Of a stretch of DNA of 64,000 nucleotides, positions 1 to 64,000 are shown piece by piece; positions within the stretch are counted from its first letter, which is position 1, and each line of letters opens with the position of its first letter. A program made the position numbers and the translations under genes. This DNA comes from Macrostomum lignano (taxonomy: Eukaryota): positions 62,001-126,000 of the forward strand of contig NIVC01002005.1 in the NCBI GenBank assembly GCA_002269645.1, written 5' to 3'. The notes under the pieces were generated by a model that did not search any database, had not been told where the DNA came from, and worked only from the letters and a program-made list of their open reading frames with translations.

Positions 1-466
1 CTGAAGGTAAGACAGTGGAGAGAGGGATATATAATGTCTAAGCGGGTGGTCCACGTAAACCATGGCGTAGTGAGACCAGACACAGACAGTTTAAAAGAAA
101 GTACTTATAATCCATACTATACAACTCTAAAGGATTGCAATTGTATAGATTAGAACGGTTTTTTATACTTAATAGGTCTAATGTTAATCCTTACTCCAAG
201 TTTCATCCATATATAAATTTATTGTGCCAAAAACTGTAATCTACAACCAAAATATGATGACCCGCAAAAAAGGACGCCAAGCCTAAAATAAAAACTAAAA
301 AAACACCGTCGCAAAAAGCCACTGCGAAATCGAAGAAGCCGCATCGCCTGGTGAAAATCATCAGTCTGCTCGCAAATCCGTCGACACCGAGTCCAGAAAA
401 GTGAGTTTCGTTTGATGATCTCAAAGTAGCTAGCTGCAAGGCCTGCAACTCAATTGCTGTAGAGAA

Positions 467-3400
467 GCTGGTCCACCTAACCTACAGACACAACTGAATC
501 AGCTCTCTCAGTCTGTTTGAGGCTTTGGCTCTCAGAAGGTGGTCCACCTAACCTACAGACACAACTCGAACAGATTTCTCTGTCTGTTTAAGGCTCTGGC
601 TCTCAGAGCCGCCGAGAAAGTTTAGTGCCGAGAATGCTTCAGTTTGTTAGAATGCAATCAGAACAGATTCCTAGAAAGTGAGCTAGTCCAGCATCAAGGT
701 AGAACATCTGGATGTGTAACGAGAGGCTCTCGGAGATTCCTGGCTCAGATTATCGCCTAGAAGTGCTTTGGAGTAGCTGGTCCACCTAACCTACAGACAC
801 AACTCGAACAGATTTCTCTGTCTGTTTGAGGCTCTGGCTCTCAGAGCCGCCGAGAAAGTTTAGTGCCGAGAATGCTTCAGTTTGTTAGAATGCAATCAGA
901 ACAGATTCCTAGAAAGTGAGCTAGTCCAGCATCAAGGTAGAACATGGATGTGTAACGAGAGGCTCTCGGAGATTCCTGGCTCAGATTATCGCCTAGAAGT
1001 GCTTTGGAGTAGCTGGTCCACCTAACCTACAGACACAACTCGAACAGATTTCTCTGTCTGTTTAGGCTCTGGCTCTTACAGCCGCCGAGAAAGTTTAGTG
1101 CAGAAAATGCTTCAGTTTGTTAGAATGCAATCAGAACAGATTCCTAGAAAGTGAGCTAGTCCAGCATCAAGGCAGAACATCTGGATGTGTAACGAAAGTC
1201 TCTCGGAGACTCCTGGCTCAGATTATCGCCTAGAAGTGCTTTGGAGTAGCTGGTCCACCTAACCTACAGACACAACTCGAACAGATTTCTGTCTGTTTGA
1301 GGCTCTGGATGTCAGAGCCGCCGAGAAAGTTTAGTGCCGAGAATGCTTCAGTTTGTTAGAATGCAATCAGAACAGATTCCTAGAAAGTGAGCTAGTCCAG
1401 CATCAAGGCAGAACATCTGGATGTGTAACGAGAGGCTCTCGGAGATTCCTGGCTCAGATTATCGCCTAGAAGTGCTTTGGAGTAGCTGGTCCACCTAACC
1501 TACAGACACAACTCGAACAGATTTCTGTCTGTTTGAGGCTCTGGATCTCAGAGCCGCCGAGAAAGTTTAGTGCCGAGAATGCTTCAGTTTGTTAGAATGC
1601 AATCAGAACAGATTCCTAGAAAGTGAGCTAGTCCAGCATCAAGGCAGAACATCTGGATGTGTAACGAGAGGCTCTCGGAGATTCCTGGCTCAGATTATCG
1701 CCTAGAAGTGCTTTGGAGTAGCTGGTCCACCTAACCTACAGACACAACTCGAACAGATTTCTGTCTGTTTGAGGCTCTGGATCTCAGAGCCGCCGAGAAA
1801 GTTTAGTGCCGAGAATGCTTCAGTTTGTTAGAATGCAATCAGAACAGATTCCTAGAAAGTGAGCTAGTCCAGCATCAAGGCAGAACATCTGGATGTGTAA
1901 CGAGAGGCTCTCGGAGATTCCTGGCTCAGATTATCGCCTAGAAGTGCTTTGGAGTAGCTGGTCCACCTAACCTACAGACACAACTCGAACAGATTTCTCT
2001 GTCTGTTTGAGGCTCTGGCTCTCAGAGCCGCCGAGAAAGTTTAGTGCCGAGAATGCTTCAGTTTGTTAGAATGCAATCAGAACAGATTCCTAGAAAGTGA
2101 GCTAGTCCAGCATCAAGGTAGAACATGGATGTGTAACGAGAGGCTCTCGGAGATTCCTGGCTCAGATTATCGCCTAGAAGTGCTTTGGAGTAGCTGGTCC
2201 ACCTAACCTACAGACACAACTCGAACAGATTTCTCTGTCTGTTTGAGGCTCTGGCTCTCAGAGCCGCCGAGAAAGTTTAGTGCCGAGAATGCTTCAGTTT
2301 GTTAGAATGCAATCAGAACAGATTCCTAGAAAGTGAGCTAGTCCAGCATCAAGGCAGAACATCTGGATGTGTAACGAGAGGCTCTCGGAGATTCCTGGCT
2401 CAGATTATCGCCTAGAAGTGCTTTGGAGTAGCTGGTCCACCTAACCTACAGACACAACTCGAACAGATTTCTCTGTCTGTTTGAGGCTCTGGCTCTCAGA
2501 GCCGCCGAGAAAGTTTAGTGCCGAGAATGCTTCAGTTTGTTAGAATGCAATCAGAACAGATTCCTAGAAAGTGAGCTAGTCCAGCATCAAGGCAGAACAT
2601 CTGGATGTGTAACGAGAGGCTCTCGGAGATTCCTGGCTCAGATTATCGCCTAGAAGTGCTTTGGAGTAGCTGGTCCACCTAACCTACAGACACAACTCGA
2701 ACAGATTTCTGTCTGTTTGAGGCTCTGGATCTCAGAGCCGCCGAGAAAGTTTAGTGCCGAGAATGCTTCAGTTTGTTAGAATGCAATCAGAACAGATTCC
2801 TAGAAAGTGAGCTAGTCCAGCATCAAGGCAGAACATCTGGATGTGTAACGAGAGGCTCTCGGAGATTCCTGGCTCAGATTATCGCCTAGAAGTGCTTTGG
2901 AGTAGCTGGTCCACCTAACCTACAGACACAACTCGAACAGATTTCTCTGTCTGTTTGAGGCTCTGGCTCTCAGAGCCGCCGAGAAAGTTTAGTGCCGAGA
3001 ATGCTTCAGTTTGTTAGAATGCAATCAGAACAGATTCCTAGAAAGTGAGCTAGTCCAGCATCAAGGTAGAACATGGATGTGTAACGAGAGGCTCTCGGAG
3101 ATTCCTGGCTCAGATTATCGCCTAGAAGTGCTTTGGAGTAGCTGGTCCACCTAACCTACAGACACAACTCGAACAGATTTCTCTGTCTGTTTGAGGCTCT
3201 GGCTCTCAGAGCCGCCGAGAAAGTTTAGTGCCGAGAATGCTTCAGTTTGTTAGAATGCAATCAGAACAGATTCCTAGAAAGTGAGCTAGTCCAGCATCAA
3301 GGCAGAACATCTGGATGTGTAACGAGAGGCTCTCGGAGATTCCTGGCTCAGATTATCGCCTAGAAGTGCTTTGGAGTAGCTGGTCCACCTAACCTACAGA

Positions 3401-6400
3401 CACAACTCGAACAGATTTCTCTGTCTGTTTGAGGCTCTGGATCTCAGAGCCGCCGAGAAAGTTTAGTGCCGAGAATGCTTCAGTTTGTTAGAATGCAATC
3501 AGAACAGATTCCTAGAAAGTGAGCTAGTCCAGCATCAAGGCAGAACATCTGGATGTGTAACGAGAGGCTCTCGGAGATTCCTGGCTCAGATTATCGCCTA
3601 GAAGTGCTTTGGAGTAGCTGGTCCACCTAACCTACAGACACAACTCGAACAGATTTGTCTGTCTGTTTGAGGCTCTGGCTCTCAGAGCCGCCGAGAAAGT
3701 TTAGTGCCGAGAATGCTTCAGTTTGTTAGAATGCAATCAGAACAGATTCCTAGAAAGTGAGCTAGTCCAGCATCAAGGCAGAACATCTGGATGTGTAACG
3801 AGAGGCTCTCGGAGATTCCTGGCTCAGATTATCGCCTAGAAGTGCTTTGGAGTAGCTGGTCCACCTAACCTACAGACACAACTCGAACAGATTTGTCTGT
3901 CTGTTTGAGGCTCTGGCTCTCAGAGCCGCCGAGAAAGTTTAGTGCCGAGAATGCTTCAGTTTGTTAGAATGCAATCAGAACAGATTCCTAGAAAGTGAGC
4001 TAGTCCAGCATCAAGGTAGAACATGGATGTGTAACGAGAGGCTCTTGGAGATTCCTGGCTCAGATTATCGCCTAGAAGTGCTTTGGAGTAGCTGGTCCAC
4101 CTAACCTACAGACACAACTCGAACAGATTTGTCTGTCTGTTTGAGGCTCTGGCTCTCAGAGCCGCCGAGAAAGTTTAGTGCCGAGAATGCTTCAGTTTGT
4201 TAGAATGCAATCAGAACAGATTCCTAGAAAGTGAGCTAGTCCAGCATCAAGGCAGAACATCTGGATGTGTAACGAGAGGCTCTCGGAGATTCCTGGCTCA
4301 GATTATCGCCTAGAAGTGCTTTGGAGTAGCTGGTCCACCTAACCTACAGACACAACTCGAACAGATTTCTGTCTGTTTGAGGCTCTGGATCTCAGAGCCG
4401 CCGAGAAAGTTTAGTGCCGAGAATGCTTCAGTTTGTTAGAATGCAATCAGAACATTTTCCTAGAAAGTGAGCTAGTCCAGCATCAAGGCAGAACATCTGT
4501 ATGTGTAACGAGAGGCTCTCGGAGATTCCTGGCTCAGATTATCGCCTAGAAGTGCTTTGGAGTAGCTGGTCCACCTAACCTACAGACACAACTCGAACAG
4601 ATTTCTGTCTGTTTGAGGCTCTGGCTCTCAGAGCCGCCGAGAAAGTTTAGTGCCGAGAATGCTTCAGTTTGTTAGAATGCAATCAGAACAGATTCCTAGA
4701 AAGTGAGCTAGTCCAGCATCAAGGTAGAACATGGATGTGTAACGAGAGGCTCTCGGAGATTCCTGGCTCAGATTATCGCCTAGAAGTGCTTTGGAGTAGC
4801 TGGTCCACCTAACCTACAGACACAACTCGAACAGATTTCTCTGTCTGTTTGAGGCTCTGGCTCTCAGAGCCGCCGAGAAAGTTTAGTGCCGAGAATGCTT
4901 CAGTTTGTTAGAATGCAATCAGAACAGATTCCTAGAAAGTGAGCTAGTCCAGCATCAAGGTAGAACATGGATGTGTAACGAGAGGCTCTCGGAGATTCCT
5001 GGCTCAGATTATCGCCTAGAAGTGCTTTGGAGTAGCTGGTCCACCTAACCTACAGACACAACTCGAACAGATTTCTCTGTCTGTTTGAGGCTCTGGCTCT
5101 CAGAGCCGCCGAGAAAGTTTAGTGCCGAGAATGCTTCAGTTTGTTAGAATGCAATCAGAACAGATTCCTAGAAAGTGAGCTAGTCCAGCATCAAGGCAGA
5201 ACATCTGGATGTGTAACGAGAGGCTCTCGGAGATTCCTGGCTCAGATTATCGCCTAGAAGTGCTTTGGAGTAGCTGGTCCACCTAACCTACAGACACAAC
5301 TCGAACAGATTTGTCTGTCTGTTTGAGGCTCTGGCTCTCAGAGCCGCCGAGAAAGTTTAGTGCCGAGAATGCTTCAGTTTGTTAGAATGCAATCAGAACA
5401 GATTCCTAGAAAGTGAGCTAGTCCAGCATCAAGGCAGAACATCTGTATGTGTAACGAGAGGCTCTCGGAGATTCCTGGCTCAGATTATCGCCTAGAAGTG
5501 CTTTGGAGTAGCTGGTCCACCTAACCTACAGACACAACTCGAACAGATTTCTCTGTCTGTTTGAGGCTCTGGCTCTCAGAGCCGCCGAGAAAGTTTAGTG
5601 CCGAGAATGCTTCAGTTTGTTAGAATGCAATCAGAACAGATTCCTAGAAAGTGAGCTAGTCCAGAATCAAGGCAGAACATCTGGATGTGTAACGAGAGGC
5701 TCTCGGAGATTCATGGCTTAGATTATCGCCTAGAAGTGCTTTGGAGTAGCTGGTCCACCTAACCTACAGACACAACTCGAACAGATTTCTGTCTGTTTGA
5801 GGCTCTGGATCTCAGAGCCGCCGAGAAAGTTTAGTGCCGAGAATGCTTCAGTTTGTTAGAATGCAATCAGAACAGATTCCTAGAAAGTGAGCTAGTCCAG
5901 CATCAAGGCAGAACATCTGGATGTGTAACGAGAGGCTCTCGGAGATTCCTGGCTCAGATTATCGCCTAGAAGTGCTTTGGAGTAGCTGGTCCACCTAACC
6001 TACAGACACAACTCGAACAGATTTCTCTGTCTGTTTGAGGCTCTGGATCTCAGAGCCGCCGAGAAAGTTTAGTGCCGAGAATGCTTCAGTTTGTTAGAAT
6101 GCAATCAGAACAGATTCCTAGAAAGTGAGCTAGTCCAGCATCAAGGCAGAACATCTGGATGTGTAACGAGAGGCTCTCGGAGATTCCTGGCTCAGATTAT
6201 CGCCTAGAAGTGCTTTGGAGTAGCTGGTCCACCTAACCTACAGACACAACTCGAACAGATTTCTCTGTCTGTTTGAGGCTCTGGCTCTTAGGTGGTCCAC
6301 ATAACCTACAGACACAACTGAAGCAGCTCTCTCAGTCTGTTTGAGGCTTTGGCTCTCAGAAGGTGGTCCACCTAACCTACAGACACAACTCGAACAGATT

Positions 6401-6621
6401 TATCTGTCTGTTTGAGGCTCTGGCTCTTAGGTGGTCCACATAACCTATAGACACAACTGAAGCAGCTCTCTCAGTCTGTTTGAGCTTTGGCTCTCAGAAG
6501 GTGGTTCACCTCACCTACAGACACAACTCGAACAGATTTCTCTGTCTGTTTGAGGCTCTGGCTCTCAGGTGGTCCACATAACCTACAGACACAACTGGAA
6601 CAGATTTCTGTGTCTGTTTGA
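467..6621. repeat. Satellite array, ~236-238-bp monomer, about 24 near-identical copies, with ~70-bp core-only subunits at both edges
   Basis: GGTCCACCTAACCTACAGACACAACTCGAACAGATTT recurs every ~237 bp from ~541 to ~6230; copies differ mainly by 2-bp indels (GAACATCTGGAT/GAACATGGAT, TTTCTCTGTC/TTTCTGTC). Confidence 0.97.
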
Positions 6622-7692
6622 TTGTCAGTTAATTTTATTTTCTACCTTTGTAGGAGCCTGTGGTTGATTTTGTTCGCCTGAGCTCGACGAGACTGACTGC
6701 GTTTCACCGAGATGAAGGTTAAAACGAACTGTAAAAGAAGATTTAAACCACTAATTGACGAGAAATATAGAAAGGTTCATCATAGAGCTGAGCTGACGAA
6801 AGCGGATTCGATGGCTGAGTAAGCTGAAATTCGTGAGAGAGGCAATGACAGATCAATAACAGAAGCGGTCCGGGACCACGGAGGCAGGGAAGGTCCAGGA
6901 GAATATTTCGTAGAAAAATAAGAAGATTAAGCCATCATCTGCGTGAACGAAAAGATGAAAGTCGGTAAAATGATTGGCTTATCATATGATTGCTCACCAA
7001 CTCATTCAGTATAATAGGACTGATGTAGTCAAATCAATTTAATTTCAGTTTTAGTAACTTTTGTCGTTATTAAAAATGCCCTTCAACTTCTTGTAGGCTC
7101 GTACTCGGATGACCTTTTTTAACTAATGGAATCTTACGTTTGTTAACATGTATTTGAAGCATACATTTTGACCTAAATTAGTTTTAATGACTTTACAGTC
7201 ATTTGATATGATTCTGTATTTATTTTCAAAATGCTTTATTTTCATTCACCTTCTTGTATTCACGCGACGCAACTAACTAATGCGATCGTACATTTGTTTA
7301 ACCCGATTAACCCGATTAATAATGCTAAATAAATTGGTTTGAACTTGGGATATTTTCATTAAATGACGTCGTAACCCTTTTATCTGTTCTTTTTGAGAAT
7401 TTCTGTTTTAATTAGTTCAAAAGAACAGTTTAAAGCAATAAATTTTCTACAACGAAAGAGGTCTAACTAAACCAACTGTTTTTTTGCGGTCCACCTAACC
7501 CGGTCCCCAAAACGTAGTTAGTGAACCACCACAGTTTCCCCGAACTGGCTATTCCGTCAAGTTAACAAAAAGATAACCCTAGCTAGCCTTTCGCGTTGTC
7601 AAAACAGACTCTATTTTTTAACCGGAATTGCGTGGTCCACGTAACGCATTAACATAACTCAGGTCCCGCTAAACACACAGACAGTCGTAAGA

Positions 7693-8272
<580 letters not shown>

Positions 8273-9587
8273 CTGCCTGCCTGTATATATCTTTGCCTTA
8301 ATTAATGTTAATTTGCTTGATTTTTTTTTCTCGTATGCATCTGTTCTCATAGTCTTTTTGTTTCTTCCTGACTGTCGGCGTCGATCTGTCTGTTTTTTTA
8401 TTTTTCTACTGTCTCTGTGTCTGTAGCTGTTAGTTGTTCTGTCTGCTTGCTTCTGTCTGTCCACTTGCTCTATTTAAGCAACGAAATGGCTTGTCAATCT
8501 CATTGTGTCAAACTGTGCCGTTTCATCTACCGCCATTCCAAATCAATTCTGATTTATGATGTTCTTCAAATTATTTTGTTTTATTCTCAAACTGCTATTC
8601 CTAATTTTGCTAGTTGCACTCATTTTTTAACTTTTTTCCGCACGTGTTACTTTATTTTTATTTTGCTACTTATGAGTAGTTGAGTAACATATTTTTAGCA
8701 ATTTTTATATAAAGACTTCCAATTAGAGATCAATATTCACCTACTGCAACTGTGTAAACGGTTCATCGAAATCATATTGATATGAAATCTCATTGTAGCC
8801 ATAATTTATTATAAATATTTGTTTTGTTAAAATAATTTATTATAAAATATGTGAAAGAAATACTTATTAATTGGTGCTGATCAAATCTTCGTAAAAAGCC
8901 TGTCATATACTGATATAATATTATAACTTAGCTTGTCTTGTTTGTAGACTGTTTACTGTGTCTTAACTCATCAAAGTTATTCCATTGATTTTTCTAAGTT
9001 TTCATGTCAAAGTTCATCTAATCGATCAATTTTTATTAAGAGGCTTTCTTATTGCGCCAAAATACTTTTTTGTTATAATCAGGTTCCTTCCAGCTTGTCT
9101 GTGTCTGGACTGACAATGAATTCAATGCTCAGTTAAAAGTTATATTATTAAATTTAGATATACATAATGCTTATACGAGTTATATATTGATATATATTGT
9201 CAACTAAATTAATTTAGATTTTTATATTTTTATTATCCTTGATAGGATACTAATCCAGTATTTCTTTTTGTTAAACAAAAATTAAATGATAAATTCAATA
9301 GTAAAACTTGATTAGAAGTTAATAATATAGATAACAACTTTGAATTCCATCTTCGTTGAACTTTCACATTTGACCAATTCGCATGTCCTCTAGTTACGTG
9401 TTATTTATTCGCTTTCTTTGTCTAGATTTCTCACCTAGAGTATTCCTACGCAGTAAATCATATAGTAAATTCCTTTCAATTTATCCCCTATAAAACCTCC
9501 CCATTCACCAATTGACCTTCACGAGCTTATATGATAATTCAAATTGCGTTGACGCATTACAGGCACCAAAACAAATTCTATTGCCGT

Positions 9588-12500
9588 ATGGACCAAGAGC
9601 ATCCGGATAATTGCGCTCGCGAAGACCCGGCAGCTGAGCTTCATCTTCCATCGCCAAGGCAACAGCCGCCGCCTCCTCTGCCTCCTCCTCCTCTTGATCC
9701 CACAACATTCGCCTTGGCCATGTCTTGTACTGACTTGAGCCGTAGATTAGCTAATCAGTTTTCAGATGAACAGCTGCAGCAGCAGCATCAACAAAGAGCT
9801 CAAGCTCAAGCTTACAAAGATGATGACTTAGAATCGTCTAGCGTTGAATTTGACGAACCAAATAGCAATCATCGACAGCAGCGGCTGCAGGACGACTTTG
9901 GCAATAATAGCGGCTCGGATGTTTCCGACATATCGAAGTCTGATCATAGCGCCAACGGCTTGCCTACTGACGAAAGCTTAAATCGTCTGCTAGAGAAATA
10001 TAATCTCAGAGCTGGTGATGCCGCCAAACCGCTTACTGTTGGAGTTCACAACGGCAGCTCCAGTTATGATAATTGGCGCACGTTCAGTACCACTGGTTAC
10101 CAGGGACAGCGCGTTGGAAACGGCTCGGTTGTGTCTCCGCAGCATCCTCAACCGCCACCGCCTCCGCCACCTGCTCAGGCTTCTCCAGCTCAGCAGAAAC
10201 AACAAATTTCTGTCTACGACTATTTATCCGAAGAGACAAAACGCTATTTAAGTCAGGCAAAGTTTAACAGTTTAGAAGAAGATTTTGTTGAACGATCAAC
10301 GGCCCAGGCTGCTGCTGTTACTGCGGCTGCTGCTACTGTTGCTTCGTCTGGGACGACAAGAAGTCCAAAGGCTTCTTATTCGTCACCTTCTGTGCAACAG
10401 CAACAACAACAGCAACCGCAGTATTTCATCAACAAGTACATGGAGAACATTAAAACGATGGTATCGGATGCTTTAACTTTTCGACCAGTGTCTTCACCAT
10501 CAACAACTGCCGCTGCTGCTGCTGTTGCTTCTGATTCTTCAACTTTCAAACCGTCTAGAGAGAAATCAAAGGACCCGAAGCAGCGTCAGTTAACGTCTGG
10601 TTCAACGCGATCGCATAATAAACCGTCTGCTTCGACCGCTGTGCCAGACTGCACCGCTGCAGTTGACGCGTCGACCTATTCGGTGCGTCAGCTGGACCCA
10701 GACGTGCATCGCTGGCTGAATAGTTTAAGTCTCCGAAATCCAGACAAATATGCTGCTCTGTTTGAGCGTCACGAAATCGATATGGAGAGTCTGTTGTTGC
10801 TTAATACCGAGGGTCAATTGCGTAAGCTTGGCGTTACAGCTATTGGTCCGATGACTAAGATGTTGCATTCAATTCGCGAGTTGAATAGCCAGAGAAATCG
10901 GAAACGGCCAGCTTCTGCTCCTCAGCAGGCTCTGGCATCTGCTAGGCACCGACCTGAAGGTGTACCGCCCTTGCACCTGCACATGGCCAAAGTGGTGGAG
11001 CGTCAACAGAAGCAGAAACAATTGAAACAAAAGCAACAGCAACAACAGCAGGTCGCGGCGTCGCCTCAACCCTGGATTCCCGGTGGAGCCAGGGGTAGGC
11101 TTGATGCCAAACAGCAGCAAAAGCAGAAACAACAACAACAACAACAGCATCATCAACCGGCTTCATCAAAGCCTGCAATCTCTGCAAAGAAGCCTGCTCA
11201 ATCATCTCATCCAGTAACTTCGCCAACATCCAATCATCATCCTCTAATAAACAATAAACAGTTGGTCTCCCAAGCGGAGCGCGACATAGCCAAAGCTGCT
11301 CAGAAAGTGAAACAGAAAGAGCTGCGCGAGAAAGAGCAACTACTCGAAGAACGTCGCCAGCACAACGAATGGCGTCAGCGTCGCGACGACATTCTCAGGC
11401 ATCGCCGGCCAAATGCGCCGACACCATCGACCACACCGCGTACGCCTCGCAAAGATGTGCCCGCCAAGCAGGCAGCGGCTGTGTCAAAATCCAATTCGAA
11501 CTCGCATTCAAAGGGTTCAACAACTGAGGACACTTCTGTGTCGGCATTTCGCAGTGAGATTAGCGAAATTGAAAGAAAAATAAGCGAACTGTTGAACGAT
11601 AACGGTGGCTCGGGTCAAGCAGCTTCGTCTGGTAGTTTATCTGCCGCGGCCGGGGTTAGTCCTAATATGCTGTTGGACTCCGTTGAAACGTTTCAAAAGC
11701 AACTGCGTCAACTGCAAAATCGTGTAGCCTCGCATCGGCAGCAGCAGCAGCAACAGCCGCAGCATCAGTCGCAAAAGCAGCAATCTCCGCCGCAGAAAGA
11801 AGAAGTACGCGTGTCGCAAAGTGTCACGGCTAAGGCTGTTGGCTTTGAATTGCATAGCGGCAATGGGTAAGCATGGTTTTATAAGAAACTTGATGGCTTT
11901 TAGAAGTTGTCATTATGCTGCTACCTGGGGTTTTGGGCACTACAATAATGTAGTGGATGTGTCTAAAGTGGATGCTTCACTTGAAAAGCCAATCAAGCAC
12001 TAATCTTAGCAATGGGTAGTGACCACGTTAATTTAAGCTTGTGCGCGATTGGAAGATGATGATTTGAGAAAGTCAGGGCGGCTGTGCACCCTGTGTGAGC
12101 GTGTGTATGAGTGCTTGTTTGCTGTGTACAGTATTGGCGCGCTCGCTCTCCAAAAACCCCAACTTTAACTCAGCGGCCCAGCTGCCAGTTCTTCATCGGA
12201 TGCGGCCTCGGCAGCTGCTCAAAGACGCACCAGCTGGACTGTGGCAGCCGGATCGTACAAATTCAACGAGAAAGAGCTCATCGGCGAGGGCACCCTGACG
12301 GCGGTGCATCGCGGCCGTCTAGATGGCGAAGTTGTCGCCGTGAAGCGTTTAAAATTGAAGCTGAGCTCGGACGAAGACCGGTCCTATCTAGCCGCCGAGG
12401 CCAACTTCCTGTGCGGCCTCCGGCACCCCAGACTTAGCCGGGTGCTTGGCTACTGTTTGCGCGGCCGATACCCGTTGCTATTCTGCGAATTAGCTCCCAG

Positions 12501-13520
12501 ACGAAGCTTGTCGGATTACCTGCAGGCTGGCAGTAAAGTCGACCATGCCCTGTTTTATTGCTTAGGCCAAGATCTGGCCGATGCGTTGGAGTTTCTGCAC
12601 TCGCAACGACCGCCACTACTGCACATGCGGCTGTGCAGCAGGAATGTACTGCTCGATGCCAAACTTCGTGGCCAGGTAGTTTATGTTTTAATAAAATTTT
12701 AAGTGTCACTTTGCGATTTAACTAATTAGATTACAAGGGAGTCTGAATAAGTCATAGTTACTCCCGCTCTTTACCCAGGTTTTATAATTAGATGACGAGG
12801 CAGTTTACGTGTCTAAAGAAGAGATAGTTACTCCCCCTGTTTTCCTGATAAAGTCCTAACTATTACAAACCGCAGATCTCCGATCTCGGCCTATCCAAGC
12901 TCCGTCATCAGGCTGGCCAATTGGCTCGCGAGGCTGGCAACGCCTCGGCGGCCTGGGTGCACCTGGCCTGGATGGCACCGGAGCTGCTCACAGCGGCCGA
13001 GTTCGGCCCGCCAGCCGATCTGTACAGCGCCGGCGTCCTGCTATGGGAGCTGCTGTCGGGCAGGCAGCCCTACTCCGGCCAGACCGCCTATTCTATCATC
13101 ACGGCCAAGAAGTCCGGAGCCACCCTCGAGCTGCCGTCTGGTTGTCCGACCATTCTGTCCGACCTCCTGTCCAGACTGTGGGGATCTCCGGACAGTCGGC
13201 CGAATGCTAGCGATTTGAAATCGGCGCTTCGTTCGGCCTGTTTGCCCGGCCGGGCCTGGCCGGATTTGGTCCGACGGGCCGGCGTCACCGAGGCGGCACT
13301 GAGGGACCCCGGCGCCGTCCGACGCTTCCTGGCTAGCGCATGTCGACGGCCGTGTCTTGTCGATTTGTCGACTCCCGACGATGCGATTTCAGCATCGGCC
13401 TCTGGCAGCTTCTGGCTGGTGTCGGAGCCGCGACTGCCGGCTGAGCCTGCTGAGGCTGACGGCGGATTTTCCGCGGAATTTCTGGCTGCAGTTGCTAGAG
13501 CAGCTCGTGGCGACGAGTAG
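9588..13520 (+). CDS. Q/P-rich SAM-domain protein with C-terminal TKL-like (pseudo)kinase domain, ~1141 aa
   Basis: Exons 9588-11866 (alternative ATG 9531), 12174-12675, 12876-13520. Junctions GG|GTAAGC..TTTAACTCAG|C (phase 2) and CAG|GTAGTT..CCGCAG|ATC (phase 0) keep frame. SAM-like segment DVHRWLNSLSL...KYAALFERHEIDMESLLLL...QLRKLGV..IGP at ~10700-10885; kinase motifs IGEG, VAVK, DLG, WMAPE, DLYSAGVLLWEL. The exon 1-2 join is inferred. Confidence 0.75.
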
Positions 13521-13684
13521 TGTCTTTGTGAACGATTTTTGTAATGAAATGCTTTGCTTAGCTGGTCTAGGAAAGTGTCTTTAAATTTCTAAATATTTTC
13601 TGTCTATTATGAATTTTTTTCAAGTCCGTTGTGTTCCAAGAGCCTCAATTTTTATGTCTTGGTGACGTAATCTTTGGTATCCGA

Positions 13685-14045
13685 TGAACTTTAAAAGTTG
13701 GTTTCTGATGACCTTGAAACGTCACTTCCTTTGACCTTGAAAGTTAGTGTCTGGTTACCTTGAAACGTCATTTCCTATGGCCTTGAAAGTTTGTGTCTAA
13801 TGACCTTGAAACTTCATTTCCTATGACCTTAAAAGTCTCATGACCTTGGAGCGTTAGTCAATCGATGACCTTGAAACGTTCGTGTCTGATGACCTTGAAA
13901 TGTTTGCGCCTGAAGACCTTAAAGAGTTATTGTCTGACGACCTTGAAACGTTATTTTCTTATGACCTTGAAACGTTATTGTCTGATGACCTCAAAAATTT
14001 AGTGCCTGATGACCTTAAAAGTGTTCGTGTCCGATGACCTTGAAT
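13685..14045 (+). repeat. Degenerate ~24-bp tandem repeat with core TGACCTTGAAA
   Basis: About 15 units such as TGTCTGATGACCTTGAAACGTTAT just downstream of the kinase stop codon. Confidence 0.85.
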
Positions 14046-14997
14046 CCCTAGTGTCTTCACCTCAACGTTAACGTCTCAACGATTTATCCTATACCCTTGC
14101 ATACCTTGACCTAAGCCTACTGTCTTTACGTATCAAAACTACGGTAATTAAGCTTCTGACGTAGCAAAAGCCTTCGCTAAACATTTTCGTTTGTTTCAAA
14201 AACACAATATATTTGCGTCCAATAAACAAACAAAGCAGGTAAATATTTGTATATTTGTTTATTTATTCATTTATTTATCATTTTAATACTCGTAATGTTT
14301 TCTACTATTTTTGTCCCCGGTACAAACACACAATTGGCGAGTTCCAAGCACCTTTTCTGCCTGAGATTTTAGCCTTTTCCCTGCAACCGCTAATTTGTGT
14401 ACATTGCCAACCGCTAATTTTATCAATTGATCATTCCAATGCGTGTTTTTCATATTTTTTATTTCAAACTTTTACCGCTCGGATAGGCTGTTAAATAAAT
14501 AAAAACTTATAAATCGAATTTGCTAATTAAATTACTTTAAGTAGACGCAGTGTTTTCTAATCAAATAATTGCTTTTCATTCTCAATTAATTTGTCTAATC
14601 CGTCCCAATGTTTTATTATTATTTTTTTCTATCATCTAAATAATTATACAACCATTTGTACATTAACATCATTACTACTGATACCTGTGTAAGTAGTATA
14701 TTTATAGTGTTTTTTCTGTGTCACAAATTTTCAAAAAGTGGTTACAAAAAACCTACTCTGCAGAGCAGTACTTTGTGTAAAGCAATTTAGTCTATGCATT
14801 ATTTACGCATATACCAAAAAATACTTATAAGTAGTATTTATTTATTGCTTAAATTTCGTTGAGCTTTTTTCGTAGTAGCTGGCATTAAGGCGTAAATAAA
14901 ATTGGCCCAATTTTTTTAAAAGCAGCAGCATCACTTGCCGCAATAATTACTTGTTGTTTCTTCTATTTTTCTCGTTTAGCAGCTTAGCCATTAATAT

Positions 14998-15745
14998 GAG
15001 TGTACATAGTAGTACACGGGGTGTACATAGTGGCACATAGAGTGTACATAGTAGCACACGGAGTTTACATAGTGGCACACGGAGTGTACATAGTGGCACA
15101 CGGAGTGTACATAGTGGCACACGGAGTGTACATAGTGGCACACGGAGTGTACATAGTGGCACACGGAGTGTACATACTGGCACACGGAGTGTACATAGTG
15201 GCACACGGAGTGTACATAGTGGCAATAGAGTGTACATACTGGCACATAAGGTGTACATAGTGGCACATAGAGTGTACATACTGGCACATAGAGTGTACAT
15301 ACTGGCACTTAGAGTGTACATACTGGCACATAGAGTGTACATACTGGCACGTAGAGTGTACATACTGGCACATAGAGTGTACATACTGGCACATAGAGTG
15401 TACATACTGGCGCACAGAGTGTACATAGTGGCACAGAGTGTACAGTGGCACATAGAGTGTACATACTGGCACAGAGTGTACATACTGGCACATAGAGTGT
15501 ACATACTGGCGCACAGAGTGTACATAGTGGCACAGAGTGTACATACTGGCACAGAGTGTACATACTGGCACATAGAGTGTACATACTGGCACATAGAGTG
15601 TACATACTGGCACATAGAGTGTACATACTGGCGCACAGAGTGTACATAGTGGAATATACTGTACATACTGGCGCACAGAGTGTACATAGTGGCACAGAGT
15701 GTACATGGTGTAATATAGTGTACATAGTGGCACAGAGTGTACATA
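14998..15745 (+). repeat. 21-bp minisatellite (AGAGTGTACATACTGGCACAT)
   Basis: 7-aa periodicity in the overlapping spurious ORFs; ends ~160 bp upstream of the Drosha ATG. Confidence 0.95.
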
Positions 15746-15908
15746 GTGAAATATAGTCTATAGTGTAAATGCCTGAAGATTAGAAATCCAAGAGTCGTCG
15801 GAGTAGGCCAAATTGCCTACAATTATTATCAAATAAGTCACAAAGCTAATTATCTAAATAAAAACTAATTGCGCTAATTATAGTTCTTTAAAATTATTTC
15901 TTGCATGC

Positions 15909-15976
15909 ATGAACGGCACGGGGGATGCGCCACCCGATCCTTCGGCGGCTGCTTGGGCCGCTTGGGCCTCCGCGCA

Positions 15977-16009
<33 letters not shown>

Positions 16010-19000
16010 GCAACAACAACAGGTACCGCCACCTCAACAACAACCCTCTGAGTCTCAAGCAAGCGGTACTCCGCTAGACCAACAGCAGCAACAGCAGCCT
16101 CCTTTAACTAACGGCATGCCTCAATTGCCATCAATGATGTCCTACATGCTGCACGAGTTGTCCGCCGCTTATCATTCTCTGCGTAGCATGCAAAATCCTC
16201 AACAGCAGTTGGCTTCAATGTGGCTAAATCCTGCGCATCCGCCTACGCATCCGCCTACGCATCCGCCTACACATCCGACAACGCACCCGCCTACGAATCC
16301 GCCTACGAATCCGCCTACGAATCCGCCTATGCATCCGCCTACACATCCGCCTACATATCCGCCTACACATCCGCCTACGCATCCGCCTACGCATCCGCCT
16401 ACACATCCGCCTACACATCCGCCTGCGTATTCGAGCACATCTCCCTATCCCTATGCTAGCTACGCGCCCCCCGCTGGGCCGAACTTGAGCTTCCCCGTGC
16501 CGCCTCCGCCGCCGCCTCCGCCGCCCCCGCCGCCGCCACCTCCGCCGTCGGCATCTTCAACCTGCCACCAAGACTCCGGCCCCGTGCCTCTGATGGGCTT
16601 GAAGCCTCGCGCTAGTTTAAAATGGAATGCCGCTGAATTCGAATCGAAGTACGGCTGTGGCTCCTCCGCATCCTCTGCTGCCGAGTCTTCTTCGGCTGCA
16701 AAACTTTTTTCGACTCAATCGTCTTATCTGCAATCGTCTGCTTCTGCTTCTTGCTCTTCATCAAAATCAACTGCTAGCGGCCGGCCTGGCAGCTTCCGAA
16801 ATCCCTACTTTGCCGATCCCAACGTGAAAAAAGAATTAGCAGAGGAGCGGGAGCGAACTAATCCGGAGCTGTCTGTGCCGCAACCGGAAGCCAAAGTGAT
16901 TTCTGGTCCAATCGATTACCGTTACGCCAAGATCAACGCTAATTTACTGGTTGCCAAGCCGTCGCTAATAGCTTTAGAAGAGGAATTCGTGGAAGAAATT
17001 ATGAAGCGTCGCGAACGCGCTCTGGTCGGTCAGCCTCGATGGCGTCCGCTGGTTCGAAACGCCGCTTCAGAAGACGCCGCAGTCGCTGCAGCAGCTGCCG
17101 CTTCCGCCGACGCTGTCGACGCGGTCGAAGCCGACTCGGAGTCGTCATTATCTGACGGCGAAATTGTCGAATCCGAGGCTGTCCGTCAGCACCGAGCTCG
17201 GTTCAAGCTGGTCCGCCAGCGTCACCGGGCCAAGAAGCAGTACGACGATTTGAAAGCCAAAGGCAGAGTCGACCGACTGTCCGGTCTGAATGTCGATGGC
17301 ATGTCCGAAGCGCAGCGACGCGAAATGGAGACGGCGCACAGCACCCATGGAACATCTTTTAGGGAGAAAAAAAGTACGAAGCAATCCATTCAACTTTTCT
17401 TGTTCCATAGACACCTGTAGATGAAAAAAATGAAAAACAGAAAAAAATTTGCGATAGCTTCATGTTTTATTGCACTTTTTGAATTTTCATGTACTTTTAA
17501 TTGGCAAAACAGGAAGACATTCCATAAAAACTGCCATTTCAGCTTACAGGTCATTAGCGAAATAAATTCAGCTACCTTTCTATCCCATACAGCCAAATAA
17601 ATAACTAAAGACTTGTTTACATTGAAGCTAGTATCTCTGCGAGTCACACACTGTTCAAATTAAAGTACCACTAGTCTTGCACAAAGTCTAGATTGATTTG
17701 AGTATTCAATGATCTACAGAGTAACTAAACCTTTATTTCTGGCTCACATAATCGATAGCATTTGATTGGCCAAATCGTTGTACACGCAGCTAAGCTGAAT
17801 GAAATCAACCAATCGATTGCTTAACTTTAGGCGGCCAGTTTTTAACTTAACAGATGTACATCCACCAGACATTTACAATGCTGCACTCGTCTGAAAATTT
17901 CATGCCCGCAAGCAGGCCAACTATAAGGTTCAATGAAAATGTACAATCATGCACTACAAACTCAGTAAACATCTCACAGTGATAGGAAAATCCACTCTAT
18001 CCTAGCATAAAACAACGCCAACAAACTTCAAATAAAGTTATATTCTATCATCAGTTTTATAGCACTTTTGATAGCTCTGCAATGCCTTCAACGGCTTTAA
18101 CTCATTCGGAGAATCGATTGAAAGTATGCCTGATCTGCTTTAAAAAAGGAGCATCTCATGAACCTATTCGTGACGCAAATCTACAACGCATCAATCGAAA
18201 TTTTATCGAAGATATTGACATCACTGATGAAAGTCTTCCAGCATCTTTGTGCGCTCGGTGTCGCAAACTTCTTCTTGATGTCGACAGTGGTAGAAAGCCA
18301 GTGGATGCTCTGCCCCAACCATATGACTTCTCAAAAGTGAAGCAGACAGCAGTCACACGACAGAATCCCCTGTGCCATTGTGATCTGTGTGAAGTCGCCC
18401 GGATGACTCCGATTGGTCAGGGGCTTGGCTCTGCCAAAGTTCCGGCTCACCCGATTGGCCGGCCGAAGAAATCCAACGACCAGCTGCCTGTAGCTTTGCC
18501 AGCTAAAATCTGCCGACGCTGCCTTTGCATCCTCCGGCGAGGAGTCAGTCACTGCTGTACCATCACTCAACGCAGGGAAAACCTGTGCACAGAGTACTCT
18601 GTGGACCAGCGAGGGGCTGAGATGCACGCAGCCAAAGTAATCAAAAGAAAAGCTGTCGATGCGCACGGTGCTGCTCCAATTCAACTGGCAACTCGTGGGC
18701 GTAATCTAACACTCAGTCTCCTAGCCCCATCACAAGCTAAAAACTCGGCTGCTTTTTACGATTCGCCGATCTCAGCATCTGAAATGAGCTGCTTTCAGCA
18801 GGCGCTGAGTCTAAGCAGACGGCAAACGAGGACTGCAGCGCAATTCTTCCGTAAGTGGAAAGGGCGGAAGTCAATTGAAGCAGGCCTGGAGTCGAAGTTG
18901 CAGCAGCTGGACAGCAGCCTCAGCGAGTATTTTTCGGTGACCGATGCAGAGTTTGAGATCAGCGGCGGTCAGAAGAAGCGCTGCTCCGTCGTATTCTGCA

Positions 19001-22000
19001 GGGACCCAGCAGGTCTCATTGATTACATGCTGCAACACCGGAGGGCGCCTTTTGGTTCTGAGTTCGTTGCAAAAGTTGGAATGGACAGTGGTGGTGATTT
19101 TCTGAAAATCTGTCTCAGCCTCATAGTTGACACATCAACTGATGCAAGTGACTTCGAGACTCAGGCTGCCGATGTCTGCTCAAGCCACTTTGCCGAAGGA
19201 GGTGTCAAGAGACTCATGCTACTAGGAATTGTTCAAGGAGTGAAAGAAACGTATGCCAACCTTAAGACCATGCTGGATCTTTTGAATATGAAAGGCGTCC
19301 GATATTACTGCTCGATGGACATGAAGATGGCCAACATCTTCCTTGGGCTTCAGGCATGCAGCAGCTTGCATCCGTGTCCTTGGTGCGAGTGCAGGCGGAA
19401 CCTTTTTGGTGATGCGCATCGTGACATCCAGCTGCGGACGCTCGGTGCCATTCGAAGAAATGCAGCCCAGTATCAGCAGGCAGCTCGGCAGCATCGGGGC
19501 AGTTTGCAGCTTGGAGCTGCCAACTTCAAGAATTGTGTGCATGATCCACTAACAGATCTGCCTGACGACACCGAGGTTCTAACGATCGTGCCTCCAATGG
19601 AACTGCACCTGATGCTGGGAATTACCAACCGGCTGCTGGAAGAACTGGACACGCGACTCCAAGCGACAAATGACTGTTCGGTGCGCATTGATGACTGGCT
19701 TGCTCGACTGGGAGTTCAGCGACAGCCTCAGCATGGCAGGCAGATAAACGGCAATGACTGCGCAAAGGTGCTGGAGTCAGTAGATCAGTTGGAGCAGATG
19801 GTCCGAGACTGCGATGCTTGCCTGGGAATGCCCGTTGTGTTTGCTCTGCGGTGCTTTCGAGAGGTAAAGAGAACCTGCTTCAGCCTTGAACTGCGCGATG
19901 GCTTCGAGACCGCCGTGGCTCACTTTGCTCAGGCTTACGCGGATCTCGGTATTAGCACCACGCCGAAGGTGCACGCGCTGATTGACCACGTGGTGCCTTT
20001 CCTCTCAAGCGCTGACAACAGGGAAGCCCGACATGGACTAGGCTTTTGGTCTGAGCAAGCTGGCGAAGCTGTGCATCGCGATTTCAACAGCCTGTGGTGC
20101 CGCAGCTACAAAGTTAGTCCTACAAATCCTCAGTATGCACAACAGCTGCTGAAGTGCACTGTTGCGTACTGCTCGCGGCATTTGTGACCTGCTTTAATAG
20201 TAAGAACATTTTCTTTTTCTAAGTCTTTTTTTGTTTGCAATAGCAGATAGAAAAAATGTGTCTTTAAGCTATCTATAATATTTGTTTATGGTAAAAACTT
20301 ATTTAAAAAACACTATTTAAAGTAGCCTAATGCACTGCATATAAGTTTTTTTATCGGCCTGATAGTTTAAGTTAAGCAGGTAGCTGAATTTAATACGCTG
20401 ATGACCTGCAAGCTGAAATGGCAGTTTTTATGGAATGTCTTCCTGTTTTGCCAATTAAAAGTACATGAAAATTCAAAAGGTGCAATAAAGCATGAAGCTA
20501 TCGCAAATTTTTTTCTGTTTTTCATTTTTTTCATCTACAGGTGTCTATGGAACAAGAAGAGTTGAGTGGATTGCTTCGTACTTTTTTTCTCCCTAAAGGA
20601 TGTTCCATGGGTGCTGTGGGCGGTGCGCAAGATTACAATTCGTACTCTGTGCCAACAACAAGAGGTTGAGCACAAGATGCGACATCCGCAGAAGCTCAAT
20701 CCGCACCTGTGGTATAATGAGCCTGGCGAATTGAATGATGGGCCCAGGTGCTACTGCAAACCGGAGTATCAGGTTGGTCTCTTCTGTGGGTTACAACTAC
20801 TGCAGGATCTGACAACTTTTTGCTTTCTGCAGTTCTTGAATTTATCACTAAAATCGTTTTCGTTTCTAGTGAGTGGGTCGTTTAAACTCATTCACCAATT
20901 GTTCCCCAACTCACCAATTATTCACCGATTCACTAATGATTCAACAACTCACCAATTATTCATCGGTTTACCAACTCACCAATGATTCACCGATTCTCCA
21001 ACTCATTAATGATTCACCGATTCACTAATGATTCACCAACTCACCAATGATTCACCGATTCTTCAACTCACCAATTATTCACCGATTTACCAGCTCACCA
21101 ATGATTCACTAATTTACCAACTCACCAATGACTCACCGATTCTCCAACTCACCAATGATTCACCGATTCTTCAACTCACCAATTATTCACCGATTCTTCA
21201 ACTCACAAATTATTCACCGATTTACCAGCTCACCAATGATTCACCGATTTACCAGCTCACCAATGATTCACCAATTTACCAGCTCACCAATGATTCACCG
21301 ATTTACCAGTTCACCAATGATTCACCAATTTACCAACTCACCAATGATTCACCTATTTAACAACTCACCAATGATTCACCGATTCTCCAACTCATTAATG
21401 ATTCACCGATTCACTAATGATTCACCAACTCACCAATGATTCACCGATTCTTCAACTCACCAATTATTCACCGATTTACCAGCTCACCAATGATTCACTA
21501 ATTTACCAACTCACCAATAACTCACCGATTCTCCAACTCACCAATGATTCACCGATTCTTCAACTCACCAATTATTCACCGATTCTTCAACTCACAAATT
21601 ATTCACCGATTTACCAGCTCACCAATGATTCACCGATTCACCAACTCACCAATTATTCACCGATTCACCAACTCATTAATGATTCACCGATTCTCCAACT
21701 CACCAATTATTCACCGATTCACCAACTCATTAATGATTCACCGATTCACCAACTCACCAATGATTCACCGGTTCACTAACTCACTAATGATTCAACAACT
21801 CACTAATGATTCACCAATTTACCAACTCACCAATGATTCACCAATTCACCAGTGAGTTTATGCCATGCAACTCTTCTAATCTCTGAGTGTACTTACAAGG
21901 AAAACTCAACAAGACCCCATTGCACCCGCAGGTCGGCCCATCGCACTGCAAATACGAAGGCGAGACGGCTATTCCCAAATGCGACCCGCATAGCAACAAT

Positions 22001-24053
22001 CCCAACAAGCTTCATCACTATCGAATCTGCGTCCTGCCAAACACAAATTATTCCGCTAAGCAGCCTTCGGTTATAATGTACAAAAATCTCAAATACGAAT
22101 TCGAAGGTTTCGGCTTATTGAGCCACTATAAACTTGACGATTTGCCACCGTGCAAATTCCATCGCTACAACATATTCTACAAGGTGCACTTGGTGCCGGA
22201 ACCTCTGCCGCCAAATTTCACCGTCCGTTCGCTAGATTTGTTAAGCGACTTTGTCATGTACGAATTGTTGGAACTGCTTGACGAGACTCTCTATCCTTCG
22301 GGTGCTGATGAGGCCACGTCTTGTCGGTGTTTTCACCTTTATCCAAGATTCTCTCGTCGCGGACACGACGGCGCTTTGGAGCTGTTGCCAGCCTGGGCGA
22401 TTCTGCAGCACCTGCTGGACAATAGCGGCTTATTAATTGAGCCAGACTGTTTGGATAGCGTTCTTCGAATGTCAAAAGAGGAGTGGCGCAATTTTATTGA
22501 TCAGTGGCGCGGCCAGTTAATCACCTATCCAGGTAAGAAGCCGTCAACTATTCGAGTGGATCAAGTTGACAGATGCTCAGCAGCCGCTTCTGCAGCTTCA
22601 TCAGACGGTCGGGACAAGCCAACCTATCCGTATGTGATTCATATCACCCAGGTGCCGCTTAAATTCGGTTGGCAAGCCGAAAACACTTACCGGCGCACGC
22701 TGAAGTCCTACTTTCGCGAACAGTACATGATCGTGTTTAATCCACGGGTTGGCGCTGAGCAAAGAGAGAAGCTGCAGCATTTGCGCGAAAAAATGCGCGT
22801 TGTTGAAGAGGCGCCAGATAAGCGGCGCGAGGTGACGGTAGAGATGAGCGCTGAAGGCTTCCGGCGCACAGGTCTCAGACCGGATGTGACTCAGTTCGCC
22901 TTGTTGCTGCCGCACTTTCTGTCTTTCTGTCGACTTCACCGAAGCATCTCAGCCTTAGAGAGTCGCATTGGCTACGTCTTCAAGGACAAATCGCTGTTCC
23001 ATCAGGCCATGACTCATCCGTCGTCGATTCGTTCCACTCTTGGCTTGAACTCTGATCACGTGCTCAACAGCATGCTGAATTGCGGTCCCCGGCTGTTAGA
23101 ATACGGCGAAGTTCGAGAAATCCGCCAGGCAACAAGAAAGCACGGCTTAGCTTACACAGTCAACGTCATGTCCATGCTGCCAAGTATTTTAGAGAAGAAA
23201 TCGCCAATATTTGGCAACGATCGACTCGAGTATCTTGGCGACGCGGTTGTTGAACTCATCGTTACTACTCACCTGTTCTATATCTTGCCGGAGGTTAGCG
23301 AAGGTCATCTTGACGCATTTCGTCAGTCATTGGTGATGAATGCCCACCTGGCCTTGCTGGCTAGGCGGCTGGGGCTGCACTGCTACCTGCAGTACGCGCA
23401 CGGCATGGATTTCTATCTGGATTCCACTTTTATGCACGCTTATTCCGATGCATTCGAAGCCTTCATGGCCGCTGTGTATTTGGATGGCGGCTTAGCTCTG
23501 GCTAATCGCATCTTTGCTGACGTCATGTGGGGCAGCGATCCGTCCTGTCTCCGGGTCTGGTGCACACCGCCGCCGCATCCCATCCAGCTGGAGTATCCTG
23601 ACGGAGATCGGCACCTGTTGCCACAGCATCCTAAGCTCAAGGTGCGTATAATAGTACTTCGATGCAGAAGTTTCCTCTGTCTCTCTCCCTTCAACTCTTG
23701 CAGTGTCTGAGATCTGTTATGGCTTGCTCAGGGTGGCTCAGACACGTCCGCATATGCACACTCTGGCTTTTCGATCTGATTTGACAACTGTAGTTTCAAG
23801 GCTTGATTTTGTTGTGTAGGGAATTGTCTTAGGGGTGAAATTTTTGTAGTTTAAGTTCAGAAAAGTGCGCCTGAGTAAAAACAACTGCAATTAAGAAGTT
23901 CCCTGTCTCATTTATGCAGGAAGGTTCGACCTTCAAATGAACCCTAGATTTGTAAATTGTTCTGTTGTTTCATTTATTGATCAAAAGCCTATGTGATATG
24001 TATTGTATATCTATTTGTCTGTCTTTCTTTCTGTCTGTCTATCTGTCTGTCTC

Positions 24054-24095
<42 letters not shown>

Positions 24096-24096
24096 C

Positions 24097-24151
<55 letters not shown>

Positions 24152-27011
24152 CGTTTGTCTTAATGTCTGTCTGTCTGTCTGTCTGTCCGTTTGTCTTAAT
24201 GTCTGTCTGTCCGTCTGTCTGTCCGTTTGTCTTAATGTCTGTCTGTCCGTCTGTCTGTGTCTGTATACTGTCTTTATGTCTATCTTTGTGCCAGTGCATA
24301 GTTGTGCCATTCCGAGCAAGCCATGCTAGATATCAGAACTTATTAAACGTTTCGACAGCTCCCCTACCATCTTATTAGACTAGCATGAAACTAATATTTC
24401 ATAAAATGAGGATACAATTATGTAGCCTCACCAGCTTATCAGTTGACTACTACTCAGCCTTGCGCCTAAAAAAATGCTGCACATATTTGACCTGCAGCCT
24501 GAGCACAGCGGCAATCAAATTTGGGTCCGCTTGGCTGCTGGAGTAAACTGACACGAGCGGTGCTTAGGCTGATCGACTGGTTTTCCTGCACCTCATAAAC
24601 CTACCGCCCTGACAGTTAAAACATTTATTGAATTTACTATGTGCCGAGTAGACTACTTTGAGCTAGTATTATAAAATGATTTTTTTAATTTTATGTTATC
24701 GGAGCGTAATTATCTAATTCTCGGTTTTTTTAATTGTGGTAACTATTTTATGTTATCAATGGCTGATTGTGTCTGTATGAGTCTTATTGGTGTCTGTAAT
24801 TGTCTGTATGAGTCTTATTGGTGTCTGTAATTGTCTGTATGAGTCTAGTTGGTGTCTGTAATTGTCTGTATGAGTCTCATTGGTGTCTGTAATTGTCTGT
24901 ATGAGTCTTATTGGTGTCTGTAATTGTCTGTATGAGTCTAGTTGGTGTCTGTAATTGTCTGTATGAGTCTAGTTGGTGTCTGTAATTGTCTGTATGAGTC
25001 TAGTTGGTGTCTGTAATTGTCTGTATGAGTCTCATTGGTGTCTGTAATTGTCTGTATGAGTCTCATTGGTGTCTGTAATTGTCTGTATGAGTCTCATTGG
25101 TGTCTGTAATTCTCTGTATGAGTCTCATTGGTGTCTTTAATTGTCTGTATAAGTCTTTTTATCGTCTGTAATTGTCTGTTTGTGTCTGTATGAGCCAGTC
25201 TATATGGTTTCTGTAATTTTGCTTGTCTGTTTGTGTCTGTACGAATCTTGTTCGTGTCTGTAATTCTGTCTGTTTGTTTGTGTCTGTGTGAGTAGGTTTG
25301 TGTCTTAAATTCTGTATGTGTCTAACTGTTGTCTGTATTTTGTCTGTAAGCCTATATAAGTCCAGCTGTAAATTTGTAATTCTGTCTGTTTGTCTGTTTA
25401 TAGGTGTAGCTATACTTATACTACTTTTCTGTAATTTCGAATCTGTATTAAATCCCTTGCAATTTCTTTTTCAACCTTCAAATTCTTGTAATCTTCTGCT
25501 CATTCTCTGCCAAAAACTTTCTAATCAACTTTGTGCTGAGCAGCAGCTTCAAAGCTCTCTTGCTACTTCATGCCAGGGTCTTTGCTAGTTAGCCAGTGCG
25601 GTTATCAACTGATCTGTTTGAGAGACTTTGAATTTTATCGTTGCATCGCTTGTGTGGGGATCTGCCTGGCTGCTAATGAGCTGCACTGATGTGAGTAAAT
25701 TCAATCAAGCCTTCAAGACTCGCGCTCGTTAGAGACACTTTGACTAAATGAGTCTGGCTTCCTCCTGTAACTGACTGCCTGCTTTTTAGTAGCTTTGCTA
25801 AGAATCTCTTCTGGAATAGTTTCCATGAAGTTCGTGGTGCGCGCTGGATTTTCATTTCAGCTTTTAATTTGCCAGGGCTAACTGGTCATTGTCGTCCTTA
25901 GTTGCTAGGCCAGCCTCTCGGATCTTCAGTTGCTGGGCCAGCCTCCCAGGTCCTCAGTTGCTGGGCCAGCCTCTCAGATCCTCAGTTGCTAAGCCAGCCT
26001 CTTAGATCCTCAGTTGCTGGGCCAGCCTCTCAGATCCTCAGTTGCTGGGCCAGCCTCCCAGATCCTCAGTTGCTGGGCCAGCCTCCCAGATCCTCAGTTG
26101 CTGGGCCAGCCTCCAAGATCCCCAGTTGCTGGGCCAGCCTCTTAGATCCTCAGTTGCTGGGCCAGCCTCTTAGATCCTCAGTTGCTTGGCCAGCCTCCCA
26201 GATCCTCAGTTGCTGGGCCAGCCTCTCAGATCCTCAGTTGCTGGGCCAGCCTCCCAGATCCTCAGTTGCTGGGCCAGCCTCCCAGACGCTCAGTTGCTGG
26301 GCCAGCTTCCCAGATCCCCAGTTGCAGGTCCAACATCATTACTGTTACCAGACGTTGAGAAAAAATTCTTAACAAACTCAAAATATAAACTTTTATTGAC
26401 ACAAAGATAAGCAAATCTATGTTGACATTTCCATGGTTTATACTCTTAGCTATTTCGAATCAGTTCGAATCTGTCAGTTCCCATGATAACCCGGGGATGT
26501 CCAACCCTATTTCCTATAAAATTGCATCCGATCCAAACCGGCGAAGGCGATAATTCCCTCAGGATATTGCCCGCCAACACTGTCTGCCGAAACCGTCCAC
26601 GCCCTTCCCCCTTCCAGGCTCGATCTGTTTGTCCTCGCTTTGCTTGTAGCGAGGCAATCTCTCTCTCTCTCTCTCTCTCTCTCCCTCTCTCTCTAGCCGT
26701 CTTTCTGGTTTTCTGCCAATTCCCACATGGCTTTGCTGTTTCTATGAATGCCTCTGTGCAGCACTGCCTTCAATTATTTGTCTGTCTGTCTGTCGGTGCC
26801 CTTTTCCTCTCTTGTTTTCTAATATTATTATTCGGGAATTGGTGAATTGTGGGGAAATGAAATGCTTTTTTCTCTCTTTATATCGGCTTCTGGTAGATTG
26901 ATTGATTGACAGACAGACGGACGGGAATAAGACAGAGTGATAAGCAGGTAAGGTATGTATAATTATATATAGCTCATCTGATAAGGTGAGACACACAGAG
27001 ACAGACATACA

Positions 27012-27080
<69 letters not shown>

Positions 27081-27125
27081 AAGACAGACAGACAGACAGA
27101 CGGACAGACAGAAAGACAGACAAAC

Positions 27126-27188
<63 letters not shown>

Positions 27189-27268
27189 CAGACAGACGGA
27201 CAGACGGACAGACGGACAGACAGGTAGATAGATAGATAGATAGATAGATATAGATAGATAGATAGATG

Positions 27269-27326
<58 letters not shown>

Positions 27327-27375
27327 CAGACAGACGGACGGACAGACGGACAGACGGACAGACAGACAGACAGAC

Positions 27376-27407
<32 letters not shown>

Positions 27408-27514
27408 GGACAGACACACAGACAGACAGACAGATGGACAGACAGACAGACAGACAGACAGACAGAACAGACAGACAGACAGACAGACGGACAGACAGAC
27501 AGACGGACAGACAC

Positions 27515-27598
<84 letters not shown>

Positions 27599-30500
27599 GT
27601 TTAGCGAGTGTTTCACATCTTGTGAATGAACATTGCCTAGCAGTGCAATGAAGACAGCAGCATGCCCATCACGGCTTCATATAAGCTCTCCCCGATGGGT
27701 TTCTCGCACAGCCGAGCTTATTCATAATTTTTTCTTATTACTTTCCTCTGTTTCCAATAATAGCTGGTTCCACTCGGCTCTCTTCCCTAATACCCATATT
27801 TACCATTCATTGCTATCGGCTTATGTGGGGCTTCTTGGAGCCGATCATGCTGTAGAAAATGAAAAGAGCAGTTGAAGTTGGCGGCCTTAAATTGATCAAG
27901 AAATGCTTTGGGAGCTGCTAATACTGGATTTATTGGTCTTTTTTGTGAGCGTGTCATAAAAACTCTATTAGTGGTCTTCGAGGCCACACAGTATAATTCC
28001 CCTTGGGATTTACTTGTAAAATTGGCTTGGCTGAAGTCCTCTTTCCTAAGTTGTAAAAATATTGGAAACTTCTGTATTAATATCTCTGTTAATAGTAAAG
28101 ACTTCTATAGCCATTGGCTCAGCTGACCCAGGCGGATTAGTCTGCCTTGGGAATTGGGAAAAGAATTAAGAGGATTAGGATTGGGATTAGAACCCGCTTG
28201 GAACTTGTTAGTCTACTATTTTTCCGTGAACCCTGTGCGACGTCACTCCACGCTGGGTTCCCTAGTGACTCCGCCGTGAAGCTTCTTGTCACTCGCTAAC
28301 CAGCATTAAGCATTTCCAGCTTCCTAAATCTAAGCATTCTTGTTCACTAAGCATCACTTAGATCACTCTAATAATGCAACCTTGTCACTCTAAGAAAGCA
28401 TCCTTGTCACTCTAAGAAAGCATCCTTGTCACTCTAAGAAAGCAATCTTGTCACTCTGATGAAGCATCTTGTCACTCCAATAAAGCATCCTTGTCGCTTC
28501 GAATAAATGACCCTTGTCACTCTAATAATGAATCCTTGTCACTCTAAGAAAGCATCCTTGTCACTCTGATAAAGCATCCTTGTCACTCTAATAAAGCATC
28601 CTTGTCACTCTAAGAAAGCAATCTTGTCACTCTAAGAAAGCAATCTTGTCACTAATGAAACATCCTTGTCACTCTAATAAATCAACCTCGTCACTTTATT
28701 AAAGGCATCCTTGTCACTCCAATAAAGCATCCTTGTCACTTCGAATAAAGGACCCTTGTCACTCTAATAATGAATCCTTGTCACTCTAAGAAAGCATCCT
28801 TGTCACTCTGATAAAGCATCCTTGTCACTCTGATGAAGCATCCTTGTCACTCTGATAAAGCATCCTTGTCACTTCGAATAAAGGACCCTTGTCACTCTAA
28901 TAATGAATCCTTGTCACTCTAAGAAAGCATCCTTGTCACTCTGATGAAGCATCTTGTCACTCCAATAAAGCATCCTTGTCACTTCGAATAAATGACCCTT
29001 GTCACTCTAATAATGAATCCTTGTCACTCTAAGAAAGCATCCTTGTCACTCTGATAAAGCATCCTTGTCACTCTAATAAAGCATCCTTGTCACTCTAAGA
29101 AAGCAATCTTGTCACTCTAAGAAAGCAATCTTGTCACTAATGAAACATCCTTGTCACTCTAATAAATCAACCTCGTCACTTTATTAAAGGCATCCTTGTC
29201 ACTCCAATAAAGCATCCTTGTCACTTCGAATAAAGGACCCTTGTCACTCTAATAATGAATCCTTGTCACTCTAAGAAAGCATCCTTGTCACTCTGATAAA
29301 GCATCCTTGTCACTCTGATGAAGCATCCTTGTCACTCTGATAAAGCATCCTTGTCACTTCGAATAAAGGACCCTTGTCACTCTAATAATGAATCCTTGTC
29401 ACTCTAAGAAAGCATCCTTGTCACTCTGATGAAGCATCCTTGTCACTCCAATAAAGCATCCTTGTCACTTCGAATAAAGGACCCTTGTCACTCTAATAAT
29501 GAATCCTTGTCACTCTAAGAAAGCATCCTTGTCACTCTAAGAAAGCATCCTTGTCACTCTAATGAAACAAGCTTGTCACTTCGAAAGAAGCAAACTCCTT
29601 GTTGTCACTGTAAACCGCAGAATCAGTCTTGACAATTCAATTTCGAACGGTGCACAAATTCTGTCGCCATTCATTCAATCAAACATTTGATGCGAAAATA
29701 ATTTCAGAAACTCACTCGGTTGGAACGCCGAATCGGTATGGAATTTCGGCACATTCGTTTGCTTGCTCAGAGCTTGTCTTACACCAGACGGTTCAATCAG
29801 CTGACTCTGTGAGTTTCCTCGTTTTAGATTTTGCTTTTTGTCTTTGTGACTGCGTATTCTTGATATCTGTCTCCATTCTATCCTGTCTATCCCATTCTAT
29901 CCTGTCCATCCCCATTTTATCCTGTCTATCCCCATTCTCTCCTGTCTATCCCCATTCTCTCCTGTCTATCCCCATTCTCTCCTGTCTATCCCCATTCTAT
30001 CCTGTCTATCTCCATTCTCTCCTGTCTATCCCCATTCTATCCTGTCTATCCCCATTCTATCCTGTCTATCATCATACTATACTATCTACCCCCCATTCTA
30101 TCCTATCTATCCCCATTCTATCCTGTCTATCCCCATTCTATCCTGTCTATCCCCATTCTCTCCTGTCTATCCCCATTCTATCCTGTCTATCCCCATTCTC
30201 TCCTGTCTATCCCCATTCTCTCCTGTCTATCCCCATTCTATCCTGTCTATCATCATACTATACTATCTACCCCCCATTCTATCCTGTCTATCCCCATTCT
30301 CTCCTGTCTATCCCCATTCTATCCTGTCTATCATCATACTATACTATCTACCCCCCATTCTATCCTATCTATCCCCATTCTATCCTGTCTATCCCCATTC
30401 TATCCTGTCTATCCCCATTCTATCCTGTCTATCCCATTCTATCCTGTCTATCCCCATTCTCTCCTGTCTATCCCCATTCTATCCTGTCTATCCCATTCTA

Positions 30501-33500
30501 TCCTGTCTATCCCCATTCTCTCCTGTCTATCCCCATTCTATCCTGTCTATCATCATACTATACTATCTACCCCCCATTCTATCCTATCTATCCCCATTCT
30601 ATCCTGTCTATCCCCATTCTATCCTGTCTATCCCCATTCTATCCTGTCTATCCCATTCTATCCTGTCTATCCCCATTTTATCCTGTCTATCCCATTCTAT
30701 CCTGTCTATCCCCATTTTATCCTGTCTATCCCCATTCTATCCTGTCTATCCCATTCTATCCTGTCTATCCCCATTCTCTCCTGTCTATCCCCATTCTATC
30801 CTGTCTATCCCATTCTATCCTGTCTATCCCCATTCTCTCCTGTCTATCCCCATTCTATCCTGTCTATCATCATACTATACTATCTACCCCCCATTCTATC
30901 CTATCTATCCCCATTCTATCCTGTCTATCCCCATTCTATCCTATCTATCCCCATTCTATCCTGTCTATCCCCATTCTATCCTGTCTATCCCCATTCTATC
31001 CTGTCTATCCCCATTCTATACTATCTACCCCCATTCTCTCCTGTCTATCCCCATTCTCTCCTGTCTATCCCCATTCTATCCTGTCTATCCCCATTCTATC
31101 CTGTCTATCCCCATTCTATACTATCTACCCCCATTCTCTCCTGTCTATCCCCATTCTATCCTGTCTATCATCATACTATACTATCTACCCCCCATTCTAT
31201 CCTGTCTATCCCCATTCTATCCTGTCTATCCCCATTCTCTCCTGTCTATCTCCATTCTATCCTGTCTATCCCCATTCTATCCTGTCTATCCCATTCTATC
31301 CTGTCTATCCCCATTCTCTCCTGTCTATCCCCATTCTCTCCTGTCTATCCCCATTCTATCCTGTCTATCCCCATTCTATCCTGTCTATCCCATTCTATCC
31401 TGTCTGTCCCCATTCCATACTGTCCATCCCCATTTTATCCTGTCTATCCCCATTCTATCCTGTCTATCCCCATTCTATCCTGTCTATCCCCATTCTATCC
31501 TGTCTATCCCCATTCTATCCTGTCTATCCCATTCTATCCTGTCTATCCCCATTTTATCCTGTCTATCCCATTCTATCCTGTCTATCCCCATTTTATCCTG
31601 TCTATCCCCATTCTATCCTGTCTATCCCATTCTATCCTGTCTATCCCCATTCTCTCCTGTCTATCCCCATTCTATCCTGTCTATCCCATTCTATCCTGTC
31701 TATCCCCATTCTCTCCTGTCCATCCCGATTCTATCCTGTCTATCCCCATTCTATCCTGTCCATCCTTATTCTATCATGTCTATCCCCGTTCTATCCTGTC
31801 TATCCCCATTCTATCCTGTCTATCCCATTCTATCCTGTCCATCCCCATTTTATCCTGTCTATCCCCATTCTATCCTGTCTATCCCATTCTATCCTGTCCA
31901 TCCCCATTTTATCCTGTCTATCCCCATTCTATCCTGTCTATCCCATTCTATCCTCTCCATCCCCATTCTATCCTTTCTATCCCCATTCTACTCTGTCTGT
32001 CCCCATTCTATCCCATCTATATTCAGTCTATCCTATCTTTATTTCTATCTATCTGTCTCCATTATATCCTATCTAGCCCCTGAAAATCACCCCGAGTCAA
32101 TTAAGAATTTCCCTCAGCTAAATAAGAATCGCCCTCAGCTAAATCAGAATCGCCCTCAGCTAAATTAGAAACACAATCAGCTAAATTAGAATCGCCCTCA
32201 GCTACATTAGAATCGCCCTGAGCTAAATTTGAATCGCCCTCAGCTTGTTTAGAATCACCCTCAGCTAAATTAGAAACACAATCAGCTAAATTAGAATCGC
32301 CCTCAGCTACATTAGAATCGCCCTGAGCTAAATTTGAATCGCCCTCAGCTTGTTTAGAATCACCCTCAGCTAAATTAGAAACACAATCAGCTAAATTAGA
32401 ATCGCCCTCAGCTACATTAGAATCGCCCTGAGCTAAATTTGAATCGCCCTCAGCTTGATTAGAATCGCCCTCAGCTACATTAGAATCGCCCTGAGCTAAT
32501 ATTGAATCGCCCTCAGCTAAATGAGAATCGCTCTCAGCTAAATGAGAATCGCCCTCAGCTAAGTTAGAATCGCCCTCAGATAAGTTTGAATCGCCCTCAG
32601 CTAAATCTGAATCGCCCTTAGCTAAATCAGAATCGCCCTCAGCTAAATCAGAATCGCCCTCAGCTAAATCAGAATCGCCCTCAGCTAAATCAGAATCGCC
32701 CTCAGCTACCTTAGAATCGCCCTCAGCTAAATCAGAATCGCCATCAGCTAAATCAGAATCGCCATCAGCTAAATCAGAATCGCCCTCAGCTACCTTAGAA
32801 TCGCCCTCAGCTAAATCAGAATCGCCATCAGCTAAATCAGAATCGCCCTCAGCTAAATCAGAATCGCCCTCAGCTACCTTAGAATCGCCCTCAGCTAAAT
32901 CAGAATCGCCCTCAGCTAAATCAGAATCGCCCTCAGCTAAATCAGAATCGCCCTCAGCTAAATCAGAATCGCCCTCAGCTACCTTAGAATCGCCCTCAGC
33001 TAAATCAGAATCGCCATCGGCTAAATCAGAATCGCCCTCAGCTAAATCAGAATCGCCCTCAGCTAAATCAGAATCGCCATCAGCTAAATCAGAATCGCCC
33101 TCAGCTAAATCAGAATCGCCATCAGCTAAATCAGAATCGCCCTCAGCTAAATCAGAATCGCCCTCAGCTAAATCAGAATCGCCCTCAGCTACCTTAGAAT
33201 CGCCCTCAGCTAAATCAGAATCGCCATCAGCTAAATCAGAATCTCCCTCAGCTAAATCAGAATCGCCCTCAGCTAAATCAGAATCGCCATCAGCTAAATC
33301 AGAATCGCCCTCAGCTAAATCAGAATCGCCCTCAGCTAAATCAGAATCGCCCTCAGCTACCTTAGAATCGCCCTCAGCTACCTTAGAATCGCCCTCAGCT
33401 AAATCAGAATCGCCATCAGCTAAATCAGAATCGCCCTCAGCTAAATCAGAATCGCCCTCAGCTAAATCAGAATCGCCATCAGCTAAATCAGAATCGCCCT

Positions 33501-36346
33501 CAGCTAAATCAGAATCGCCCTCAGCTAAATCAGAATCGCCATCAGCTAAATCAGAATCGCCCTCAGCTAAATCAGAATCGCCCTCAGCTAAATCAGAATC
33601 GCCCTCAGCTAAATCAGAATCGCCCTCAGCTAAATCAGAATCGCCATCAGCTAAATCAGAATCGCCCTCAGCTAAATGAGAATCGCCCTCAGCTAAGTTA
33701 GAATCGCCCTCAGATAAGTTTGAATCGCCCTCAGCTAAATCTGAATCGCCCTTAGCTAAATCAGAATCGCCCTCAGCTAAATCAGAATCGCCCTCAGCTA
33801 AATCAGAATCGCCCTCAGCTAAATCAGAATCGCCCTCAGCTAAATCAGAATCGCCCTCAGCTAAATCAGAATCGCCATCAGCTAAATCAGAATCGCCATC
33901 AGCTAAATCAGAATCGCCCTCAGCTACCTTAGAATCGCCCTCAGCTAAATCAGAATCGCCATCAGCTAAATCAGAATCGCCCTCAGCTAAATCAGAATCG
34001 CCCTCAGCTACCTTAGAATCGCCCTCAGCTAAATCAGAATCGCCATCAGCTAAATCAGAATCGCCCTCAGCTAAATCAGAATCGCCCTCAGCTAAATCAG
34101 AATCGCCATCAGCTAAATCAGAATCGCCCTCAGCTAAATCAGAATCGCCCTCAGCTAAATCAGAATCGCCCTCAGCTACCTTAGAATCGCCCTCAGCTAA
34201 ATCAGAATCGCCCTCAGCTAAATCAGAATCGCCATCAGCTAAATCAGAATCGCCATCAGCTAAATCAGAATCGCTCTCAGCTAAATCAGAATCGCCCTCA
34301 GCTAAATCAGAATCGCCCTAAGCTAAATCAGAATCGCCCTCAGCTAAATCAGAATCGCCCTCAGCTACCTTAGAATCGCCCTCAGCTAAATCAGAATCGC
34401 CATCAGCTAAATCAGAATCGCCCTCAGCTAAATCAGAATCGCCCTCAGCTAAATCAGAATCGCCCTCAGCTAAATCAGAATCGCCCTCAGCTACCTTAGA
34501 ATCGCCCTCAGCTAAATCAGAATCGCCATCGGCTAAATCAGAATCGCCCTCAGCTAAATCAGAATCGCCCTCAGCTAAATCAGAATCGCCATCAGCTAAA
34601 TCAGAATCGCCCTCAGCTAAATCAGAATCGCCATCAGCTAAATCAGAATCGCCCTCAGCTAAATCAGAATCGCCCTCAGCTAAATCAGAATCGCCCTCAG
34701 CTAAATCAGAATCGCCCTCAGCTAAATCAGAATCGCCATCAGCTAAATCAGAATCGCCCTCAGCTAAATCAGAATCGCCCTCAGCTAAATCAGAATCGCC
34801 CTAAGCTAAATCAGAATCGCCTCAGCTAAATCAGAATCGCCCTCAGCTACCTTAGAATCGCCCTCAGCTAAATCAGAATCGCCATCAGCTAAATCAGAAT
34901 CGCCCTCAGCTAAATCAGAATCGCCCTCAGCTAAATCAGAATCGCCATCAGCTAAATCAGAATCGCCCTCAGCTAAATCAGAATCGCCATCAGCTAAATC
35001 AGAATCGCCATCAGCTAAATCAGAATCGCCCTCAGCTAAATCAGAATCGCCCTCAGCTAAATCAGAATCGCCCTCAGCTACCTTAGCTAAATCAGAATCG
35101 CCCTCAGCTAAATCAGAATCGCCCTAAGCTAAATCAGAATCGCCCTCAGCTAAAATCAATTAAAACCTCTTGTACTCCAAAATCCTCCAGTGGCAACAAC
35201 CAGCGCCTCGAGCACCTTGGCGACACACTGCTCAAGTTCGTGACCACCGACTACCTGTTCAAGCACTTCCCCTATCACCACGAGGGCCACCTGTCAATCC
35301 TGCGGAACACCATGGCCAACAAGTACACCCAGGGCCAGGTGTGCCGCGACCTCGGCCTCACCGAGTTCATCATCGAGGACACCCCGGCCGCACCGTCGGC
35401 CCTTCTATCGTTGGACGCCGATTCGAAGATCTTCGCCGACGTGCTTGAATCCTTTGTCGGAGCAGTCTTTGTCGACAAAGATCTCACCTGGGTAGAGCGA
35501 CTCTGCCAGGTGTGCTTCTTTCCCCGCCTAGTTGAGTTCATTCTCACCCAGGAATGGAATGATCCGAAGTCGAAGCTGCAGCAGTGCTGTCTGACTCTCC
35601 GCGATCGGGACAGCAAGCCGGAACTGGCCCGCTACGTGCTGGACAGCTGCACCGGGGGCAGCAACAATCGCTGCTTTCGAATCTCGGTCTATTTTCGCAA
35701 CGTTAAACTTGGCGAAGGCTCCGGCAAGTCGGTGAAGGTGGCGCAGATGAACGCCGCCAAGAACGCCCTGCAGCAGAATCAGGACAGCTTCCCGGTGCTG
35801 CAGTTCCATCAGCAGGTCATTGAGCAGCGCTACTCGCCCTCTCTGCGAGCCAGCATGCTGGCTAAGGTCTACGATAACGATGCCGCCTTGGTGACCGCTT
35901 TCACTCATGTGGACGGTGACACGCCGCTCTATCAGGAGACCGACGGAGGCGACTTGGACGATGTCGGAGAGGCCAGCTTTGATGACGAGGAAGAGGCTGC
36001 GGATGCTGATAAAGATTGCTCAGTTGATGGCGTCGGTGACACGACAACGGCGGCTACCGCCTCCGCGACCAACGCGACAGTCGAGGACAACATGATGCTG
36101 GAGATCACCGATGATGATGATGATGATGAGGCGGATGACAAATCCGACTCCTCCACCAGCTCTTCATCAGCTTCAGCATCTGATGCAGATGAGGCTGGCA
36201 GCCACCGAAAGCAGTTGCGACTTGTTCGAAAACGGAAGCTGAATAGCACGCAAGACGATGATGGAGATGATGATGAAGATGCTGGTAACGGCAAAGGCCG
36301 GCAGCCCACCGGCACTCTGCTGGACTTGTTCAAGGACAAGCTGTGA
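15909..36346 (+). CDS. drosha: Drosha (class 2 RNase III); first coding exon interrupted by a DNA transposon; 1514 aa if the insertion is removed
   Basis: Segments 15909-17336 + 20623-20772 (one exon split by the TE), 21932-23641, 29708-29808, 35191-36346, all frame-compatible at GT-AG junctions. Pro-rich N-terminus; central domain [17 protein letters not shown] and [11 protein letters not shown]; RIIIa [14 protein letters not shown]...[17 protein letters not shown]; RIIIb [11 protein letters not shown]...[17 protein letters not shown]; ds[19 protein letters not shown]...AAKNAL. These match Drosha motifs recalled from the human protein. Confidence 0.95.
16235..16425 (+). repeat. Coding 12-bp repeat (CATCCGCCTACG) giving (HPPT)n in the Drosha Pro-rich N-terminus
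   Basis: Translates as HPPTHPPT...NPPT...YPPT within ORF 15909-17420. Confidence 0.9.
17337..20618 (+). mobile_element. Full-length Chapaev-like DNA transposon (Transib/RAG1-related core), 3282 bp
   Basis: TIRs 17337-17577 and 20378-20618 (241 bp, about 8 mismatches by eye), termini CACAGCACCCATGGAAC...GTTCCATGGGTGCTGTG, 4-bp TSD GGCG (17333-17336 and 20619-20622), single intact internal ORF. CAC ends with a 4-bp TSD and a Chapa-type zinc finger fit Chapaev; Transib typically makes 5-bp TSDs. Confidence 0.92.
18082..20187 (+). CDS. DDE transposase, 701 aa, with N-terminal H-X7-C-X2-C zinc-finger region
   Basis: Uninterrupted ATG-to-TGA ORF. N-terminal [12 protein letters not shown]...LPASLCARC...CHCDLC...CRRC-X8-HCC; candidate catalytic residues KVGMDSGG (D), [14 protein letters not shown] (D), [10 protein letters not shown] (E); zinc ligands CPWC and PKVHALIDH; [10 protein letters not shown] motif. 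Confidence 0.93.
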   Translation: MPSTALTHSENRLKVCLICFKKGASHEPIRDANLQRINRNFIEDIDITDESLPASLCARCRKLLLDVDSGRKPVDALPQPYDFSKVKQTAVTRQNPLCHCDLCEVARMTPIGQGLGSAKVPAHPIGRPKKSNDQLPVALPAKICRRCLCILRRGVSHCCTITQRRENLCTEYSVDQRGAEMHAAKVIKRKAVDAHGAAPIQLATRGRNLTLSLLAPSQAKNSAAFYDSPISASEMSCFQQALSLSRRQTRTAAQFFRKWKGRKSIEAGLESKLQQLDSSLSEYFSVTDAEFEISGGQKKRCSVVFCRDPAGLIDYMLQHRRAPFGSEFVAKVGMDSGGDFLKICLSLIVDTSTDASDFETQAADVCSSHFAEGGVKRLMLLGIVQGVKETYANLKTMLDLLNMKGVRYYCSMDMKMANIFLGLQACSSLHPCPWCECRRNLFGDAHRDIQLRTLGAIRRNAAQYQQAARQHRGSLQLGAANFKNCVHDPLTDLPDDTEVLTIVPPMELHLMLGITNRLLEELDTRLQATNDCSVRIDDWLARLGVQRQPQHGRQINGNDCAKVLESVDQLEQMVRDCDACLGMPVVFALRCFREVKRTCFSLELRDGFETAVAHFAQAYADLGISTTPKVHALIDHVVPFLSSADNREARHGLGFWSEQAGEAVHRDFNSLWCRSYKVSPTNPQYAQQLLKCTVAYCSRHL
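20885..21852 (+). repeat. ~27-bp minisatellite (ACCAACTCACCAATGATTCACCGATTT) with ~389-bp higher-order duplication, Drosha intron
   Basis: 9-aa periodic ORFs; ORFs at 21028 and 21417 begin almost identically. Confidence 0.95.
24010..24270 (+). repeat. (TGTC)n microsatellite, Drosha intron
   Basis: Direct inspection. Confidence 0.95.
24765..25290 (+). repeat. 31-bp minisatellite (TTGGTGTCTGTAATTGTCTGTATGAGTCTCA)
   Basis: Period 31 (24781 to 24812); degenerates toward 25290. Confidence 0.93.
25903..26330 (+). repeat. 28-bp minisatellite (GTTGCTGGGCCAGCCTCCCAGATCCTCA), copy 1
   Basis: Period 28 (26041 to 26069); the same family occurs at 42296-42812. Confidence 0.95.
27005..27600 (+). repeat. 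Compound (GACA)n/(GATA)n microsatellite
   Basis: Direct inspection. Confidence 0.97.
28375..29582 (+). repeat. ~22-bp minisatellite (CATCCTTGTCACTCTAATAAAG) with ~485-bp higher-order repeat
   Basis: The variant order starting GAATAAATGACCC at 28501 recurs at 28986. Confidence 0.93.
29868..32075 (+). repeat. 19-20-bp pyrimidine-rich minisatellite (CCCCATTCTATCCTGTCTAT)
   Basis: Fills the first half of the last Drosha intron; source of the spurious 815-aa ORF. Confidence 0.97.
32108..35153 (+). repeat. 21-bp minisatellite (CAGCTAAATCAGAATCGCCCT), ~145 units
   Basis: Period 21 (32641 to 32662); ends ~38 nt before the acceptor of the last Drosha exon. Confidence 0.97.
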
Positions 36347-36409
36347 CGCCTGCTGCTGCTGCCCGTGTCTTGCCGAACTCTTCAATAAGATTTGCGATGG
36401 GATTTGGTA

Positions 36410-36960
36410 TTAGTTAGCATTGTTAGCATTGTTTATGGGATGTGTTAGCATTGTGTATGGGATCTGTTAGCATCGTGTATGGGATCTGTTAGCATCGTGT
36501 ATGGGATCTGTTAGCATCGTGTATGGGATCTGTTAGCATTGTGTATGGGATCTGTTAGAATCGTGTATGGGATCTATTAGAATCGTGTATGGGATCTGTT
36601 AGAATCGTGTATGGGATCTGTTAGCGTTCTGTATGGGGTCTATTAGCATCGTGTATGGGATCTGTTAGAATCATGTATGGGATCTATTAGAATCGTATAT
36701 GGGATCTATTAGAATCGTATATGGGATCTATTAGAATCGTATATGGGATCTGTTAGCAATGTGTATGGGATCTATTAGAATCGTATATGGGATCTATTAG
36801 AATCGTATATGGGATCTATTAGAATCGTGTATGGGATCTATTAGAATCGTGTATGGGATCTGTTAGCAATGTGTATGGGATCTGTTAGCATCGTGTATGG
36901 GATCTGTTAGCAATGTGTATGGGATGTATTAGCAATGTGTATGGGATCTATTAGCGTGTA
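36410..36960 (+). repeat. 22-bp minisatellite (TGTTAGCATCGTGTATGGGATC)
   Basis: Starts ~65 bp after the Drosha stop codon. Confidence 0.92.
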
Positions 36961-37278
36961 TGAGATCTGGGATTATGTTGGGGTCTATGATCATAAAGTA
37001 TGGGATTATGATGGGGTCTATGAGCATAGAGGATGGGATTATGATGGGGTCTATGAGCATAGAGTATGGGATTATGATGGGGTCTATGAGCATAGAGGAT
37101 GGGATTATGATGGGGTCTATGAGCATAGAGGATGGGATTATGACGTGGTCTATGAGCATAGAGGATGGGATTATGATGGGATCTATGTGCATAGAGGATG
37201 GGATTATGATGGGATCTATGTGCATAAAGGAGATGGGATTCAAGGATGGGGTCTATGTGCATAGAGGATGGGATTAGG
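36960..37278 (+). repeat. 33-bp minisatellite (GGGATTATGATGGGGTCTATGAGCATAGAGGAT)
   Basis: 11-aa periodic spurious ORFs; abuts the 22-bp array. Confidence 0.92.
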
Positions 37279-37693
37279 ATGTGTTCTAGACTTATTATGA
37301 ATAAGGTGGCAATGTCTATTGATAATCTATTTATTCAAATTCACGATTGGCTCCCCGGTTGTTTATTGTATGAATTTTTATTCCTGAAAAAGTTCAAAGT
37401 ACGAGGCTCGTGACAAACAATGCTTGTTACCTGTGCTGCACTAATTTGAACTGCTCTTCTGCTGTTATCCTGAAACTGTTGACTTGATTACTGTGCCAGA
37501 GTATGTTTAACACCCTCCTATTTCGCTTGCAAGTAGTTAATAATGTTAGTAAACATTTTTAGCTCTGAAAGGCCACACAGGGTATTATTTATGGTATTAA
37601 ATAAACTAATACTCTATGTTAATCTGTGCCGTTATGAATAATAAATAATTGCGGCTTCTTGATGTGTCACATTTGTGTTTGGAATTTTTTTAT

Positions 37694-38400
<707 letters not shown>

Positions 38401-38799
38401 GCATCCAGATCCAGCCAGAGGGCATGGTTAGGCCGAGGCCATCTATCTATCAGCAATACAATTAAATAGCGGTTGGTTTGTTCACCAATAAAAAATTGGA
38501 GTCACTGCATTTCACTTTAACGTCAATATCAATTTTATGCTTGCTCAGCATCCAGCCAGTGGTTATTGATTGACACACTGACAGCCTGCTAGAACGATAT
38601 TCATATCAGTGCGAATTGAGCACTTCAGCTCTGCCGTTTGTATGCAGTTCGATTACTGGGTAAATGCTGATTAAACATTTTGATCTTCTCTGCAAGGTCA
38701 TCTGTCACTCATTTTAATGCCTGCATGGCAGCTCTGTCCTTTCCGCTGTCAGCGCTGTCAGCGCCCACCCTGTGTGCTGAACTGCCGTGTCTGGCTCCC

Positions 38800-39525
38800 C
38801 TCTGCCCTCTTCTCTCACTGTCTCTGCCCTCTTCTCTCACTGTCTCTGCCCTCTTCTCTCACTGTCTCTGCCCTCTTCTCTCACTCTCTCTGCCCTCTCT
38901 TCTCTCACTCTCTCTGCCCTCTTCTCTCACTCTCTCTGCCCTCTTCTCTCACTCTCTCTACCCTCTCTTCTCTCACTCCCTATATCCTCTCTTCTCTCAC
39001 TCCCTATATCCTCTCTTCTCTCACTCCCTATATACACTCTCTTCTCTCACTCTTTCTGCCCTCTCTCTTCTCTCACTGTCTCTGCCCTCTTCTCTCACTG
39101 TCTCTGCCCTATTCTCTCACTCTCTCTGCCCTCTTCTCTCACTCTCTCTGCCCTCTTCTCTCACTCTCTCTGCCCTCTTCTCTCACTCTCTCTGCCCTCT
39201 CTTCTCTCACTCTCTCTACCCTCTCTTCTCTCACTCCCTATATACACTCTTCTCTCACTCTCTCTACCCTCTCTAATCACTCTCCCCCTCTCCCCACTCT
39301 CCCCTCTCCCCACTCTTCTCTTTCTGCCTACTCTCCCCTCTCCTCACTCTCCCACTATCCCCTATCCTCCCACTCTCCCCTCTCTTCCATTCTCCCCACT
39401 TCCTCTCTCCCTATTCTCCCCACTCCCCTCTCTCCCCAGTCTCTTCTCTCTCTCCACTATCCACTCCCCACTCTCCTCGCTCCACCCTCTTCTCTCCCTG
39501 TCTCCCCTCTTTCCCGTCTCTGTTC
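38800..39525 (+). repeat. CT-rich low-complexity/minisatellite tract (CTCTTCTCTCACTCTCTCTGCC)
   Basis: Direct inspection. Confidence 0.93.
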
Positions 39526-39848
39526 ACATCACATCACACATCGCAGGTGCATTACTCCCCACCAGTTGCTACGGCAGTGACTAATTATAAACAAAAACAA
39601 TTTCTGTTAGCTATTATTATGACTTTCCAAGTCCTAAATCAGTAAGATGGAAAAGATCTCTCGCGCAAGTGAAAGTCGAAAGCATCAGAGAAATATTCCC
39701 TGTCAGACAAGGCGCAAAGAAGACCCTAAGATTTCGTTTAATTACAGAACAGAACTGCAGTTATGAACATCTACTAATTAGCTCTGTAACTGTAGGCCCA
39801 TTCCACTTGCATGTGCAGCCGCCCTTTTTGTGAAAACCCATACCTAAC

Positions 39849-39850
<2 letters not shown>

Positions 39851-39891
<41 letters not shown>
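39851..39891 (+). repeat. (GT)n microsatellite
   Basis: About 20 GT units. Confidence 0.97.
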
Positions 39892-39892
<1 letters not shown>

Positions 39893-39959
39893 CTGACAGC
39901 GACTAATTCCTTCGCTTGTTAAACCACCTTTACTTATCATGATCCTCAGTCTGTCTGGC

Positions 39960-40472
39960 ACCTTCCCTAACTTCTCTGATCCTCAAGCTGGGATCCTAAA
40001 CTTCTCTGATCCTCAAGCTGGGATCCCTAACTTCTTTGATCCTCAAACTGGGATCTTAAACTTCTCTGATTCTCAAACTGGGATCCTAAACTTCTCTAAT
40101 CCTCAAAATGGGATCTTAAACTTCTCTGATCCTCAAGCTGGGATCCCTAACTTCTCTAATCCTCAAAATGGGATCTTAAACTTCTTTCATCCTCAAACTG
40201 GGATCCTAAACTTCTCTGATCCTCAAACTGGGATCCCTAACTTCTCTGATCCTCAAAATGGGATCCCTAACTTCTCTGATCCTCAAAATGGGATCCTAAA
40301 CTTCTCTGATCCTCAAACTGGGATCCTAAACTTCTCTAATCCTCAAAATGGGATCTTAAACTTCTCTGATCCTCAAGCTGGGATCCCTAACTTCTTTGAT
40401 CCTCAAACTGGGATCCTAAACTTCCCTAATCCTCAAACTGGGATACTAAACTTCTTTGATCCTCAAACTGGG
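39960..40472 (+). repeat. 30-bp minisatellite (AACTTCTCTGATCCTCAAACTGGGATCCTA), copy 1
   Basis: 10-aa periodic spurious ORF. Confidence 0.94.
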
Positions 40473-41017
40473 TGTCTGCAGTGCCATAGGATTAGCGAAA
40501 CTTGTCTAATTTATCCCAATTAATAGACAATTAAAAATACTGAAAATTTGGCATTGCAGTTTTTCAGATCTGAAAGCACTAAGCATATCTCTTGCTGTAA
40601 GTCTTCTCTGATTGGCTATAAGGATCTGCCTCCCTCTTCCCCCAGCAAGGGTTGGTCAGATCAAGGACCGATTCACCATAAAGGCTGGCGTACAGGGAAT
40701 TCCAGTTAGTCATTGACAGTTACATTCGCCTAGCAACTAGAAATTGTACTGCTTTTATCCAAGAATCTATTTTTTCGAAATTTAAAACTTTTCGTTGCTG
40801 TAGTAATGATAGCGGCATCAGTTAACGTCATCATAAATCTTGTACCTGAACATTAGCCTGAACAGACCAGCCCTAATCTTTCCTAAAACACCTGTGTTGG
40901 GACAATCTGTGGACAGCGTGATGCACGAGAGACGATCAAAGAGTCGAAAACACTTGCTGCTTTTCCGGTTCTGTCGGATCGTTGGTGAGTCGCGTCTACT
41001 CAAACTGAATTATGCTG

Positions 41018-41640
41018 CGATCCTCAAGCTGGGATCTCTAACTTCTCTGATCCTCAAACTGGGATCCCTAACTTCTCTGATCCTCAAGCTGGGATCCCTA
41101 ACTTCTCTGATCCTCAAGCTGGGATCTCTAACTTCTCTGATCCTCAAACTGGGATCCCTAACTTCTCTGATCCTCAAACTGGGATCCCTAACTTCTCTGA
41201 TCCTCAAACTGGGATCCCTAACTTCTCTGATCCTCAAACTGGGATCCCTAACTTCTCTGATCCTCAAGCTGGGATCTCTAACTTCTCTGATCCTCAAACT
41301 GGGATCCCTAACTTCTCTGATCCTCAAACTGGGATCCCTAACTTCTCTGATCCTCAAACTGGGATCCCTAACTTCTCTGATCCTCAAGCTGGGATCCCTA
41401 ACTTCTCTGATCCTCAAGCTGGGATCTCTAACTTCTCTGATCCTCAAACTGGGATCCCTAACTTCTCTGATCCTCAAACTGGGATCCCTAACTTCTCTGA
41501 TCCTCAAACTGGGATCCCTAACTTCTCTGATCCTCAAGCTGGGATCCCCAACTTCTCTGATCCTCAAACTAGGATTCCCAACTTCTCTGATCCTCAAGCT
41601 GGGATCCCTAACTTCTCTGATCCCTAACTAGGATCCCTAA
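41018..41640 (+). repeat. 30-bp minisatellite (ACTTCTCTGATCCTCAAACTGGGATCCCTA), copy 2, highly homogeneous
   Basis: Exact 30-bp period over ~20 units. Confidence 0.96.
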
Positions 41641-42295
41641 CCCTGATCTCTGAACCGGACTAGGCCGGCTACCAGCAGCTCTTAATCCCATCAACCTGCC
41701 GACTGAACAGGCAGACAAAAAATCCCCATCAGATCCCTTCAGTATCAGGCCAGCCGGCACAGTGTGCTGTCATGGTAAATCCCTTTGCAAATAATTGAAG
41801 CTGCTAGGCTCACTCCGGTCGAATTCCAACCAAACAGCCTGACTGGCCGTGGACTTTGACAAACGGCACGACTTGGTGCATGTAGCTTCTGTATCATGAG
41901 CATCTCCCGCCTGTATCTCTATCTGCCTCTGCGCTAAGCCACCCACAGCCACCCCAATCCCCCAATCCCACATCTAATGGCATTATAGCGCATTCCGTTG
42001 CAGACGTTCCACCCTTCATTTCTCTCTTCCTCGCCGCCCCCCCACCCCCGGTGTCGCTCAAAAGCCGCAACTCGGGCGGCTCACAGACGGAGGCATGCGA
42101 CGCCCCTCCCCCGACCTCATTTGCATCAAGTTGCAAGACTGCCGCGTCCCTAAGAGCGACGCATGGCGGCCTGCGGGCCTGCGAAGTCTTCTCAGCTGGG
42201 ATTGGGAGAGAGCTGGCGTTGTGTGCGTTTTGAGCAGCTGCATCCAATAGCTAGTGATGCTCAGTGAGAATGTGGGGATGGCGGCTGTACCACCG

Positions 42296-42812
42296 CCAGC
42301 CTCCCCCAGATCCTCAGTTGCTGGGCCAGCCTCCCAGATCCTCAGTTGCTGGGCCAGCCTCCCAGATCCTCAGTTGCTGGGCCAGCCTCTCAGATCCTCA
42401 GTTGTTGGACCACATCCTCCCAGATCCTCAGTTGCTGGGCCAGCCTCCCAGATCCTCAGTTGTTGGACCAGCCTCCCAGATCCCCAGTTGCTGGGCCAGC
42501 CTCCCAGATCCTCAGTTGCTGGGCCAGCCTCTTAGATCCTCAGTTGCTGGGCCAGCCTCCCTCCCAGATCCCCAGTTTCTGGGCCAGCCTCCCAGATCCT
42601 CAGTTGCTGGGCCAGCCTCCCAGATCCTCAGTTGTTGGACCACATCCTCCCAGATCCTCAGTTGCTGGGCCAGCCTCCCAGATCCTCAGTTGTTGGACCA
42701 GCCTCCCAGATCCCCAGTTGCTGGGCCAGCCTCCCAGATCCCCAGTTGCTGGGCCAGCCTCCCAGATCCTCAGTTGCTGGGCCAGCCTCTCATGATCCCC
42801 AGTTTCTGGGCC
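42296..42812 (+). repeat. 28-bp minisatellite, copy 2 (same family as 25903-26330)
   Basis: Identical unit GCCAGCCTCCCAGATCCTCAGTTGCTGG. Confidence 0.95.
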
Positions 42813-43131
42813 ACCGCAACCATTAAAATAACATCTTTCAACAGCATAAAAAAATAATAAAGGACCTCATTTTTCCCACATCTAGTTTAGCTCTCCAACT
42901 GTGACCTGACAGGCACTTAAAAGTCATAATTCAGTTTATATAATAAGAAATTTCGAATTCCGTATTTTGTAATTGCTTTAATAATGACTGACTGGCGTTC
43001 AAGTTTCACCAGATGTACTTTAAGCCTTACTGCAAGAACCACCCAGTATGTACTTATGTTGCTGGCATCACCATTCAACTTTCCACGGAAGTTTAGGACC
43101 GTTTTTTTCACACCTGCTGCAGCTTCGGTCT

Positions 43132-46100
43132 ATGATGGAGAATGGATGCTGGGCTAATCTAGTAAGCGCGCCATCATGCGCAAATATAAGTTATAAACTG
43201 AAGCAAACCAGAACCTGATCCGCTGTGCCAAGGAACACATCTGAACACAGCATCTGGGTTGGGAGGGTATGTTAAATTCTGTAAAACAATCATGGTGTTA
43301 TTTTAAATTTAAAAATTCCAAAAGCTTGGAACTAAGCTTGAAAATTTCCGAGTTTAAGAAGGCTGCCTTTCTACAAGTAGTTCGAAAAAGTATTAGTTTC
43401 CAATCCAGACATCAAATTTTAGAGCTCCTTGGCTTCCTCTTTAATTTCTTTCCTCCTTCATCCTCCCTGTAAGCCCCTGTCTGCAGGCGATGGCATTGAA
43501 GTCTGGAAAGAGGCCTAGTGGGGATATTGGAAGGGGATTTTATGTAGCTATTGCTGCAGATCCCCTTCGCTTGGAAAAAATCTCCCCTCCTAGGCGGATA
43601 GATCCCAGTGCAAATGGTTCTAGACCTTAATTTCTCCTTGTTGCATTTTGCTTCGATTTGTTTGCGTTTTCAAATCCGTGGTGAATTGTGATTTGTGAAG
43701 GACAGCAATGCTTAGCCAAATTTAATTGGGAATTTGATTTTAAACAGGATGGGACAGACAGGATGGGACAGACAGGATGGGACAGACAGGATGGGACAGA
43801 CAGGATGGGACAGACAGGATGGGACAGACAGGATGGGACAGACAGGATGGGACAGACAGGATGGTGGGACAGACAGGATGGGGAACAGACAAGATGGGGA
43901 ACAGACAAGATGGGGAACAGACAAGATGGGGACCCAGACAAGTTGTAGATAGACACGATGGGAGACAGACAGGATGGGAGAACAGACAGGGTGGGAGAAC
44001 AGACAGGATGGGACAGACAGGATGGTGACAGACAGGATGGTGACAGACAGGATGGGACAGACAAGTTGGAGACAGACAGGATGGGAGAACAGACAGGGTG
44101 GGAGAACAGACAGGATGGGACAGACAGGATGGTGACAGACAGGATGGTGACAGAAAGGATGGGAGAACAGACAGGATGGGACAGACAAGTTGGAGACAGA
44201 CAGGATGGGACACACAGGATGGTGACAGACAGGATGGGACAGACAGGGTGGTGACAGACAGGATGGGACAGACAGGATTGTGACAGACAAGTTGTTGACA
44301 TACAGGTAACTCCCCTGCCACCCGCAGCCACGGTCCTCTGCTTTGCCATGTTCACCATCGCGGTCGCAGCATCGGAAGCGACAGACGATGCCGGAGGACG
44401 GATAGGCACCTGGACAAGACCCCTGGTCATGAACATGTCCGAGAAGAACCTCATCAAAGCTCTGCTGAGCGAATACGACAAGAAAAGTCGTCCAGTGATC
44501 GATGACGATCCGGCCGATGGCGGGACACCGAAAATCGATCGGCCCAAGGAGAAAGGCAAAAATGCTCCCACGATCCCGATTCAACAAGTGACTGTTGAGT
44601 TCGGGCTCCGGTTGGTGCAGATCTTAGACCTGGACGAGATGGAGCAAGTGCTCACAACTAGCATGATTGTGCTTTATGTGAGTGCACTGGCGGGGCCTGG
44701 GGATCTGGTCCAGGGGAATTGAATATAGATCAGCTAGAGATCGAAGATAGATTTGCTATAGATCGGATATAGATCGGCTATAGATCGGATATAGATCAGC
44801 TATAGATCGGTTATAGATCAGCTATAGATCGGATATAGATCATCTATAGATCGGAGATAGAATAGCTATAGATCGGTTATAGATCAGCTATAGATCGGAT
44901 ATAGATCGGCTATAGATCGGCTATAGATCGGATATAGATCGGCTATAGATCGGCTATAGATCGGCTATAGATCGGCTATAGATCGGCTCTCATAAACTAT
45001 AGATCTGATATAGATCATCTATAGATCGGATATAGATCAGCTATAGATCAGATATAGATCGGCTATAGATCGAAGATAGATCAGCTATGGATTGGAGATA
45101 GATCAGCTAGATGGGAGATAGATCAGCAAGAGATCAGAGAGAGATCAGATTGAGATTAATATAGAGAGTTCATATTTAAATTTGGCCAATCATTTTTACG
45201 AAACACGATAGAACTGATAGAGTTTCTAGGAAACCTATTTTACTACTCAAGCTAAAAAAACTGCCAATATCAAGCGGAAAGAGATTTAGTGAAAGAAAAA
45301 ATTCAGAGAACGAAATCCCCCCCCCAGAATCTTGGTGCAGGATTAGGTGTCTTCAAATCTGAACGGATATTGGGAAATCTGATAGCTTAGTACAGAATCT
45401 AGAGACTAAATTTGAGAATGAAGCCTGGACTCCCCTGAACCATACCGAGAGCGGAAGGATGAGCGCGGCAGTTGATGAAGAGACAGTTGATGAAGCTGCT
45501 CTCATGTGTCTGGATGAAAAGTTTCCTAGACTGATTCAATAATGCATGACTTCCAGCAGGTACCGGAGGCAACACCGAACTGACACATCTGGCAGTGGGT
45601 GTGTCTGTTTGGCTGCGTCTGTATGATTTCCTGGAGAAAGGAAAAGAAAGATTGAGAAGTAGGTTTGAGAGATTGAGAAGCAGGTTTGAAAGATTGAGAA
45701 GTAGGTTTGGGAGATTGAGAAGTAGGTTTGAGAGATTGAGAAGTAGGTTTGGGAGATTGGGAAGTAGGTTTGAAAGATTGAGAAGTAGTAGGATTTTGAG
45801 ATTGGGAAGTAGGTTTGAAAGATTGAGGAGTAGGTTTGGTAGATTGAGAAGTAGGTTTGGGAGATTGAGAAGTAGGTTTGGGAGATTGGGAAGTAGGTTT
45901 GAAAGATTGAGAAGTAGGTTTGGGAGATTGAGAAGTAGGTTTGGGAGATTGAGAAGTAGGTTTGGGAGATTGGGAAGTAGGTTTGAAAGATTGAGAATTA
46001 GGTTTGGGGGATTGAGAAGTAGGTTTGGGAGATTGAGAAGTAGGTTTGGGAGATTGAGAGGTTTAGAGATTGAGAAATAAGTTCGGGAGATTGTGAAGTA

Positions 46101-49100
46101 GGCTTTAAAGATTGAGAAGTATTTTTGGGAGATTGAGAAGTAGGTTTGGGAGGCTGAGAAGTAGGTTTGGGAGGCTAAGAAGTAGGTTTGGGAGATTGAG
46201 AAGTAGGTTTGAGAGATTAAGAAGTAGGTTTGAGAGATTGAGAAGTAGGTAGGATAGATAATGAGAAGTAGAGGGAGAGAAATAAGGAAGTAAATTCAGA
46301 GGCAGCGGGACTGGCACTCTTTGCCAGAAAAGCTCAAAGTCCATCTAGCAGGCAGCCATCAGTATGCATCAAAAATGTCTGCCGTAATGATCCCGGGATA
46401 AACTGTCAGAATGATTTATTGCCACCAAAATCTTCAATCCGAATGGGAGGCAGATTCGTGATAAATTTATGATACAGTGCCGCATTGCCGCATCATCGGC
46501 CTCGCGGTGTATCTGACAGCTGCTCCATCAGATCTCGTCACTTGAGCTGGTCTGCACCAGGCGGCAAGTGCCTTTTTGCCGTTTTCAGCTTTGGAAAATC
46601 AATGAAAATTCAAAATTCGTGGTCTAACTGCTTTTAGTAGCAGAGTTTTAAAGTTGAGCAGTTTAGGAATCGGGGATGCTCCCCTGTGCTCTGAAATTTT
46701 ATATGTACTTTAATATCCACAGAGTTCAAACATAAATATCCATGGAGATCAAATATAAATATCCATATGGATATCCTATAAATTTCCACATAGATCGCAT
46801 ATAAATGTCCACATGGATCACATATAAATGTCCACATGGATCACATATAAATGTCCACATGAATCACATATAAATGTCCACATGGATCACATATAAATGT
46901 CCACATAGATCGCATATAAATGTCCACATGGATCACATATAAATGTCCACATAGATCGCATATAAATGTCCACATGGATCACATATAAATGTCCACATGA
47001 ATCACATATAAATGTCCACATGGATCACATATAAATGTCCACATAGATCGCATATAAATGTCGACACGGATTAGCTATAAATGTCCACATGGATCACATA
47101 TAAATGTCCACATGGATCACATATAAATGTCCACATGGATCACATATAAATGTCCACATGGATCACATATAAATGTCTACATGGATCACATATAAATGTC
47201 CACATGGATCACATATAAATGTCCACATAGATCGCATATAAATGTCCACATGGATCACATATAAATTTCCACATGGATCACATATAAATGTCCACATGGA
47301 TCGCATATAAATGTCCACATAGATCACATATAAATGTCCACATGGATCACATATAAATGTTCACATGGATCACATATAAATGTCCACATGGATCACATAT
47401 AAATGTCCACATGGATCACATATAAATGTCCACATGGATCACATATAAATGTCCACATGGATCACATATAAATGTTCACATGGATCACATATAAATGTTC
47501 ACATGGATCACATATAAATGTCCACATGGATCACATATAAATGTCCACATGGATCACATATAAATGTTCACATGGATCACATATAAATGTCCACAGGAAT
47601 CGCCTATAAATATCCACATGGATCACATATAAATGTCCACATGGATCACATATAAATGTCCACAGGAATCGCCTATAAATATCCACAAGTGCGCCAATAA
47701 AGCATTCAGAGAGCTCCAAACTTTATCACCAGGGCCTCCAAAGCGTGGATCAAATGAACCAAAAAAATTCGAGGCGCTTCCTAAAGTTCTTGGATTATTC
47801 GAATTATTTACGAAGATCCTCTTTTAAAGTTTTCGCCGTCACCTTTAACCTTCTACAAAACAGGAGTGGACGGATTATCACCTGCGTTGGGATCCGAAGA
47901 ACGAGAGTGGAATCGAGGTCCTGCACATACCTACTAAGGACATCTGGCTGCCTGACATCGCGCTTTACAATTAGTAAGCCGAATATATTGTCTGTCTTTT
48001 CAACTATATTTTTCTTCTAGAAAAGAATTGCGTACTTCACTGAACTTCACTGAGCTGAAAAACTGACACCTCTTCAGCCATTTAGCTGGGAAATGAGATG
48101 GAGAGGGAGATTCCCTATGCGCTATCCATTCCACGCATGCCAGCTCGCTGTTTGACCCAACTGGAGATTTGCAGACATTTTACAATCCCCAAATCGTTGC
48201 GTGCGGTCTGGGATTTTCGCCCCCATATCCGGGGCTGTAGTTCTAACTGAGATAAAAGATACGATATCTATGCCGTCAGGCTTAAATAATTGATAACAGA
48301 TGCAACTCACTGACTCAGTGGCTTATACCGATGTTAATTCTCTATTCATAAAATAGCAGCGCATGTGTGCGCGTGTGTGCCGATGCTTTTTGATCGAAGA
48401 GTAATGTAATATATATATGGAACTTCATACAGGGACTAACAGGGCTTTGGAATCGGGGTTAGACTAGCACAGCGGTAACGCGTCCGATTCTCGAGTGGAA
48501 GTCCGCAGGTTCGATTCCGCGCGCGGACTCATTTATCCTATAGACTCATTTTTGAACCTTAGGCTTTGGCTCAGGAGGTTAAGTCCTCCAATAATACTCA
48601 AATTGTACACCGCCAGACTATGAAAAACTCAATCTTCCGTTGCATGCCGATATGACGATATGTAACGTAGAACACTTTACAGTGCGACAAATACACATGT
48701 AAATCAACGATCTCTAATTTCTAGCGCCGATGAGCGTCTTGAAGAACGCCGAGAGGTGGCAGCAAAAGTGCATAGCAATGGCACAGTCGAATGGCACCCA
48801 ATGGCCATCTACAAGAGCGCCTGCGAAATTCGAATCGAATATTTCCCGTTCGATGTGCAGACCTGCGATCTGAAATTCGGGCCCTGGACTTACGACGGGT
48901 GAGATGGGAAAGAAAAATAGAATAGGGAATATTTCTGGATTGGGAGGAGAAAAGTCTATAGTGGCAGATTAGAGTGGGGATAAGAATGATCCAACGTGAT
49001 CCCCACAGGTGGCGAGTAAACATCACTTACTACCATCGGACAATGAAAAGTGCATTCGACCTAGACGAGATGATACCCAGTCCCGAGTGGAAGATCCTGA

Positions 49101-52100
49101 ACTATTCGGCAGTGTACAACTCGGTGGTTTATCCCTGCTGTCCGGAGCCGTTCGTGGACATCACGTTCCGAATCTATATGAAACGTTCGACTTTGTTTTA
49201 CTCCTTCATTTTGATTCTGCCCTGCTTTTTGCTGTCCTCGTTGACCCTCGTGCTGTTCTGGCTGCCTCCGGAGACGCCAGCTAAAATGGTGCTAGGTAAG
49301 TGTTTTGATTTACGTCGTATTTCATCTTTCGCTTGCTATACATGGATTACTCGATCAGTGACACTTTAAAAGGATATAAGTGTGTATAGTTACTTTTTTG
49401 TTGAATAAAAAATGCTACAGTAAACTTATGATTACTATAGCAGCTTGTACTCTGTACAAGTAGCATTTCTGCTCTAAATGTACTATTAAAAAAATTTTAA
49501 ACATAGACCTTTCATCCTATTTTAATGACCATTTAACGTTACTTTCAATGTACTCTTAAAACCCTATTGTAATGAGCTTTTATCATTTTTAAGCTTTATC
49601 TTTAAACTTAAAATTGTAGACCATCGTTTATCCTATCATTTTACGAATGATTTTTATACTCAGAATTTTGAGCACATTGTTTACAAATAATTACAAGTCT
49701 TGGTGTGAAATCCGATCCCAGGAATGAACATTTTCGTTGCATTCTTCCTGCTCATGCTTCTGCTGGAGAAGCAAACCCCGGCGGCTTCGGATTCGTTTCC
49801 TAGAATTGGTAAGCCGTTTTTTATCGTCCTTTTTTCTAAGAATTAAAATAGTATCTTCACAGAAAAATTCACTCAGTCACCGTAAACTGTTCTGCAGGCC
49901 AATACTACTGCCTCAACATGGGCATCATCACCCTGTCAACATTTCTGTGCGTCATCATTGTTAATTTTCATTTCCGCGGCGACAACCGGCAGGAGGTACC
50001 GTTCTGGTTAAAAAAGGTGATAATTATTCCTAATTAAGCATTCATGAAAATTTGTTATATTGAAATCGTATTCTTTCTAACAAATTATCAAACTCGACTT
50101 AACATTTTTGTTAAGTTTTAATGAACTAAAACAGATTAATTCAATTGCTGACAAAAAACAAAATAATTTCTTCCTATCCTACTAATTTTGTTTTATTTAA
50201 CGACAACCAAAAACTTTGTTTCTAAGAAATAAAAAATGGCTTCCATTTAAAAATCTTGATAAGTAAACATAAATGAAGTAGTTGTGGTTGTCTCGGGGTG
50301 GCCTGGTAGGTCTTTGACTCCCACCGCTGCCACCAGTGAAGTACTTATGGTTGTCTCGGGGTTTCTCCTGCTGTCCAGCGCAGTGACTTGGGCTCTCCGT
50401 CTTCTCACTCGGAAGCCTTCTTAACTCTTAGTAGCGTAGGTAGTGCTGCCACCAGTTCCTTCAGGTCTCGGCCTTCGATGAGGTGAGCTTCTTGTCGGAA
50501 CGAAATAACGAAGTCAACAAACTCAGCACCAGGTGCAGATTTGCAGTTCAACGTGCAAGGCGTCTCGTCAGCAGCACCTGCCGGGCTTGGTTGGTATGGG
50601 AGGGCTGAGTTAGCCTCTCGTAGGCTTGAGGTTTGCTTTAGTAGGGTCTCAGTCAGACCAGCACAAGCAGATTTAGTGTACTCAAAAAGGGGACTTAGTT
50701 TAGTCAATAACGCACGCGGGCTCTTAGAAGTTTAGAGGCAAGCAAGGACTCCGGCAAAGACTCCTTAGCGGAAACAAGGAGGAGAGGGGTCCTATTTATA
50801 GCCAGGATTCTCCCGCGCACAAGACCTCGTGACTTGTTCTATTTTTAGAACTGACGTCACTTGAGGTCTCCGGCCAGAGTACACGCGGCTGTGACTCAGT
50901 TGCTATTTTTAGCAACATGAGTCACTCTCTCCTTAGAGAAGGGAGGGGTCCGAAAGCACGTGATTCTCCCGGTAAACAGGGCCAACGAGTGCAGTAAACA
51001 TGTTTACTGCACTTTAAGACTCCAAGAACGCAAGGAAAACGGAAAACGGGACAGGAACGAAACAGAGACAGCCTGCAGCAGAGAAGCTGAGGGCTGAGAA
51101 CAGAGACGCAGAAGGGCAGAACAGGCCAAGGGCAGCAACATACGGCCAGGGGGCGGGAAGCTGACCAGCGGCAGACAGCAACCCAGGGCGGGGGCGAGGG
51201 GACTGCTGACAAAGGGGGACGCCAAACACTAAACTAGCGGCTCACTACATAAATAAACTTCAGTAAAATTTCATCCACTTTATTAGAGAGCCACTGCTTA
51301 TTCCCAATATTTTAAACATTTTCCATTCCCTGGGGAATTGTATAAAGTCCAAGGGCATAATGGTTGTGAAAGCACACCAGCAAGTCAAAATCCGACCCTC
51401 CTTCATCCTTTCAGCTGGCCATCCATCACGGAGCCCGAGTTTTGTGCGTGAACCTCGCCAAGCCGGGCCCGCCCCAGCAGCAGCAGCAGCAACAGAAACA
51501 GAAACACCAAAAGTCCGAAAGCAGCCGCAGGAAGCAACAAAGACTGGATGAAGACTATCCTATGCAAGCACCTGCTGCGGGACTTCGCTCGCCGAGTTCC
51601 ACCAACCAGCAGCAGGCGAACAACGCGGGCAGTCCGACCACCTCACTGGCCTCAACCAGGCGGGGGGGCTGTCCGCTGTTGACTCAGCCGCTCCACTTTC
51701 AAACCTTCAACTCGCAAGATGCGCATCATTGCCATCAGCAGCAGCATCAAGAAGCTTCGGGACCTTCAATCAGCGGCTTCAGTGGCATGGGCGGCGGCGG
51801 CGGCTACGCAGAGGTTGATGAAATGATGCTGCAGTGCCTTCCGAGGTGACAACTGATCGCACTTATGATCGTTTTGATCGCAATCAAAGCTTAAAATCTT
51901 CGAAGTATCAATAAAGTCTCATCCAGTCTCACCCGATTCTCATCCAAATCTCATCAGAATCTTACTCAGTCTCACCCAAAAAATCACCAAGTCTCACCCG
52001 AATCTCACACAGTCTCACCCAAATCCTACCGCAGTCCCACCCGAATCTCACCGAGTCTCACCCGAAAATCATTTAGTCTCACCCGAATCTCACCTAGTCT

Positions 52101-52828
52101 CACTCGAATCTCACTCGAATCTCACCTAGTCTCACCCGAATCTCACTCGAATCTCACCTAGTCTCACCCGAATATCATTTAGTCTCACCCAAATCTCACC
52201 CAGTCTCACCCGAATCTCACCCAGTCTCACCCGAATCTCACCCAGTCTCACCCGAATCTCACCCAGTCTCACCCGAATATCATTTAGTCTCACCCGAATC
52301 TCACCCAGTCTCACCCAAATCTCACTCAAATCTCACCTAATATTTTCTTAAGTCTCGTTTAATTTCGCGTCAAGTTTTAATTGACTATCAATCTCATTCA
52401 TTTCAATCGCAGTTTTTGTTTAATAAACCTTCATCAGGCAGCTGCTTCGGCAGCAGCAGCAACACCAGCAGCTTCTTCGGCAACAGCAGCAGCAATACAG
52501 GCAGCAGCATCGCCATTCTCGCGGCAGCAGCAGTGCAGACCTCTTTCCTGTCGCTGTACTTGACGCCATAACCAGACGCCGAATCAACTTACTGACAAAG
52601 GATGTGCAGGACATTGTCAAGGCGTTGCGGTACATCCAGCGGCTCCATGACAACCGCGAGAGGGTGAACAAGATTGTGCAGGAATGGCGCAATGTTGGTC
52701 TGGTGCTGGACCGGCTGTTCTTCCTGATCTACTTCGTCATCATTGCTGTTTCTTCTGTTGGCTTTTTCAGCTCGGAAGATTACGTTGACACCACTATATT
52801 GCCTAACACAAATAACTCTGCGACTTAA
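43132..52828 (+). CDS. Cys-loop ligand-gated ion channel, nicotinic ACh receptor alpha-type subunit with predicted anion selectivity, ~666 aa
   Basis: Exons 43132-43161 (tentative), 44306-44677, 47864-47973, 48725-48898, 49009-49295, 49722-49808, 49898-50016, 51415-51845, 52438-52828; all junctions GT-AG and in frame (2001 nt). Motifs [10 protein letters not shown], Cys loop [23 protein letters not shown], loop [10 protein letters not shown]1 [11 protein letters not shown]2 [16 protein letters not shown]4 [11 protein letters not shown]. Confidence 0.93.
43745..44300 (+). repeat. ~14-bp minisatellite (GGGACAGACAGGAT), receptor intron 1
   Basis: Direct inspection. Confidence 0.93.
44722..45150 (+). 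repeat. 11-bp minisatellite (CTATAGATCGG)
   Basis: Period 11 around 44941-44990. Confidence 0.92.
45645..46250 (+). repeat. 21-bp minisatellite (GAGATTGAGAAGTAGGTTTGG)
   Basis: 7-aa periodic spurious ORF RLRSRFG. Confidence 0.93.
46785..47690 (+). repeat. 23-bp minisatellite (CACATATAAATGTCCACATGGAT)
   Basis: Period 23 (47101 to 47124). Confidence 0.95.
48455..48545 (+). mobile_element. tRNA-derived SINE head or tRNA pseudogene
   Basis: Pol III A box TAGCACAGCGG (48465-48475) and B box GGTTCGATTCC (48508-48518) at tRNA-like spacing; the T-stem and acceptor stem do not pair, so not a functional tRNA. Confidence 0.6.
50274..51249 (-). mobile_element. Probable solo LTR (976 bp) in a receptor intron
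   Basis: Termini TGAAGT...ACTACA (TG...CA, imperfect inverted ends), 4-bp flanking duplication TAAA (50270-50273 and 51250-51253), minus-strand TATA box CTATAAATAGG near 50790, GC-rich against AT-rich flanks. Confidence 0.6.
51915..52340 (+). repeat. 21-bp minisatellite (GAATCTCACCCAGTCTCACCC)
   Basis: Fills most of the last receptor intron. Confidence 0.92.
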
Positions 52829-53362
52829 ACAGACTGATCGTGACAGATTTTTAATTTTGAAGTTGCTCTCAGATGGACAACTGCTTAGTCATGCGATTTT
52901 TTTGACAATTTTTACGTTATAGAGTGATTGGAAATTTTGACTAATTTAAAGCTCTGCAACTCGAAACATATTTGACTCACTTTTCGTCTTCTGCTACCTC
53001 TCCTCTCTCCTCTCTTCCCTCCTCTTTCCTCTCCTCTCTCCAATCTCACAAGTTTTTAACTTTAACTTTTAATTTTAACTTTCTCCAAATCTCTCGATTT
53101 AGGAATCAATTTAGTCTTTTTAATAGTTAGCTTCCTTTGCTTATATCAACATTGAATTAGTATTTGTCTCGGTAAATATTAAACGAAATTTCATATTTAG
53201 TTCTTTTTTATTACAATTACTAGTCACAGATAAATTGCGTAAATTTTTAGAAATATTTATACTGTTTGACTCTCATGCAATTTTACAAAAAACTATAGCA
53301 TGTAGTTATATTTTGATTTCACCTGCTCCCAATTTCAACGGAGTGCGCGCATCTCTGTAAAT

Positions 53363-54134
53363 TAGGGATGTCGATTCCCCGGGGAATTTTCTTATCAGGG
53401 ACCCGGGGAATTTACTGTCATCCCCCGGCGACCCCCCGGGGACCCCGGGGAAAAGAAAAAAATAAGTAAAAAACGGCGGATAACTTAGATCTTAAGTGGC
53501 ATTTTTTACTTTGATTTAAGGTTAGGACTACATGTTCAAGGCGCAAACCGCTCAAGGGTAAAAAGTCAAAACTTTAGACAATATTTATTTAAAAAATCTG
53601 CATTTGACAACCTGTGGCATCACATCACCAAATCGTGCACGAACCTTTGTTAAAAAGAGTTCAGTCAGACTCCGGAGTCTCATTAATGAATGAGACTGTT
53701 TTTATAGTTGGAATTTTTATTTCTTGCAGATAAATCACCGTTTTGTCCTTGTCTAATAAGGAGTATTTTGTTATTGTATAACACCCCTGACCCCCCCCCA
53801 TGCGTCAGGTCAGTGACTGATGCAGGACTAGGCCTAGCACAGTAGTCGGTAAAGCTTCTTTTTCCTGACGGGTTTCTATGCTGATTGAAGACTCCTAGTG
53901 AAAAAAACATTCAAACATGGGTTGTGTTTGAAATAATACATTGAAATAAGCAGTTATATGCAGTAAAAAAGCATAGACAGAGTTTCAATAAGCTTTCTGT
54001 GAATCATTTTCTTATTTAAATGGCAAAAATTAAGTTACAAATGATCTATCACGGCGCATTTTTTTTCTTCCCGGGGTCCCCGGTCCAATTCCCCGGGGAG
54101 TTCCCCGACAAGCTCCCTTGGGTCGACATCCCTA
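53363..54134. mobile_element. Non-autonomous hAT-type element (MITE), 772 bp
   Basis: 12-bp TIR TAGGGATGTCGA...TCGACATCCCTA, perfect 8-bp TSD CTGTAAAT (53355-53362 and 54135-54142), subterminal CCCCGGGG clusters at both ends, no ORF. Confidence 0.9.
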
Positions 54135-55394
54135 CTGTAAATCAAACCGGATAATATTGCTCAAGATTAAGTTGACCCTCAAAAATTCTCTTTTGTATTT
54201 ATTTAAATCGCTAAAAAATCCTATATAGGTAACTTTTAGAAAGCGATGAAACATCCTTTATTTTATTTTTGAAACTGTATTATTTCTTAGAAACAAAAAG
54301 TCGGTACTGTTGTTGTATTTGAATTCAAACAGCTGTAATGGCACTGTCATGTTTATTAAAAACGTATTTTTTCTTTTAATTAAGATGATAATTTAAGCAA
54401 TTTAAGTTGTTCATTCATTAATTATTTGTATTGCGATTCTGCTTTTTACGACAGTTAAAAAATATGTTAAAAATTCCATCTTAGAAAATAATAAGTACAT
54501 GTATAATTGCGGTACATTAATATACAATTATCAATTGCAAACATGACGAAATTTTACTGCAAAAATGTATATTTGCAGCAAAGAAATTTTCTGATTTTTT
54601 CGATACTCCAACTTGTTGCATCTTTGAAATTGCTAAACCAGAAAATTTCTTTTGAAATATTACAATCATGTTTGTTTGTTTTACGTGTTAAAAAACTCTT
54701 ACTTACAATGTATTCGACTAATTAAATTTATTTACAGCTGTATAAATTCTCCCACGCATCATAAGGAAAGTAAAAGAAAAACAAATATAAATACACGTGT
54801 AAATTAAAAATATTAACAATGAGTTCCGGTTATTCGTTTTTCGAAGCTTTATTTATAACAAAATATGGGTTTATCAGTAATTTAGCTTGCACCAAATGTA
54901 GAAATTATTGTCATATAATAGTTTTGATCAAAGTAAGTACTAAAATAGTATGATAACGCGACGACTTTTTATTAAAGATTAACTTTAGTAGTTATAATTA
55001 AACATTATAATTATTAATCAGTTTTCTCATGGTCTTACTTGAGAATGAAAAAAAAATGATCGAGATTTCTCTGCACCTTCTGATTAGCCCACACATCCTC
55101 AGGGCTTTTCGATTGGCTTACCATGAGTATTAATAAAACCGGAGATTGCATCGCAGACTGAGCGCCCATATGATCGCCAATAGATCAGCTTTGGCGGGGT
55201 CAGTTAGGATCCGAGCTGATGACTCACACGAAGTTTTAGGTGGGTAAGCAATCTTATGGTATTTTAGTTTGTTGATTTGCCATAAACGGAAGAATTGTAC
55301 TATAGAAATCGGCTGACTTTATTTTGCCTTTTTCTTTCAATTCATTAGGAATGTAATTAACGTTGAAAACTGAAGATCCTGGATATAGGAAAGT

Positions 55395-56385
55395 TCGTGA
55401 GAGGGAGGCAGAGAGGATGGAGAGGGAGAAGGTGAGGGAAATAGAGAGGGAGAGGGAGATGGGGAGGGAAATGCTGATAAAGAAGGGAAAGAAGATAGAC
55501 AGGGAGATAGAGAGGGAGAAGGAGAGGGAAATAGAGAGGGAGAGGGAGGGACATGGTGAGGGAGATGAAGCTAAGGGAGATGGAGAGGGAGAGGGAGATG
55601 GAGATGGAATGGGAAATAAGATGTACAGGGAGATGGAGAGGGTGAGGGAGATGGAGAGGGAGAAGTTGAGGGAGGGGCATGGAGAGGGGAGAGGGAGAGG
55701 GAGAAAGTGAGGGAGAGGGAGATGGAGAGGGGAGAGGGAGATGGAGAGGGAGAAGGTGAGGGAGATGGAGAGGGAGAAGTTGAGGGAGGGGCATGGAGAG
55801 GGGAGAGGGAGAGGGAGAAGGTGAGGGAGGGGAGAGGGGAGAGGGAGATGGAGAGGGGAGAGGGAGATGGAGAGGGGAGAGGGAGATGGAGAGGGGAGAG
55901 GGAGATGGAGAGGGGAGAAGGAGATGGAGAGGGGAGAGGGAGATGGAGAGGGAGAAGGTGAGGGAGAGGGAGATAGAGAGGGAGAAGGTGAGGGAGAGGG
56001 AGAGGGGAGAGGGAGATGGAAAGGGAGAAGGTGAGGGAGAGGGAGATGGAGAGGGAGATGGAGAGGGAGAAGGTGAGGGAGAGGGAGAGGGGTGAGGGAG
56101 ATGGAGAGGGAGAAGGTGAGGGAGAGGGAGAAGGAGAGAGGGATTGAGAGGGGAGAGGGAGATGGAGAGGGGGATGGAGAGGGAAGAGGGAGATGGAGAG
56201 GGGGTGGAGAGGGGAGAGGGAGATGGAGAGGGGGATGGAGAGGGAAGAGGGAGATGGAGAGGGGGTGGAGAGGGGAGAGGGAGATGGAGAGGGGGATGGA
56301 GAGGGGAGAAGGAGAGGGGGATAGAGAGTGAAAGAAGATGTACAGGGAGATGGAGAGGGTGAGGGAGATGGGAGAGGGAGAGGAA
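55395..56385 (+). repeat. GA-rich polypurine low-complexity tract (GAGGGAGATGGAGAGGG-like)
   Basis: Direct inspection. Confidence 0.93.
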
Positions 56386-58936
56386 AAATGATGAAAAAAC
56401 AGGAGCGTAAAAAGTAAACAGAAGGCTGCACTGAAGAAGCTGGATTATCAATAAAGTCTGTTAGTCGGCATCCTGAAAGAAGTGATTCTGAAAGAAAAAA
56501 AACACTGCGAATGAAGAGCTTCTCTGTGCTTACGATTCAAGTCTGAACATTCGAAGGTCATATCTAAGCTTTTATAATTGGAACCAGTTAAACGACAATT
56601 TTTGTTAGAGAAATTTATTTATCAAAGAAAGCTTTGACTGCTTCAAGCCTTTATCCTTCTTAGGCCATTTTAACTGAAAATATTTTCATCCAAATAGCAA
56701 TGCAGCAGGGCACCCATCGACCGTCTGCCATTAAATCAGTCGTTGAGGCCCTGCCCGACAACAAACTCTGAGCTGACATGAAGAGCTGATATCGAAGCGA
56801 GTCGGAACTCAATTTTCCCCCGAAAAGCTGATAAAATGACGAGATTCTCAGCCTCACTTGAGCCTGAGTGAGCTCGCGGTGCTTAGCATTGCGGCCCACA
56901 ATCAAGCCCCTGCAGCTGCTGAAATTGGGGACTAATCGCATAAAATATTCTTCATCGCTCCGGCACGCACAGGGTTGAACCAAATTCTATTTATCTTTGA
57001 GTTGTCTAGAAAAGTGCTTCACATCGGATTGCCAATCGATAAAAGTGAATTGAGTCCGCTGTCCGATCACTCAGGCAGGCTCACAATTACTGGTCGATGA
57101 GGAGCAAAATCAACATTTTTTCTCGTGTACAATTGTGGCCCTGTTTCATTTTTTAAGACATCATGAACAAACGCACAAACATATACGCTGTACTCTACTT
57201 GTCAGTAGAAATATGCGATCTTCTCGCTTCAGAAGCGCAGTTCAAGGAATAATAATTACCGTTGCAGGAAACCGTGGGCACCCTGGCGAAATGCATTTGG
57301 CGACATCGTCCCACAAGCAACAACGCTGACGCAAGGACCACTGTAATGCTATAGTCTGACGGCAATTCTGTCCACTCCGCCCGCTCCTGAGCATGTAGAG
57401 ATCTCCAAATACGATACAAAGTAAACTACTATAAGTAGTAACGTAAAAATGCGAAAATGCGAATCTAAAAATTCAGAGTTGTCATACTCTATTTTCAGAA
57501 GATCACGAAAACAACGATTGATCATCTTATGTAACATCTGAAAATAGAACTCTAAATATGGTATTGATGCGCAAAACCTATTGTATTCTATTCAATTTTC
57601 GAGAGTTCAAAATTCCAAAACCCAAATGAGTCACCTTCCCAAAATAACCTGTTTACCCCAAAATTTTATTTTAATTTTAAATGCAAGCCGAAATCCGAGC
57701 TACAACATCTCAGACTCGGAGCAGCCTCCAAAGATGTTGAAGCTTGCTGGAACAGCTAAGTGAGGCTACATCTCTGAGGAAATACATACGTTCGGTAAGC
57801 TCTTGTTCGAGCCTTTGTTATTGAATTGATTTTGAGAGCGATTTATTGCCGGCCGTTGTTGATCAGTTGATTTTACTGAGACTATTGAATTTGAGGCCTC
57901 CCTTTCCTAAGGGATTGAATAGGATCTGCGGACCGATTCCGATACCCTTAGGGGATTATCGAGTTGATTGATTTTGGTTATACTAGATTAACCGATAGGA
58001 GCACACCACTCCGATTCCGTTAGTTCTAGAAGACGCCCTTCCTTGAGGACCTCGTTATTGTTACAGAAAGTTGATTTGCTATAAAGGGCGCATTGTTGAT
58101 ATTGATTACACTGAAGCTAAGGCCTATATTGATTTTGTATTCGAGAAATACTGCGACGTCGCCAGAGTTGATTGTTACGCTCCCACTTTCGGCCGATTCT
58201 AGACTTCAAGAAGATTCCTCCGGAGAAGAAGAAAATTTGAAGAAGCGAACCCTACATACGCGCGCAACAAAGAAGAAGAAACAAGGAACGAGCTCGGAGA
58301 ACCTGCCCAACAAAGAAGAGGAGCCCGCAACAGTAAGTGCACTACATTTTGTTCCCAGGCTTTAGAGTCTGGAAGTGGGAGTTCGATCGCGTTTAGACAC
58401 TAGACCTAATTCTCTCTCTCTCTTTCTCTCTCTCTCTCCTTTCCCTCTCTCTCTCTAGTGTGCTAAAGCGAACTCTTCAAGTGTAGCGTACTTTAATAAC
58501 TTTCCCGAAATTTCTTCAGATTTCTAAAAGTCAAAAACTATTTCCAGAAACTTCTTTGAGTTAGCAGCTAATCTATAACATACGCATATAAATAGTAAAT
58601 AATTAATTATCACTTAAGTATTAATGTTCTAATTATATTTACGTAATGTTTATTTCGCTTTGTTAAAATTAGCTAAATCTTTCTAGAAATTTCCGGAAGA
58701 CAATAACAAAGCTATAAATACACGGCGGCGGCAGTGAAACAAACCACTCCCTCTCCCCTTGTTTTCTCTTGGATCTAAGTTCCGTTGGTAAATAACTAAA
58801 TGAACCACCGCCTTGCTCTTATTCAATAATCAATTAAAGAAAATTCTACACAAGCACATGTACAAGCATGCAGCAAGGACTACTTTAGAACTACTTAAAA
58901 TGGGGAATACCAGAATGCATAAAATGTTATCTTACC

Positions 58937-59070
58937 TTAGTTGCAATGGGCAAAGCCTTCATCCAGGAGTCAATTAAAGCCTCTTGTTTCGGAAAAGTAT
59001 ATACGGTGCACCTTTTACCGCTTTTGTAGTTGCTTGTGCAGCCTGGAACGCAACACTTCGTCGGCATCTT
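58937..59070 (-). pseudogene. N-terminal half of a THAP zinc finger (possible exon or P-element relic)
   Basis: MPTKCCVPGCTSNYKSGKRCTVYTFPKQEALIDSWMKALP matches THAP C-x-x-x-C...FP...W; followed by a donor-like AAG|GTAAGA, but no downstream C-x-x-H exon was found. Confidence 0.5.
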
Positions 59071-60011
59071 GTATAACTCAATTTGATAATTTAATTTGAA
59101 GAAAGAAATAAAAGATCCAGAGAACACAATAAAGTGAGCTGTTTGCGATCTTGTCTGCTTGGTGCTCTAACGTAGACTTATGGGTTATGAGTATCATGCT
59201 ACGCTGCGATGCGAATTACTAAGCAAAAAGGCCACTAAAACCATAGACACATGCATTCAAAGCGGCCTTTTAGAATTCTGCCAATATTTGCAAGTGTAAC
59301 GTCCTGTGTTCTTAAGTAGTCCTTGGCATGCAGGCACGCACCCATAAACACGCTCATACAGGGTGTTACAGCGGCCCTGATTGGTTAATTTCTAATCATC
59401 AGGCATGTACACTCTCGGTGTATATCCTCCATGTACATCCTCGAAATCGAATGCGCAATTGGAGTTGGACACATTTATGAAATCGATCATAGCATGAAAT
59501 GTGAACATATAAGTATCGAAGTTCAAGTTCGAATGTATAAAACTTTAACGCCAGAAGAAGATTGCTGTCACTGCACATTTACTGTAACGATTTATCGTTT
59601 TTTTTCTCTAGCTAATAAAGTCTAAAATGGGGTCGGCTGTTACACATTAAACCATTTTGTTCCTTGCTACCTGCATGTTTAACAAAGCTCAGCTCACAGG
59701 TTCAGTTTCAACGCTTCAAGCTTGACAGTGTAAACATAAAAAGTTTCAGCTTTAAACCTGCTTTATTGTCGCTCATGTACCTTCAATTCACTATGGCTAA
59801 TCCACAAAATATTCAACCGACCACCTACCTGTGCACAGGCAGGTCAAGGGAGTGGGACGCGCAATTAGCATGAAATTAGCATTGCAAACTTTCTCAAGGC
59901 TTGGCCCTGGTTAGCATAAAACAACTGAACGAAGTTAATTATAAAACGTCGAGTATTCCTGCTCTCTAGACGGCAGTAAAACAAGTCAATTGGCAGAGTG
60001 GAACCTTAAAA

Positions 60012-63000
60012 ATGAACCCCTTGAAGTTGACGTCCTGGCCACTGATCCTGACAGCTGTTCTATTCATCCCAGCTCGACTTGTCACCGCCCAGCAGCAGTG
60101 GGAATTCGGTCACTCCTCGAACTACCGCCACAGAGACAACTGGGTGAGCAGGCGGCTTCCCTGTCCGCACGACTCAGCCAGCCTGCCGAGAGCCGAATCC
60201 CCCAACCTCATCGGCCTGTCCCGGCCGCTGCTGGTCCAGCGAAAGCTCCTGCTGCCGGCCGAGGGCGAAACGGCGCTGATTCTGTTCGACGGTGCCGGGC
60301 TGAAAGCGTTCGACGAAACGAGCGCCAGTGGCAGCGCGGGCAGCAACAGCGAAGATCAAAAACGCTGCTCGAGTGACGACCGAATCCGTGACGCTGCTTA
60401 CAACCTGACCGAGCCGCTTGATTGGTTCCGGCCAGACAACTGGGCTCGCAACCAATCACAGCGCGAGTTCTTCGACGCCCTGCCCGTGGACCGCCTGCCC
60501 GGCCCCTGCGACTCGGTGCGCTTCAAAGATGACGCGACGTACTTTGTGAAGATGCTGGGACGCGGGGAGACTGTGACTGTTGGACAGGTTTGTACTGCAA
60601 TGCAATGGGTTGCCAGCTGAGTGGATCATAAAGTTAAGCAGATTTAGTTTGGGTTAGTACGAAGGTGAATGGACTGCTTACGTCAGCTTGCTGTTTTATT
60701 GAAAGTTCCGTCTTTTAACTTGTTTGAGTCCACGAAAATTGGCCAAGAGGTTGTCGTGAAATTCACAGTCATTAGGGTCAACCCCAATGTTATAAATCAA
60801 AAAGGTTTGTCAAATTCACAAAGTAACTTCAGAACTTCAGACTCCTCACACCACCACTCATCCCGATCTCACCCGAAGCTGGAAATCTGCGGGCGCACTT
60901 TCACGGGCGGTGAGTCGAACGACGATTCATCCAAGCGGCTGCAGGATTTCTGGCGACAGTCGCCGCTGGCCAATCGGCAGTTCCTCTGGTCCAGTGGTGA
61001 AGACTCGGACGATCCGCCGTTCAGTCTCGGTTCGTTTGGTTCAGGAGATCCCAGAGACTGCGAAGTTCCCCTGCCAGTGCAGTCGGCCAGTCTGATGTCG
61101 CGGGTCTGCTCCGGTTTTGTCGACGCCGAGGCAGCCCCGTGCTCGAATCCGATCCCAGCTGCCGAGGTCAGCGGGGCCTGCGCCGACCTGTGCGGCAGCG
61201 TTGCGCTGCTGATTCGATCGGAGACGATCAGCCTAAAAAAATTGCTCAACCAGCTGCTCAAAGCTCTGCAGGATAAGCCAGCCAGTCTGAGACTGTCTGC
61301 TTTTAGAACTTCTCGCATCGAACCGACTTACCAACTGGTGCTGCGGCTGAGGCGGCATGCGAGTGACGGCAGCGATGCTGATGCTGGGAAGCTGAGCGTC
61401 ATCAAAGCGCTGCGCTGGCTGGAGAAGAATGGTGGGTTTGAGCCATTGTGACACACAATAATTTTTAATCTTTAACAACACTATGAAAAAGCTTCGCCTG
61501 AAACTGCATGTCGCGCATCCTGTGCGACTGGAACTTACACTGGCACCAGTCTGAGATTGAAGGTTTACTCCTGACAGCCTGGCAGTCTGACATCCCTGTC
61601 TAACACTCTCACATCCAATCCTCTGGCCGTAGCCCAGTGCCGTGGTCGAGGCGCTCTGATGTGCCAGAGGCCCAGGCTCGATTCCAAGTGCAGTCACATT
61701 AATTTGGGGCTAAATTAGAATCTCGGCTTGGCTCTGCTCGTGCAATTAACGCCTTTGAGGGCCAACCCCCAAGGCACAGTAAAGTGTACCTGCCTAACGA
61801 TAAAATAAAGTTAGGGCCGCTGTACACTCCTGTGTGAGTGCCTGTGCGTATGACTGCGTACGTATCCGCGCGCTTGTGTGCCTGCTCAGGGGAGTCGGCG
61901 GAATGGGCAGCAATGCCTCTCGCCGGTTGTGTGACAATGTCGCTTAAAGTGCGCCAGGGGTTGCACTCGATCCTGCATCCTAACACTCCTGTCTAACAGC
62001 CTTACATTCAAGCCTAACATGCTCCCACACCTGCAGCAGCTGGCATGCGCTTCAGCATCGTGCAGACCCTCAAAAGTGGCGACATGGCTGCCTATGCAGC
62101 CAGGACCGGCGCGCTTTCCGGCGGAGCCGCCGCCTCTCTGACCGCCAGTCTGATTGTCATCTTCATGCTACTCATAGTAGGAGCTGCAGTTTTTGCCATC
62201 GTTTTCATTGGGTAAGCTTATAAACAGTTCTTAGGAACTTTTTTACAGGGCTTAGTTGGGCTAAAGCTTTATTTAATGGTCAAACCTCAAGTCACGGAAA
62301 GTGAGAACATTCTTGACGATTAGAGTGTCACCAGTAGGCCGCTGTACCCTGTGTGAGCGTGTGTGTGTGCGTGAACTATTTGTACTCATGTGTGCTCAGG
62401 AGCCAGTTTGTCTTGTGGCTGTCTAATATATAGTTGTCTAATTTTTGTCTAAATGTCTGTCTAATGTTTGTCTATTGATGGTCTAATAAATGGACTCCAA
62501 TGGTAATACCCCATTCAATGCCATGTATTCTACAGTCAAAGAAGTTCAAATAATTTCTTTGAGCTCCATCACTTAACGAAGAGAGCCTGAGTTCGCCTTG
62601 GCACACTCTGAAACCTTTCGACTTGAACTGCAGGCGCAGGCGAGGCTGGGCCATTCACTGCGACATTCACCCTCGCCGCCTGTGGCAGCAGTGGCTTCTA
62701 TGGCGACATCAGACTCTCGAAGAGACTACGGGAGTTGAGTTCTCGACGGCTTCTGGAACAGTTGGATTCACTTCTGGTTGGTGAACCTTGATGTTAATCA
62801 TCATTGTCATCATCATTGTCATCATGCATGTAGTTGCCATAATCAAATTATCCTCAAACAATTTCACAGGCAGTGACAGCATCTGGACCAGTAGCAGCAG
62901 CAGCAGTCAGAATCAGGCAGTTTCTGTTGCCATGGCCTTCACCAACCCGATCTATGATGTGTCCCAGCCGGACACAGCGGACGTTGAAGCCAAGGATGAG

Positions 63001-63027
63001 TCAACGGTTGCCGATCACGAGCTGTAA
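60012..63027 (+). CDS. amn: Amnionless-like type I membrane protein, ~534 aa
   Basis: Exons 60012-60587, 60879-61431, 62037-62211, 62634-62776, 62870-63027, in frame (1605 nt). Signal peptide; NW..RLPC..D; LLLPAEGE; DW..PDNW; DRLPGPCDSVRF; GRTFT; CADLCGSVALL; TM segment LIVIFMLLIVGAAVFAIVFIG; cytoplasmic FTNPIY (FxNPx[F/Y]). The family call is from recalled motif similarity. Confidence 0.8.
61625..62000 (+). mobile_element. tRNA-derived SINE-like element in amn intron 2
   Basis: A-box-like TAGCCCAGTG (61630-61639), B-box-like GGCTCGATTCC (61675-61685), GC-rich body, CTGTCTAACA present both upstream (~61597) and at the 3' end (~61989). Confidence 0.5.
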
Positions 63028-63189
63028 CGATTTCTTCTTAAATTGAAATTCAGAGAGACACTATCTGGATTTCTGTTACAAAATACATAATATGCATGGT
63101 ACATAATACCGCTTAGTTAATTGTATCTAGGCGGGCAAGGTACAGTAAACGAATGCATTGATTTTATGCTTCGTGAATATAATTAATTA

Positions 63190-63345
63190 CGAGCGTTATC
63201 GCCTCATCATCATCAGGGAGGGAAGCTTTCTCAACATAATTGCCCCCCCGATTGCACGCACTTCTCCCAGCGACGAAACAAGCAATCAATCGCATCTGCA
63301 TAGATCTGTCGCGGAATCACGTAAATTGTTCCGTATTTGTCGACT
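63190..63345 (-). mobile_element. Mariner transposase 3' remnant
   Basis: Minus strand reads YADAIDCLFRRWEKCVQSGG; removing one G from the G7 run continues as NYVEK, the mariner C-terminal RWEKC..G.YVEK signature. TA followed by CGAG at 63188-63193 resembles a mariner end. Confidence 0.65.
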
Positions 63346-64000
63346 TTTAGCAGTTGATAGCTAACAATCACAAAATAAATTAAATAATCGTACATTAAAT
63401 ACCTGTATATCATGTAATAAATTACCACATGCAAATTCTTCCATCATGCAGCAAATTTACACATTGCTTTCTTGCACCTTTTGCAAAAGCAGTTAATGTA
63501 TGGAGCCCATGTACCACATTCAATTCTAATGCTTGTAGCATGCTTATGCGAACTGATCAAATCCATCAAATATGTGCTTGAGGAAATTGAGATACGTGGA
63601 ATGGGATTGGGGGCAGCAGTGGATAAAAAGAGGCTTTAAATTCCTCTTTAATTGGGCCCGAGGGGGTGTGGGATCAAAGAAAATACGATTATATATTTCA
63701 TAAATGAAGAAGCTATGCACACATGCACATTTAATGTATGCACATGTACCATATGTACCGTTGTCCATAGCTAGTACAGTGGCATAAAACTTTTCAAATA
63801 AATAAAAAACTGAACTGCAAAAGGAATACAGATAACTTTTAAGATTAAGACTTGCCTTTTATCTTCGACTCAGATTTCCATTTCCCATTTAAGTTAATTC
63901 ATCATAGTCTAAATATTTTGGCGTAAATTAAACGTCTTATTTGTAATACCAACGTCTTCGCCATAAGTCTGGAGCGATCGACACACGAAACGTTCAAATA

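Follow-up and report, generated by a model that had tools for sequence, protein, structure and literature searches.

Drosha is the microRNA-processing enzyme, essential and normally encoded by a single gene. What does it mean, for the gene and for the animal, that a Drosha coding exon carries a complete DNA transposon? The question arises from a window of 64,000 nucleotides, the whole stretch of DNA analyzed here, taken from Macrostomum lignano DV1 (assembly Mlig_3_7, GCA_002269645.1; NIVC01002005.1:62001-126000). Between positions 10677 and 46346 the window was 100% identical to the annotated locus of GenBank NIVC01002005.1.

A Drosha gene interrupted in its first coding exon

The gene matched human DROSHA structures at E=1.5e-138 and 9e-80, and its alignment to human DROSHA is unbroken from the WYNEPGE motif to the dsRBD. 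It has the features of a class 3 RNase III (two tandem RNase III domains, a Drosha central domain, and a C-terminal dsRBD); the RNase III profile PF00636 was matched, and the annotated product carries PF26050 and PF00035. All coding segments lie on the + strand: the 5' part of exon 1 (15909..17336; 476 codons, open from ATG 15909), its 3' part (20623..20772; aligned to Drosha and to GenBank PAA61703.1), exon 2 (21932..23641; central domain and RNase IIIa), exon 3 (29708..29808), and exon 4 (35191..36346; RNase IIIb, dsRBD, acidic tail, and stop). The introns among the last four segments are all GT-AG. Downstream of the insertion the exons are open, as the preliminary description held, and their uninterrupted translation equals PAA61703.1. 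The catalytic acidic residues, aligned to human DROSHA, are kept in RIIIDa (RLEYLGD, SDAFEAF) and RIIIDb (RLEHLGD, ADVLESF), and the dsRBD is intact. Fully intact downstream exons fit continued use as well as they fit a young insertion.

The 5' part of exon 1 encodes a polyQ and P-rich N-terminus, the start of the central domain, an acidic stretch, and a basic linker, and it aligns to insect and human Drosha upstream of the HPxxL..WYNxPGE motif. This part is without any GenBank gene call: the PAA61703.1 CDS starts at ATG 20677, the first ATG 3' of the insertion, and nothing is annotated before it. Between the two parts of the exon lies an autonomous element of 3282 bp (17337..20618, +, the same orientation as Drosha), flanked by target-site duplications GGCG at 17333..17336 and 20619..20622. 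Its left terminal inverted repeat (17337..17577, +) starts with 5'-CACAGCA and has an A-rich block at about 31-37, and the right one (20378..20618, −) ends in ...TGCTGTG-3'. These ends are about 241 nt long and 96% identical (9 mismatches), with termini CACAGCACCC... and ...GGGTGCTGTG, that is, 5'-CAC ... GTG-3'; the 30-nt terminus occurs at only these two places in the 64-kb window, with 0 expected by chance. The preliminary description spoke of an intact DNA transposon within a Drosha coding exon; the 241-bp ends, the GGCG duplication, and an intact 701-aa ORF bear this out, and the coordinates that it gave were correct to the base.

A single uninterrupted Drosha frame was not found. From ATG 15909, the frame enters the left end and stops at TAG 17418..17420 (+), 27 codons inside the element, which confirms the claim of a 503-aa product with neither RNase III domains nor dsRBD; given this stop, full-length Drosha would not be makeable from this copy. 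The frame is restored only by a deletion of 3286 nt, the element plus one duplication copy. Joining 17336 to 20623 then gives a single Drosha frame, as had been asserted, and at the junction the joined sequence agrees exactly with an independent protein, UniProt A0A1I8GXX7. In DNA, the junction of an empty site would read GAGACGGCG followed directly by GTGCGCAAG. The element interrupts a basic, lineage-specific linker that joins the acidic stretch to the HPxxL..WYNEPGE motif. On human DROSHA the insertion point maps near residues 501-507, within the minimal active fragment 390-1365, which is sufficient for processing (PMC10270192).

The assembly was made from pooled worms with a repeat-rich, polyploid genome, and errors in it are known (PMC10733133); this would favor reading the insertion as an artefact of assembly, or as a minor allele or rare somatic event, and not as fixed in a genomic copy. 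We give this reading almost no credence, since a perfect 4-bp duplication and matched 241-bp ends are what transposition leaves behind, unlike a chimeric join, and in the independent ML2 assembly a Drosha model with the variants of the same copy (P0019) starts at the same post-element ATG.

An element of the Chapaev type

The transposase ORF (18082..20187, +) encodes 701 aa without introns or stops, with a predicted triad of D335, D413, and E662. Pfam and PHROG scans of this protein gave no match, so it was classed through a structure model and a family profile. The top 41 Foldseek matches of the model were all RAG1 or HzTransib (E down to 2e-11), and the family profile matched RAG1, with D413 aligned to D708, the CxxC to C727/C730, the H(4)H to H937/H942, and E662 to E962. 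The motifs C(2)C (C432xxC435), LH (L508-H509), and H(4)H (H631x4H636) were found, together with a putative N-terminal Cys-rich zinc-finger region. D335, D413, E658/E662, C432, C435, L508, H509, H631, and H636 were invariant across 10 homologues, and the N-terminal C57, C60, C98, C100, C103, C147, and H157 were conserved. For aa 1-165, the model resembled ZAD domains only weakly (7POK, E=0.13, prob 0.97); a preprint reports that the Chapa/NZD ZFa module also resembles ZAD domains. The fold, the profile match, the DDE triad, the three motifs, and the CAC...GTG ends class the element as a Chapaev-type member of the RAG1/Transib transposase group.

Chapaev DNA transposons reportedly go back to Kapitonov and Jurka in 2007. 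Yuan & Wessler (2011) assigned them to CMC, Kapitonov & Koonin (2015) to the Transib superfamily (PMC4079192, PMC4411706), and a target-site duplication of 3-4 bp is among the criteria for them (PMC4079192). The 4-bp length observed here agrees with both the DNA flanks and the in-frame empty-site protein. The element is like Chapaev in this duplication, in the invariant 5'-CAC...GTG-3' ends, in a DDE transposase with C(2)C/LH/H(4)H and a putative Cys-rich N-terminal zinc-finger region, and in having a single transposase gene. It differs in its very long 241-bp inverted ends and in the lack of a Pfam match. The predicted fold is shared with the RAG1 core, amphioxus ProtoRAG RAG1L, and Helicoverpa zea Transib (PDB 4WWX, 6B40, 6PQX), at only 12-16% identity. 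The ends likewise begin with CACAG, like the recombination signal heptamer, and have an A-rich block some 21-23 bp further on. Unlike those systems, the element has a 4-bp and not a 5-bp duplication, symmetric ends, and no RAG2-like partner gene. Transib in the narrow sense was rejected as a class: the RAG1-core-like fold is present, but the 5-bp duplication fails, as the 5-nt flanks differ (CGGCG vs. GGCGG).

The nearest annotated relatives within the M. lignano genome are only 47-48% identical. One group of them (P0010) represents one insertion in three paralogous contigs, with a duplication that can be read as 4 or 5 bp, and another relative (P0009) has CAG ends and no clear duplication; one of the relatives may thus make a 5-bp duplication. 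A second copy of the element itself (P0025) was missed by a word-indexed protein search and recovered by an exhaustive one: at the protein level, 402/402 compared residues are identical, within an unrelated ACAP2-like gene model. Such identity suggests recent activity of the element. Further copies of the element ends were found neither in the window nor in five M. lignano loci checked, and a literature search returned no paper linking Chapaev elements to Macrostomum. Divergence between the two inverted repeats was rejected as a clock, since a new insertion inherits both repeats from its donor element. The intact 701-aa transposase, the perfect duplication, the paralog without insertion, and the identical second copy lead us to a tentative proposal, which we hold to be somewhat less probable than its opposite: in M. 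lignano a Chapaev family is currently transposing, or was until very recently, and the locus also catches the first step in the loss of a Drosha copy from a neopolyploid. If so, a naturally active Chapaev/RAG1-like transposon with recombination-signal-like ends would be at hand in an animal capable of transgenesis. A Chapaev family that appears young and encodes an intact RAG1-like transposase would be a candidate for studies of the RAG-type transposase mechanism and possibly a tool.

Transcripts and proteins from the interrupted copy

A spliceosomal intron, or an intron-generating transposon, was rejected as an account of the insert, as no canonical sites excise it exactly. Five equivalent 3286-nt deletions remove the element with one duplication copy (starts GG/GC/CG/GC/CA, ends TG/GG/GG/GC/CG), and none gives a GT-AG or GC-AG pair. 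An orthologous intron was absent from the one beetle Drosha checked; the clean canonical splicing at a homologous intron that the preliminary description had set against its own reading was therefore not found.

A working Drosha might still be made if the element were removed from the RNA by cryptic splicing, or if the host linker itself were spliced out. The stretch that hosts the insertion, about 55 aa, has no counterpart in insect and human Drosha, so its in-frame loss might be tolerated, and the right inverted repeat holds a strong acceptor-like, pyrimidine-rich site (ctttttttctccctaaag, ending at 20598). Some pairings would in principle keep the frame: donor 17374 (aaa/GTACGA) with acceptor 20662, which would replace 14 aa by 13, and donor 17181 or 17185 with acceptor 20664 or 20662. 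However, these donors are all weak (GTACGA, or a C at +3), and the acceptors that keep the frame are purine-rich. The site at 20598 is the only strong acceptor and has no good in-frame donor; the best pair, 17374 with 20598, leaves 61 nt and a shifted frame. The linker also looks like coding sequence (open, in frame, basic, GC-rich at third positions) and is exonic in an ML2 model, the corresponding place in the beetle orthologue is free of introns, and the RNA-seq-guided GenBank annotation leaves exon 1 unlinked to the remaining exons. Rescue at the RNA level, one of the readings offered earlier, is hence not favored, no canonical pair fitting exactly, and we regard it as very improbable.

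A GenBank model that starts only after the element is what would be expected if no transcript crosses it. The same model can be taken at face value, as an N-terminally truncated Drosha made from M20677 after a start inside the element or addition of a spliced leader at 20598, with partial, altered, or dominant-negative activity. The CDS is annotated from 20677 with RNA-seq guidance, trans-splicing affects 38.8% of M. lignano genes, a pyrimidine tract followed by AG is available in the right end, and the downstream exons are intact. Such a protein would nevertheless lack about 120 residues of the sufficient fragment 390-1365, along with the basic linker, and two ATGs before M20677, at 20600 and 20607, begin reading frames in other phases. 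Moreover, 93% of read pairs map to several paralogs in this species (PMC10733133), so that PAA61703.1 may rest on reads of other copies. We judge a truncated, partly active product unlikely, if less so than rescue by splicing.

Other Drosha copies in a polyploid genome

The independent protein A0A1I8GXX7 (P0001), an ML2 model from an older assembly, reads ...REMETA/VRKITIR... straight across the site. Its aa 1-49 correspond to window 17190-17336 and aa 49-101 to 20620-20778, both at 100%. Three residues set it apart from the window copy and mark it as a distinct copy; an empty-site copy thus exists. Its dsRBD holds an out-of-frame stretch, which could be a real defect rather than an indel error of ML2. 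A third sequence variant is represented by the cDNA-derived Drosha ALD16266.1 (P0020), whose dsRBD is intact. Copy-specific variants occur at EGE(T/S)A and EF(R/Q)H, and the window copy has EGET and EFRH.

The preliminary description had called for a count of Drosha copies, and the ML2 assembly has three Drosha gene models (PMC5594548, Table S2). M. lignano is a neopolyploid whose DV1 genome is made up of three paralogous subgenomes, with 69.6% of Mlig_3_7 in 3-copy blocks and paralogs that diverge mostly by indels (PMC10733133). Together with the empty-site copy, the three models and three subgenomes make a disabled copy, its function buffered by one or more uninterrupted paralogs, the best and in our view a likely explanation; of the readings offered earlier, buffering by another copy is the one that stood. 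A cut-and-paste transposon of the Chapaev group would have entered one of the DV1 Drosha copies in its first coding exon, duplicating the 4-bp target GGCG and breaking the frame in the basic linker. This probably happened after the split from at least one other Drosha copy and, most simply, after genome multiplication. A transcript begun at the Drosha promoter would run into the stop codon within the element, this copy yielding at most the 503-aa N-terminal fragment or the truncated protein from M20677, and microRNA processing would be carried by the uninterrupted paralogous copy or copies.

There is no indication of an animal living without Drosha; with the site unbroken in at least one other copy, the case is one of ordinary early gene-copy loss. 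The GenBank M. lignano Drosha, PAA61703.1, is a truncated model of the transposon-disrupted copy with exon 1 unannotated, a defect that bears on the design of RNAi, knock-out, and microRNA studies in this species; a literature search found no paper mentioning the gene, Mlig001174.

The locus resembles null or leaky alleles caused by exon transposons in its exon insertion, target duplication, and premature stop. As in fractionation after whole-genome duplication, it has an intact paralog, here within a recent polyploid genome. It differs from that process in the gene affected, a microRNA-pathway enzyme that is otherwise essential and single-copy, and so offers a concrete, datable case of a paralog of such a gene struck soon after genome multiplication.

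Transposon insertion in the first coding exon of Drosha

Our results indicate that a transposition product disables one Drosha copy in a recent polyploid, in which at least one other copy has an intact site. The transposon occupies 17337-20618 (+ strand, 3282 bp), with inverted ends of about 241 nt each (96% identical, 9 mismatches), and is flanked on both sides by the 4-bp target duplication GGCG (17333-17336 and 20619-20622). Its 30-nt terminus has no further occurrence within the window (0 expected by chance), and its sole long ORF (18082-20187, + strand) encodes a 701-aa transposase. The Drosha 5′ ORF runs from ATG 15909 into the left end and is halted at TAG 17418-17420 after 503 aa, and joining 17336 to 20623 produces a single uninterrupted Drosha frame. 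The preliminary description had proposed a transposon in a Drosha coding exon, a premature stop with a 503-aa product, and a frame restored by removing the element and one duplication copy; its observation and main reading were right, and the insertion is a genuine transposition product.

The exon at 21932-23641 matched human DROSHA structures with E=1.5e-138, and the last exons with E=9e-80, spanning RNase IIIb and the dsRBD; the short segment 3′ of the element carries the conserved HPxxL.. motif. Exons 20677-20772, 21932-23641, 29708-29808, and 35191-36346, with GT-AG introns, translate exactly to PAA61703.1 (BOX15_Mlig001174g1; NIVC01002005.1, GCA_002269645.1, M. lignano DV1, assembly Mlig_3_7), whose locus, as retrieved, is identical (100%) to window 10677-46346; the window therefore spans positions 62001-126000 of NIVC01002005.1. 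Both RNase III domains keep their catalytic E/D pairs, and the downstream exons are intact, as had been claimed. With the frame restored, the full gene would encode 1514 aa. In GenBank the coding sequence begins at 20677, where the first in-frame ATG past the element lies, and exon 1 (15909-17336) is without any GenBank annotation. The practical value of the finding lies in Drosha annotation.

Exon 1 contains a polyQ run, about 20 PPTH-type repeats, and a polyP run where vertebrate Drosha has P-rich/RS-rich regions. The neighbours, both on the + strand, are a SAM-domain protein kinase gene (5′, ~9531-13520) and a Cys-loop ligand-gated channel gene (3′, Neur_chan, 40921 onward). Minisatellite arrays are dense across the window (35 rows at score >=400 in the repeat scan), including 540-6288, 14998-15748, 20938-21794, 28349-29580, 29873-35080, and many others. 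Among them are a 236-bp unit repeated 24 times, a 21-bp array immediately 5′ of the Drosha ATG, and about 5 kb of 20-21-bp units occupying most of the last Drosha intron.

The empty site and other copies

A Drosha model from the independent ML2 assembly (P0001, UniProt A0A1I8GXX7) reads HRARFKL..., straight over the insertion site: residues 1-49 correspond to window 17190-17336 and residues 49-101 to 20620-20778, both at 100%. The five equivalent 3286-nt deletions start with GG, GC, CG, GC, or CA and end with TG, GG, GG, GC, or CG, respectively. None is a canonical intron, and P0001 therefore derives from an empty site, not from the filled locus. It differs from the window copy by three residues (T/S, R/Q, C/S) and one frameshifted stretch, and is thus another Drosha copy. 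The stretch lies in the dsRBD (last exon, ~35655-35720), where the window encodes 20 conserved residues and P0001 has 15 aa read from the same nucleotides in the -1 frame; this is either a true frameshift in that paralog or an ML2 indel error. The cDNA-derived ALD16266.1 is a third sequence variant. P0019, also a model from ML2, shares the variants of the window copy and likewise starts at MRHPQKL, which indirectly supports the presence of the filled locus in a second assembly.

The proposed check on Drosha copy number gave three gene models on three contigs in ML2 (PMC5594548 Table S2). The M. lignano DV1 genome comprises three paralogous subgenomes, with 3-copy blocks covering 69.6% of Mlig_3_7; the coding-sequence difference between paralogs is 1.1%, and their divergence consists mainly of insertions and deletions (PMC10733133). 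Given three subgenomes and indel-dominated divergence, a private transposon in one of three copies is expected background. The earlier alternative of a paralog buffered by another copy is supported by the empty site of P0001, the three ML2 models, and the three subgenomes, and the disrupted copy is no evidence that the animal can do without Drosha. All three subgenomes could be seen directly through a 3.8-kb element of a related transposase family (P0010; ends CACACATG), found at an identical site with identical flanks in L002, L003, and L004 (NIVC01000927.1, NIVC01002186.1, and NIVC01003948.1). Its left flank is TCTCC in two of the three contigs and TCTC in the other, which leaves its target duplication at either 4 or 5 bp.

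An exhaustive protein search with the transposase found 3012 relatives at E<=0.001. The best was P0025 (A0A1I8I628), an ML2 model named ACAP2-like (ArfGAP, PH, ankyrin), which contains three pieces of the window transposase (402/402 compared residues identical). Its other 1600 residues did not map to the window, which indicates a second element copy at an unrelated locus; the ACAP2-like gene model has absorbed this copy. Combined with the uninterrupted ORF, the perfect target duplication, and the paralogous site that lacks the element, the second copy points to recent transposition of this family. The divergence between the two ends was rejected as a measure of age, since the donor element is the source of both.

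Consequences for the disrupted copy

The insertion lies in a basic stretch of ~55 aa, between an acidic/serine run and the conserved motif, that has no counterpart in insect and human Drosha. By alignment numbering it falls at about residues 501-507 of human DROSHA, within the fragment 390-1365 that is enough for processing in vitro (PMC10270192). A read-through transcript would meet a stop after 27 codons of the element and six AATAAA/ATTAAA signals on its path, and is likely to undergo nonsense-mediated decay or premature polyadenylation. A protein started at M20677 would lack ~120 residues of the sufficient fragment. Human DROSHA was reportedly inactivated by deletion to residue 490 in the 2004 work of Han et al.

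Removal of the element at the RNA level, rescuing this copy, is possible but unsupported. Every GT..AG pair spanning the element with an open frame was enumerated. The sole strong acceptor, ctttttttctccctaaag with its boundary at 20598, lies in the right end, but the in-frame donors for skipping the element are weak without exception, and the best donor of the left end (17374, GTACGA), if spliced to 20598, would retain 61 nt and cause a frameshift. The same donor would keep the frame with a weak acceptor at 20662. The one beetle orthologue checked has no intron at the matching position, and the RNA-seq-guided annotation leaves exon 1 unlinked to the remaining exons.

Class of the transposon

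Searches of Pfam and PHROGs gave no match for the transposase. Among 10 homologues, D335, D413, E658, E662, C432xxC435, L508-H509, and H631x4H636 are invariant. The AlphaFold model had a mean pLDDT of 71 (core mostly >85), and its best 41 Foldseek matches in the PDB were without exception structures of the RAG1 core or of the Helicoverpa Transib transposase (lowest E 2e-11). The family profile matched RAG1 (E=1e-4) and amphioxus RAG1L, aligning D413 with D708, CxxC with C727/C730, H(4)H with H937/H942, and E662 with E962 of RAG1. The published hallmarks of Chapaev elements (PMC4079192) are CAC...GTG ends, a target duplication of 3-4 bp, and the C(2)C, LH, and H(4)H motifs; the window element shows every one of them. 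The fold, the profile match, and these hallmarks make it a Chapaev-type member of the RAG1/Transib group. The N-terminal Cys-rich region is modelled as a small zinc-finger domain with only weak matches, to ZAD domains, which the Chapa/RAG1 NZD module likewise resembles according to a recent preprint; the model is consistent with a Chapa/NZD-type module but does not prove it.

The end architecture is common to three M. lignano transposase families that are mutually just 47-48% identical (window 17337-17396 and 20559-20618; L002 2419-2478 and 6175-6234; L005, a further locus, 2503-2562 and 5811-5870). A terminal heptamer-like CA(C/G) is followed by ~17-23 variable bases and a conserved AGG(G)..AAAAnAA(A) block; the window element has CACAGCA, 23 nt, then AAAAAAAGT. 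This layout recalls recombination signals (heptamer-spacer-nonamer) and Transib ends. The element has no RAG2-like second gene. It offers a lead to a RAG1-like transposon that may be active. The insertion adds another example to two known classes, exon-insertion alleles and Chapaev transposons.
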